From Monocercomonoides exilis PA203 (Eukaryota > Protista > Preaxostyla), in contig LSRY02000040.1 of assembly GCA_001643675.2 (NCBI GenBank), positions 434,001 through 498,000 of the forward strand: a stretch of DNA of 64,000 nucleotides, read 5' to 3'. A model generated the notes under the pieces. That model did no database searches. It had not been told where the DNA came from and saw only the letters and a program-made list of their open reading frames with translations. This document shows positions 1 to 64,000 of the stretch, piece by piece. The stretch's first letter is position 1. Every line of letters begins with the position of its first letter. The position numbers and the translations under genes were made by a program.

Positions 1-569
1 GCAGAATTACACGCGTGTCCAGTGCCGAATGGGGAGCTTAGGAGCATTCTTTTTTTCAGATTCGCTTTGACTGACCCTTAAGTGATACTCTCAGATCGAA
101 GAGAAGAAAGTGAATTTCAAATTTTCTTTTTTAAAAAAAAATATTAATCGTTTTTGATGAAAAAAATTCTTAATATGGGACAATATTTTTTTCCTTCATG
201 AATTTCGTTCCATTCAGAATTTTCCAATATTTTTCTTTATTTTTAAAAATTTCTCTATTTTCTTGAATTGTAATGGAAGACTAATAAAAATAATATTGCA
301 GGAGAAGTTAGGAACAAATCTCAGTTTTTTTCATGATTGCCAAAATTTCGTTTCATACGAAAGTTTTCTATTACAAAATTTTATTTATTATAATGAAGTT
401 TGCAAAAAACAAACACACATTTTCTTCTTCAGCTGATAACATTTCACACAATTCAATAAAAATTTTCATTTTAAAAAAGCTGCAAACTTCAGTTTTCTGA
501 TGAGGAAAATTATCCAAAAAGAAAAATATGAAATTCAGAGAAACAGAATTATCTCATTGTCACATTTCT

Positions 570-1978
570 TCAAACATAAACAAAATATTTAGAAAAATTC
601 AACGATAACCCATCATAATTTTTATTGCTGAGAAAATAAACCATTTCATGAAAGCTTGTGATGATATCTTCGTATCCTTCTTCCTCCATCTTTTCAAATA
701 TCTTTCTTTTCAATTCTTTTCGTTTTGTTTTGGTAGTTTCTCCATCCGTCTTTTCTTTTATTCTTTCTGAAATATTCAAAAAGAAAAGCAAACAATTCCA
801 CAAAATATCATCATTCACAGTTGATTGATTCATTTCTTCTGAAAACACAACTATTGTGCCTTCCTTCAGAAACACATCAATTTCCACATTTCTATTTTCT
901 GCTGCACATCGAAGTGAATCGAGACATCTATTGCAAATATCTTTGTGATTGTCCCTTGATTCCCGAATCATTTGAACAAGGCTGCCTATCAGTCCAGCAA
1001 GTTCTTCGTCCCACAATGTGTATGAGTTTAAGAACTCAGAAATCACATCGAACCATCTCTCGATAACAAGCACTTCCTTTGCTTCATTTTCTCCTTTTCC
1101 CTCTTCTTTTTTCTTCCAGTCAACACTCTTTGACAGATCTTCCAGCTCTCTTCTTGCCTCTCTTGCGAAATGCAATTCATTCACGATCACTTCTTCCAAG
1201 TTTTTGTCCCAATAAAATCGATTCATCAAAAACTGCCAAGCTGATTGATTGGCAAGGCGTGTCAAATTATGATGCTCCTGGTGATGTTTAATAATTTCTG
1301 TTATCTCATTCAAATACAGTCCTTGTTCAATTTCCTTTTGAAAAAAAAAGAGGAAAAAATTAATAATTCCAAAATGGAAATTGAAATGCTCACACAGTTC
1401 CATCATCAATGCAACTCAAACACAATAAAGCCATTTCCACTTCTTTTTGAGTCTCCTCGTTTCCCTCTTTCTTCGAGGCAGCTTTCAGAAGGCAATGCAC
1501 AATTATTGAACGAAATTCATCTGGAATGAAGTCGATATATAGAAAAGTGAAGCATTCACAAAGATCAATAAGAAGCATTTCATCGTTTTTCTTCTCACTT
1601 TCATTAATTATCATCTCTTTCATACTTTCGCTCAATGATGAATCATCAAAAGAATCACATAAAAAGCATTTCAATTCCTTGCAACGTCCAACATGCTTCA
1701 ACAACAAGGTTGCAGTTACCAATGACAATGAATTTTTTTCAATCTTTTGGTGAATTTTATTGAATAGTTCTATCGTGAAAATTGATTCAAATTCTTTGCC
1801 ATTCATTTCATCAATTAATCCATTTATTTCCATGATTTTTTGCACTTGTTCCTCCTCATCGCACTCTTCAAGTCCATCAAACAACGCTTCAAAATTTTAA
1901 AGAAAGAAAGAAATGCAATTACCAGAAATTCAAATGCAGCAATTGATGCAAACCAGTGAACTTTTCGGTGATGCTCAT
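570..1978 (-). CDS. Lineage-specific helical hypothetical protein, family copy 1 (3 exons)
   Basis: Exon 1 MSITEKFT|GT, exon 2 = ORF 1390-1884, exon 3 = ORF 570-1409 after the AG acceptor (EIEQGLYLNEI). Shares motifs LCECF, CLLKAA, EVEMALL, NLTxLAxQSAWQFL, NELHFAREA, MEEEGYED with five other copies. Confidence 0.8.
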
Positions 1979-2309
1979 TTTCTTCGACTTTTTGCAAAGC
2001 ACATCATTCGGAAGACATCAACATTTTTTATCAATCCAAATGAAAAGAATAATCGAAGCAGAAAATCAATGACAAATTTTATATTTTCAAAACAATCTGT
2101 AAAATGCCTTTCCTCATACCACCCTTTTTGTGCAAGCACTTTTGGCAAGGAATTGCAGAGTAAAAGAATGCTTAATCCTTGTTGGTTTGTTGTTATGGGA
2201 GATTTGATCGATTAATGATATTTGAACATGAATGTTTTTTTTTTTTTTTTGCCCAAGATGAGAGTTTAATTATTAATATATCTTTTGGAATGTGGGATGT
2301 TTTTTTGCT

Positions 2310-3030
2310 TGGTGGTGGTTCGAGACAGCGACGGCTCTGAATTGATTTTGGAATTGAGAGAGATGATTTAATAAAAAAATCATGGAAGGAAATGCAGCAG
2401 TTCGGTTGTTGAAAGAAAATGTTTTAGCGTTTGCTTTTTAATAGCTCTTGTTCATTGAGAAGATATTTTTATAAATCATTTTTTCAGAGCCCAAGAATTT
2501 GATGAATTATATTTAATGTTATTTCTTTGTTTTTTTGAGCTAAACATGAGAAGCGAGTTGGATGGAGAGAGGCAACCATCAGATGGGAAATGCATATAAT
2601 TTGTTTTCATTTGGAACAGTGGATGAAAACAAATTCGATTTAACAGCATTTTGTTGAAAGGATAATAAAGAATGAAAACAATTGGATAGCACTTGGAATG
2701 AATTGAATTCAGAGATATTTTTTTTCAGTAAAAAAAGTTGTTGACAATATCTGAAGCAGGATATTTGTGAGGGGAAAAAAGGATGATGGTGAAAGGAGCA
2801 CTGGGAAACAATGGAAATATAGATTGAAAGCATCAGTGATTGAACAATCTTCTCCATTTGCTATTGAAAGGGCATGTTTGTTTTTTTGAAGAGTTTTCAT
2901 TAAAAATGCAAAACCGATAATAATGAGAAATTCTTTTTTATCTTGTTTGTATTCCAGACAACAGCTTTTTTTAAATTGAGCGCTATTCTCAGAGACAATC
3001 CATTTCAAGCAGCATTTTTGCAGATTATGT
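2310..3030. repeat. Segmental duplicate (inverted) of 14770-15470, upstream of family copies 1 and 4
   Basis: Matching blocks on opposite strands, e.g. translated LSIANGEDCSITDAFNLYFHCFPVLLSPSSFFP vs LSIANAEDCSTTDAANLLFHCFPLFLSPSSFFP, and gagacagcgacg vs cgttgctgtctc. Confidence 0.8.
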
Positions 3031-3399
3031 GATTTTTTCTCACTCTTTTTAGAATTATTCATTGACGATATTTTTTATTATCTTGGCAGATGGGAAGAAC
3101 AATTGTTTCGTGAAATTGAATTGTTGAACAAAAAGGCCGAATGCAATTGCTATCATATTTTTATGTTGCAACATGGAGTGAGTTTGAAAATTTTTTTGTT
3201 GTTAATTGGGATTCAAATAACGTGTTTGATGTTTATTAAAGTTCCTCATTTCCCTTTTTTGTTCAATTCGATTGATTGGATTGTGCGTTTTTTTTAAATG
3301 AAGAAGTGCTTCTTATTTGCAACCGCTCAACAATGCAACTCTCCCTTTTTTAACTCACCATCTTGAATGAAAGCCAACTATTTCTTTTTCATCATATTC

Positions 3400-4450
3400 A
3401 GTTCTTTCGCTCATTACTTTTTCCTTATGTAGCGTGGTCAAATGAAAGACCATTTGTTCACAACGAGACTTCTTCCTCGCCTTTGCCATTCATCTTCCAG
3501 TGAAGAGTTCTTGTGACTCATTTCATTTCATTTGCGACAAACATCTTCTTCTTCCACATTTCTGTCCAATTTGGGCAATTGATGCACTTCATCAAGCAAA
3601 ACAGTTTGCACACGATAAGACAACACACAATCATCTTCAATGATTCTTCTTGTTTCTTCGAGGAAACAGGTTCATTTCTTTCATCTGAGCATCCTCAAAG
3701 ATTGCAAGCGCAAAATCAACAGAACCAAGTTATGTATGAGTCATGATCAGTCAACAATCAGTGACAATATTTCAGACAGAATGGAACAAAACCCTGTCTC
3801 AGGAGCACACAAAATGGATGAGTTGTTGGATGTTGAATGTGCGATTGCTCATTTGGAAGAGAAAATACGAATTTGATGATGAGATTAACAATGCGGAATG
3901 CTTAAATTGAAGAAAAGATGAAAATGGGATGTTGAATGAATGGAGATGGTTGTTATGAATGAATCAAAGAGAAAGAGAAATTCTGAGATGAAGGCAAAAC
4001 GAGCTGGGAGAGAGGAAGAAAAATTAGAGAATGTTTTGAATGAAGGAATTGATTCGAAAAAAATGTCATATTTGCACTTCATTCAGAAAGATCGTGATGA
4101 GCTTCAATATCAACATTTGCTTCCTCTTCTTTTTTGTCACTGTCTTCATCAAACAAAGCATAAGGATTATGATCAAAGTGTTTTCTTCTTTTTCTGAAAT
4201 TTGGGGGAGCAATGTTATTCTTTCCAAAATCTTCAAATGGGATTTTATCATTCTGTTTGAAAGCAAACTTTGAAGAAGAAAGAAAAAAGACAAATGAAAT
4301 CCTTTTCTGTTTCTTCTCCTTCATTCAAATAGGACATTGAAAACAGATGAAATTTATATTTCTTTTCTCCTTCTTCATCAACAACAATTGCTTTGAATGT
4401 TTCTTCTCCTTCTTTTTCTTCTTCTCCAACTTGTTTGAAGAATCCAATCA
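3400..4450 (-). mobile_element. Possible heavily decayed reverse-transcriptase (DIRS-like) retroelement remnant
   Basis: Broken minus-strand fragments (FLSSSKFAFKQNDKIPFED..PPNFRK, DIEAHHDL, KYDIFFESIPSFKTF) weakly recall RT motif order; many stops and frameshifts. Confidence 0.25.
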
Positions 4451-5962
4451 GGAAGGCAACAGAATCCTGATAACAAATCGACCAATTGGCTTCAAGAAAT
4501 GCAAGTGAAGAAAGAAGAAGTGATGAGGAAGATTGTCTGGAAAGGAGAGGAAGAAAATGAAAGAAGTTGATGATGAGGAGAGATCCTTCATTGGATCACC
4601 ATCAATACAAACAGAAATCAAGAAACACATCAAAAAAGATTTCTTTCTTTTGCTTCACCCAAAGCATGTTCAACTGTCTTTCAATCACCACTGAAGCAGC
4701 TGTTGTTGTTTATCGTGCCTTTTCAGCATGTTCAGCAACCACAAAGGAGGATGATGATTTGACAAGAGATGTTCTTTGCAGAGAAGCCAATGCAGAAGAT
4801 GAAACATACTGAAAGTGTCAGATGAGAAATGAGTGAAAAGACAGGTATTTTTATTGATGACTGTTCTGTGAACTGATAAAAAGGAGAGATAAATGAGGAA
4901 TTCAAAAGGGATGTCCATTCATTCTCATCAGCCACTGAAGTCCAATGACGAATTTTTATTTTGCTCCAAAAAAGAGAAAAGTGTGTGCAAAGGGAAGAAT
5001 TCGGACAATGAATCCGAATTCCCTTCCACCCTCTTCATTCTTTTGGCTGAGCAGTAGAATCCTCCGATTCATTTCTTCTGGGTTTTTAATAAACAATTGA
5101 AGATGTTATTGGATTGTTGTGCTTCCTGAATGCTTCTCATTGCACAGCTGCCTTTGCGACATTTCTCATCTGATTGTCATTCAATCCAAGTCATATGGAT
5201 TTCTGATTTCCCAAAGTGTTTAATGAAAACAAAAGAAAAATGTCTTCTTCATTAATTGAAGCTGTTCCACCAATCATTTGTCCTGCCATCCATGATGTTG
5301 GAGATGACCTTCAAGAATTTTCATTATTTGCTCATTTCACTTCAAAACCATTTTTCAATGTTCTTCTGCTGTTTTACTGATTTTCGAATTGAATCGACAA
5401 TTCCTTTTTGATTTTTTGTCTTTTTTTTCCTATCAATTATCCGATGAATCATCTTGAATGAAAACTGAAAATTGAAAAACAAGAAAATAATTAAATAGAA
5501 TTCATCAAGCATGCAATTGTTTGTTTTCATTATTTTCGATCTGAGCATTGTTTGAAAACAGTCGAAAAAGAATATTCTTTAATGAAATTTGATTGCTTCA
5601 TTTCTTTTTCTTTTTTCTTAAAATCTCAATTTCTGTGTAATTGGCATACCCAATTTCATACCAATAAAAAACGAACTCAATTTTCAAAACAAAAAAGAAA
5701 ATCAAAATCAATTTTTTCATCAAAATTTTTTGTTGGTTCGATCAAAAAGAAACAAAAGATTCTCATTTTTGGACTTATACAGCCAATCATTGAAGTTCCT
5801 TCGCAAAATCTTTAACACTTTTTTTTATATAACAAAAACAGTACAGTTTGCATTGCGATCATTTTAAGACTGCAAGATAATCAACGATGTTTGTATATGT
5901 GTTTTATTTTGTTATTTGCCCAGCTTTGCCCTTCTTTTTGAATATATTTTGCAACAAGCAAA

Positions 5963-7460
5963 ATGAGTTTGACAAATGATGATATTTCTGAAGATGATAT
6001 TTCTGAAGATGATTATTCTGAAGATGAAACTCTGACTACGGCCAGAACAGAACAGTTTTCAAGTTTGCCATTTTATTTGGATTGAACAATTTTGAATAAA
6101 ATTTTTGTTTTTTGAATACCCTTTGCAGTATTGTTTTGTGAACTGGAGCGTTGCAGAGAAGATGAACAGAAACAGAAAATTGAAGAGTTGAATGGATTAA
6201 TTGATGAAATGAATAAAGAAGAATTCAAATCAGTTTTCACAATAGAACTATTCAATAAAATACACCAAATGATTGAAAAAAATACATTATCATTGGAAAG
6301 TGCAATCTTGCTGTTGAAGCATGTTGGACGTTGCAAGGAATTGAAAAGCTTCTTTTGCTTTTCGTTTGATGATTCATTATTGAGCAAAAGAATGAAAGAG
6401 ATGATGATTGATGAATATGAGAAGAAAAAGGATGAAAAGAATGAAAAGCATTTGACTGATCTTTGTGAATGTTATGCTTTGCTTGGTGAGGACGACATTC
6501 ATGATGAATTGCTTTCAGTCATTATGCCTTGCCTTCTGAAAGCTGCCTCGAAGAAAGAAGAAAGTGATGAAGCCCAAAAAGAAAAGGAAAATGCTCTGTT
6601 AGCGCTGAGTCTGGTAAATGAATTTGAGGTTCTTGTTTATAATTTTTTTCAAAATCAAATTCACCAATTGATCTTTTATTCTTTTTGATTAGGATAAGGA
6701 TTTTGAACAGTGTTTGATTGAAATCAAAGAAATAATTAAACGCCATCAGGAGCACCGGAACCTCACTTGGCTTGCTTATCAATCAACTTGGCAGTTTTTA
6801 ATGGAAAGATTATATGATGATGCAGAACTTGAAGGAGTACTTGTGAATGAGCTGCATTTTGTGAGAGAGGCAGCAAGAGAGATTGAAGAGTTGTCCAAAT
6901 GTGTGGATTGGAAGAAGAGAAAAGAAGGAGAGGAAAAAGAAGAAAAAAAAACGAAAGAAGAGATTATTTTGGTGAGATGGATCCGAACATTGGAAACTTT
7001 CTCGCGTTTATGCAAATTGAGAAACGAAGAACTTGCTGGGATTATCGGAATTATTGTTCGGTTATTTCGAGCAGCAAAATTTTTTTCTGAAGATTTGATT
7101 TATGAAATTGTTGAATGTTTAAGTAGTGCTACGGGAAACAGCGCAATTGAAATTGATGACTTGCTGAAAGAAGGAGCTATTGATGCTATGCTTGGGGAAG
7201 CAGTTGAATCAAATCTGAGAATTCCTCAGATTTTTTATTGGAAACTTCCATTCATAGAGCTTTGTGAAAGATTGAAGGGAAAGATGGAAAATGAGGAAGA
7301 TGAAGCAAAACGAAAAGTGATGAAAAGAAAAGTGCTTGAAAGGATGGAAGAAGAGGGATATGAAGACAGCGTCTTCAAATTTTGTAATTGCATGCATCGA
7401 GGAATGAACAAATATTATTCTTTAATTGACGATCCTGATGATTATTTTTTGTATTGTTAA
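5963..7460 (+). CDS. Lineage-specific hypothetical protein, family copy 2 (3 exons)
   Basis: Exon 1 MSLTNDDISEDDISEDDYSEDETLTTARTEQFS|GT, exon 2 = ORF 6131-, exon 3 = ORF 6714-7460; same family motifs and intron positions. Confidence 0.8.
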
Positions 7461-8639
7461 TTTATTTGTTTCATTTTTCTGTTTCATTTTTTATTTAATG
7501 TATTTTCACTTCACTTGTATATCAGCAGAACTTTCATTAGGCCCAATTATATGAATCCACTTTTTTTAATTAGATTAAAGAAGGCATTTACAAATATACT
7601 CAATCTAAAAAAGAACGATGGTGAATAACTATGGGCAATTCATTTATGTGCAATCATTAGAAAATATTATCTTCAGGAAATGCTATTTATGTTTTTTTTA
7701 AGAAAATATCATTGGAATAATTTATAACCCATTTTATTTTTGATGTTTTTCTTTTTAACAAAAATGAGTTTTTCTGTAAGGCTGTGTTTTTGGTTCTGCA
7801 GACCAAGTATATTGAAAATATTCACAAACAAATAAAACATATTTTAGTACTTTTTGAATTTTGTTTTACTCTTTATTAACAAAAAATTTTTGAAATTTTT
7901 AGTATTTTATCTTTTCTTTTTTTCATAATTATGACAGATTTATAATGATGCTAAAATAGGCAAAATTTTGTCTAAAACTTTATTTCATTTTTCAATTTTT
8001 ATTAATGAAAAAATTAAACCACAAAAAAGGAATAATAATATTATTATTCCTTTTCTATGCACAACTTCGATTGTTTTTGTTAAGTTTTTATTTCCATTGT
8101 TCAAAAAAAAGAAAAACAAGAGAATGTTTCATTGAGGGTGTGCGTGTTTGGTATCAGGGTTGGGGGAAAACACCAATGGTATTGTGAAAAATATCTGTTT
8201 GTTTTGAATGTCCAAACTAAGTTAGAGTGAAAGTCTGAATTGCCTAGACAACGTTTAGCTTACAACTTTGTTCTCTAATGTTATGAATAATTTGGAAAGC
8301 AAGAAATGAGCGGAAAAACGAAAAAGAAATCAAAAGACTGAAAGAGAAACATTCAAATTTGATGAACGAGCAAGTGAATTTTGATTTCTAAATGAAACCG
8401 CTAAGCGTTCAAGTCAATTGAAGAAATAGTTTTAAGAATGAAGGAAATAAAAAGAAGGTCAAAGAAGTTTTTTTTTTTTTTTTTTTTTTTTTGTTTGTTT
8501 CTTTCATTTCATCAAAATGAAATGGGATAAAACATATTATTTTTGAAAAGATCTTCAAATGCATGTTTGTTTTCTATTTGATGAAATGATGAAAAAAAGA
8601 AGAACAGTAATTTTATGTGAAAAAATTCAAAACAATATC

Positions 8640-10050
8640 TCAAACATTCACAAAATAATCAGAAATATCCTCCGATAATTCATAGTGGCCAAAAATTATC
8701 TTTTTCAGAAGATGAAATAATTCTTGATAACTTATGATGATATCCTCGTATCCTCCTTCTTCAAGCTTTTCAAAAACCTTTCTTTTCAATTCTTTTCTTT
8801 TTCCTTTTTCATCTTCATCATCCTCCTCTTTCAATCTTTCTGAAATATTCAAAAAGAAATCCAAATTATTACACATAACAATGTTTTGCAAAGTTGATTG
8901 CTTCATTTCCCCCAAAGAGATTCCAATAGCTCCGCTTTTCAAAAAGTTTTCAGTTTTCACATTTCTATTTTCTGCTGCATGTCTTAGTGTATATAGGCAT
9001 CCATTTAGAATTTCTTTGTAATTGTCCCTTGATGCTCGAAATACCTGAACAATGCTCCCTAAAAACCCAACAAGTTCTTCGTTCCACAATGCGCACCATG
9101 TCAAGTAATTATCAATAACAAAAAGCCATCTCCAGATCACAAGCACTTCCTTTGCTTCATTTTCTCCTTTTCTCTTCCAGTCAATACATCTCATCAACTC
9201 TTCCAATTCCCTTCTTGCTTCTCTCGCAAAATGCAGCTCATTCGCAATCATAACTTCCAGATTTCTATCTTCGATAAATCTTTTAATTAAAAACTCCCAA
9301 GCAGACTGATAGGCAAGTTTTGTGAGATTTCTGTGTTTCTGCTGATGTTTGATGATTTCTGTTATCTCGTTCAAATACAGTTCTCGTTCGATAAACTAAT
9401 AAGAAATAAAGGGGAAAAAAAGAAAACATAATAAAAATGAAAAAGAAGTGCCCATACATAAAATCCTAATTCGCACAAAGCCAGCAATGCTATTTCCACA
9501 TCCTTTTGATTCTTCTCGCTTTCCTCTTTGACAGATGCAACTTTCAGCAGGCAAGTCACACATACGCAACGCATTTTCAAATTAATCCAATCATTCAGAA
9601 AAGCAAAACATTCGCAAAGATCAGTAAAAAGCTTTTTGTTCTTTTCTTCTATTTTCTTTTCTTCTTCGATTATCATCTGTTCGAATCTTCCTCTCAGCGA
9701 AGATCTGTCAAAGTATAGGTTCCATATATTTTTCATCACTTTGCAACATCCAATGTGTTTCGTCAGAACAATTGCACTTTCCAACGACAATGTCTTTTCT
9801 TCAATCATTTGGTGAATTTTATTGAACATCTGCTCTGTGATAACAGATCTGAATTCTTCTTCATTCATTTCATCAACTATTTCATTCATTTCTCCGATTT
9901 TCTTTCCTTGTTCATCTTCATCGCAATCTTCAATCCCAAAAAACAATTCTGTAATAAGAAAATAGTTTAATCAGAATAAGCCAGAATTCAAATGCAACAA
10001 TGAATGCACACTATTGAACTTTTTTGTGCTGTCTGTCTCCTATGTACAGA
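8640..10050 (-). CDS. Lineage-specific hypothetical protein, family copy 3 (exon 1 apparently damaged)
   Basis: ORFs 9371-9946 and 8640-9374 carry the family motifs. Exon 1 reads TAG GAG ACA GAC where copy 5 has CAG GAG ATG GAC, so the start is uncertain. Confidence 0.7.
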
Positions 10051-11819
10051 TGTTTTTTTTAAAATTGAATGAAGACAGCAATGCCATTTTGATATTCACA
10101 ATGAAAGTTCATTTGATTGGATTGAAGAAAACGTATGAAAAATGAAAGCTCACAAAAGCCCTAAAAAAATAAATTCATTCAAACTATTCCATCTTTCGAT
10201 AACATTTTCGACTTGAAATTTCAAAGAAATAAAACTGTTAATATATTGAAATCTTTTGTAATGGATTCCATGATCATCAGATTTGAAAAAACGGAATTAT
10301 CCGTCCATAAAATGAGAATTCCGTGAGAGAACATTTCTTGTAGAACTAGGAATATTATTAAATGTGGAGGCAACAAGAAATGAAGCAATGCAATATTTTT
10401 GGAATTCTGTCTGATGATTGTTGGTAATTTGATGACCAAGGGGAATGCAACAATTTCATCAATTACGCAAAAAGACGTAATGTGTGCATTTTTTTATTGT
10501 TCTATATATTATGAAGATATTTCCATCTGTGTCCTCTCCAAAGTGCAGGAATGTGAGTTATTGTTGAAATGGCCTATTTCCTCTTTGGAGAGCAATGCGA
10601 TGAGAACGGAGCTGATTATTATATAGCAATTTGGAAATAAATGAAGTTATGGAAGATATATGATTTTTATTTGGGGCAAGATGGAAAACAAATTCAACTG
10701 TTATTTTATTGAATGTTGATTTATGGATGGAATTCTGTGAAGGACAAAATCTGCACAAAATAATATAGTATTTTGGAATGCTAGGCAGGGGGAGCAGTTT
10801 GTGGTATTTTTTGGCAAAAAAAGTGAGTGGAAATATCGAGGGAAGGATATTTATTACTTAAAAAAGGCAAGAATTCAACGAAAAAAAGGAGAACCCCAAA
10901 ATATCGGTTTTATTTATAAGGCTTTCCTGCTTCTCGGACTGCGCCAGGCAGACATGGAAAGCGAAGAATTTCTATTTATGATTCCGCTTTTGCTCCAAAG
11001 AAAATGAGAAACACCAACTACGAGGCATCCAATTATCGAACATTTGCTTGCAGTCGAACAACATTCAGTCCAACAGCTTTTGGATTTCATTCTTCGAAGG
11101 GACTGCCATTTTAAGCAAGCAAGGCGATTATCATTCGAAGTTTGCTTTCTTCGACGCCACAAGCAATTGCAGATAAATACAGAATATTTGTGATCAGCCT
11201 CTTCAAGCGCAGACAGCCAGAGATTTTATTGTTGTGTTCCATTTGCGTGGCATCGATGCGGAGTTGATTTGTGGGGATTTTGTTGCTTTGTTTTTTGTTT
11301 GATGAAGCGTTTGTAGAAGTTAGACAAGACGGTCATGTTTTCTCAGACGAACACTGAGAGTGGGCAATTTCTCTGAAGACTGTTTAATTTATTTATTTAT
11401 TTCTGGTTGCAATGATGTTGGTTTGTGTTTATCTTGCGTTGCGGCTTTCAAACAAGAAATGGCTTTTTATAAAAAAAATGGAGAATTTCATCAGATTCTG
11501 CTTTCAATCGATCGTATTTTATGGAACTGGTTGAGTTCACTCTGCTCCTCAGAGGCTTGGCTGTCAGCAAGACGAATGAAGCGTCACACATTTGTCTTCT
11601 TTTCATGTTGCAGTAATTATTGAAGCAGTGACATTTTTTTATGAGAGGGTGCTTTCACAGCGCGTAATAGCTAATGCAATGAGACAGGGAATTCAATTGT
11701 TTGTCGGCTGGAGACATCAGATGTTGTTGTCAGGCAGCTAAATTAAAACAGTTCTATTTCTGAAACGTCTGATGGTTGATTGAAACATCATAGGCGATTC
11801 AGCTGTGAAGTCGAATGGA

Positions 11820-12460
11820 GACAACACAAGAAAAGCAAAAGACTGCTCCAATCAGAAGCAACTTAAGAGAGATATTTGTTGCATTGAAGGAACAATGGAA
11901 GAAGAAAATGAATGACAATGAAAGAAAGAGGAGGAGGAAGAAGAAGAAAAAGAAATAAAGAAGAAGATAATTATGATGAGTTCGAAGAAGAAGAAAAAGA
12001 AGAAGACGAAGAAGAAGAAGAAGAAGAAGAAGAAGAAGAAGAAGAAATAGAAGAGGAGGAGGAAGAGAAAGATAAAGAAGAAGAAAAGATTGTATATGTT
12101 GTCTTAATGAAGAAAGAAAAGAAATTGAAAGAGAAGGAGCAGAAATAAAAAGAAGAGAGTCGTTGATATTATTGGCAGAATTATCAATTGAAGAAAGAGA
12201 AAGAGAAGAAAGAGCCAACATATTCATCACACTTGAAACAACTCATTCTTCCCCCAAAAGAGACGAAACATTCTTCGAAGAAGGCAATTTCGATAAAGAC
12301 ATCGACTTCTTACCTCCAATTGCAGAAAAATCAATTTTAAACAAAAATTCATATGGAAACAATGGAAAACGCACAAAGAAACTCAAAGAAATTTCATTTT
12401 TAGTCTGCCTCTCTGATATTCCTGCTTTGCTTTCGGAGAAATTCAGAGAAATTTGAAACG
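11820..12460 (+). pseudogene. Decayed fragment of an acidic (poly-Glu) hypothetical gene
   Basis: Coding-like TAPIRSNLREIFVALKEQWKKK followed by a (GAA)n tract, with stops and frameshifts; similar in style to 14179-14760. Confidence 0.35.
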
Positions 12461-13377
12461 TTTCTTCATAGAACATAAATGTTTTAGTGCCTTTTGGAGA
12501 CGATCATTATCAACTATCTCATTTTTCTTCTTCTTCTTCTTCTTTTGATTGCTTTTTTGTTTGTATCTATGTTTGCATGTTTCTTTCTTTCTTTTTTATT
12601 TTTTCTCTTTTCTTCCTTTTCTTACTTTTCCTTCTTTTTGTTTTTTAAATTAATTTTTATTTCTATTTTATTTATTTTTTTAATGGAAAATCGAATTTAT
12701 CAATCAATTTTCTTAACAGTATTCAAAAATAAAAAGAAAAAGAAAAAAAATCAAATAATTAAAGGAAAATTGCAGTTTCTTGACATGCTATTCAATACAA
12801 ATAAACAAAAAGCATAAAAAAAAAATTGTTTGTCATTTCAACAAATAAACAAAATTTATGACTTTAATAGAATGAAACCAAGTTTTCAATAATTTTTTCA
12901 GCTGATACAGTTTCACAAAATCCTTGTTCTATATGCGATTCTCAGGAGCTACAGTAAACAGAGAATATGGTGTCGAGGCGATAAAAGCTGATGATCATAA
13001 ATGATTCGATCTCGTCTTTTCTCTCTTAATTCTTCCAATGAATAATTCTTTGACTTCCTTCTCCATCCGCTGCTTCTTTTTCTTTCATTTCTGCCTGCTT
13101 CATCGAAATTCTCCTTTCGAAAATGCTGATGATGCTATCTTCTTTCACATCAAACACTTTGCTTGCCTCCGCCAGGCTAATCATCACGCTCTTCTCTATT
13201 GAAATCACCAATCGAACCATGAACAGAATCGCATCAGCACAGCATTATCAACTAAAACTGCTTGTGAAATGTTCCACCTGAAGGCTAAGATAAACTGTTC
13301 TGGCAATTAAGTGAGAGAGCGAATGAGTAGGATGATGAAGAGACGAGTATTTTGTTAGCGAGTCCCTTGTCGCTTCT

Positions 13378-13641
13378 GTGAAAGAGCCCTTGTTCGCCTT
13401 CATGGGAAACATCACTCAGAAAGACAACTCGGTTGTTGGACATGACAGAACAGAAGCATTCGGTGATTGGAATGTCGATTTGTTTATATTTCTCTACGAG
13501 AATACAGCTGACAATGAATACGTGGATGGTCATCTTGGTATCAAAGCAATGTATTGCTGGCTATCAAAGATGTCCTGCAAGAGGACACACGATGCGACGG
13601 GTCTTCTGAAGAAGGAGAAGAACGTTGGTAAATATTATTGA
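13378..13641 (+). pseudogene. Fragment of a Cys-containing repetitive surface-protein-like gene
   Basis: Isolated fragment FMGNITQKDNSVVGHDRTEAFGDWNVDLFIFLY...YVDG..G...YCW..MSCK with no intact gene around it. Confidence 0.3.
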
Positions 13642-14178
13642 ATGTGCAGACAAATAGTGAATTTATGTGCGAGTGACGGCAAAGTCGAAGAAAGTTGTGG
13701 AGATGGCACAAACACAAAAAATAAGAAATTGACTCAAAAACACTTTTGATGGATTAATCATCACATGTTTTTGGAAATTCAGGTGTTTCATTGAAATTCC
13801 TTTCAAAAATGAATTTTCCTCAAAATCGCTTTCCTTCATCGTTTTGTCTTCGATTGCTTGTTGAAAGCATTTGGCGTTGTGTGATCTGAAGAAGAACATC
13901 ATTTCAAACATTCATTTCGTTCAAGAATTGCTTCGATAATATGCTCTTTTCATCTGAACCTCTTTCATCTTCCAAATAAAAAAGTCAGAGGAAATCTCCA
14001 TTTTGAGTTGCGCGTTTTCTGATCGGATTTTTTCGACTCGAAATCACCTCTTTTGTTATTTAATTTTGCTGCATGTTGTAATAGAATGAATATACGTTTT
14101 GTGCTTCCAAAAAGATAATAAAAGATGATGCCTGGCCCTGAATTTGACGGGAGCCGAATGAAACAAGTGTGAAAACAT

Positions 14179-14760
14179 TTGTTGTTTCTAATCAAGGAAG
14201 AAGAAGAAGGTGAAGAAGAAGGTGAAGAAGAAGGTGAAGAAGAAGGTGAAGAAGAAGAAGAAGGAGAAGAAGAAGGTGAAGAAGAAGGTGAAGAAGAAGA
14301 AGAAGGAGAAGAAGAAGGAGAAGGAGAAGGAGAAGGAGAAGAAGAAGAAGATGATGATGATGATGATGATGATGATGAAGCTTGTGCTGAATGTTCAGAA
14401 TGCAACACAATAACAGCACTCACAAACCAAATTCTTGCAGCAACAGAATTGAAGAAAGAAAGAAAGAAAGAAAGAAAGAGAAGCTGAAAGAGAAATGGAA
14501 TGAAATGAGTTGGATGGAGCTCTTCTGGAGTAAGTTGAACGACAAATGTGGACAAGACTCATTTGAAGAAAATGAAGAAATGATGAATCGATTCGAATTT
14601 CATAACAGCCAACAGCAGCAACAGACAGCAGTTTTATTGTGTATTGCAACATGAGAATATGATGGCTATTCTAACAACAAATTCTCAAATACGAAGAAGG
14701 CGTTCTTTCCATCAGTCAAATTTAAAAAATCTCGTCAATGAAGAGATTGGAGGAGGAGAA
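14179..14760 (+). pseudogene. Decayed acidic hypothetical gene fragment with (GGT/GGA-GAA-GAA-GAA)n and (GAT)n repeats
   Basis: Glu/Gly/Asp repeat then EACAECSECNTITALTNQILAATELKKE; a frameshift in a (AAAG)n run continues as EKLKEKWNEMSWMELFWSKL. Confidence 0.4.
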
Positions 14761-14769
14761 GAAGAAACC

Positions 14770-15470
14770 ATATAATCCGCAAAAATGCAACTTGAAATGG
14801 ATTGTCACCAGGAATGACGCTCAACATAAAAAATGCTGTTCATTGGAATAGAAATAAAAAGACAAATAATAAAAATAATTGGCTTTAGGTTGATAATAAA
14901 AATTCCTCAAAAGAACACACCTTTCCTTTCTATCGCAAATGCAGAGGATTGTTCAACCACTGATGCTGCCAATCTCCTTTTCCATTGTTTCCCATTGTTC
15001 CTTTCTCCATCATCCTTTTTTCCCACATAAATGTCCTGCTTTTGATATTTCCATCCACTTTTATATCGAATAAAATCTTTTCATTCCAAGTGCTGTACAA
15101 ATGTTTTCATTCTTTTTTTTCCTCTCAACAAAATGCTTTGAAATCAAATTTGTTTTCATCCACTATTCCATTTGAAAACAAATTATATGTAATTCAAATC
15201 TGCTGATTGTGTATCGGAATCCAGCACTCTTCTCATGTTTAGCTCAGAAAAACAAAGGAATGGCCATTTATATAATTAATCAGATTCTTGGACTCTGAAA
15301 AGATGATTTCAAAAAGCATCTTCTCAACAAACAAGAACGATAAAAAAACGCATACATGCGAATATTTCGATTTTTAAAAAATTGTTGAATCTCCTTCAAT
15401 GATGCTTTTCATAAAATTGTCTTGCCCAATTCCATCGCGGATGCCTCGCGTTGCTGTCTCGTGCAACCTC
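14770..15470. repeat. Segmental duplicate (inverted) of 2310-3030
   Basis: ataatccgcaaaaatgcaacttgaaatggattgtc is a near reverse complement of 2994-3029; homology continues to ~15470. Confidence 0.8.
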
Positions 15471-15790
15471 TCAAAATAATATCGCCCATTCTGCAGAAAA
15501 TATTTGCTAACCGTCTCTCATTTTGGCAAGGAATATTTTTATTCTTTCAAATCTGATGATCTGAATATCCATTACTGCAAACACGAAAATAGATTTATCG
15601 TTTTTTCTTTCTTTGTTTGTTTGAAACGACTTGTCAAAAAAACACTAACAACGCAGAATGGTATAACAACTTATGCTTTCATGATTATTTCGAGCTTTTG
15701 TTTTGCACCTATTTCTTCTTTCCAATGGTATTTGATTTCAAATCAAATGACGAATTTTCGTTGTTTTCTGTCTGCAATGTGCTTTCAAAA

Positions 15791-17205
15791 ATGCAGTCAA
15801 CGAGTAGAATCAAAAGGTTTAATGGTTTGTGCTCATTATTGTATTTAAATTCATGAAAATTGATTTCTTTTTTCTTTTTTTTATATCAGAATTGCTTTGT
15901 GAACTTGAACATTGCAGTGAAGATGAACAAAGAAAGAAAATCGGAGAAATGAATGAAATAGTTGATAGGATGAATGAAGAAGAACATAAATCTGTTTTCA
16001 CAACAAGAATGTTCGACAAAATATACAAAATGATTGAAGAAAAGAAAATGACAATGGAAAATGCAATTTTGCTGCTGAAGTGCATTGGATACTGCAAAGA
16101 GTTGAAAAACATGTGGAGTAGTGGTTTTAATGATTCTGAAATAAGAAGAAGATTTGAGAAGATGATTTATGAAGAAGAAAAGAAAAAAGAAGAAAAGAAC
16201 AAAGGGCTTTTGATTGATCTTTGCGAATGCTATCTTTTATTGAACTCCTCGGATTCTCAGGAATTGCTTACAACTTGCGTGCCTTGCCTTCTGAAAGCTG
16301 CATCGGTCAAAGAGGAAAGCGAGGAAGTTCAAACAGAAGTGGAAATGGCTTTGCTAGCTTTGAGCGGAATGGGACATTGTGTATGAACATTGTTATTTCT
16401 TTTTTGATATTATTGCTATTTTCTAATTTTTAATTAGTTTTTAAGGCAAGAACTATATTTGAAGGAAATTACAGAAATCATCAAACATCAGCAGAAACAC
16501 AGAAATCTTACGCATCTGGCCTATCAATCTGCTTGGCAATTTTTAATATACAGATTCTTCAATGATTACAGCTTGGAAGATAGTATTGTGAATGAGCTGC
16601 ATTTAGCGGGAGAAGCAGCAAGAGAACTGGAAGTGCTAACAAGAAACGTGAATTGGAAGAAGAAAGAAGGAGAGGAAATGAACAAAGAAGAAGCGAAAGA
16701 AGAATTTGCTTTAACGAAATGGGTCGAAACAATCGTGATTTATTTTCAAAGTTGTCTATTGAAGAATGAAGAACTTGTTGGCCTTTTCAGCAGCATTTCT
16801 TATGTATATCGAGCAGCGAAGGATAATTACAGCGTTATTAGCTATTGGTGCATTTATTCCTTGAGAAATGCAGCAAATTTGAGATTTGTGAAAGTTTATG
16901 ACTTGTTGAAAAGCGGTGCTATTGATGTTGTTTTGGAAGAGATCCAGAGACAAACATTGAATGAAGGCAGGACAAATGAATGCTTTCAATTCTTAATGAA
17001 TGTTTCAAGGAAATTGAAAGAAAAGACGGATAACAAAATGGAAGAAGTTATAAGAAAGGCAACGAAAAGGAAGGTTTTTGTTAAGATGGAAGAAGAAGGA
17101 TACGAAGATATCATCACCAGCTTTCATAAAACTTTAGAGTTTTTGAAAAGAAATTATGATCATTTCTTTCCGAAAAAAATTTCAGATTATTTTGTGAATG
17201 TTTGA
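15791..17205 (+). CDS. Lineage-specific hypothetical protein, family copy 4 (3 exons)
   Basis: Exon 1 MQSTSRIKRFN|GT (alternative in-frame ATG at 15725), exon 2 ELLCELEHCSEDEQ...LSGMGHC|GTATGA, exon 3 = ORF 16459-17205. Confidence 0.8.
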
Positions 17206-17986
17206 GAAAATGAAACTCACTTTGTTAACAAATATTTTTATTTATTTTTTATTTGATTGATTAATTACCCAACAAAACTTTGACGGTTTTTTGTTAAAAA
17301 ACAAAAATATTTTTTTCTGTATTATCTGCTTCTGACCGTTCAGTTAATCTTTGAAGAAATGAGATTCTTCACATTTTGATATTCAATGTGCTTGTTTTTT
17401 CTTTTTTGAATATTCCATTAATCCGCAAACAACCGTTTGCAGCCTTTTTCAATTGAAAATTTTTGTTGAATTGCGTGATAAATTATCATCTTAGATGAGA
17501 ATGTTTGAGAAAAAGAGAGTCATATTTATTTTTTAACTCAAAAATTGATGCTTTTGTATTTGTATTTGTAACTCCAAATTTATTCATATTTCTTTTTATT
17601 CATTTCTCAAAATGTTTGTTTTTTTTATCATTTAGAAAAAATGAAAATAATCAATTTAGCATTTATCTTAATTTTTTTATTTTTGTCTCGCTTCATTTTG
17701 ATGAAATGAAGTGAAAAAGAGAGAGAGAATTAAAATGCCTTCCATTTTCTTCTTTTTCAAATGGTTTGTTTGTTCATCAAGTTTCATGAGACAATAAATC
17801 GTGAGTCCTTTTTCATCCATCAACTTGAAAAGTCTCTTCTTCGCTCTTTCTTCTCATCCGTCTGTGCAACTGTCTTTTGAAAAATACATCATTTGCTGAT
17901 TTTGAATGAACAAGAGTGAAGATGAAAATAGGAAATGAAGTTGTTGAAAATTTTTTTTTAAATAATTATCATCAACGTCCGAAGAA

Positions 17987-18032
<46 letters not shown>

Positions 18033-18266
18033 CATTTGTCCTATCCAGAGTCACTTCTCAGCAGATATTATCCACAAATAATTTCAAAAATACTTTTGTT
18101 AAAATAATGATGACATTTCGAACAACTCAAAAGCAGAACATGTTTTGATTGAATTTGTCAAATTTTAACTCGTGTCTTTTTTCACAGAAGGCAAAGAATG
18201 AAATCAGAAAATACCGTTTAAAACTTTGTGACAAAATAAGAAAAAGATGAACAGACATTATTTTTG

Positions 18267-20935
18267 GGCAAGTTCCAAGAATATGGACCATCGAAAATAA
18301 TATCTTCACACTTATTGAACATCAAAAAATATTATTATAATTAATTATAAATTAGTTTTATCTGTCGAAAATATTTCGTACAAAACATTGTTTTTCATTG
18401 TTTGATCTATCCCATATTTATATTTTTCTTATTCTGAAAACAAAAACTAACTTGCAAGCGGGATACGCTGCGAAGACGCTTATCAATCTTATTTGAGTGG
18501 TTCCATATATTATTGTCTTTTGCTTACTGTTGATATTATGTATTGTTTTTTGCAAAATAATTGAGAATTTTGATATTTGTATTCTGTTTGCTTTTTTTAT
18601 TGATACATATTGCAAGTACTTTTTTTGTACATGTTATTTGTGAATATTGTCATTCATATGATTCAATATGGGTAACAACAAAAGAGAATTCATAGTTTTG
18701 AACTTCTTTTTTCTTTATTTCATTTCTCGACAAATAATAAATATATTTTGTTCTTTTTAAACTTGACAAATCTCTTCACATGCATTTATCACTTTTTTTA
18801 TTAATTATTATCATTATTTGTATATTGAATGAAGAATTTTACAGGTTGCATTAAAGAATATTTTTTGTTTCATTTTCCGTTTCTCAAATATTTTTCGTAA
18901 TTTCTTCCATTAGTAAGGTCCAATCTTTCATTGATTTTTTTCACCTAAAAATGTTTCAATTGTTTTGGAGCGTGAAAATTGCTTTATAATCAATATGAAA
19001 AACACTTCAATTTTTGAATAACACATTTTCTTCTTCTTCATTAATATCTTTGTTTTTATTCTCTGTTTTCATCTCCACTTTCCTTCACAACTTTCCTGGA
19101 GAAATTTCCTTCAAAAATATCTCGAGTTCATTTGGATTTTTTTCTGATAATGAATTCAACAATTATTACCAATTCATCTATTTTTTTCTATTGCTTTTTT
19201 CATATTGCAACCAATGAATTTGAATCAATTAATTCAGTGAATAATAATAAAGAAAATGTTTATTTCAATATTCTTGAACACCGTATATTCCTTTTTCTTC
19301 CTTTTGCGTGTTTTTCATTTCCATTTTGCTTGATCTCGCTTCTGTTAAAAAAGTAACATGTGACATTGTTATTGTTTAGTAATTCTTACAAACTATATCT
19401 AACACTAAATCTCAATTTCTTCATTTGTTCCAGTCCTTTTTTCAAGAGATGTATTTGCTCATTCTTCCACCATTCATATATTTCTTTGTTGAACTCACAT
19501 GTTGAAATCTCTTCTCAATCTCCTATCCAAAAGATCGCCTTTGGAAACAGAATATTTTGGATCAGCAACTCGCTTTTGGCAATGTTATACAGGCTGTCTT
19601 CCTCATCTTTCATCTTTATTTCCTTTTACTGTTGAAAGGACAAGCATGTTTCTTTTTCAGCTGTCACACCTTGAAAACGGTTCTCTTCTTCCAGCATCAA
19701 AAGTCGAGGATTTTCCTTTGCTGTGAACACTCCATTCAAGGACCTTATTTCCCTTTCCTCCTCTGATATGTTTTCCCTTGAAAAAGATAGTGATCCCTCC
19801 AACAAAGAAATTCATTCTGAAACTTCCTTCCTGTTTGTTGGACGATTTTTCCACATCTTTCATAATTTGAAAAGCTGGAAACCTCATCCTAACTATTCCT
19901 TGTAACTCTTATCCTCTTTCCTTCTTCCTCTATCCGATCAGCGATTCCTAATTTGCTTTTATCCATCTTTTCTGTAGTCCTTTTATATCCTCAAACTCAA
20001 TTAAGCTGTTTGCTGTGCTTTTCCTGTTTGTATTTAGTCTGTAACCCACAATGTGCGATATGTGCTCCTGTCTTTCACCAGCATTCAAACACAGCTGTTG
20101 TTCTCGCAACATGATGTGATAAAAATATATTTTCATTTCAATCTTAATATTTAAACATCCCTCGTTCTTCCATCCCTAATAAAAAAATCCTATTCAGCTT
20201 TCTTTTCATCCCTTCCAACAAATGGCTCCTCCTCAAAGACCATCACATCAAACTCTTCCCTGATTCCTATCCTTTTCCCAATTGCTGTTCGTATCTTCAC
20301 GCACCATTCTTCCTTTTGCTCCACATCTTTCCTGAGATTTCTTCAATGCTTTTCTGGATTTCAGCAATGTGCAACATTGTCTAACATTTAAGATATTGAT
20401 ATTCGAGTATTTGAATATTATATGAAATACAAATAAACATTTAACATCGTTATAGCCGGTATTTTCAATTGTTAAAGTCAACTATTGACTTTGAAATTTG
20501 TTCGAAACAGTAATTCAAAACATATTACAATCACAAAGAATGACATGGATTAAACGAAAAGTACACTGGTATTAAAATAATTTCGCAAAGATATTCAAAA
20601 AAGAAAAAAGATAGAAAACTTAATTTGTAACAAATTTCATCAGATCTTGAAAATTCAAAAACATAAAGTTAGCAGTCAGTGAAAGACAATAATATATGGA
20701 ACCACTCAAATAAGATTGATAAGCGTCTTCGCAGCGTATCCCGCTTGCAAGTTAGTTTTTGTTTTCAGAATAAGAAAAATATAAATATGGGATAGATCAA
20801 ACAATGAAAAACAATGTTTTGTACGAAATATTTTCGACAGATAAAACTAATTTATAATTAATTATAATAATATTTTCTAATGTTCAATGATTGTGAAGAT
20901 ATTATTTTCGATGGTCCATATTCTTGGAACTTGCC
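18267..20935. mobile_element. Non-autonomous Merlin-type TIR element with ~254-bp TIRs and decayed cargo
   Basis: 18267-18520 is the near-perfect reverse complement of 20682-20935 (termini GGCAAGTTCC...GGAACTTGCC). Flanks TATTTTTG / TTTTTTTG resemble an 8-bp TSD with one mismatch. TIR is homologous to the Merlin end at 21646. Confidence 0.85.
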
Positions 20936-21412
20936 TTTTTTTGGTTTTCCTTTCCGATATTTTCTTCTTCTCAGTAACATTTCATCTGCTTGAACGGTGT
21001 AATTATTTCCTCCAATTCTTCTGTTTTTTCCTTTAATCATTTCGTGTGCTGCCTTGCGAAAAAGATTCAAAAGGATGCAAATAGTGTTGCAGCTGGCTCC
21101 AGTCAAAAAAGATGTGCGCATCACATCAACATTAATCCACCATAACAGCATGATTTTCATATAAGTGGAAATCTATAATTTCGAATTCGAAAAAATTGAT
21201 TTGTGTCTGATTGAATGGAATCGACATTTGCACTTGCATTAGACGATATTTTTCGCACAATAAATGATTCTTGGTGTCTTTTTGCATTTTGTGCACATGT
21301 TTGCTGATGGTAATAATCTGAGCAATAACAACAATTCAATTGTTTTCCGTTCGTTTGAAAAGGATTTCATCAGCGTAGAAATATCTTTTTTTGAATCACG
21401 AAAAATTGGCAT
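20936..21412 (-). pseudogene. Merlin/IS1595 (ISXO2-like) DDE transposase, N-terminal half, truncated
   Basis: One frame: MPIFRD...LLPSANMCTKC...*CKCKCRFHSIRHKSIFSNSKL*ISTYMKIMLLWW...RIGGNNYTVQADEMLLRRRKYRKGK. Zn-ribbon plus the IGGxxxxVxxDE...RKYxxG signature; two in-frame stops; cut off by the TIR at 20935. Confidence 0.85.
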
Positions 21413-21499
21413 ATCACTAAAATCAAACGGTTTTTGACAAAATCCTTACAAATAACGAATAAACAAAAATAACAAACCTGTTAAAAACAAGAAAATGTT

Positions 21500-21646
21500 A
21501 TGGGATAGATCAAAAGAAAAATGGAAAGTTGAAAAAACTCTTTTTCGACAAAAATTACTTGTTTTAAATTAATTAATATAACTTCTTCTTTCGTTTAAAA
21601 CATACAAAATATTTTTTGTCGATGGTCCATATACTTGTAACTTGCC
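21500..21646 (-). mobile_element. Terminal inverted repeat of the Merlin element carrying the transposase fragment
   Basis: tcgatggtccatatacttgtaacttgcc end matches the 20908-20935 TIR end; tgggatagatcaaa and ttttcgaca blocks are also shared. Confidence 0.8.
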
Positions 21647-21653
21647 AAACTGA

Positions 21654-22391
21654 AAAGCATTCAACTTTGTCTGCTCTCGTTGCGGTGGAGTTTCAAAGGT
21701 TATGGTTACAAACTTTGCAAGATTGTCACCCACAGCTCACACACCAACTAATTCTTTCTTCAAAACAAACACTGCTCAAGCGATGGCCCCGGTTCTGACA
21801 GTACACCAACCATTCCCACAAACAGGATCTCAAATACAACCTTGGAGTGCACAAATAGCTCAAGGATCTGCTTTCGTTAACATTCAGACGTTGAGCCAAT
21901 CTGCAATTGACATATCTCCTGTTCAACATAACATCATCGTGCCAACTCAACAACCTCAGATCTTTAATCTTCAGCCTTCCTTTCAGTATTTTCAAAGCCT
22001 GCAATCTTCAAACTCAATTGGATTATTGCTGGCGCAACCACAAACTTTCAATTCCCCACAACTATCTTTGCAGACAAATTGTTCCATTCCAACACAACAG
22101 CTTCCCTCTCTCACAGAACAGAGCATTGACATGGACATCGAAGAGTCGCAATCATCGCAGACCGTTGGAGAGGAGAAGGATATCAATAAGGAAAATGAAG
22201 AAGTCAAGGAAGTTGAAGATAAACTGCACAACAAGGAAAATATTTGCATGGATCAGGAAGAGGATTCGAAGCGATTATGTTCCCATGCAACTGTCAAGAA
22301 ATTAAGAAATATTTGCACACGAACAGAGAGAGTAGAAACAAGAGCCTATGCAATATTAATGGAAGAGGAGACACAAAACATGCCCAATTAG
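21654..22391 (+). pseudogene. 5'-truncated ORF with FVCSRC motif and Q/S/P-rich then acidic tail
   Basis: ORF 21702-22391 extends in frame upstream through KAFNFVCSRCGG to a TGA next to the Merlin TIR; its stop is followed directly by an inverted-repeat end. Confidence 0.4.
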
Positions 22392-22394
22392 TGA

Positions 22395-22797
22395 TATCCC
22401 GAATAGAAAGAGGAGTTGTATTTTCATTTGTTCTCGAGAATTAAGAAGCTAAAGCTTTTTAATACGTTCGAGAACTAATTAATATACAACTCCTCTTTTC
22501 CCTCCACAAAGCGAAGCTTTTCCCACCCATGGAACTTACAGTTTATAAAACTTTTTCTTGTATATTGAAAGTCATCGTGTTTTGTCGCTATAAATGAATG
22601 ATATAACTCCTCAGTGCAAACTTGCACAGCCTTTTATTGGACGCAAACTTTTTAATTCTTTTTAACTTTTTCATCACATCAGCAAACACCACAAATTTCA
22701 TGTCACATTGATCGGCTGAGCTTATAAAACGGAGCTCTATCCCAAATAGAAAGAGGAGTTGAATATTAATTAGTTCTCTAACGAAATAAAATTCCTT
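22395..22797. repeat. Three copies of a ~30-45-bp inverted-repeat motif (MITE-like element plus abutting element end)
   Basis: agaggagttgtattttcatttgttctcga (~22409), its reverse complement tcgagaactaattaatatacaactcctct (~22468-22496), and agaggagttgaatattaattagttctc (~22752-22778). Confidence 0.7.
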
Positions 22798-23890
22798 TCA
22801 AAAACGATCGCAAAGTATACGAAAGTTCATTTTCTTCAGATTTTTCCGAGGAAATGTTTGAGATGCAAATGAATGAAGATTTGAGGAGGAGGAGAGCTGG
22901 GAGAATCGGGTTGGAGGAGGAAGAGGAGAAGAAAAAGAAGGCATTTGCGATATGAAAGATGGTGTTGCGGAGTGCAATGTTAAATGCTGTGATGAAATGA
23001 TATGAAATTGAAATTGAGTGTCAATGGAAGATAGCTGTGTTGAAGCGGGCGGAAGCAAAGGAACTGGTGAAATGGAAAAGGAGGAAGAAGAAGAAGATGA
23101 ATAGAATAATTCTTATTCATGAGTTATTTTTCTTCGAGCATTTAAAAAAACAACGTTAAAATTATCACTATTTGTCAAATACACATCGGCAGCAAAGATA
23201 TCCCAAAAAACTTCATTCCATATTATTGTATTTTATTAAAAACAACAATCCCTTTTATTCCTTTCATATTTCTTCTCCAGTTTTTTCAGAAATTTCTCAT
23301 TTGTTTTCAAAACACAATATATATATTGTTATAATGGTAATTAAAAAAAAGCAGCTGAAACAAAAAGTTTTTGTTGAGATAAGTTGGATATATTCATGTG
23401 AAGCAATGTTTGGGAAGAAACAATCATTTCAATTTTTTCGACAAATGAAAAATTTCTCGACCGACAAATTGAACTCAAAAAATGTGTGTCGCAGAGGTAT
23501 AAATTTATATTATAAAATTTATGCTTTATCAAAAAGTTTTTCGATTTTTAGAAATTTTCTATCAGATAAAATTCAATATTTCTGATGAAACTTTTCAAGC
23601 GATTTTATTTGTATATTGCAATTTGGGGAGGATTGTTTTTATACGCAACATTTAGCTTTTTTTAAAAAAAGAAATATGGAGAAAAAAACTGTAAAAGATA
23701 ATTATTGATTTTTGATCAAAAAGGGATATTATTTATTACTACGAATCTGTTTTATTTTTTTGTGAAAAGGTACGACGTTATATAATATTTTGCAGGTTAT
23801 AATTGATGTTCATTTCAAAATGCAAACGTTTATGATAATGAATATATTTGAAAATACAAATTTAACACATATTACAATTATTTGAAAGAT

Positions 23891-25401
23891 ATGGATGGAT
23901 ATTTAACACATCGAAAGTTTACTCTTTTTATTTGAAGAAGTTGAATATGATATATTTTTTTCATTTTTATTAATGTTTAATTTCAAATATATATACTTCA
24001 CAGAAAAAATCGTGGATTATTTTGCAGAAATTGTCTAACAACAGAACTTGATTCGTTGTGCTTTTCAAAGATTCGTTTTATCCATTCTTAATCATTTCTT
24101 TTTTAATTTTTTTTTTTAGGTCTGCGTCACGTAAAGAACATCTCTGCCGACAATGTATTTCGAAACTTCCGCACGTGTTTTGTGAGTATTGCGACTGTGA
24201 CTTTCACCAACTTGAAAAAGATGAGGTAGATTTATTTTTTGATAAAATAACTTTTATTTGGAAGTTCAATTTCCCATTCATTTACAGAAAGAAAAGCTTA
24301 GAATATGCTTGGAATGCAAAGATTTGGTTCTGCAGTTCGGAGAGCCGCATCCTTGCATCATTTGTCAGCTTAAATGTGCATTCGGAGCTGACAAATGCAG
24401 ATTTTGCCAAGAGTTTGTGAGGCAATATGGAGCGCCAATTGCTTGCGCGGAATGCGGAAAATTATCTGCATTTAATAAGCCACCTGAAAAGCTTGCAAAG
24501 GTTTAACAAAACTATTTCAATGTTGAATTTTCAGAAAGGAATACAAATTTCCCGTCTTTTTATTTATTTATTTATTATTTATTATTATTATTATTATTTT
24601 ATTTCATCTGGAATATTTTCTCTTTGTATGCTTCTTGCTGTTGTGATATATTCCGCAATGTGAAGATTGGTGGGAAACCGCTCTGCTTAAGCTGTGCCCG
24701 AAGATTGAAGCTTAAACAGCATCACGAAAAGCGGCAAGTGGCTTCTTCTTCCATTGCCTCTTCTTCTTCTTCTTCTTCGTCTTCAGATACTTCATCACCA
24801 TCATCTTCACCTTCTTCTTCTTCTTCTAATTCTTCACTTTCTTCTACATCTTCTTCAATCCATTCAATGCATTTCAGTACTCCTGCAAAGGATGATTATT
24901 CGAATAAGAAACTTAAGCTCACATCAACAATATCCTCTCCTTCTCCTTTATCATCGTCATCATCTTCTTCTTCCTCCTCCTCCTCCAACACCTCCTCTTC
25001 TCCTTATTCATCCACTTCCTTATCTTCCCCTGCAACAGGAAGCTCATCATCATCATCATCTTCTTCTTCTTCTTCCTCCTCCTCCTCCTCTTCTTCTTCC
25101 TCCTCCTCTTCTTCGACGATATCGCTTCTGAACAAGCGTATCAGCAGGCTCGCCAGCGAGCTGGAGAAGACAAGAGAAGAGAAAACTGAGCTTCAAAGGC
25201 AGAACGATCGCGCGCAGGCTGAACTGAACTCCGCCAAGGCGGAAATGAAGATGATGTCGATGAAGCTGGAGGAAGAGCAGAAGCGCAGGGAAGACGAGGC
25301 GCACCGCCTGAAAATGAAGAGAGAGTCGATTGAAAACCAGCTGAAGGACGAAATCTTGAAGCTGAGAACGGACAGGTGTGAGTTAGTTAGATAGTTAGAG
25401 T

Positions 25402-25461
<60 letters not shown>

Positions 25462-25480
25462 GTGTGTGAGTGTGAGTGTG

Positions 25481-25515
<35 letters not shown>

Positions 25516-25841
25516 GTGTGTATGCAGAAAGATTGGTTTCTCAAAGAAGAATTAATCATGTGGATATTTTATGTCAATGTTTTGTGCATTTATGAATTTT
25601 CATATTTATATTCTTATATACGTATATGCTAATATGTTCATATGCTCATATGCTTATATGTTTTTCTATTTATGTATTTTTTGTTATTAATTTATTTATT
25701 TTATTTATTAATATTTTTCATTCTTTTTAATTTCGATTATTATTTGTTTGATTGATTGGAATCAGGACGATTTTGTTGGAGCAAAACGCGCAGCTGCAGC
25801 AGCAGATATCGCAAGTTCAGACAGTCATTTCTCAAAGCTGA
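23891..25841 (+). CDS. FAM76: FAM76 family multi-CxxC zinc-finger protein with Ser-rich linker and C-terminal coiled coil (6 exons)
   Basis: Spliced product ...LFCRNC...LCRQC...FCEYCDCDFHQ...ICLEC...QFGEPHPCIICQLKCAFGADKCRFC...QYGAPIACAECGKLSAF...KIGGKPLCLSC matches the FAM76A/B pattern; GT-AG junctions keep frame. Confidence 0.85.
25403..25520. repeat. Poly-T (~55 nt) followed by (TG)n/(TGAGTG)n microsatellite in the last FAM76 intron
   Basis: Directly visible. Confidence 0.95.
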
Positions 25842-26597
25842 GCATTCAGATAGAGAGAAAGAAAGAGAAAGGGAAAGGGATAGATGAAGGAAGAGGAAGA
25901 GAAAAAGGCAAAAAAAGAATCAAATAAAAAAAAAAAATAGAATGAAATAAAAGAAAAGAAAAGAAATCTCAGATTTGATATTTGTTTTGTTGATGTCTGA
26001 TTTCTTAAGCTCTGCTTTTGTTTATAATGAATGGAAAATTTATGCTTGCCTCATTTTTGTTATCTTCAACAACCCATCATTTTCTTCTTCTTTTATTTTA
26101 TTTTATTCAATTTTTTATTTTTATTTTTATTTTATTTATTTATTTAATATTATTTCAATATTTTAAAATTTCAACTGTTTGATTGAAAGAATATTTATTA
26201 AGTCATTTGTGTGTAGCGTTGTCTGCAAGCAATCACAAATGGAAACCTTTCTCGTTTCTTGCTTTTTGCCTTTCTATCTTTCTTTTCCTTCTTTTCTTTT
26301 CTTTTTTTCTTTTTGAACCAATAATTTTCTCAAAAAATCTTTTGAAGCAAATCGAATGAAAAAAAAAAAAAAAAAAACATTTTTTAAAAAGAAAAATCCA
26401 AATCATCATGTTAATTACATAATAATAAACTGAAATTTAAGAACTGTTTCATCCTGTTCATTTAACTTTTTTCTTTCTTTCTTCCTTCCTTCCTTCCTTC
26501 GTCTTTCGTCTTTCGTCTTTTACTTCACTTTTCTTTTCTTTTCATCTTTCTTTCTTTCTTTCTTCCACCCCCACCTCCCAACGAAAAAAAAGAACAT

Positions 26598-29500
26598 TCA
26601 AATCTTCCTCTTCCCCTCTTTCTGCTTCACTTCCTTCGTTGGAAGTGCAGATGATGCTCTTCTGCTTGCCTTTCTTTTCCTCGGGCGCAGTGTGTGTGGA
26701 AGGACAATCGAAGGAGGCTGAGGAAGAGCTTTTGTCAGCACATTGTGAGGAAACATGAAGCGTCTCCTGAACAGCGCTGAAGGTGGAAGAGAAGAAGAAG
26801 AAGAAGAAGAGAAAAAATCAGGCTTTTGTGAATGGGGAATTATTTCCTTGTTTTCTGTTTTCTGTTCCTGGTTGCTCTGTTTATTTTGCTTTCTTTGTTG
26901 AAAATGCTGAAAATGCTCACAATTTTGACAATTCGTACAATTCTGACAAAGTGACTGAGGCTGCTGATGATTGAAAGCTGAGCCATTGATTGCAGAAGAG
27001 CGTTCCAATTTCACAGAAGACGTCAGAGGAAGAGAAGAGAACACAGATTTCATTGGGCCTGGCAGTGGAGGCGGAGGGGAAAGAACAGAAACGGAAGGAG
27101 AAGATTGGATGGCTTGTGAACTGCCGAGAAGAGGATTCAGAGTGAATGGGATGTGTTTTGTAGGTTGAGCAGAAGAAACAGAAGAATAAGAAGAAGAATA
27201 AGAAGAAGGATAAGAGGAAGAGAAAGAGGAAGAAAAAGACGACGATGATGATAACTGCATCGACGGTGGAATCAAAGAAGATGACAATGAAGACTTAACA
27301 GAAGCAGAAGTAGAAGCAAAAGAAGAAGGCGAAGAAGGCGAAGAAAGAGAATTCTCATCTTGCAAGCCACAAAATCCTCCAGCATCTTCCACATTTGCCC
27401 TGCTTCTTGCCGAAACAGTCGAAAATCTCAAGTTCTCTTCGCCGTTCTGCTGGCCATCGCACAGAAAAGGAGGAGTGAGAGCGTCGATGGCAGCGAAAGA
27501 AGGAGCGGGGGAGTCGATAAAGCCGTCAAAGGAGATCTCATCAAACACATCGTATTGACCGATGGATGCAGCAGAGGGGGAGAGAGAGGAAGAAGAAGAG
27601 GGAGAGAAAGAGACAGAGGGAGAGAGAAGAGAAGGAGAGAAGGAAGAGGAAGAGGAAGAGGAAGAGGAAGAGGAAGAGGAAGAGGAAGAGGAAGAAGGTG
27701 AAGATGACAATAACAATGATGATGATGAAATTTCAGTCATTTTGTCAGAAACAGCACGATTCGAATGGATTCGTTTCCCATTCAATCCACTTTGAAGTTT
27801 GTTGTCAGATCTGAAATATGGCTTTTTCATTATCCCATTCAAAGACGATAATAGCAATGATGATGATGATGCTAACAAAGATGATGAAAATGATGTTGAT
27901 GGAATAGAAGAAGAAGAAGAAGTGGAAGATGAGGAGGATGAAGAAAACGAAGAAGAAAACGAAGAAAAATCAGAAGAAGACGATGCTGCTCCTGCTGAAG
28001 AAGAAGAAAAAGCAGAAGAAGAAGAAGATGTCTGAGGCACAGCGTCATCATACAGATCATAAGCCTCAGGCGTTTGCGTGGCTGTGTGGATGGGTGTGGC
28101 GTCTGGAGTGGTCAGCGGAATGGTCGAAGTGGAACGAGAAGTCAAATGCGGCTCGGGCAAAGGAATCGACACAACAGCACAATCACACTCGGTTTCTGGG
28201 TCTGAGCAGAAGCTGGCGGGGTATGAGAAGGGCGTAGCTAGCGCCAGTGAAGAAGACCAGGTGGAGGTTGTGTGGATGGAAGGCAGCTGAATGCCAAGCG
28301 TGGAAGAATTGCGTAGAGCGCTGGTTTTCAAAGAAGATGTAGAATTTGATTTTCTTGGAATGGTGCTTGGTGTCTTTGATAAATGTGAAGAAGGAGTATG
28401 TTTTGAAGAAAGAACAGCAGAATTGAACACAGACGATGAAATGTCGAGCACTTTCGCTGCATTTTGGTGTGATGGAGACACACTTCTCACTAACTGATTC
28501 ACTGGATGTTGTGTTTTCAGCTGTTCCTTCAAATGAGATGAACGGGCAGCTGACATTCTCTGAGCAAAAAGAAATGGACTACTTTTTGGAATAGCAGTCA
28601 TTGGCCTGCGAATTTGTTGTGCTTCTGATTTGTCATCTTTTCCAAATGGAAGAGGCTTAGAAACAGGAAGATGAATAATCCTATCGCTCTTATCCTTTGG
28701 TGCATCAGATAGATCAGATGTGAAGGGCTGAAATGCTTGCATTGATCCTCGAGTTTCTGAAAGTTTCTTTTCGCTCATTGTCTTTAGCAGCTCATTTTGG
28801 GATGAATCTCGTCTTTGTTTCATAATTGGCTTGATAGAACTTGGAATGCTCCCAGAACATAGAAATGGAAGAGGAGGTGTTGTAGGTGTAACTTCTTCAG
28901 GGTCAATATCTTCCTCAAATGGAATTAATCGCGAATTATTCAGAAAATCATTTTGATCTTGTTTCAAGTTTTTTCTGGGAAATAAGCGCACAATTGGATC
29001 TTCATACATACTAATTATTGGACAAACAACTTTTTATAAAATAAACAGTGTCAAATATTTTTTTAAAACACAAATTGACCTTAAAAGAACTCTCAGTCAC
29101 AAAATGCTAAACACATCCAATGTAACAAAATGTTCAATAAGAAATTCAGACTACTCGTCAATAAAAATTATTAATGTTTAAAAAAAAATTCAAATAATGA
29201 AATAAACTCCAACAATTATTGTAAATAAATAAATACAAAATAACAAAATCAATTATGGCTCAAAAAATATTAACTTTGTGGTTAAAAAATAAGACTCAAT
29301 TCTACAAGTAGATTTGCGTTATGCATTTGTAAAAGACTACCTAAACGCTCTGGGATGCAACGGAGCAGTCTGCGGCCTCGAACTTCTCGCCGGCTGTTTC
29401 GAGCGAGCAGATAACGGGGAAAGAGTTGATTTCTGCTGATTCTTTGTGTGAGAAGAGGAATAATTTGATGAAATTGTGGCAGCCATTGAGAAAGAAGGCG

Positions 29501-30096
29501 GATGAAGCGAGGCAATCGGAGCAGCGCTGGGCTTCTGGGCAGCAGGAGGAGGGGTGTGCTGTTTGGGAGAAGAAGAAGAAGAAGAAGAAGAAGGGAAATG
29601 ATGTTTTGTGAGGTCGGAGCTGTGGAGGATGCGAAGGGGAGAAGGTTTGGTGTGATTGGAAGAGGAAGAGGAAGGATGTGAAGGAGAGGAAGAAGAAGGA
29701 TGAGAAGAATGAGAAGACGAAGAAGGACGTGGCTGAACGGGATGTGGAAGAGAATGCTGAGTTTGGCTTAGTGATTGTCGAAGGGAAGAAGGAGAAGAAG
29801 GAGAAGGAGAAGAGGAAAGAGAAGAAGAGGAAGAGGAAGAGGAAGAAGAATGAAATGTGGTGTGTGCAGTGGCAGGGCGACGGAGAGGAGAAGAGGGGTT
29901 ATGAAGAGTTGAATGAGAAGAAGGAGAAGAGGAAGAGGAAGAGGAAGATGAAGAGGAAGAAGAAAGAGAAGAAGAAGAAGAAGGTGAATGAGGAGTTATT
30001 GTCTTTGATAGACGAGAAATGGAAGAGAAAGAAGGAGAAGAAGGAGAAGAAGGAGAAGGAGAAGAAGAAGAGGAAGAAGATATTGTTGCTGATAAA

Positions 30097-30143
<47 letters not shown>

Positions 30144-30906
30144 CGAAGAAGGAAGAGGACGAAGAGTTGAAGAAAGCGTGGTTTTCGTTCTGTTTTGAGT
30201 GCTCACGAGAAGTGGAGAACTTCGCTTTGCCTTCGAAATTGCTTTTGGATTTGATTTGACTTTGGCATTTGTCTTTATGTTTGCATTGACTTTAGCTCTT
30301 GTTCTTATTCTGTTGGCATAAGCAGAGGAAGAAGAAGAAGGAGAAGAGGAAGAGGAAGAAACGAAAGGACGAGAAAAGGAAGGATATGGACGAGTTTTGG
30401 AAGAAGTTCGAGAAGAAGAAGAAGAAGCAAAACGAGAAGAAGAATAACGAGAAGAAGAAGGAGAAGGAGAAGGAGAGGAAGAAGAAGAAGAGAAAGAAGA
30501 TGTTTTTTCAATTTGTTTGCAACCTTCCACCACATTTCGCCAGCTGTGTCTGATGCCCGCACGATATTGCTCTTTCACATCGACGCTCTTTCTCACAGAA
30601 GAAGAAGAGGAAGAGGAAGAAGAGGAACGTGGTGAAGAAGAAGAAGAAGAAGAAGACAATGGCGATGAAACCCCAACATTCTTCTTCTTCTCCCCCTCCT
30701 TCCCTTTCTCCCCTTTTTTTCCCTGTATTCCCCTCAAAGTCGCTTCTTTCTGCTGGAATTTCATTGCTTCTTCAATCGAATTGTTGAGAACTGTCTGCTG
30801 CGATTTCTCCCTCTGCTTCATTCCCTGTGAAGAGCAGCCAAGAAGTATGTTGATCTGCTGGGAAAGAGCAGAGACGGCGGTGGAGAAGGGGACGGAGGAG
30901 GAGGAG

Positions 30907-30938
<32 letters not shown>

Positions 30939-33494
30939 AGAGGAGGAGGAAGAGGAGGAGGAAGAGGAGGAGGAAGAGGAGGAGGAAGAGGAGGAGGAAG
31001 AGGAGGAGGAAGAAGAAGCTGATAACATTGGCTTTTCAGGAGGTATTGAGACTTGTGGTGATACAGCTGCAGAAGCAATGGGAGTTTGTGTTCTGGAAGA
31101 AGGTTGAGGAGTTGAAAGAGCAGATGAAGAAGAAGAAGAAGAAGAAGAAGAGGAAAGGGAAGAGGAGGAGGAGGAGGAAAGGGAAGAGGAAGAAGAAGAG
31201 GAGGAGGATGAAGAAGAAGTTGTAGGTGTTTTAGGAGTAACTGCAGTTTGTGAAGAAAGCACATGTGTTTGAGGAGAGCGAGGAGGAGGAGGAGGTGGTG
31301 GTGGTGGTGGATGAGTAGAAGAAGAAGAAGAAGAAGAAGAGCATTTTGCATCATCGCTAACAGCTCCTCTGTTGTTCAACGAATTTTGCGGGGATGCTGT
31401 TAAATTGCTTGTTGGGTGGCTGCTTGTGGGCCTTGGAGGAGGAGGGCGATGAGGAGGAAGAAGAAGAGGAGAAGGAGAACGAGAAGAAGAAGAGGAAGAA
31501 GAGGAGGAATACGAAGGAGAAGGAGAAGAAAGAGAAGAAGAAAGAGAAGAAGAAGAAGAAACGGAACTTTTAGCAATTTCAGGGAGTGAAGTGTTGGTGA
31601 TGGTGACAGAAAGAGGGAAAGGAGAAGGGAAAGGGAAAGAGGAAGAGGAAGAAGAAGAAGAAGAATTAACAGGAGAAGAAGAGGCAGAAACAGACACAGT
31701 AGAGAAAACAGCTGGAAGATGCTTGAGGGAAGCGGAGGAAAGGGGGAAGGAGTGTCTTTGTTGGTTTTGTGGGTTATTTTGATGATTTTGATGATTTTGA
31801 TCATTCGCATGTGGAAGAGGAGAAACAGGAGAAACAGGAGAAAGAGGAGGAGCAGGGGGAGGCGGATGAGGAGGGAGAGGGAGAGGAAGAGAAAGATGGG
31901 GGGCATTCGATGAATTCGATGAATTCAATGAATGCATGCCATTCAACGATTGCGGGGACAAAGATCGAAGCTGAGGAGAAAGAAGAGCTGAAGATGAAGA
32001 AGAAGAAGAAGAAGAAGGAGTCATTAAAGGCGATGTTGAGTGGCTGGCATAGCTGGTGGAGAAGCTTCTGATCACTCCTGCTGATCCGGTTGCACTGTCA
32101 AACAGCGCAGTTCTTTCTCTTCCTCTTCTTTGTCTTCTTCCACTTCTTCCACTTCTTCTTCTTCCCCGTTCTCTTCCTCGTTCTCTTTCTCCTTCGCTGT
32201 AATAGCTTTCAACTTCCTCACCTTCTTCCCCTTCTTCTTCTTCTCCTTCTCCCTCCTCTCCTTCTTCTTCTTCTTCTTCTCCCTCTTCTTCTTCCATCCA
32301 CTCACTCATCGGCCGCATCAGCAGCTGCTTCGCATTCGGAGCAGCACATTCAACAGACAGCCAATCAACACCCAGTGGAAAGAGCATCTTCATCCAAAGG
32401 GCGCTGCGGAGGGGAGGGCGGAGAGGGAAAAGAGACTGAGACAGAGAAGAAATGACAGCCGGAGGAGGAGGGGGAGGTGGAGAAAGAAGAGAAGAAGAAG
32501 AACGTGAATAAGAAGAAGAAGAAGAAGATGATGATGATGAAGACAAATCAAATGATTGAGAAGCAGCAGACCCTGTTCTGTCAGGCGCATATGACACATT
32601 TGAGACAATTGACACGTTCGATGCCTTTGAAGATGGCCTTTCTGAAGGAAAAGCAGAAGCTCCATTCACTCCATTCACTCCAACAGCAGAATCGCCATTC
32701 ATTTGAACATTAGCGACAGCACTGGCATTCGCATTAGCTGGAGTGCTGACTCGGCTGTTTGGGTTGCTTTCTTTTTCTTCTTCCCCTTCCTCTTCTTCTT
32801 CCTTTCCTTCTCTTTCTCCTTCTCCTTCTCCTTCTCCTTCTCCATCTTCATTAGCTCCATCACTGTTGCCTTCACTGCCTGTCAAAATGCTGCCGGAAAG
32901 CGTATTAATTCCGCGTTTCGGCCTTTCGGAGCGGAAAAACCCCATTTTTTGTATTCTCTCTTTTTCTCCGGCGAATGCGCTGTTCATGTTCTGCTTCCAC
33001 TGGTTGAACAGCTCTTCTGTCGCAAACTGGAACAAAAGGGAGATTTCTTTGGTCAAAACCAGCATCAGGTTGTTTTCGTGGCCCAGCACATCTTCATCGT
33101 GTTCAATTTTTTCTTTTTCTTTCTCTTTCTCTTTCTCTTTCTCTTTTCTTGCTTTTTCTCTTTCTCTTTCTTCTTCCTTTTCTTCCTCCTCTTCTTCTTC
33201 TTTCCCTCTCTCATCTCCAAAGAACAGCGCATACATCTTCATCAATGGAATTGCCCCTCTACACAATAAAACACTGCCTGTTTGAGAGGCAATCACAAAA
33301 CAGTCAGAAAACAGCAGAAGATGCCGGGGGGACATTGAAGAACGGCTCATTTTGACAGCATCTGACTCGAAGAGGATGGTGCGGGAGGGGAGGAGGAGGG
33401 GCTGGGAAAAAAGGGGGGATGGGATAAGGAATGAGAGAGAACGAAAGAAAGTGAGTGAGAGAAAGATGAAAAAAATAAAATAAAATAAAAAAAG

Positions 33495-33552
<58 letters not shown>

Positions 33553-35703
33553 AAGAAAAGAAAAGAAAAGGAAGAAAGAGACAGAAAGGTCATGTTGGTG
33601 AAGGGTATTGAGATTGATTGAAGGTGAGTAAAAGTGAAGTGAATGCGAATGGAGTGGATAGACAGAAGAAAGAGGAAGAAGGAGCAAACAGAGAAAGACA
33701 AGCGATTAAGAAGCAATAGAGAAATAGATGAATGAAAGAATAAATAAATAAATAAATAAATGAGAAAAAAAAGAGAAATAAAAAAAGAAGAAGAAGAAGA
33801 TAATCTGCTTACATTTATTTATTTAACTTACATTTTTTTTATCGAACACGATCATGTACCGAAGAACTCACACTGTCTCTTTCTCTCTCTCTCTTTTTTT
33901 TTTTTCCTCTTTCTCTTTCTCTCTCTCATTCTTTCTCTTCTCCACATACCCCTGGAAACGCCCTCAAACACCCATGCAGCTCCGTCATTCTAACGAGCGA
34001 CCTTGACTTCCTGATGCTTGTGTCGATGAAGAACGCAAAGTTGCTCATCATCTGGTGCGCCTTCTGCAAAAAGGGCACATCCGGGTGCACAAAATGGTCG
34101 TCCAGTGAGCTTCTTGGCTCGTCTCCTCGTCCGTACGGGTCGAGAATCCTGTCCCACTGCGTTTCCTTCAGCAGCCCGCTCAGGAACAGCAGATAGCGCG
34201 GCATCCGCTGGCACGGGCGCGTCAGAAGCTCCACCAGCGACGAGCCCGCCAGCGACGCGGAAATGTGCTCCGTCCAGCGCTCTTTCAGCTGCGCCTCGCT
34301 CAGCAGCATGTTCGTCTGGTCAAAGGTGGCTGTCGCTTTGTCGTTGAGCTCGTCGCAACATTGATCATGAAATGTTTTAAAATTGCGAGACTGAGAAAGA
34401 AGTGATCTCAGGACGGACATGGCTCTGTCAAAATTTTGATGATACTGCACGTAAAACTTTATTATAAATCCCTTTTTAATAAACAAAGATTAATTTTCAA
34501 AGTTTTGAGTATTTTTTTGCACACTGTTTGGCAGAAAACATCTCCAATTGTTGAACACGGAGTCCATTCTTCGAGCCGCGGGGTCAATAACTCATAAAAC
34601 TCCTCAGATACAGAGGAGATTTGCTGAAGATTGGAAAAGATAGTTTGTATCGTTGATGAAGTCCACGATTCGTTTTCATGACCAGTGTGCATCGTCATTG
34701 GCTCAAAAAAATACTTGAATGTATATTCATAAAAATTGGCAATAAAAAAATTGAATTTGATAAACTTTTAAAGCACATTTCATTGAAATTATGTAATCTC
34801 GTTCAGTCTCAACGATTTCTTGAACAATTCGATTTCTCGTCATTAATCGTTTCTTCAGTTTTAAAATTCTCCTTCTTTGTATAAAGCCTCTAATATACTT
34901 CTGAAAGATGACAGCTGCTTCATTTCGAGTCAGCTCCGTCATCTCAATTTTAAAATAAAAAATAATAAAAGATCATTAGCAAAATCCATTTATTGTGGGC
35001 CATTCAACTTTCAAAAAAAATGTTTTTCAAAAGAAGGGGAAATGATGACAAATTTTAAACATTTTGTTTGCTCGATTAAACCTTGAATAATCAATCATTT
35101 CTTCAGAAAATTACCAATTTACTCCTCCTCTTCTGATTGCGTCTCTTTCGCTATTTCTTGCAGAACGAGGACATCTCGAGGAGGATTTGCGAGAACTTCT
35201 TGGCTCAGACCTTCCTGATGATGGCTCCGTTTGTGAAGATGAAGATGAAGGAGTTTGTGAGTAAGAAGCCAAAGGAACTTGTTGAGAGGCACAATCAGAA
35301 TTTGAGCTTTCTCCTGATGACTCAAACATGTTTGGAAACATTCCACATTTTCCCATCTGGTCTAATTGCTTTTGCACGCCCTTTGGAGGCTCCTTAAGAA
35401 TTGTTGGTCCACAACCTGGCTTCCAATCTTTACAATTTCGAATTAATTTATTGAATCAAAATTTGAAATTATTTTTGCTTTAAAAGAAGCAACGGCAACC
35501 TGGAGAAGGACAAGAAACGTATCCAAGACCGTCAATGTATTTTTTTGTACACATGTTATTTTCTTCGATCCACTGAGGCTTTCCGCTTCCATCGTCAATT
35601 TGTTTATAAACTTTTCCAGTATCTGGATCTCTTTTTATTTTGAAATAAAAAACAGTATATTCTACAGCAAAGTTAATATGCATTTTGCAAACGTGACTGA
35701 CAT
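26598..35703 (-). CDS. Dbl-family RhoGEF (IQ motif, DH, PH) with very long Ser/Pro-rich tail, ~8 exons
   Basis: IQ motif FQKYIRGFIQRRR; DH motifs RNRIVQEIVETERDYI, IFSNLQQI, IGDVF, LLTRPCQRMPRYLLFLSGLLKET; PH RHLLLFSDCFVIA...FNQWKQNM. Predicted start MSVT at 35703 is tentative. Phase-compatible intron 29011-29340 joins the 803-aa ORF. Confidence 0.85.
33485..33552. repeat. Poly-A and (GA)n tract (polypyrimidine tract of a RhoGEF intron)
   Basis: Directly visible, upstream of the acceptor near 33405 on the minus strand. Confidence 0.9.
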
Positions 35704-36329
35704 TGTGCTGTATCCCCCACTTAAAGGAGAATTCAATGATGAATGATCGCCGCAAGAACAGCATTGCCCAAATAAAATGTGAATACATCCAGTAACAAAT
35801 ATCAAAAATATCATGATAAATAAAAGTGCTGCTGCTTTGAAATTTTCTCACTTCTACAGCATTGGGCTATCCAAATCATATTTTGATCATTCTTTACATA
35901 TTGTTTACAACTTTTAATTTTGAAATATAGTATTAGAGTGTTACGAGTGGTGAAATATGTTTTCTCGTTCATATTAACGTTTTTTTAATTGTAACCAGGA
36001 ACGTAAATTCAAAATTATTAATATTAATACTCACTATTATCATTTATTCAAATTTTGAAAAGTTTTTCAAAGATTTTAAAGCATAACGAAATATCAACTC
36101 CACATTAAAATGGTAAAAAATTAATGATTAATGAAGGAAACAATAGAAATGAGTTCTGTATCATGGAAATTATTAATTTCAAGCTAATTTCTTTCTTTTT
36201 CAATTGTTGAAAAATATTTAACCTGTTGTTCATTTGTAAAAATTAAGTGATTCATGCTCGAAACATGTATTATTTGATATTTGAAACACATATTTGTTTC
36301 ATGATCCCATAAGTTAAATTTGAAACGTT

Positions 36330-37507
36330 ATGAGTGGAGCTGAATCTATGACTCTGCTCGACGCTGTCGAGAGTAAACTTAAAGATACGAAGCGAGTTCC
36401 ATTTGTCAGTCGTGTGGTTTTATGTGGAAAAGTTGTTGATCGACAGATTACACAAGATCATGATATTGCTGGTTTTTCAAAATTTTGCGGTTTTAAAAAA
36501 ATATGTGATTAACATACCATTGATTTTAGATTATTTCGAAAAAATTATACCTGATTTACCTGCAGTTAGACGTGGAGCGACTTTTGGAGGTTTGAGAGGA
36601 AGAAAAGTGTTGCCAACTGGAATTCTTCTTCTAATGCCAAATGCGATTGTTCTTGTTGTTGAAGTGTGTTTTATTATTTGGGTGTAATATTTTTTCAAAA
36701 TATATATATTGCATATTAAAGAGTACATATCTTTCAATCTGCGATTTTCTCAGGACGTTTGCTTTGCATCAAGAGCTTGCTTTTCCAACAGAAGGAGTTC
36801 AATCCGAAAGAGCAATAGCAGCAATAAATGCGGCTCAGGGAGGAACTCCTTTTTTACCACGAGGTTCACAACTGATTACAAGCGTGAGAATTTTGCATTA
36901 CACTGATGATATTCCTGAAAGAGCTTTCACATCATGGACAGCTCATTCAATTAGTAAACACATTTCACCTGATCCAGATATGCTGGGAATTACTGAAAAA
37001 CTAATTACTTGCTGCTTGCAGAAAATATTAGCTCTTGGAAATGTATGTTTTTGCATTAATTCAATTGTTTTTAAGAAATATACAAATTTTTAAACTGAAC
37101 AACATTGTATTCAATTTTTGTGTCCGATTTAAATTGGCATTAAAAATTTTGTAGCATGCGCGCATAGATTCTCTTTCTACACCAGATACGCCACCGGCTT
37201 CTGATGCTCTTATTCGTGTGTGCGAAGAGAATGAACTTCCAAGTAACGAAGTCTATCTTAATCTAACGCAAAATACTGATCTTCCGACACTCGATGAGTG
37301 GGTGGATATTTATGCAGGGGTTATTGATATTCAACTTGAAGATGAGGTGTGCTTTTAATTGTTTTTTTTTTAACAATAAAATCTAATTTCGTTGTGCATT
37401 CAAAAAATGAATTTGAAATTTTTTGTGATTCTTCAAAATTGTTTTCTCTAATTTTATTTCAGTTCACTTGGCCTGCCATGTCAACACTCAACTTACTTCC
37501 TCTTTAA
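36330..37507 (+). CDS. TEX47: TEX47/DYBLUF/MOT7-like BLUF-fold flagellar protein (5 exons)
   Basis: N-terminal LLDAVESKL...FVSRVVLCG, TGILLLMPNAIVLVVES, RILHYTDDIPERAFTSW and C-terminal LDEWVDIY...IQLEDE|FTWP fit the TEX47 family pattern; splice junctions keep frame. Confidence 0.7.
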
Positions 37508-38623
37508 TATCTCTCATTTCATTTGTTCATAATCCGCTCACCTCTTTGTCGTTCATTTTTTTTTTATATTTTGAATATTTATGTTGGATGTTTCATTTCT
37601 GTTTCTTTTTTTTTTTTTTTTTCCTTTAAACCATTTTCTTTTTAAAAAAATATATGAAAGAAGTGTAAAGAAAATAAAGACGTTTTTTAAATAACAAGAT
37701 ATATATATATATTTTTGATACAGTTCTCAAAAAATTGTTGAATCCATCAGTCTTAAATCAAAGGAATTAGACAGAATATGGAATCGGTTGTTTTCGATGA
37801 AGAAATTCAGAAATTCCTTCAAAAAATATTCAATATTCAAAAATATCCATTAGAAATTATCACAATGTTGAAATTCTTTATAATTTCATTCATTTTTCAT
37901 CAGAAATTTATAACATCAAAAAGAAACACTCACATTAATTTCTCACAGATAAATACTTTTTTAAAAAAATTATATGAACATTGTTTCCAACTTCTGAATG
38001 ATAGATATTGTGATTCAATTCATTATTTCAACAAGTTCTAAAAAAACGCATAAAAAAAGGAAATTAAAACCTGCACATATAAGATCTTCTATTATCGTTT
38101 CATTTTCTCGTCATCATCATCTTAAACCAATTTTTTATTTGAAGTTTAAATGATTTATTATTTATTTATCTTTTATTCATTGCATTCGCTCAGCCAAATT
38201 GCAAAGATGGGACAGAATATTTTCATTTTAGAAAAAATTAATGATTTGTTCCAGACTTTTTTTGAAATCATATAATTACAAAACTGACGTTATAGTGCTA
38301 TATTGAATATTGAAATATTATAAAGTTGAAAAAAATCCTTGAAAGAACTGTGTAAAACAAAATTCATAATACAAAAAATTTCGTCCCAGATCTCAATTTC
38401 AGAAAAAAAATGGCTGTTTTCTTTTTTAAAAATTTATAAAAAAAGAAAAAATATCGAAAAGAAAAGAATGGAAAATTATGATAAAACTTGCTCTGCAAAG
38501 ATTTGAAAAATTAAAATTAAAAAAATTTTTTTTCTTCGTTAATGAACATCTTTTTGAAAAAAGGCAATTCAAAGAAAAAAAATAAATTTCTTAATCAAAG
38601 CATACACGCACAATAGCATTTAT

Positions 38624-39652
38624 TTAGATCTTGTTTGTTTTCATCCATTCTGGTATTTCACTTCCGACATTGCTTTTCCAATGATCTGCCATTGTTTTTC
38701 CTTCCCTATCAGAAAGTGTGATATCATGTCTCATCCATTCTGGGGGTTCTGTCTTGATATTAGTAATCCAGCACATTGCCATTGTAGCTCCGTTTTTATC
38801 GGCAAGAGTTATGTCATGTCTCATCCATTCTGGTGGCTCAGATTTCTGATCAATAAGCCAACGAATAATCTTTGCCCTATCTTCTTTATCAGCAAGTTTC
38901 ATTTCGTGCTTCATCCATTCTGGCTGTTCTTTTTCCTTGATTCCAATCCAGTGCATAGCCATCGTCTTTCCATCTAGATCTCCAAGTGTTATATCATGTC
39001 TCATCCATTCTGGAGGTTCTGTTCCTTTACTCCAAATCCACCACATGGCCAAAGTTCTTCCGTCCTTATTTGTGAGTGTACTGTCGTGTCTCATCCATTC
39101 TGGTGGCTCAGTTTTAATGTAATATATCCATGACATGGCAATCGTGTGCCCACCCTCATTAACGAGCATATTATCATGTCTCATCCATTCTGGTGGCTCT
39201 GTTCCAACACAATAAATCCAAAACATGGCCATCGTATGACCATAATTATCTGTAAGTGCACTATCATGCTTCATCCATTCTGGTGGCTCTGTCTTGACAA
39301 ACTGAATCCACGTCATCGCCATTGTATTTCCGCCTTTATTGCCAAGTGTGATATCATGCCTCATCCATTCTGGTGGCTCTGTCTTCACTTCTTGAATCCA
39401 GTGCATAGCCATTGTTTTTCCATCTTCACCTTTAAGCGAATTTTCATGCCTCATCCACTCTGGAGGTTCAGTTCTAGCATATTTAATCCATATCATTGAC
39501 ATTGTATTTTCATTCTTGTTGCTAAGTGAAAATTCGAGCTTCATCCATTTTGGTGGATCACATTTCTTCTTTGTTTGTAAACTGTTCGTGGTTGCCTTTA
39601 TCTCAGAGATCTCTCTATTCACAGTTGGATCAATGCGTAATTCGCTTTTCAT
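38624..39652 (-). CDS. Intronless 342-aa protein of eleven 30-aa tandem repeats (GxTMAMxWIxxxKTEPPEWMRHDxxLxxxx), ankyrin-like
   Basis: tcatcca(t/c)t recurs at an exact 90-nt period from 38641 to 39541; the frame is open throughout. Confidence 0.85.
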   Translation of the reverse strand: MKSELRIDPTVNREISEIKATTNSLQTKKKCDPPKWMKLEFSLSNKNENTMSMIWIKYARTEPPEWMRHENSLKGEDGKTMAMHWIQEVKTEPPEWMRHDITLGNKGGNTMAMTWIQFVKTEPPEWMKHDSALTDNYGHTMAMFWIYCVGTEPPEWMRHDNMLVNEGGHTIAMSWIYYIKTEPPEWMRHDSTLTNKDGRTLAMWWIWSKGTEPPEWMRHDITLGDLDGKTMAMHWIGIKEKEQPEWMKHEMKLADKEDRAKIIRWLIDQKSEPPEWMRHDITLADKNGATMAMCWITNIKTEPPEWMRHDITLSDREGKTMADHWKSNVGSEIPEWMKTNKI

Positions 39653-42600
39653 ATGAATTTAATAATAATAATGCAACTGTTTGCGATGTTACAAATAAAA
39701 TAAATTCAATCAAATGCAATTCAATAATTTAAATATGGGACAATGAAACAAAAGATTTGTATTTGAAAGATAAAGAGAAAATGGCTCATAAAATTCTTTA
39801 GATTAGGCCTTTGCTACAAGGAAAAATAATACGATGATTGTTTGTCGAATAACGAAACTTGTGTCGAGGGTTTTTTTTTTTAATTTTTTAATCAGATGTG
39901 GAAATTCACAATGAATTTTTTCTTTTCGTACTTTTGACTGAACAAGGTTCTTTATTAAAATTCAACAAATATGTTTAAAACATTTTTCATGTTCAAAAAA
40001 GAACATTTGCTCTTTCAAAAACACATATCAAGTGAAATATCATCATGCAATCTTTTAAAACTTACAAAATTCTGATGAGAATACTGTTATTTGCATTGCT
40101 TGATTATGCGATTATGAATAAAAATCGCAATCAAACCCAAAACAAAAATGAAAATGAAATTCAAAGGAATCAAACAAATAATGAGAAACATCAAGATTCA
40201 GAAATGAATTTTACAAATTATTTTAGAAACGGATAATTTCACATCGTTGCACATATTCATTCGTGAAGTCTGTTCATTTCTTTCTGCATCACTAAATGAC
40301 TTGAAAAATCACCACTAGTCAACTGTAGTTAACCATTGATAAGAAACTGAATCGTATTGTGAAATTTGCAATAGAAAAATGAGTAGCTGTTAGCGGATTG
40401 AAGAAAAAAAATGTGTCTTTCTCAATAAAATAGAAAAAAGAGAAATCACTGTATTCGTATTGGTTCAGAGAAACGATGCCAGAGTAACTGATTAAAGCTA
40501 AGATATCAATGAGTTGCCCAAACTGACTTTTCACGAAGCAGGAAAAGAGGAGATCCATTTTAAGTTTCAATGACAGAGGAGAGACAGAACCGGATCTCAA
40601 AGCAGCTTGATATTTCGATATGGAACTTTTGACTGGATAAACAGTATCAAACAGCTTCAGATTACTCTTTATGCAATGTGAAAAGCCAGCAGATTCGTAA
40701 GCAACTTATTCAGATTGAAGCAAATAAGTTGCACGCAACGAAACACACGAAAAGATAAGACAGTTACCAGTTGTAAAGGCTTATGAACGAAAGAACAAGC
40801 AGAAAAAAGGAGCTTTGAGAAAAAATGATGAGTACCTAACAGATTGAACTGAGTGCTCTGTTAGAGATGAGGCTTATGCTTTGGTGATTCTTCTGGTTCA
40901 AGTATCCAAAGTAATTCCCCTCTTCTGCTAAATTGCCTTCTCGTTGTAATTTAAAGATGGGCACATAGAACAAAGCAATGATCCCATCTTTCCTCAGTTC
41001 GCTATAGATGGAGTATCCAGCCGAGAAGGAGCACAAAACGAGAAAATTGTGAAATCTTCCCATTGCCTGCCTTTGGTGACTGTGTGATAATTTGTACGCT
41101 TTATGCTGCTGGTTGGACAAGTATTCATTCAACAATGAACGAGACAACTTGGCATATGTAGAAGTAACTTACTGCAAAAGTCCCACAACATTCTTCACTT
41201 TTCAAAAAGCGATGAATAATTTCAGATAATTTCTTTCTTTGTTTGTTAATCTGGCTCTTCCAGAAAAACCATTTATCTATCTCAACTTCCTTTTTCGAGC
41301 TCTTCATAGCACATCTTAAGTCTGAAGAAACATTTGTAAATGGAGCAAACCCCTCCGCTGAGTCTACTGAAAGGTTGATTTTCGACTTGAGAAGCAGCTG
41401 AGGCTTTTCGAAGAAGTCCTCTTTATGCCTCAAACCAGCTGCGAAGATGAGCCTCAAGTTCGAACGGATGATCGCATTCTCCATATAAGATGAGTCTTTC
41501 AGTGTGCATGATGGAGGATATGTTTTTTTAAAAGGTGGTCCCTGTGTTGCAGTTTGTCATAAGCCCTTTCCAATCACAGGTTCTGCTGATGAATGAATAC
41601 CAATTTCCACACATTCACAAAGAATACAGCATCGATCGCGATGAGTTGGTCGAATGTTGTTGTCTGAATGATGAATAAGATGTGTGCATTGTGGCATGAA
41701 GCATTTCTCAAGGAGAAGTCCTCTGTTCAACACACGAATAACCGCTTGGTTCCCATCACGATCGTGTTTATTTTCTTCTTCAACTTCTTCGTTTCAACCA
41801 GATGCTTTCATAACGTGAAAATCTTCTTTCTAACTCTCTCTTTCTCTTTTTTTCTCCAAAAAAATTCATCTTTTTTCTTTCTTTAGCTTTTTCCTGAATA
41901 ATATGCTTTACGGTATTTATATTGATGTTTCTTCGGCTCTATTCACAATCTCGTTCACATTTTAATTCTCTTTGTCCGTTCTGCCTCTATTGTCTGCTGT
42001 GTGTTTGATTCGCCATGCCACTTCAAGAATGTTGATTGAAGTTGACTTCATAACAGAGTCGAAAGATGTTGTGCTTGAACGTTGTATCTCTTCCATTCAG
42101 GTCATCAAAGTGATAGCTAAAGAATGGATATGAATCAACAAACTTATTTCGTTTGGATAAACATCAGCATGAGAAAGCAAGTGGATTTGAAAAAAGAAAG
42201 AAAAAGAAAAAAAGATTACAAACCAAAATCAGTTCATCCTTGTATCAGTATATAAATCGTCTGTTGATCTTGGATCTGCTTTGGAAACTTGTGGCGCTCT
42301 CTCTCTTTGGCTGTCTTACGGTTATATTGATAAAGAATCAGGAAGCAATTGATGAATGACTCTCATTTCTCACTAGCAGCTCGTCTTTTCTTGTTGGCTA
42401 GCTGTTCGAATATGAGGTGCTCGCAACAAACAACTCAGAAAGAATAAAAAGATACACTTTGTCAGATAAAGCTTTGCATATTTGCTTAGAAGGATGCGAA
42501 TGGATGTACACTTTTGTGGTCTTGGGCTTCATGACTTGATCGAAGATATGGGGCAAAATATTTTGCTTCAAGCTTTTTCATTGAAAAAATATGCACTTTT

Positions 42601-42744
42601 CATTGACTTTTTGAGATCAAAAAACATTATTAAATAAGTCGATTTTTTGACATTCGTTAAATGTTGGAAAACTTTATGTTATGATTTCAATGATGCCTGT
42701 TTACGAATATGAAAATAAAATTTATTTTGAAATCTGATTTCGTT

Positions 42745-43135
42745 TTAAAATGTTATTAGAAAAACAACTTTTCTATGCTTTGTGTAAAAAAAAGCTTGAA
42801 AGTCAATATTTCCCCCCATATGTTCAAGTTTCTTTTCGGTTTTGTCATAGTTCAAATTCATCCACTGTTCATCGCCTTCACTCCTGAACTTGATCTGCAT
42901 CACTTCCTTTTCTTTCTGAAAAAATTTCAGCATCTTTTTGTTTGTCTTCTTGGAAACAGAATCCATCCAGTTTCCAGCCCAAACGATTATCACTCAATCT
43001 TTTGGATGAACGCATTTTGTGATCGCACTGCACAGTGTCGTTTGTACACACCAGTTGGACTGATACATTTGGAATAGCGTTCATGTCAATGAAAGTTTTG
43101 TGATAAAGACTGCTGATTCGAAATCCAGCAAACAA
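42745..43135 (-). pseudogene. Decayed coding fragment of unknown family
   Basis: Protein-like overlapping ORFs (IVWAGNWMDS...EQWMNLNYD...IDFQAFFY) with no intact gene structure. Confidence 0.25.
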
Positions 43136-44005
43136 GTAGACAGTGAGGTCTCAGTTCATGAATCTACATGTTTTAGTCCTGTGTTTGATTCTGAATGATC
43201 AGAAGAAAAAGAGAAAGAAGATTGATAAATTTGAATTGCGTAAAAACCGATCTAACTTTTTTTTGGTTGCTGATTCAGTTTGTGATCAAGCTTCATATCT
43301 TCGTGTAAAAACCCCTTGCAGCGTGCGTGTGAGAAGGTCAGCGACAACCAATGTGAATTTTCTCATGCTGATGATATCAATACCCAATCATCTGCTTATT
43401 TTTGTAACAAATTTTCTAAAAGCTTCAGTGATGAATCTTTTTTAAAAACATACAAATTATTTCTTAATTAGAAATACTCATTAATAACATAAATTCAAAC
43501 TATTCTTCTTTTGAATCTTTTCATTCTTCTTTTTCTGTTCAAATCAGCTGAAGAATTACAGAATTCTATGTTATTTACGAAATTCGTAGATTATTCCAAT
43601 TTATATTTTAATGAATGACTTTCACTTCCATATTAATAATTATTAAATGAAAATCAAATTGAATTGAAAATTATCTTCATTAGCAGCAGCATACACAATA
43701 TATAATATGGCTGATCCATTTTGATATCACACTTTCGTTCAAGTTTTAATCCAAATTTTAATATCAATGGGATTTTTGTAATAAATTTGTTTATGCAATA
43801 ATAACATCACGAACAACATGTATTATCTGTTCAAGTTCATTTTTTTTAAATCCCATTGAAAAAAAATTTAGATCAAAGCTCGAACGAAATAATGATTTTA
43901 AAAAGGATCAGCCATATCTTCTATTCATATTCATTACATTAAAAATAAAAACAACGATTTCATGCAAACCTTTCAAGAAAATTATCCGGTTATTTCTTGG
44001 TACAG

Positions 44006-44356
44006 ATATCGCATAAATACCGGACAAGATCGATATCACAATAACTGTAAGAAGAAAAATTCTGACTATCTTCCTCAAAATACATCTCATCAGTACAAAC
44101 TCATTTGATAAACGAGGCTTAATGAATAGCTTCATTTGCGCTCAGAATAAAATATTTTTAAAATCTCAGAAAAACTCAAAATCCTATTTCTCTGAGATTT
44201 TAAAAACATTTTATTCTGAGCGCAAATGAAGCTATTCATTAAGCCTCGTTTATCAAATGAGTTTGTACTGATGAGATGTATTTTGAGGAAGATAGTCAGA
44301 ATTTTTCTTCTTACAGTTATTGTGATATCGATCTTGTCCGGTATTTTATGCGATAT
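44006..44356. repeat. Long palindrome: ~165-bp arms with a 20-bp spacer
   Basis: 44006-44170 is the reverse complement of 44191-44356 with one substitution and one 1-bp indel; mirrored ORFs 43908-44135 and 44132-44392 reflect this. Confidence 0.95.
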
Positions 44357-46079
44357 ATGTATATCGTGTTTGTTACCAAATTTCATAATCAAATAATAGT
44401 TGTGGATTTCAATTCAATCGTTATTTTTGAATCACAATGTTAAAATATTCACATATATAAACTGAAATAGTGTGAAACAAAATTCTCCTTTCCACTAGTG
44501 ATAAATTTATTAAAAAAGTTCAAGCACTCAATTCAAAATTCATTTCAATCAATTAATCATTTTTCAAAATATAATTTGAAAAAATTGAAATGAAAATCTG
44601 TTTTAAAAAAGAATATCCATTCGACTGATGGATCTTTTCACCAACTGATCTTTCGATCGACTGATCTTTGTCGGTTAACTGATTTTGACAAAGATCTGTC
44701 GATAACCCATTGACAAATTCAAAAATAAATGAAGAAAATATTTGTATGTTTATCTTTTCATGAAAATTTTATAAATTATTAATTCAAATAATATTTTAAA
44801 GAAAATAGAAAAACGAAATCATATTAAGAACGTTTTTTTTTGTCAATCAGTTTGTCAAATTCAAGCTGATTGTTTTGTCGGTCGGCTTGTCGAGACTTAA
44901 AGTGAAGAGTCGGTTTGTCGCAGAGGCCAATTACTGATATTGACGATATTATTGGCGAAAAAATCGAAGGAGAGAAAACTGAATCAGAAAATGACAATGG
45001 ATCAGGAGAAGGTGAAAATGCATCAGAATATGAGTCCAAAAATTATTGCTGATGATTATTTCACATCATTTTTATCATTGACTACTTTTTTCATATAAAA
45101 TAAATGGAAATAAATCACAATAAAAAAGTCATTTGGGGAAAAATACAAACTTTCAAGCTTAATATGCACAAAGCATGAAAAATTTGATTCACTTATAACA
45201 TTTTTGAACTTACCCAGATTATAAAATAAATTTGATTTTCATAACTGGAAACAAACATCATTGATATAATAACATCATGTTTTGTGACATCAAACCTATT
45301 TCAAAAAAAATAAACACATTTATTTCGAAAATTTTGTTATCAAAAAGTTCATCAATGATGCATAATATTTAAATGAAAATGCCTGAAGTCAAATATTTTG
45401 TCCCAATTGTCGAAATTCAGTGAAATGGAAAAAGAAATAAAAAAAAGAAGTGTTAAACGATGAAAAATAGCCAAAATTGTAAAGAAGTTATGTTCAATAA
45501 CAATGACAATACTTAAAAATCTCAAAACAAAAAGCTCGTGAAAATACGAGCAAGTCTTTGATCAGAAAAATAAAACAAAATACACCAGATCTTTTCACAA
45601 AAATTGAAATATGAAAAAATATTTTCAGAAATAGTATATTATCATATATTAATAATTTTCTATTATTTATTTTTTTCGAAAAGTGCTCCTGTGAGCCAGA
45701 AAATTTAGGTCCCGACTAATTTTTTGGGTACCGATAAATTTCTGACCCTGCTATGTTTGTTCACAATGAAACAGAATAATTTCATTGAAAAATGATATCA
45801 TAATAAATTTTTACAGTTAAAATGATTGATTCTTTAAGAAAGAAGATTACTGTGAAGTGCTATGATGATAAAAGAACATTGCAGCTATTGAGAAATATTT
45901 GAAAATTTTCGTGGATTGTTTTATATTATATCTGAAATTTTTGTTTTTTCTTATATTTTTTGTGATTATTATTATTTGTCTCAAAAACCAAAAATTTTGA
46001 TGAAACAAACTTCACATACACCCAATCCTTCAGGCTGCAACAAAGCACAAGTGCAGAGAAAGTTTGAAAAAATGCTCAT

Positions 46080-47585
46080 TTTCATTGACTTCTTTCACAA
46101 CTCCTTCCTCGCTACGGCTGTTGCTTCATTGGCCAACATCCGCTCAACCCATTCTCTCTCACTCTGCATCACATTATGGAATACATGAAAGCTTTCCATA
46201 TCACTAACAAGCTATGTCAGCCAACTCACTGCCCTCTTCTTCTCTTCTTCTCTTTCTCCTTCTTCTCCTTCTCCTTCTTTTTCTCCTTCTTCTTATTCTT
46301 TTCACTCAACACAAAACAAACATCTTTCTCACACAACCTTTTCAATGAATTTGTCTTTTTCCTCAATTATTGTCATTCGATCAACAGATATTTGCAACTG
46401 ATCCACATCTCTAGTCATTTTTATCTGACTTTTCATTGAAGAAATACTCAAATATTCATATTCTTCTCCTGCTGTAACATTCTTATTTCTCGCGTATTCC
46501 AATGTTGCACAGCAGGCACGCAAAGTGAGAGCATTGTTCAGCATTTGTAAAAGGAGCCTCTCTGAAAAAAATCTCTGTCCATGTCTCCGCCTTCACAAAC
46601 CTCAGCCCACTCATCCCAAGCGCCTCCACAACCATCTGCGCAATCGCCTCTTCCAGCTTCCCCTGGTTCTCTTTGATTCTCTCCACAAACTCTCTGTGCG
46701 CTGTAGGATACCCGTCTTTCTCCTCATTCTTATCACCTCCTTATGCCTCTTCCCTTTCTCCTTCCTCTGTCTCTTCTCTCTCCTCCCGAGCAGCCAATGC
46801 AATCGCTACATGCAACAAAATCACATCCTTTATCCTCAGCCAAACCGCCTCCATTCCCTTCTCCACAATCTCCCCCACTTCACACACTGCAACCCCTCGC
46901 CCCATCACTTCATCCTCTCTCTCCATCACTTCACCGCCGCACGCCTCGACTGCGGTGATCGCAACACCAGCCGCGCTATCACCTACGGCAGTAGTGAAGG
47001 GTCAAACAGATAGTTGATCGAAGAGAACGCATTTAAATCTTCTATCGCAAAGATTCGCTTGCTCCTTGACTTTGCACACTCCGACGCTGCAAGTGACGGA
47101 AGCGGCACCACCAGCGGAACTGAAAACATCGCCGAAAGCACTACATCGTACGCACACTCAACACATCCATATAGCACCGCCCGCCTCCCCGCAACAAATC
47201 ATTCGAAGCGTTTGTTGCTCCCTCAGTTACGACTTCTTGCGATTTTCATATACCCCAGCCGCCTCTCGATATTGTCCATCGCTCCTGCCGAAGTGTATGA
47301 TGCTACCACCGCCGAGGTATCCGAAGGGTCAATCACATGTGCTGATGATGACTTATCATCTTCTGCTGCCTTCTTCTCTTAACTTCTCCGCCTCCGGAAT
47401 GGAGAAGTTGATCTGCGTGCTGCTCCAGTTGAAGAAGACAAAGAAGACGAAGGAGCTGAGAGAAGATACGACTGCTGCGCTGTCCCGGCCACAAGAAGCT
47501 TTTTGAAATAGGCTTTCGTGTCATACAACAGCTCCAATTGAAAAATAAACACAGCATCAACAATCGGATCAGAAAGATCAACCAT
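46080..47585 (-). pseudogene. GC-rich decayed gene for a helical protein
   Basis: Consecutive protein-like fragments (MVDLSDPIVDAVFIFQLE..., LYGCVECAYDVVLSAMF..., EIVEKGMEAVWLRIKDVILL..., MLNNALTLRACC...) separated by stops and frameshifts. Confidence 0.55.
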
Positions 47586-49455
47586 CCACGAAAACGCTCT
47601 TTTTCTGAGTTGTGGGAAAACGATAGAATAGAGTTTCTTTAGGCGAGAAATCGAAATGAAAAGAAGACGAATCTATGCGAGTTATGCATAAATTATTGTT
47701 CTGAGCCAACATCAGATGAACGTATTGAGAGATATATGAAAGATCAATTCAGAAATGGAGAATGCTGCAAATGCTATCACCTGCTCATTCTGTTGATTTT
47801 AACAAAAATCCCATAGTAGCCATTAAGCATCGGACAGATTCCACAAAATGTTTTCCACTCCAACATCATACGCTGAAGTCTGTGAAACTCAAATTCCAGA
47901 TGAAAGATAACATCAGTGGCTTTTTGGTAGTTTTGTTGTCTGATTTCATTTCCCATTCTCCACAAGACGCTTTTTCAATTTCAATATAAATCATCGATTC
48001 TTAAGCAATAATTTTTTTTCTTCTTCATTACTCGAGTAATCTCTGATGCATATGCAAAAATATGAAGAAATTCAATCGGATGAAGTGAAAGAAGTGAAAG
48101 AAGAAGAAGAAGAAGCTGCGTGAAATGTTGTTGATGTATTTTAAGAAGAAAAAGAAGAAGATGATAATTAATGAATAGAATGAGATGATTGGTTGTTGTA
48201 ATTGAGAAGATAAGTGTCAATAAATATCAACGGAGAAATTCAATGAAACTCTCGTCTTCAGGTTTTTGTCTTTTTCTGGCAAATAATAGCCTCTGAATCC
48301 TTTTTCAATTTTTGCTCAATCTCTTTCTCTCTCTCCAACAAAAAAATAAAAAAATATGAAATATTGAGCGATTCTTTTTTCATTCCATCTCTTCTTCTTT
48401 CGCTTCCCTTTTTTCACAAAAAATCACCTTTTTTCAAAAATAATTCTTTGTCAAAGCCCCAATGCCAAGCATCTTCGAAATATCTCGCATTTCATCTATC
48501 TGTCTGTATTTTTCCTTCCCCACTTTTCTTCTTCTTCAAAGTCACCTAATCCTTCGCTCTTTCAACACCCTGAATAAAAAAAGAATAATCACTTCAAAAA
48601 ACAACAACAAACCTTCAGAGCCTATTTGAAACTCAAAATCTATTTTTCATTCGATTAAAAAATAGTTTTTAATTTTAAAAATTCATTATTTCTTCCGTTT
48701 TCAACAATCTTTCAAGTAGCTTCATTGAATATTCATTTTCAGCTATTTCCTCCCTCTGAATGATTTGATTTTATACTTTCCTGAAAAGATTGGAGATTTT
48801 CATTTTCTTTTCAATTTCATTCTGTTTTACCGAAATCATCCAGCCAAACGAACTTGCAATCTATTCGTCATGTATAATCGTCAACTGTCCTTTCCTTCCA
48901 CCTGAGATATTCTTCCATGAAAAGAATTTTTCTCATTTTTTCGTAATAAGTCTGATTTTTTTCGGCTTTTGGAAAGGCAGAAGATAAAAATATCATCATT
49001 TTCAATGAAACGACATTTAATGCAAACATCTACTTATTTTCATTGAAAAATTAAATTTCAGTATTTCCATATCAAACCTATTTTAAAAAATGATCTCTCA
49101 AAAACAAAGATTTATTTATTTTGATCATTGTCAATACGCCAACAAAGGAAATAACATTTCTGATTTCGAAAGACAAATTTACACATAGCGTTCTCAGTTT
49201 TCAAACAAATATTCCTGTTCTGTGAAAATAATTTGATCAAAAAATCCATAACAACAAACAAAGAGTTTTGAAAAAGTATTGTATCTTTTCATAATTATTT
49301 AACACAAATATAAATGCAAAAAATGACGGTATTGGCTCTTATATTTCTATGATTATTTCGAGATTTATTTTGCGCAAATTTCTTCTATCCAAACATAAAT
49401 GAATTCATTTTAAATGCCGAAATCTGTTGTTTTCCAAATAATACGCTTTTAAAAA

Positions 49456-50870
49456 ATGCAGGAGATGGACAACACAAAGAAGTTCACTGGTGTGCAGGGA
49501 TCGTAGATGAAATTTTTTTGATGATTATTATTTTTCAATTTTCATTTATTTTATGAAGAATTGTTTTCCCAGTTGGGCAGCAACTCAGCCGATGAGCAGA
49601 AACAGAAAATCGAAGAAATGATTAGCATAGTAGATGAAATGAATGAAAGAGAATTCAGATCTGTTTTTACAATGGAACTGTTCAATGAAATGGACAAAAT
49701 GATTGAAGAAAGGAAGCTTTCGATGGGAAATGCATTCGTGCTGCTGAAACATATTGGATATTTGAAAGTGTTGAAAGATATATGGATTGATAGATTTGAT
49801 AACTCTCCGTTGAGTGTCAGATTTGAAGAGATGATTGTTGATGAAAATGAGAAGAAAAAAGAAGAAAAGGATGAAAAGCTTTTGACAGATCTCTGTGAAT
49901 GCTTTCTTGCACTCAGTAACTATTCTTCATCAAAATTGCATTCAATCTATGTGCCTTGTCTTCTGAAAGTTGCACAAAAGAAAGAGAAAAGCGTGGAGAC
50001 CCAAAAAGAAGTGGAACTGGCTTTGCTTGCTTTGAGCAACATTATCTATTTTGTATGAGTACTTCTATTTGATTTTTTAACATTTTTATTTTTCTATCTT
50101 CTTTTTTTAAGAAAGTTTGTGAAGAACTGTATTTGAATGAAATGACAGAAATCATCAAATATCACCAGGATAATCAGAATCTGACACGACTTGCCTATCA
50201 ATCAGCTTGGCGGTTTTTGATGTTCAGATTTGTAGACGAAAAAAAGTTGGAAGACATGATTGTGAATGATCTGCATTTTGCAAGAGAAGCAGCAAAAGAA
50301 CTGGAAGATCTGTCAAAGAGTATGGATTGGAAGAGAAAAGAAGAAAGAAGAAAAGAAACAAAAGAAGAGCTCACTTTGATGAGATGGTTGCAAATGTTGG
50401 TTTCTATTTTATATTCATGCGAATTATGGAACGAAGAATTTGCTGGGCTTTTAGGCAGTATTGACCAGGTGCTTCTGACAGCAAAGGATAAAAGCAGAGA
50501 AATTTTCTTCTTGTGTGTTTATTCATTCAGAAATGCAGCAGAAAATAGAGATGCGAAAGCTAAATACCTGTTGAAAGGTGGAGCTGTTGATGTTATTTTG
50601 GAGGAGATTCACCAGTTAACAATGAATGACAAACTGGCTAGTGAAAGCTTCCATTTCTTTTTGAATATTTCAAGGCGATTGGAAGGAAAGAAGGATGATG
50701 AAAAGGAAGAGGAGGAAAGAAAAGAATTGAAAAGAAAGATATTTGATAAGATGGAAGAAGAGGGATACGAAGATAAAATCACAAGTTTTTTTGAAACATT
50801 TGATTTTTTCAACAGAAAATATTATAGCAAATTATCAATAATTATTTCTGATTATTTTTTGAATGCTTGA
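49456..50870 (+). CDS. Lineage-specific hypothetical protein, family copy 5 (3 exons)
   Basis: Exon 1 MQEMDNTKKFT|GT, exon 2 = ORF 49561-, exon 3 = ORF 50133-50870; family motifs present. Confidence 0.8.
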
Positions 50871-51317
50871 GGAAATGAAATGTTTTTTCTTTTTCTTTTT
50901 CTTTTTCTTTTCTTTTCTTTTTTCTTTTCACAATTCAACAAACAATTGAGAAATTTTTTTCCCAAACATTTTTTTATTCCGCTTCATTTTGATGAAATTG
51001 AAATATTGAAAAGATTTTTTTGAAGTGTTTTGTCATTTTCCTCTTTTATTCTTTCAAAAAATGTCTATTTTATTCATTCATTCATTCATTTATTTATTTA
51101 TTTATTTATTTATTCATTTTTAAATTTTGATGCCATTAAAGAAAATAGTTCCAAAAAAGAGATGACCCTGACTTTTTTCATTGAATTTTCCTCTTCAAGG
51201 TTATAAAAAATAAAAGGATATTTAAAAATCTTATGCAAACTGTTTTCAATTTTTTGAAATGCTCAAAAAAGAAAAAGATAAAGAAAAAAACATTTCATTT
51301 CCTCAAACACTCACAAA

Positions 51318-52737
51318 TTAATCAGAAAAATTCAAAGATAATCCACGATAAAGTATACAACGAAGAGAAATGACTCCATGAAAGCTAATGATAACATTTT
51401 CGCAATCTTCTTCTTCCATCCTTTCAAATATCTTTCTTTTCATTTCTTTTCTTTCCTCCTCTTCCTTTTCATCTTTATTCTTTTCTTTCAACCGCCTTGA
51501 AATATTCAAAAAGAAAAGAAAACAATTCCTTATCAAATCATCATTAATTGTTGGCTGCTGAATCTCCTCCAAAACAGCACCAATAGCTCCGTTTTTCAAC
51601 AATTCATCAATTTCCACATTTCTATTTTCTGTTGCATATCTAAGTATATCGAAGTATCTATTGTGAATATCTTTGTGATTGTCCCTTGATGCTCGTAACA
51701 CTTGAACAATGCAATTGATAAGACCAGCAATTTCTTCGTTCCACAATTTGCACGAGGTAAAGTAATTATCAATAGCATAAATCCATCTCTCGATAACAAG
51801 CACTTCTATTCTTCCATTTTCTTCTTCATTTTTATTCCAGTCTAAATACTTTGATAGATCTTCGATTTCTCTTCTTGCTTCTCTTGCGAAATGCAGTTCA
51901 TTCACAATCACTTCTTCCAAGCTATCGACTTTGGGAAATCCACAAATCAAAAACTGCCAAGCCAACTGATAAGAAAGCCGTGTCAGATTCTGATGTTCCT
52001 GGTGATGTTTGATGATTTCTTTGATCTCATTCAAATACAGTTCTCTTTTCATTTCCTATGCAAAAAAGGAGGAAAAAACAATTCAGCAATATCAAAATGG
52101 GAAAAAGGTTTTCAAACCCAATATACAATATTGCCCAAAGCCAGCAACGCCATTTCCACTTCCTTCTGAGCTTCTTCGGTCTCGTCTTTCTTCAATGCAA
52201 CTTTCAGAAGGCAAGGCACAACAATTGAAAGCAATTTTTTTGGAATGCTTCCTTCAATCAGCAAAGCAAAACATTCACAAAAATCAGTCAAAAGCTTTTC
52301 ATCCTTTTTCTTCTCATTTTCATCAATTATCATCTCTTTCATCCTTTCGCTCAATAATGAACAATAAAAAGAATATAAGAAAATCTTTTTCAGTACTTTG
52401 CAAAATCCAGCATGTTTCAACAGCAAGGTTGTTCTTTCCAATGACAATGAATTTTTTTCAATCATTTGGTGGATTTTATTGAAGCACTCTTTTGTGAAAA
52501 CTGTTTGAAATTCTTTTCTATTCATTTCATCTATCATTCTTTTCATTTCCTCCATTTTCTGTATTTGTTCGTCTTCTCTACAATGTTCCAGTTCGCAAAA
52601 CAATTCTGCAAATAAGTTTCAAAATACAAAAATTTTGTTCAGAATTGGTCAATCCAAATTAAAGAACAAACTTGAAAACTGTTCTGTTTTAGTCATCATC
52701 TCCGTTCGTCTTCAGATATATCATTTGTCAAACTCAT
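51318..52737 (-). CDS. Lineage-specific hypothetical protein, family copy 6 (possibly decaying)
   Basis: ORFs 52112-52603 and 51318-52052. Exon 1 MSLTNDISEDE is frameshifted relative to copy 2 (rescue ATG at 52699), and a TAA replaces the conserved Tyr of SDYFVxV. Confidence 0.7.
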
Positions 52738-53559
52738 TCTGCATGTTGCAAAAAATATTCAAAAAGAGGTGCAAAGCTTGGCAAATAACAAAATAAAAGA
52801 TAAATGCAAACATCGTTGATTATCTTGCAAAATAAATCAATTCGAAATACAAACTGTTCTGTTTTTGCTTAATAAAAAAAGGGCAAAACGGAGTGCAAAG
52901 AAGCCGCAAGGATTGGCTGTATTAAGCTAGAAATGGAAATCTTTTGTTTATTTTTGATCATAACCAACAGATTATTTGAAGCATAATGTTTTAATTTAAA
53001 TTCATAAACTTTTTGAATCACATTGTTTTTTCCAATGGAATAAATATCAAATCCTTTAGCAAAGAGGAAAAGAAATTCGGCAGATTGAATGAGTGAACGG
53101 AAGATGTTTTTAGTTGTTTTTTGTGGAGAAGAATGAATTTGAAAACAAGAACAGATGATTTTTGAAGGTTTGGTATATTTTGTGAATTGTGTCATTTTGA
53201 GCTCATTTGTCAATGGATCATTGGGTTATGAAGGAAGAAAAGAAATGAAATTCAGAAAATCATCACAAATTGTCTGAACAAAAGAAAAGATAAGAAAAGT
53301 TCTTGAACATGGAGAACATTATTGTAGTGTGGCAGAAGATCAAGGCTCCAATGCTTCAATTGCAGAATAATCCTGTGCCATGAAGAAAAACAATGAAGGC
53401 CAGCTCCAATAGAAATGATGGAGATTCCCAAGTTTGGTGATGGTGAAACATCAAAAGGAAATTTATTCATTTGATTGGATGTTAAAAACAGATTTATTCA
53501 TTCAAGGCTGTTTTCATTTCAGCTGATCTGAGATTTGGAGAAGAAGGAGGAAGACGACT

Positions 53560-54100
53560 TTTCCATGAGATACACTCCAGCAAGGTTATTTCTCTGCAAA
53601 TGAAAGGAAGAATGGAGTTTTGGAGGAAAGAAAGAAATTCGATCAAATATCAGTTTCTTTGGAATGAAGAGATCAGCTTCCTTTTTAAAACAATACACAG
53701 GAAATTCTTTCGTGATGTAGCAGTAACAGTTGGTGAGATTGAATGCTTTCCAATCATATTCAACGACATCTGCCAAACATAGAGGTGTCAGATTATAAAT
53801 GCAGCTGCTGAAACACCATATCAATTCATTATCTTTCAACGATCGGTTCCGATTCAAATGGGATGTTTCATTATCAATTAGAATCAACGCATGTTCAGCG
53901 AAATTCACAACTGGACTTACTGCCAATCACATCTGATTCTTCCAAGACAGTCTGTAAAACAGAATATACACTCTTTCCAAAATTGAGTTTCTCTTCCTCA
54001 ACTTGACTGATCTGGTTCTTCTGTTTTATGTGCATGCAATGAATGTTTGTTTTTCAATTTCTCAACTGTCAAACATCAATTATTAATGTATCTGCGAAGA
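53560..54100 (+). mobile_element. Possible decayed reverse-transcriptase (DIRS-like) remnant
   Basis: Fragments MEFWRK...FLWNEEISFLFK and QFIIFQRSVPIQMG weakly recall RT motifs; heavily interrupted. Confidence 0.2.
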
Positions 54101-55709
54101 ATGAAAACTCGACTTCCTTGTTCTTTCATCTCAAGTGAGCACACGAATTCAACAAAGAGAGACGATTGAAAGGAATAGGCAATAATCAATAGAGGAAGTT
54201 CCCCTGATAAAGATGCTTGATGAAAAGGATGAAGAAAAGATGATAGTGAAACAGAGAGAAGAAAATGAAGAGGAGGATTCTTTCCAGATGATTTTCATCC
54301 ACAACAGTTTCAGTCAGGTTATCGAGAAAGGAAACGAGCTTTCAGTCTTTTTCATGATTTTTGCGAAAGGGAGACGTTGAATGGAAGAACAATATTGAAA
54401 ACTTCCCACTCAAAGGAAGCTGAATGGAATGATTTAAGTGTGTTGCATTTTTCATTCAGCGGAAGACCGAAGAAGATGATTGAGGTACTTTTAGGGAGAG
54501 AAAGATGAAAAAAATAAAGAAGCTGTTTGTGACAAAATTCTTTTCGATGTTGAGGAAGATAGATTGTCTTTAATTTGGATGAAGTCCATGTTGGAGGAGC
54601 AGGGGAATTCTGGTTGTTGCACACAATAAATTGAAATTCACTGTTTGAGAAAGAGATGGAAGTGAAGATGGTGCGGAAGAGAAGTGAGAAAATAACACTT
54701 TCTATTTGATTGAATTCAACAAACAAAACAAATATTCTGAAATGGTTTCTGATGAGGAAGAAAAAGAAACGGAAGAGTGAAAGAAATAGCGAATTTTGAC
54801 TGGCACTTTCTTTGCTTTAGTCCACATATGTCTGTGCCTTGAACATCATCGTGAAGGCACTATCAATCTGAAAAATCATTATTTATTCAACTTTAATTCA
54901 AAAATAAAAATCAAATGAGAGTTATTCCAGATGTTATTCAATTCTGTCTTTTTTCCGCTTTTTCGCAATCGAAAAAATTCTTGAGTTCTCAGAACATAAC
55001 AATTATGAAAATTAGAAAACAACAATAACAAAATCAAATGTTGCACTTATTCACTCGTTATTAAAGCGTTTGTGCAACTTGTCTCTCAAAAACCCAATTC
55101 GAAATAAAAAAATGCACAATTTTTTATTCAATATTCCAAAACTTTTTATTCATATAAAATCAAATTGTTATTCTTTTTTTAAAAATTGTAAGAAATTAAT
55201 TGTTCACTGGCTGTACGCCGAAAAGTTATTTTGATATTCAATGTTGTAATAAATCGTTTAAAGGATGAGAAATTGGATTAATGAAAATATTTGTTTCAAT
55301 ATAACATAAAAATAAAACATTTAAAGATATGGCATATCGGCTATAGATCCATCTCGATTAAGATCAATCAATATTATCGATTTATGTGTATCTGGTGGTA
55401 GTTATCATCTTATGAAATAAGTTGGAATAGGCAATGATAATAAAATAGAGATCGAAGTTGTTGCTGATATTCTTAGGGGTTATCATGATTTGATTTTCAG
55501 TGAAGTTCAATAAAGATGGAGTTATTGATAAGTGCAATCGAGATATATCCATAGCTGACATACCATATCTCCAAGGAGAAGATTAGCTACAAGATTAACT
55601 GAAAGATTAACCGGAGTGTTGAAGATGGTGAATTAGTGTGAAAATTGGTATTATCGTTGATGAAAATTGCAAATGAAATTAATTGATTAAGTTTTTTGTT
55701 TTATAGTAA

Positions 55710-55934
55710 ATGGGTCGGAAGAAGATATACGCAACTGTGGAAGAAGCGAAAGCGGCTCAACAGAAACAAATTAAACAGTTTCAGGAAAAACGGAGAGAAG
55801 AAACTATGTATTACAACGAACATGTATCTGAAAAACAGAAGAAGTTAATTAAGATATTGAGAAGAAAGCTCATCGAAAGAGATGAGCTGTTCGATGAGAT
55901 GTTGGAAAAAGTTAATGAATATTTGCCTGCGTAA
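55710..55934 (+). CDS. Small basic helical protein in the left TIR (74 aa)
   Basis: MGRKKIYATVEEAKAAQQKQIKQF...; intact and near-identical at protein level to the right TIR copy despite several synonymous differences. Confidence 0.7.
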   Translation: MGRKKIYATVEEAKAAQQKQIKQFQEKRREETMYYNEHVSEKQKKLIKILRRKLIERDELFDEMLEKVNEYLPA

Positions 55935-56404
55935 TGTTAATTGAACGGTTAATGTGGAAATTGACAAATTATAACTTTTGACGAACGTTTGTTGTATCGT
56001 CACATGTATAAAACAGTTGTCACGATGGTATAATAGTCGATTGCCAACATCTACAATTTTTCACGAAAAAGTATGAATCTGTGGACAGGACACAGAATTG
56101 TGGCAATATCTGAGGCTCAGTTGAAGGGAAATATTAATTTATATCTACGTACTGGAAGCGTAGTCAGGTAGTCAAGTAGTCAGGATCTTTAAATTTCATC
56201 TGAAAAGATATGCCAACATACCATTTCTGCCAACATGTGTGTTTTACCCCCAATTTGTCATGATTTTGATGTATATTTGTTTTTCAATTAGTGTTGTCAT
56301 TTTGCCACATTACCACATGATATCGTTGATGGTGTATAACAGTTGGCACACATCAGTTGTATTGTTTTTGTTTAAATGATTCCAAGAAAACAAATATGTT
56401 TTGT

Positions 56405-58742
56405 TTATTTCCACAGAACAGTCCATGTCATCTTCATCTTCTAATTGTTTGAGGAGTTGTTCATACTCTGGCTTGAGTTTTTAACACCACACTTGGTTTC
56501 CTCTTCCACCTCCTCGTATTCTCTCACATCTGTCTTTAATTGCTTGTTGGAATGAGAGATCGTACTTGTATTCAACTGTTCTGAAACATAGTGCTTCAGA
56601 ACATCTCCACACTTCTTTGTGCTTATTGTAATGCTCTGGACAGAACACATCGATGACAGAGAGTGACGTTGCAATAATATCTTCTTTTGCTTCCGTTGTC
56701 GGAATAGCCCTTGTGTTGAAATTGGTGAGATCTTTGCTGATGAAATAACAGAGAAGTTGTTCATTGAATTCATTGTTGAAAAAGTTTGTGAAATCCTAAA
56801 AGAATGTGAGATTGTTCTTGTATTTTGAGTTTCAATCACAAACAACATATCTTCTGTCGCCAATCTCAATTTTAACTGGGTATGTGTGATTTGTCACAAA
56901 TATGAAATTAGCTACTCTCTCAGCTGTTCTTCTTGGCTGATTCTTCTCATTGATTCTGATTGTTGAATCCGTGATTATTCTCTTCAATGCATCAAAGTTA
57001 GCTGTTCGATCATCTCTAACATTCTTCAATTCGTCGAGTACAATCAGCATTTTCCCTTCGACGATGGAGTTGAACTGTCCTGTCAGTTCTTCAATCTCTG
57101 TGACATTTGGACACGAATATCCTGCCAACAGTTCAGTGAGTGCATTTGTCCAGACGTTCTTTCTTATTCCTTGCAAACCTTTGAGAACAAGTGACGTTTC
57201 TGCTTTTTTCCCAGGATTTTGAACAATTGACACAATCCAACAGAGGATATATTGATAGAGTTCTTCGTTGTTGTTAGCGATAACTTCTCGTGTGAAATCG
57301 AGGAATGGTTTGATGATTTCGTCATTTTGTTCGTTTTCCATTTCGTATTTGAACACATGGAACAGAGAGAATATTCGAGGGTTATCTGAGAAAAACTTCA
57401 TCTCATCGATCGATAGAACATGAGAGTATTATTCGAAAGCTGTCTCAACTGTGAGAGTCTTTTTGTCATCATGCCAGAGTTTTATTGTTTTGAACAGTTC
57501 GCACATTGCTGATATTGTCTTGAATGTTATCGAATAACAAGAGGTGTGAATGTCAGACTCTTTCACAATGAATTCCATCCTTGCTTCAACAAATCTTAAA
57601 ACTTTTGTGTGATCTTCAGCAACTTTAGACAGTGAGGAGTATTGTTTTCGATAAGCTTTTTCCCTGATTTCAGAGTACGAGAACGATGAGTTGAGATCTT
57701 CTTCATGAACAGTAATCTCTCGTGGAGGTTCTTCCTTTTGCTCATTCTCTTTTCTGAGGAATGGAATGATCACATCGCTGTCATTTGTTGAATTCCATCT
57801 CTTGACAATCTTTTGGAGAACATATGAATGTGACGTGTTATCTCTGGATCGGTTTCGTTTCTCTTCACAGTGAGTGATTGCATTTGCTGCAAGAGCAGCT
57901 GTCTCTTTGATTTGAGTGTTAAGAAAATCTTTCGATTCGTTGTCGAAACCATCAATGTTGACGAGAGAATTGAGAGCTGCAAATAACTGTAAAAGAGTTA
58001 ACTCAGAATCAAGTGACAAAGAACCTGTAACGTTATGAAAATCAACATCTTTGAGTCCATCAACAAGAGCAAGATCGACGGTTGGAGACAAATCAACGAT
58101 TCCATCTTGTGTGAGAAGATTGTGTGGTTCAGCTGCCATTGTCACCGATGAACTCTTTGTTTTGAGGTCAATACCGAAAATGTCAAGAACACTCTCAAGT
58201 GATGAAAGATCTCTGAGCTCTCTGTAATTGTTGAGGGGAATGCATTTGGTGATGATTCTCTTTCCATCTTTCATTTCTCTGTATGAAGAGTCAGCTTGAA
58301 CAACAAGCCTTTGTTTTCCATCTCCAATACCTGCAAAAATGTCGACATCGAACTCCTGACTCGCAAACACTTTGGTTTGAGACGAACATTTGAGAGGATA
58401 ATCACACAGCTCACAATAAATAAGAAGACCACCATGAGCTGTTTGCACAAGTCAGACGTTTCGGTGGAGTTTTTCGAGAATGGAATTCCTGATGGTTTTC
58501 GTTTGTTCATCTTGAAGGGATTTGTTGATGTCAACATCAACGACACAAAGATCCTCACATTTGCTGATATCGACAGCTGTTCCAGTGTGTCGTTTGTCCT
58601 GCTTCTTGTCAGAGTATTTCTTGAAGTCGAACAAATCAACAAAGTGATCTTTCATTCGTTCTCCCATCGTTTGCTGTTCTGTTGACATTGAATCAATTTG
58701 TTGTTGGATTACGTTGTCAGAGTCTGTTTGGGTGAATGCCAT
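56405..58742 (-). pseudogene. AEP prim-pol fused to D5-like superfamily 3 helicase, ~780 codons, five in-frame stops
   Basis: Single frame across ORFs 58452-58742, 57429-58448, 56832-57401 and beyond. AEP motifs LCVVDVD and VQTAHGGLLIY; Walker A LKGLQGIRKN, Walker B LIVLDE, motif C FIFVTN, Arg finger DRRY. Stops at 58452, 57429, 56832, 56796, 56481. The 3' end is approximate. Confidence 0.85.
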
Positions 58743-59023
58743 TTTATAAAAATTTAAAAAAAAACAAAATTATTTTGAAAAAGATTCATTTTTGAAACGT
58801 AAATTTACGGGAAATATGTTGTTGGGGTTTATGTCGAAAATAAACGACAACAGTTAATTTTCACAAACAATGTATTTTGCCCAATCTGCTCACTTTGACA
58901 GATTGCCCATATATTTTGGAGAATGAAATTGACCTATTCCACACTGTGCACACTGTGCAGATGTTAAAGCACAGAGATTTAATTCAATATTTCCACACCA
59001 CAGCATCATAATTATCTGCCCAG

Positions 59024-59254
59024 TCAACCCTGTGCAGGCAAATAACCATTAACTTTTTCCATCAACTCATCTAACAACTCATCATTTTCGATAAGCTTTC
59101 TCCTCAATATCTTAATCAACTTCTTCTGTTTTTCAGATACATGTTCGTTGTAATACTTAGTTTCTTCCTTTCGTTTTTCCTGAAACTGTTTAATTTGTTT
59201 CTGTTGAGCCGCTTTCGCTTCTTCCACAGTTGCGTATATCTTCTTCCGACCCAT
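59024..59254 (-). CDS. Small basic helical protein in the right TIR (76 aa)
   Basis: Inverted paralog of 55710-55934; intact. Confidence 0.7.
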   Translation of the reverse strand: MGRKKIYATVEEAKAAQQKQIKQFQEKRKEETKYYNEHVSEKQKKLIKILRRKLIENDELLDELMEKVNGYLPAQG

Positions 59255-60162
59255 TAACTATAAAATATAAAACAAAATCAATTATTTTTTATTTGCGATA
59301 ACACCAACGATAACACCAACACATTCAACACATGTTCAACACATATCACATTCAACATACAACACATGTTCGCATTAATTCACCATCTTCAACACTTTCA
59401 GCTAATCTTTTAGCTAATTCTTCTCCTTGGAGATATGGTATATCAGCTATAGATATATCTTGATTTCACTTATCAATAACTCCATCTTTATTGAACTTCA
59501 CTGAAAATCAAATCATGATAACCCCTAAGAATATCAGCAACAACTTCGATCTCTATTTTATTATCATTGCCTATTCCAACTTATTTCATAAGATGATAAC
59601 TACCACCAGATACACATAAATCGATAATATTGATTGATCTTAATCGAGATGGATCTATAGCCGATATGCCATATCTCTTCTTTTTCTCAGTATTTTCATA
59701 ATCCTCGAAATGTGATAATTATTATAAGAATTTGTGAAATACTGTAGAAGAATGCATCATTTTCTTGAAGGATATATAAGCATAGAAATGATTTCAGAAC
59801 AACAATATTTTACAAATTAAAAGTTCAGAAAATGTCTTAACGATTTTTTTAATTGAAATTATATATTTTTGAATTGTGAGAATTTTTTTTTGAAATTATA
59901 TTTTCTCAAGCAGAAAGTTTAATTTGAAAATTCTCTTTGAATGTCAACATGAAAACACTAAAAAATGAAAAGATTTATTCAAAATATCTTCATTTTCACT
60001 TCAACAAAAACATTAATTTTTGAAGCGATTTCGAAAATGATGGCATTTGAATACATAATCTCTTCCCTATGGCATGCAACCTTCGATAAATCAACATTCC
60101 GAAAAAAGTTATGATTTCGAAAAAAACCTCCCATTCAAATAATTCGAAAATATTTTATTGTG

Positions 60163-61139
60163 CTATCCATTTTCCTCTGACCTCTTTTTCACCACCGACC
60201 TTTTTTCATGTGAATCTTGCTCCAGCTTAATACGAGCTCGCAGCCAACGAAAAATGACGAGAAATGTTTATTTTAATAAATTTTACAATGAAGTTATAAT
60301 TTTTTAACGAATTTTTTTTCCCAAGAGATTTCCGTAATTTTAAATTTTATTTTTGATCATTAAATTGATAGTCTTTCCATGAGAATAACACTCTGGAAGT
60401 TGTAAGTTTCATCATCAGAGCTTGGAATATTCTTTTTATTGTTTTTATGACTTTTCACTTTTCACTTGTTTCTTTTTCACTTGTTTTCTCATTTCATCCA
60501 CTTTTCGAAATAATTAAAATATGAATTGGAATATAAACAATTGTTATATTTAATTAGCTGTATCTCATTTTTAAAATCATTATATTGTTGCACACTCATA
60601 TAATTTTTTGCCGAAAAAATGAAACTGGTTGGAAATATCAAAACTACTGAAATTGATGTTTTTCATTTTTCTATTTAAAATCAAATTTGTAAAACTTTTT
60701 TGTATACCAACATGATTAACATTTTAACATATATTAAGGATCATCTTATAATTTTTTACAAAAATTCATCATTCTTTAAAAATTTTAATTTTTTCGAAAA
60801 GTGGATGAAATGAGAAAACAAGTGAAAAAGAAACAAGTGAAAAGTGAAAAGTCATAAAAACAATAAAAAGAATATTCCAAGCTCTGATGATGAAACTTAC
60901 AACTTCCAGAGTGTTATTCTCATGGAAAGACTATCAATTTAATGATCAAAAATAAAATTTAAAATTACGGAAATCTCTTGGGAAAAAAAATTCGTTAAAA
61001 AATTATAACTTCATTGTAAAATTTATTAAAATAAACATTTCTCGTCATTTTTCGTTGGCTGCGAGCTCGTATTAAGCTGGAGCAAGATTCACATGAAAAA
61101 AGGTCGGTGGTGAAAAAGAGGTCAGAGGAAAATGGATAG
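60163..61139. mobile_element. Non-coding foldback/MITE-like element with ~358-bp TIRs
   Basis: 60163-60520 is the near-perfect reverse complement of 60782-61139; 261-bp AT-rich spacer; no ORF and no clear TSD. Confidence 0.85.
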
Positions 61140-61491
61140 TACAGAAAATGATTGTTTCTTCTACTTGAAAAACCTAAATTTGTTTGGGATTTGAAATTTC
61201 AACTGTTTCATGAAACTGAAACAAAAATGTTTTTTCAAAAGAGTTTTATATTTTGATATATAAAAAGTAAAAAACATTCAAAAAACATATTTGCAAAAAT
61301 TGCAATTTAGCAAATTTTACTTCTCAGAGTTTTTGAAAAAGAAACAAAGAAAAACGTGAAGTGACGCAAAATTGAAAGAAATTTAAACTTACTCGAAATA
61401 TTGATAAAAAATTAACAATTTCCAATTGTTTTTGAAAATTTGAAAATAAATCTAATTTCTTTCTATTTTTTAAAAAATGAATTGAAAGCTT

Positions 61492-62982
61492 TTAATTGTC
61501 ATCACTTTCTTCATCGTCTTCAGTATCCTCTTCTTCGCTATCTTCAATCTCTTCTTTTTCAACAGTAACATTTGAAGGCCCGCTGTCTCCAGAAACAACA
61601 GTTGGCTGAATAAAAACAAATATTCAACAACAACAAAAAAACAATAATAATAGTTTAAAGAAATAAAATTGAGAATTGATGAACGTAATAATCACCATTA
61701 ATCTTATTGACATGATATAAACAATATACCTCTTGCTTGACTTCAAGAATTCCTTCAACTGATTCAATTTTCTCTCTGATAACTTCAATTGCTAAAAAAA
61801 AAAAAAAAAAAAATAAAAAAAAGAAAAGGAGCAACACGCAAAAATAACCATAAATATTACAAAGACAGATATTATTTAGAAAATCATAATAACAATTGAC
61901 AGCAAAATCATAAATTACAAAATGAAAACAAACACAAAAGCACGCACAAAAAAATTATTTATTTATCCTTTTTTCCCCCTCATATGCAACATTTCATAAA
62001 TTCTGTTAAAATTTTGAATGCACACCTTGTCCGAGAGCATTTATTCCTCTTTCCTTATCCAAAACAGATGTCTCAATGGTGTAAATTGGAGTAGCTTTCA
62101 CTTTGCATTCAATTCGGATGTCATCGGTTTCATTAGGTGACTGTTCACCCGCTAACAACGCAGCTTTAATTCCCTGGACTCCTGATGGAGAGTCACATGT
62201 TAACTTTTATATTTTTAAATATTAAAGCAAAATGAAGATTCTCTTTTGTATATTTATGTAAATTAATTAAAAACATACGACAATCTCAGCACGAAGTTTA
62301 ATTGGCTGAGGATTCAGACGTCTCAGGATATTTTGCATCAGTTGTTCACGAACTTTTGGTTCAATCATCAAATCTCCAAACACGGAATCAGGATCTCTGA
62401 AAAATAAATGACATTATAACCATGAAAACAAAAACTTTGAGTTTTATTTAAACCTTAAAGCAACTTTGAAAGCATCGTATGCATGCCCATATTTCTTTGC
62501 TAATGGCCATGCAATATTTCTGTAAAGCAAATCAATATCAATTGATTGAGCTTGTGAAATTGCTTGCAAAATTGCGTGAACAGTCTTTGATTTCGTAAGA
62601 CGATCCATTGCACGTGCAATAAGTTTTGATTCAACTCTTCTTTTTGACAAATCAATGTATCCTTAATTTTGACGAATTTCAAGTAAATAATTAATAAAAA
62701 TATAAAAACATCAAAACACCACATTCTTTTTCGCAAACCCTTTTCATGGTCAACTCGCAGAACCATAACAACTTCTTGCTTTCCAACTCTTGTAACTTGT
62801 GCAATTGATTTAATTCTAGCAACACTCAATTCAGGTGTTGGAACAAATCCTTCTTTTCCACCATATTCTATCAACTTACAATATACACCCATTTCATCAA
62901 GTCTAGAGACTTGCACAACCACTTGCTCCCCAACATTCGGAAGAGGATTTTCGTAGTATCTGTGAGTAATACGATCTGACAT
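61492..62982 (-). CDS. EIF2S1: Translation initiation factor eIF2 alpha subunit (6 exons)
   Basis: RYYENPLP, GVYCKLIEYGGKEG, VMVLRVDHEKG|YIDLSKRRV, IAWPLAKKYGHAYDAFK, LNPQPIKLRAEI and acidic tail; five GT-AG introns keep frame. Confidence 0.95.
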
Positions 62983-63167
62983 CTTTTTTATAAAAGATCA
63001 ATAAATATAAATTTATAATTATTTTAGGATCAATATTTTTTTGTTTGTTTTTCTTGTAACAATTGAATTTATATGAAATTCATTTTCATAACAGAAATGA
63101 ATATATATAAAAAAAACAAACCCTTAAGATAGTTTTGATTCTCTTTTAGTGCCTTTTTTTTGTTGTA
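62983..63167. promoter_or_regulatory. Putative compact bidirectional promoter between eIF2-alpha and CLEC16A
   Basis: Only 185 bp of AT-rich DNA between divergent start codons. Confidence 0.55.
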
Positions 63168-64000
63168 ATGAGTCTTAGCCTAACAGCAAGGCGGTTAAGA
63201 GATTTGCATGATACATGCTCATCTGTTTTGCGTGTTGTTCGTTTGGCAAGGCCTTATGATAATTCTGTAATTGGAGAAATGATTCGTGTTGTTCATTTGA
63301 TGCTGTTACTGGATAAAGCTGGTATTGATCCACACGATGCGTATGATTTCAATTTAAAGTTCATTGTCATATATTATTAATGTTAAACAAATTTTTTAAG
63401 AGAACATTCTCGACCTTTTCAAGAATTTTTACCTTCTCTTGCTTCTTTTTACTCTGAAATTTTGCGTTCAGAGAGCCCATTAGAAATGAGAGCTGAAGTC
63501 TATTCTTCGCTTAGTACTATTAGCTTAAATCTAAAAAATCCAGCAAATGTATCAGCATTTATGTCAAATAGAGTGATTCATTCATTACTTGACATTCCTG
63601 TTGATTACACGAACAACGAACTGTTATCTTATTATATTTCTACCTTACGATCATTAGCTTCTCGAATGGATATGACAAATTATCACTATTTTTTTAGAAG
63701 GATTGTTTGAGCTTAGATATTCTTTGAAATTTTTCTTTTAAAAGTCTGAGTTTCTTTATATTTTTAAGAATGGAAAGCTAGAAATGCCTATTTTTATATA
63801 TGCCGTTAAGTATTTTACCAATCCAGACAATCTCATTAAAACAGCCTGCCGTTCCATCATATTGACAATTCTAAAAGTGAAAGCACAACCGATTTTGGAG
63901 TATGCTGCAGACATGGATAATCCATTCCTGCACCACTTCACGGTCTATCTGATGGCGCTCTGCTATGACATTGCGAAGGCCAGCAGCACGACAGCCGCAG
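63168..64000 (+). CDS. CLEC16A: CLEC16A/TT9/GOP-1 family protein (FPL domain), 5' part, runs off the window
   Basis: AFMSNRVIHSLL...NELLSYYISTLRSLASRM...YFF, then MPIFIYAVKYFTNPDNLIKTACRSIILTILKV match the FPL domain pattern; two GT-AG introns. Confidence 0.8.

Follow-up and report, generated by a model that had tools for sequence, protein, structure and literature searches.

A decayed copy of a multi-copy inverted-repeat element encoding a prim-pol/SF3 helicase in Monocercomonoides exilis, possibly an amplified Maverick replication module

Mavericks (Polintons) are bounded by long terminal inverted repeats (TIRs) that begin with AG, and their insertion generates a target-site duplication (TSD) of 5-6 bp. 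To our knowledge, every accepted group of eukaryotic DNA transposons encodes an enzyme that cuts or joins DNA. In Trichomonas vaginalis, TvMav1 has TIRs of 500-700 bp and TvMav3 has TIRs of 100-130 bp; TvMav3 contains a primase gene, DUF4108 and an A32 ATPase, and 91.8% of class-3 Maverick copies have the primase gene while 8.6% have a 'Poxvirus D5 protein' (PMC12289875 supplement 1). Transpovirons are presented, in the part of PMC11161782 devoted to them, as capsid-less linear polymerase-helicase elements that arose from Polinton-like viruses minus the structural module, with a protein-primed PolB (pPolB) and S1H (Tlr1-like), and as parasites of mimivirids. The relevant part of a 2026 preprint (bioRxiv 10.64898/2026.10.13.758929) hypothesises that AEP-SF3 modules without an integrase are mobile, and lists 11 related extra AEP-SF3 copies in Bodo saltans virus (BsV), together with EVE_QPMI01_83.

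The element described here lies in a window of 64,000 nt from the oxymonad M. exilis PA203 (contig LSRY02000040.1). It occupies 55325..59676 (4352 bp, no strand assigned), exactly where the first-pass annotation had placed it, with termini AGATATGG...CCATATCT. Its arms, a left TIR of ~606 nt (55325..55930, + strand) and a right TIR of ~643 nt (59034..59676, - strand) that includes a 47-nt TG-rich stretch absent from the left arm, align at 87.3% identity across 646 columns (blastn) and, like those of Mavericks, are long and start with AG. The terminal 16-mer, with up to 3 mismatches allowed, has four matches within the window against 0.30 expected, a number reached in 0 of 100 shuffles. Divergence is unevenly spread along the arms: the outer 210 nt (55325..55534, +; 59467..59676, -) are identical in the assembly, with no single contig spanning that full length, and mismatches begin only at offset 211. 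The inner arms are 8% different (207 of 225 positions agree in the small-ORF portion), so the ends appear to have been homogenised late. The letters shared by the outer ends are unlike those in most other contigs of the family. Short-read contigs that start in unique flanks reach 30 nt past each terminus into the element and stop there, without a single difference, and assembly and short-read contigs likewise agree without difference in the two flanks, the two spacers and one half of the left small ORF.

At the outer end of either arm lies a 246-nt unit with an inverted repeat of its own, 35 nt in length. In the left unit (55325..55570, +) the two halves, 55325-55359 and 55536-55570, are 83% identical; in its mirror on the right (59431..59676, -) they lie at 59431-59465 and 59642-59676 and are 86% identical. 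As a single strand the left unit could fold back, with a predicted stability no better than that of shuffled sequences (MFE z -1.45, not significant). Flip-flop of the end unit was considered and set aside: the opposite-strand joints inside it have sides of only 36 letters, as short as the internal repeat itself, and do not demonstrate inversion. Rfam returned three matches, every one far below the gathering score. Inside the arms, the left spacer (55935..56372, no strand) is variable among copies, has low summed depth and joints, and contains three TGCCAACAT and two GTAGTCAGG repeats, while the right spacer, or upstream region of the replicase gene (58743..59023, no strand), is 89-167 nt shorter or different in other copies.

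Between the spacers lies the one long gene, at 56373..58742 on the - strand. The annotation of a single gene of ~780 codons was right as to the frame, which runs for ~785 codons without a frameshift, but the copy is a pseudogene with five in-frame stops (codons 97, 438, 637, 649 and 754) and has lost conserved residues, among them H107 and the second glycine of Walker A. Random change at 5% of nucleotides predicts an 11% amino-acid change and a mean of 4.7 stops, matching what is observed: the window copy is dead, with ~5% neutral decay. Recoding of stop codons was rejected, three different stop codons standing where the paralogues have five different residues. Among the annotated M. exilis paralogues one of ten is full length, and that one has 16 private changes.

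Intact paralogues of the window protein model as a pRN1/NrS-1-type prim-pol joined to an SF3 helicase and a winged helix. The AEP prim-pol domain (58155..58673, -; residues ~24-196) has D69, D71, H107 and D134 as family-conserved residues, and the AEP assignment made from motifs is borne out by the paralogue models, for which all of the top 12 Foldseek matches are AEPs and the pRN1 prim-pol 3m1m aligns with VIA Z 9.8 (rmsd 3.3, 151 residues). The helicase domain (56694..57401, -; residues ~448-683) had been called D5-type; it is indeed SF3, but is closest to the NrS-1 type (PF19263, E 2.6e-19; PDB 6k9c, E 2.4e-26; VIA Z 17.6, rmsd 6.3, 329 aligned for a paralogue model) and not to poxvirus D5 proper. 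Catalytic and Walker motifs are at least 90% conserved across 41 homologues. The C-terminal winged-helix-like domain (56469..56663, -; residues ~694-758) matches many winged-helix chains at Z 4.8-5.8, each weak alone; it is predicted to read the origin, by analogy with P4/SaPI-type primase-helicases. The same order of prim-pol, helical region, SF3 helicase and winged helix is seen in pRN1 ORF904, NrS-1 polymerase and SaPI/P4-type primase-helicases, which are the replicases of prokaryotic plasmids, phages and satellites; the phage matches cover less than 45% of the protein at 23-27% identity (12 listed of 488). Among the 50 structure matches listed there is no integrase, recombinase or HUH fold, which is not proof of absence; the window protein has no match to the HUH family, and residues ~200-370 are barely covered by fold matches.

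The element also has a small ORF, duplicated in the TIRs as first reported and open in both arms. The left copy (55710..55934, +) encodes a basic, helical protein of 74 aa; the second (59024..59254, -; 76 aa) lies head-to-tail upstream of the replicase gene. Neither Pfam nor PHROGs gave a family match, and one homologue was found, MONOS_17995 (85%). A weak Pfam match to DUF4108 (E 0.2) drew no support from direct comparison with a DUF4108 protein encoded beside a relative of the replicase, and that identity was dropped. Atlas matches to the small ORF all score at or below 0.85 and serve as leads only. Between the arms no other frame of at least 60 aa has a plausible start, apart from frames overlapping the replicase gene. 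Together with the Pfam and PHROGs scans, this inventory upholds the earlier statement that integrase, pPolB and capsid genes are absent: no rve (DDE) integrase was detected in the replicase or either small ORF, a Pfam scan found no transposase domain, the sole long frame is the prim-pol/helicase and not a pPolB, and the coding space is insufficient for capsid, packaging ATPase and protease genes, none of which was found. The element thus differs from a cut-and-paste TIR transposon or MITE in having neither a transposase domain nor an exact TSD. It differs also from TvMav3 and the Maverick-like elements of gut protists, which at 10-26 kb contain integrase, pPolB, ATPase and capsid-like genes, whereas the window element has none of these in 4.35 kb.

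That the family is multi-copy, as had been surmised, is evident from both annotation and read depth. The named proteins nearest to the replicase are from M. exilis itself, at 10 annotated loci on 8 contigs with 82-96% pairwise identity, and in four of four runs the gene's summed depth amounts to 16-73 times that of single-copy sequence (a rough estimate from one sample), which suggests tens of copies. Outer-arm contig depth, equally rough and from the same single sample, is 1.8-3.1 times that of the gene, near the twofold value expected if gene and ends travel together. The small-ORF half of the arms stands at 3.4-5.7 times gene depth, above the expected 2, so the small ORF may also sit in other, larger elements. 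Of the 15 contig joints listed (from 35), four run from the left spacer to the inner boundary of the arm and five from the region upstream of the gene to the right arm region, on a short side of only 30-66 letters; such joints leave no space there for further genes. No free end is listed among these contigs, which by their nature do not reveal the ends of molecules. On one other contig a small-ORF gene and a replicase gene have the consecutive accessions KAH7819005 and KAH7819006. The joints and this adjacency indicate that the compact layout is family-wide.

The wider relationships of the replicase point to Mavericks. One relative, L003, is 36-40% identical to the window replicase and lies on a Maverick-like contig next to DUF4108 (E 5.7e-6), an A32-like ATPase and a PolB-like ORF. 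We take the last to be PolB from motifs seen by eye; searches of Pfam, PHROGs and PDB sequences returned nothing for it. All three relatives with readable context (L001, L002 and L003, the first two near-identical) are in Maverick-like arrays and none stands alone. The replicase is also 39% identical to a T. vaginalis protein cluster, presumably the curated TvMav3 primase; TvMav3 and L003 have in common with the window element both the replicase family and the bounding TIRs. A relative as close as L003 in such a contig places the enzyme in the metamonad Maverick gene pool. A linear plasmid- or satellite-like replicon was first proposed; the enzyme family does occur inside Maverick-like elements, which ties the element to Mavericks and not to plasmids or phage satellites. 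IMG/VR scans gave no relative, nor the exact terminal 24-mer. In prokaryote genomes one locus among 31 pattern matches was found, on a Maverick-like contig assigned to a gut MAG and probably not bacterial. Metagenomic homologues are mostly on contigs of 2.4-3.7 kb, a size that fits a compact element and would be expected anyway.

The reading that we prefer, at a probability of roughly 0.5, is that the locus holds one dead member of a multi-copy family of 4.35-kb inverted-repeat elements in which the replication module of a metamonad Maverick was amplified as a unit. A Maverick would have shed its capsid, pPolB and integrase genes before the module was amplified. We infer self-replication and the route of insertion: the winged helix may load the helicase onto the arm repeats, a linear copy would arise through priming and extension of DNA by the prim-pol, and the ends might be completed by fold-back of the 246-nt end unit or by pairing of arm with arm. 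Lacking its own recombinase, the copy would then be inserted into chromosomes through capture at breaks or template switching, either of which would leave no target duplication. Metamonads lack Ku/DNA-PKcs end joining, as described in the part of PMC8516963 that bears on this. After a single burst the copies would have decayed, and the outer 210 nt would later have been overwritten, one arm from the other; ordinary gene conversion in place explains the identical ends equally well.

A less probable account is that the element is a non-autonomous Maverick derivative, in which one internal deletion spared the ends, small ORF and primase-helicase gene, and the pPolB and integrase of a helper Maverick copied and inserted it; the primase-helicase may then have helped or been a passenger. 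The AG...CT ends and 600-nt arms resemble Maverick ends, those of TvMav1 in length, and could have been used by an integrase. The Maverick-like setting of the relatives fits this account too, as do the TvMav3 copies with a primase gene or a 'Poxvirus D5 protein'. The portions of PMC10120064 Tables S1/S4 used here give six capsid-gene loci in the M. exilis assembly, which could be helpers. Less in its favour is the insertion site: at the window locus no exact TSD of at least 2 nt was found in the seven registers tested, a test of one pair of flanks of one old copy. Shifting the terminus 2 nt outward yields a TSD-like match at 4 of 6 positions (chance 0.08 per register, 26% for some register), and five contigs depart from the alignment at that very point, 2 nt past the arm-defined end; a decayed 6-bp TSD there requires 3 differences in 8 letters (P 0.02-0.04). 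A TSD could have been lost through ectopic recombination among copies. Against helper-driven mobility stands also the outer-arm depth, the ends being in no clear excess over about two per gene.

It is improbable that the copies are eroded full-size endogenous Mavericks or Polinton-like viruses, the compact form being one of several independent deletions and never a mobile unit. Every copy tested does look decayed, counts based on gene prediction would miss decayed capsid genes, and spacer junctions vary, with left joints at 56065, 56085, 56193 and 56362. Yet these four, among the joints listed, all fall within ~300 nt of the gene end and meet the same arm boundary at 59008-59023, a clustering that independent deletions of 10-20 kb are unlikely to produce; a small-ORF gene also adjoins a replicase gene on another contig, and gene copies in the tens compare with the six capsid loci in the tables cited. 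Least probable is a composite or artefact, with two 246-bp MITE-like units around an older inverted-repeat block or identical ends made by polishing: arm identity does end where the inner copy of the 35-nt repeat begins, and each arm does open with a repeat-bearing unit, but the outer unit does not form a free MITE family, its abundance not exceeding about two for each copy of the gene; short-read contigs show 0 differences from the assembly over the flanks, spacers and half small ORF named above; and the shared letters depart from those of most family members, whereas polishing against other copies would have pulled them towards the majority.

Transpovirons are likewise capsid-less and reduced to a replication module, but as described in the part of PMC11161782 cited above they are pPolB-S1H parasites of mimivirids, whereas the window family is AEP-S3H, a replicase type shared with some Polinton-like viruses, and is present in tens of copies in a cellular genome. 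The putative mobile AEP-SF3 insertion sequences of the preprint resemble it in having an AEP-SF3 gene and no integration gene; as presented in the portion of that source used here, the BsV copies lie in a virus genome without flanking repeats and the EVE_QPMI01_83 example is single. The window family by contrast has long TIRs with internal end repeats, a duplicated small ORF, chromosomal dispersal and a datable burst. The preprint having already hypothesised such mobility, the M. exilis family would make the idea testable, as a concrete case in a protist that is in culture and has a long-read assembly. More tentatively, the family may represent a new kind of eukaryotic DNA transposon, whose prim-pol/SF3 protein copies it from fold-back ends and which inserts without integrase, transposase, HUH nuclease or target duplication, with tens of copies in an oxymonad, perhaps from two bursts, and possibly hundreds in Trichomonas. 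Spread by a primase-helicase alone, if true, would fill the AEP-side gap on the path from Polinton-like viruses to transpovirons; if a helper Maverick inserts it, the element, equipped with its own replicase, would be a satellite of endogenous Mavericks. Even then, the many 'Poxvirus D5' and 'Prim-pol' annotations in metamonads would be explained as mobile DNA. One near-intact paralogue, MONOS_12125, exists for study of the primase and of origin binding. A second M. exilis family, with MONOS_16521, 16067 and 16704, is 31% identical to that of the window, and the two are not sisters in quick trees built without bootstrap. About 600 related protein records from Trichomonas are catalogued as those of ordinary genes.

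The element occupies 55325-59676 of the window, with ends AGATATGG...CCATATCT, and is bounded, as the first-pass annotation had claimed, by inverted repeats with defined termini, a left arm (55325-55930) and a right arm (59034-59676) that are 87.3% identical over 646 aligned columns. Its terminal 16-mer is matched at four places in the window (expectation 0.30), namely the two termini and two inverted inner copies, so that each arm opens with a 246-nt unit bearing a 35-nt inverted repeat at its borders. Each arm also houses an inward-pointing small ORF of 74-76 codons, in keeping with the reported duplication. The replicase gene runs on the minus strand from 58742 to about 56373; the claim of one gene of some 780 codons holds in that there is a single frame of about 785 codons with no frameshift, but five stops interrupt it. 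An ORF survey of the element found no room for further genes between the arms, which agrees with the claimed absence of an integrase or capsid gene.

A Pfam scan of the replicase detected the helicase only (PF19263, E 2.6e-19), and a 20-sequence profile matched the NrS-1 helicase (E 2.4e-26) and, weakly, pRN1 ORF904 (E 0.54), upholding the SF3 assignment of the helicase fused to the prim-pol. Whether the N-terminal domain of the family belongs to the AEP (prim-pol) superfamily, as had been proposed, is settled in favour by a predicted structure, that of a paralogue's first 320 residues (pLDDT 89): its best 12 Foldseek matches are all AEPs, and in VIA it aligns with the pRN1 prim-pol (Z 9.8, rmsd 3.3, 151 aligned) and with NrS-1 (Z 8.1, rmsd 3.9, 141 aligned). 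A model of the intact, full-length Monocercomonoides exilis paralogue (pLDDT 78) aligns with the C-terminal region of NrS-1 (Z 17.6, rmsd 6.3, 329 aligned), and numerous winged-helix proteins match its residues 694-758 with Z scores near 5. Among 41 homologues, D69, D71, H107 and D134 are at least 90% conserved, as are the positions which we take to be Walker A, Walker B and the arginine finger.

The element is real and multi-copy. The closest named proteins are from M. exilis (82-86% over aligned columns), in which the replicase family has ten annotated loci on eight contigs, one of them full length. In four sequencing runs from one sample, which may be the window's own source and so is not independent, the summed contig depth of the replicase gene exceeded that of exact single-copy contigs by a factor of 16-73, in line with the host element family that had been claimed; relative to the gene, the outer arms stood at 1.8-3.1 times and the small-ORF half at 3.4-5.7 times. 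This is read as a copy number in the tens, summed depth being itself no measure of copy number. The inner, small-ORF halves of the arms (55584-56011 and 59008-59435) had summed depths 2.4-5.7 times that of the gene, against 2 expected. Among the 15 listed of 35 contig joints, four link positions 56065-56362 in the left spacer with the inner boundary of the arm (59008-59023), and five shorten the stretch from gene start to right arm; whichever the orientation, both sets connect element-internal DNA across a few hundred bases. Elsewhere a single contig carries the two genes, small ORF and replicase, under consecutive accessions; taken with these joints, this makes it likely that the compact layout is family-wide. 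A second M. exilis prim-pol/helicase family, with three loci, is 30-36% identical to the window's family and stands nearer to T. vaginalis; for its proteins P0211, P0217 and P0107 the identities are 30-33% to the former and 42-55% to the latter.

Decay was assessed over ten rows, the window copy and nine of the ten annotated paralogue loci (MONOS_6891 was left out). The window replicase departs from the majority at 71 of 647 columns; 11 of its 57 private changes fall in conserved columns, against 10.6 expected if change were blind to function, and for the remaining nine rows the count is 22 against 28.5. H107 and one Walker A glycine are lost from the window copy, and a simulated 5% random change yields both 11% amino-acid change and about five stops. 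Judged by its sequence, the window copy is a fossil, dead at this locus, and these counts and the fit of the simulation make the family look like the product of one burst followed by neutral decay. The small-ORF part of the arms differs at 18 of 225 positions, which fits two arms decaying independently, whereas the outer 210 nt are identical (P 2.5e-8 at that difference rate). All four listed sites in this outer tract at which other contigs differ read alike in both arms, the other letter being the clear majority at three and about half at one; the listed site at offset 266 differs between the arms. The shared letters indicate that one arm end was overwritten from the other once most of the decay had occurred, through either in-place gene conversion or the repair of ends in a late move. 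The identical tract ends at the start of the inner 35-mer, a coincidence that may be due to chance.

Domain content and anatomy suggest, with a probability of about one half, that a Maverick replication module became a stand-alone unit, copied by its own prim-pol/helicase and inserted without a recombinase. The winged helix and helicase would load on the arms, the prim-pol would make a linear copy, the ends would be completed by fold-back or arm pairing, and insertion would take place at breaks. Metamonads are described in PMC8516963 as lacking Ku-dependent end joining, so the joining would fall to an alternative end-joining pathway, to template switching linked to recombination, or to the AEP. 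The main rival, for which the odds appear distinctly lower, is that a helper Maverick carried out insertion and perhaps replication too; against it stand one missing target-site duplication (TSD) and no excess of ends over genes. In seven registers no exact TSD of at least 2 nt was found at the flanks of the single window copy. If the terminus is moved outward by 2 nt, the flanks agree at 4/6, as happens in some register by chance in 26% of cases; a decayed TSD would require three differences in eight letters (P 0.02-0.04 at 8-10% divergence). Five contigs diverge from the alignment at 59678 into unlike flanks (agreement 0.52).

The element is Maverick-related. Relatives with readable context were available at three loci, two of them (L001 and L002) near-identical, where a helicase-only relative has a Pox_A32 ATPase (E 2.4e-6) on one side and an HNH gene on the other. 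The form at L001 2-2876 has 499 aa and is without the primase domain, which can thus be lost in viral contexts. The third relative (L003) shares 40% identity with the intact paralogue and 57% with a T. vaginalis protein. It adjoins DUF4108 (E 5.7e-6), an ATPase that resembles A32 at a score below cut-off (E 0.002), and an ORF of 837 aa with PolB-like motifs seen by eye only, for which sequence-level searches gave no PolB family match. Its contig (L003 1-7938, and L005), Maverick-like in combining these genes with the prim-pol/helicase, comes from a gut MAG labelled Bacilli and is probably a mis-binned protist element. According to supplement 1 of PMC12289875, T. vaginalis class-3 Mavericks are marked by DUF4108, a primase gene and the A32 ATPase, and 8.6% of them carry a "Poxvirus D5 protein", possibly as cargo. 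The T. vaginalis clusters in the replicase family hold 198, 350 and 50 protein records; those listed bear ordinary gene names, in an annotation that counts genes without transposable elements. PMC10120064 gives six capsid-gene loci for the M. exilis assembly.

Gene content sets the element apart from Polintons, PLVs and transpovirons, and that it represents a recombinase-free class of transposon is a tentative proposal, less likely than not. A literature search of mainly open-access reach (Repbase and Dfam lying outside it) found no published description of the element; PMC8767320 reports 35% unclassified repeats, and "poxvirus" and "viral" occur 0 times in its main text. Mobile AEP-SF3 insertion sequences are already proposed in the text of a preprint (bioRxiv 10.64898/2026.10.13.758929), so the concept is not new. 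As far as the searches reach, a TIR-bounded chromosomal AEP-SF3 family is new within that literature, while the figures and supplements of the preprint may hold similar elements.

Other repeats and genes share the window. A 355-nt near-perfect palindrome (44004-44358, arms 99%) matches the element's terminal 12-mer at 11/12 on the left and 10/12 at the other end; a gapped 35-mer alignment over the whole window scores 26 against a shuffle-null mean of 27, so that only the location at the palindrome ends is suggestive, and the palindrome is possibly a gene-less relative. A 344-aa ORF (38624-39658, minus strand) with nine 30-aa tandem repeats (90-bp period) has no Pfam family, nor has the one copy scanned of a two-exon host gene family present six times in both orientations (570-1896, 6116-7460, 8640-9970, 15823-17205, 49525-50870 and 51318-52618). 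About 400-470 nt to the right of the prim-pol element begins a second inverted-repeat element (60078-61153; 412-nt arms, 94%, 181 nt apart), and high summed depth with many loose ends near 60077-60134 indicates another repeat family. A 2.7-kb element at 18267-20935, without a long ORF, has 292-nt TIRs (94%) beginning GGCAAG and T-rich flanks that match at 7/9, and presumably resembles a non-autonomous Mutator-like element.

Follow-up and report, generated by a model that had tools for sequence, protein, structure and literature searches.

Why would a mobile element carry, a short distance inside each of its ends, an inverted copy of that same end? The question is raised by a locus of the oxymonad Monocercomonoides exilis, which we analysed within a stretch of 64,000 nucleotides (contig LSRY02000040.1, hereafter the window, to which all positions refer). 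A preliminary description, made from the letters alone, had noticed the arrangement and offered two explanations for it: a hairpin on which single strands would prime their own synthesis, or a pair of binding or recombination sites. It also held that such a layout was not expected of a simple cut-and-paste transposon, and the anatomy given here bears this out.

The terminal repeat had been reported to recur in inverted orientation at about 55536-55570 and likewise at the right end, and it does so on both sides (Table 1). On the left, positions 55325-55359 and 55536-55570 are complementary at 29/35 positions (83%) and lie 176 nt apart; on the right, 59430-59465 and 59642-59677 reach 86% (30/35) over the same distance. 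Dinucleotide shuffling of the unit (300 replicates) gave best inverted matches over 35 nt that averaged 20 and never exceeded 25, so that 29 or more was attained in 0/300. The left inner arm of the focal copy thus differs from the outer arm at 6/35 positions, compared with about 3-4 in the family majority. The outer arm is the physical terminus of the element, for the flanks of other copies diverge exactly there. The right arm begins one base further out, with a pair between 59430 and the G at 59677. Other copies extend the repeat to 59678, where two unitigs stop, and behind 59678/59679 loose ends set in. This makes the terminus either AGAGATATGG or GAGATATGG next to an invariant A. On the left, the focal copy has A, not G, at 55324, and in each of the four runs (4/4) AG is the last dinucleotide of the loose ends before 55325. 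If the first A belongs to the element, the end reads AGAGAT, which matches (AG)3 at 5/6 positions. The focal copy has no perfect target-site duplication (TSD), ACATTT on the left matching TCTTTT on the right at 4/6 positions.

Table 1. Coordinates of the focal element and its parts in the window
Feature	Positions	Strand	Basis or remark
Left outer arm, left terminus	55323..55359	+	Arm pairing; loose ends of other copies
Left spacer ('loop'), 176 nt, 30% GC	55360..55535	.	Between left arms
Left inner arm, inverted copy of outer arm	55536..55571	-	Arm pairing
Inner part of left TIR	55572..55953	+	8.6% substitutions plus indels vs right
74-aa ORF in left TIR, inward-pointing	55710..55934	+	ORF list
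PrimPol (AEP) + D5/SF3 helicase gene, one frame	56310..58742	-	Five internal stops
Inner part of right TIR	59011..59429	-	TIR alignment
76-aa ORF in right TIR, inward-pointing	59024..59254	-	ORF list
Right inner arm	59430..59465	+	Arm pairing
Right spacer	59466..59641	.	176 nt between right arms
Right outer arm, right terminus	59642..59678	-	Arm pairing; ends of other copies

These end units of about 250 bp, in which the ORF list holds no frame of 60 aa or more, fit the usual portrait of a MITE in being short, non-coding, multicopy and provided with inverted ends of their own. They form the outer parts of TIRs of about 630 bp that delimit an element of 4.35 kb. Its coding content is limited to the PrimPol-D5 gene and the two ORFs of 74-76 aa, and neither the ORFs nor Pfam revealed an integrase, transposase, protein-primed polymerase (pPolB), capsid, packaging ATPase, HUH nickase or protelomerase between 55323 and 59678. 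The left and right small ORFs differ at 13/74 codons (6 synonymous, 7 not); the sole homologue found for the left one is MONOS_17995 of M. exilis, and searches for a family, a fold or an Atlas match gave nothing convincing. Over 55684-55872, the small-ORF part of the TIR, the summed contig depth exceeds that of the terminal unit several-fold in sequencing run X1 and up to about twofold in runs X2-X4, and additional elements may therefore contain this short ORF sequence. Rfam returned a single match, far below threshold, and thus no RNA gene; the matches listed in the sequencing-run search were DNA runs only, with no RNA dataset among them.

The primase-helicase gene of the focal copy is broken, its internal stop codons starting at 58454, 57431, 56834, 56798 and 56483. 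It shares 84% identity with an 804-aa 'poxvirus D5' protein of M. exilis (P0005), and with this protein at least one family member appears to have an intact reading frame. Close relatives are annotated on at least eight contigs of differing length, many of them truncated, and one of these contigs may be the focal locus itself. With Foldseek, the N-terminal model of a more distant relative (L001; pLDDT 59.5) had the primase-polymerases of NrS-1 and pRN1 as its top matches (E 6e-5), and the full P0005 model retrieved the NrS-1 helicase region, the ASFV PrimPol and poxvirus E5/D5; the family also matches Pfam DUF5906 (E 2e-21). The family proteins are accordingly modelled as an N-terminal Prim-Pol fold, at low model confidence, followed by a C-terminal SF3 helicase. 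The Walker B motif of the helicase reads NE, not DE, in most family members (P0005, P0004, P0013, P0014, P0016 and L001), and DE in the focal copy and P0010.

The ancestry of this gene can be approached through its neighbours elsewhere. A single relative with DNA context was retrieved, from genome contigs, with 40% identity (L001), on a contig filed in a sheep-colon MAG; the viral contigs and metagenome contigs searched gave none, and tblastn against plasmids matched the helicase domain only, at 23-30%. The contig of this relative (L003, G001:C84:1-9384) is 9.4 kb long, is cut inside the primase-helicase gene and displays no TIR or arm. It also carries an ORF of 837 aa, similar to protein-primed PolB in its C-terminal part (Atlas score 0.96) and without a Pfam, PHROG or PDB sequence match, next to a weak A32-like ATPase (E 0.002) and a DUF4108 gene (E 6e-6, just below the curated cut-off). 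Mavericks of T. vaginalis contain a DNA primase domain protein, according to a passage of PMC7845603, and a metamonad virus group includes Streblomastix in the corresponding part of PMC10120064. Together with the gene neighbourhood of the relative, a single cut contig without TIRs, these reports suggest that the cargo is likely derived from a Maverick or Polinton-like virus (PLV). The sheep-colon contig itself looks like a Maverick/PLV-like fragment in a bacterial MAG, and is probably a mis-binned virus of a gut protist.

Other copies of the element are known from short contigs of four DNA runs, all made from one sample of one study. Contig depth summed over the unit, a measure that does not give a copy number, amounts in every bin to 25 or more times the flank depth, and the 4.35-kb element is a multicopy family. 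Most inner arms run on into the inner TIR, the depth staying high over 59396-59430, so that solo units are at most a minority. Inner arms joined to heterogeneous flanks occur in four contigs of X2 (behind 55571) and four of X1 (before 59430), and a contig of 7,873 nt holds the inner half of the spacer and the inner arm, followed by unrelated sequence. In the majority of flank-joined inner arms the adjoining letter is T after 55571 and A before 59430, as at a free terminus, the attached inner arms of the focal copy having C/G at those two positions. That the unit might be an independent MITE present elsewhere had been named as an outcome that would refute the initial proposal, and it is partly borne out: the inner arm meets unrelated flanks in a minority of contigs, but no listed contig spans the whole unit with both flanks, and the TSDs of other copies are unreadable. 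Short unitigs fit a solo unit and a flipped end alike, which weakens the idea of a functional hairpin without eliminating it.

Rearranged and variant copies add to this picture. One copy comprises the outer arm and the spacer up to 55529 and then leaves the reference, without an inner arm. The search for flip/flop orientations, in unitigs that are short, gave no joint of outer arm to inner TIR among the 5 + 3 joints listed. Two opposite-strand joints at the edge of the inner arm (55420-55536 and 59465-59631, each at about 1-2 single-copy depths) bring the outer half of the spacer next to an arm of the inner type; they may represent a divergent outer arm or a rare inversion. Of the best 40 of 55 variable sites, the spacer (175 nt) holds 30, the inner arm (37 nt) six, the inner TIR four and the outer arm (37 nt) none. 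At these sites the variant density of the outer arm differs from that of the spacer (P=0.003), partly perhaps through a filter against sites near contig ends, and that of the inner arm does not (P=1). The variants at 59442 (11%) and 59459 (29%) in the inner arm break pairs with no partner change among the sites listed, and the compensatory changes between arms that one might look for under the first proposal did not turn up, no two-sided change being present among the best 40 of 55. The family-majority letters restore pairs at 55535, 55550, 55559, 59461 and 59466, giving better pairing than in the focal copy.

The two ends of the focal copy have an unexpected relationship to each other. From 55325 to 55534, 210 nt are 100% identical to the right end; differences resume at 55535, 55540, 55550 and 55559 and then affect 8.6% of the inner-TIR columns, a rate at which 210 positions without difference have a chance of 6e-9. 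Both ends share at least six private letters (55412, 55414, 55415, 55444, 55504 and 55531), defined as letters absent from about 80% or more of the family depth in most runs. A 124-nt contig without difference to the ends has about twice the single-copy depth (171.6 vs 80.8), which rules out assembly as the source of the identity. Once the focal copy had diverged from the family, one end received the outer 210 nt of the other; gene conversion or panhandle repair is the likely route. The identity tract, seen in one copy only, stops at the inner arm.

Two observations connect these ends to other inverted-repeat elements of the window. The motif AGATAT[GC]G stands within about 8 nt of the end at three of 14 such ends (42544, 43919 and 44004), which belong to three unrelated elements, compared with a background of 0.0006 per site; its [GC] position was picked after inspection of the data, and an exact AGATATGG match is found at two of the 14. 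There is also a second inverted pair of self-armed units of about 280 bp (42542-42825 and 45130-45409, 73% identical). With its own inverted arms and an inverted partner, the unit at 42542-42825 repeats the layout of the focal ends.

The interpretation that we favour, with moderate confidence, is that both ends of the element are MITE-like modules, each possessing an outer and an inner end, that the two modules enclose a viral cargo and are moved in trans, and that the hairpin is a by-product. The arms, the TIRs, the multicopy family, the broken PrimPol-D5 gene, the absence of an integrase and the inner arms abutting unrelated DNA are established. A module would consist of two inverted copies of the end sequence of the element, and two modules, themselves inverted, would bracket the primase-helicase. 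An integrase or transposase supplied in trans could recognise the arm as double-stranded DNA, so that the complete 4.35 kb would be mobilised through both outer arms, and a single unit might now and then travel by itself on its outer and inner arms, as IS50/IS10 do in Tn5/Tn10. The fold-back would simply come with carrying two inverted ends. Of the two initial options, the pair of binding or recombination sites, here predicted sites, is the one that fits best. The identity of arm and terminus, the free inner arms, the outer arm without listed variants, the shared end motif, the second armed pair and the lack of an integrase, transposase or nickase ORF speak, on balance, for the module interpretation. 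On the other side, the flank-joined inner arms could equally be flipped ends of full elements, the focal copy lacks a perfect TSD, the family majority pairs better than it does, and the mobilising enzyme was not found. A plain composite of two MITEs gives no account of the inner TIR and its small ORF, which are inverted-repeated as well. As for the nested repeat, it probably belongs to the architecture of a transposon end.

The sole large gene of the element being a primase-polymerase-helicase, the inverted arms might also be the binding sites of a double-stranded origin, between which PrimPol-D5 would load, unwind the spacer and prime, the element being a minimal satellite that replicates itself and relies on a helper Maverick/PLV for integration. 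We find this rather unlikely. The spacer is poorer in GC (30%) than the arms and the gene (38%), which favours this reading, but the host flanks are richer in AT still (22-23% GC); the inner arm is conserved no better than the spacer, and primase-free, non-coding elements of MITE type have the same end motif. The family member P0005, at least, appears intact, which, like the close relatives on at least eight contigs, is in keeping with a self-replicating family, and panhandle repair of a free linear form would account for the identical ends. For PLVs, inverted repeats were proposed as a recombination substrate and an origin for the adjacent primase-helicase, in a portion of PMC11296320. A fuller version, in our view unlikely, would make the 4.35 kb a minimal self-synthesising element with PrimPol-D5 only, whose two-armed units act as origins and integration ends at once. 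It adds free linear amplification, panhandle end repair and the integrase of a helper Maverick, and, if true, would mean that an oxymonad harbours a Maverick satellite that is nuclear and driven by a primase.

The self-priming hairpin of the preliminary description, a single-stranded fold at each end whose 3' arm primes synthesis across the element in the rolling-hairpin manner, is poorly supported and appears very unlikely. Its geometry is right, the 3'-terminal arm pairing with the inner arm with template beyond; the flank-joined inner-type arms and the two opposite-strand joints are compatible with rare inversions, and the left/right identity tract ends at the inner arm. Folding the terminal 250 nt, as had been suggested, confirmed the paired arms, with a poorly ordered spacer in the predicted fold, and yielded a weak stem-loop: at -25.4 kcal/mol (z -1.93), 9/200 shuffles were equally stable, and the last base faces G in a G-T wobble. 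A panhandle of the whole TIR (-291 kcal/mol) is far more stable than the local hairpin (-22 to -29), and within it no template remains. The element encodes a PrimPol, which renders self-priming unnecessary, and no HUH nickase or protelomerase for resolution; the inner arm drifts like spacer, and among the sites and joints listed there is neither a compensatory change nor an outer-arm-to-inner-TIR joint. It is more doubtful still that the layout is an accident, in which a MITE inserted at the extremity of a pre-existing TIR element and was copied to the other end, its outer arm becoming the new end of the element and its inner arm remaining functionless. Variation of the inner arm at the rate of the spacer, the copy that leaves the reference at 55529 without an inner arm and the likely gene conversion between the focal ends would agree with such a history. 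Against it, the inner arm of the family majority has no more than about 3-4 mismatches to the outer arm, and some contigs show it as a free end.

Among known systems, the Polintons or Mavericks, and those of metamonads (Trichomonas-type Maverick/PLV) in particular, come to mind for their TIRs of several hundred bp; the focal TIR of about 630 bp fits within the range of 100-1000 bp given in the relevant section of PMC4196379. The end, which starts with AG if its first A belongs to the element, is close to the (AG)3 motif of a passage in PMC8097293, Maverick ends reading (AG)3 or (AGT)2, and the primase-helicase gene has its 40% relative beside pPolB-like, A32-like ATPase and DUF4108 genes. The focal element differs by its size (4.35 kb vs 15-20 kb), by the lack of pPolB, integrase, ATPase and capsid genes and of a 6-bp TSD in the focal copy, and by the nested inverted arm in each TIR, a feature not described for Mavericks in the portions of the literature compared. 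Without pPolB, integrase, capsid or TSD, it does not belong to the Polintons. Transpovirons and Tlr1 are likewise TIR elements with a helicase and a link to Polinton-like viruses, but the section of PMC5499653 concerned reports an inactivated polymerase to which a superfamily 1 helicase is fused, unlike the AEP PrimPol and SF3 helicase found here. A search of viral contigs with a 16-nt pattern of the arm found 73 single matches, all confined to 28 nt or less, which were attributed to chance.

The bacterial transposons Tn5 and Tn10 consist of IS50 and IS10 modules with outside and inside ends around a cargo. Like them and like MITE-bracketed composites, the focal element encloses a cargo between two inverted modules whose inner end deviates slightly from the outer one, and its modules seem to occur alone; unlike Tn5/Tn10, it is eukaryotic, its modules measure 250 bp and contain no transposase, and the inverted repeat extends about 380 bp further inward, with a small ORF. 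Replicons of the parvovirus type are hairpin-primed, with a terminal fold-back and an HUH nuclease. The focal ends share the fold-back geometry and differ by the missing HUH nuclease, by a loop of 176 unstructured nt and by the lack of a clear flip/flop. Kolobok elements target TTAA and Harbinger elements TWA, and Mutator insertions have a 9-bp TSD; the first two were considered since TTAA precedes 55325 and ruled out as the right flank and the flanks of other copies vary, and Mutator was rejected as the focal copy has no TSD. MULEs with multiple TIRs, as described in PMC3310237, are non-autonomous, have external and internal end copies on both sides and were proposed to make aberrant use of the internal end. 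Their extra TIRs are mostly tandem and longer than 100 bp there, whereas the extra arm of the focal element is 36 bp long and inverted, and no 8-11-bp TSD accompanies the focal copy.

Unclassified repeats make up about 35% of the M. exilis assembly, according to an excerpt of PMC8767320, and the focal element defines one such family and links it to viruses of the metamonad Maverick/PLV type. In the sections concerned, the M. exilis genome papers give repeat classes only and do not name this family. No description of it appeared in the open full-text literature searched, and table S11 of PMC6759080 (196 genes of transposon or viral origin) may already list genes of the family. If the module interpretation is true, the element would be a eukaryotic composite of MITE-like modules ferrying a viral replication gene. 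If the arms form an origin, it would be a very small self-replicating transposon of the primase-based kind, a possibility discussed in a passage of PMC6431247, and the arms would provide a defined substrate for an assay. The main interest of the locus lies in its primase-helicase cargo and in this testable alternative, rather than in the nested repeat.

Further inverted-repeat elements surround the focal copy. The element at 42542-45409 has a left unit starting AGATATGGGG, about 2.3 kb without Pfam match between its units and a possible 5-bp TCGAA duplication that may be due to chance. Two smaller elements with AGATAT[GC]G near an end are nested in it: a 229-bp MITE-like element with arms of about 80 bp (43697-43925), and a near-perfect fold-back of 361 bp with 160-nt arms and a 12-nt spacer (44001-44361). 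At 18267-20935 lies a 2.7-kb element with TIRs of about 280 bp (95%) starting GGCAAGTTCC, with a third related end near 21649. The minus-strand frame beside it (20858-21172) resembles, by eye, a fragment of an IS1595/Merlin-type transposase; Pfam detected no transposase in the cargo of the neighbouring elements, this frame included. At least six dispersed copies (66-75% identical) of a host gene family of about 1.3 kb are spread over 563-17215 and 49338-52977. Finally, a 1-kb fold-back with unrelated ends (60149-61153; 412-nt arms at 94%, 181-nt spacer) lies 470 bp from the focal element.
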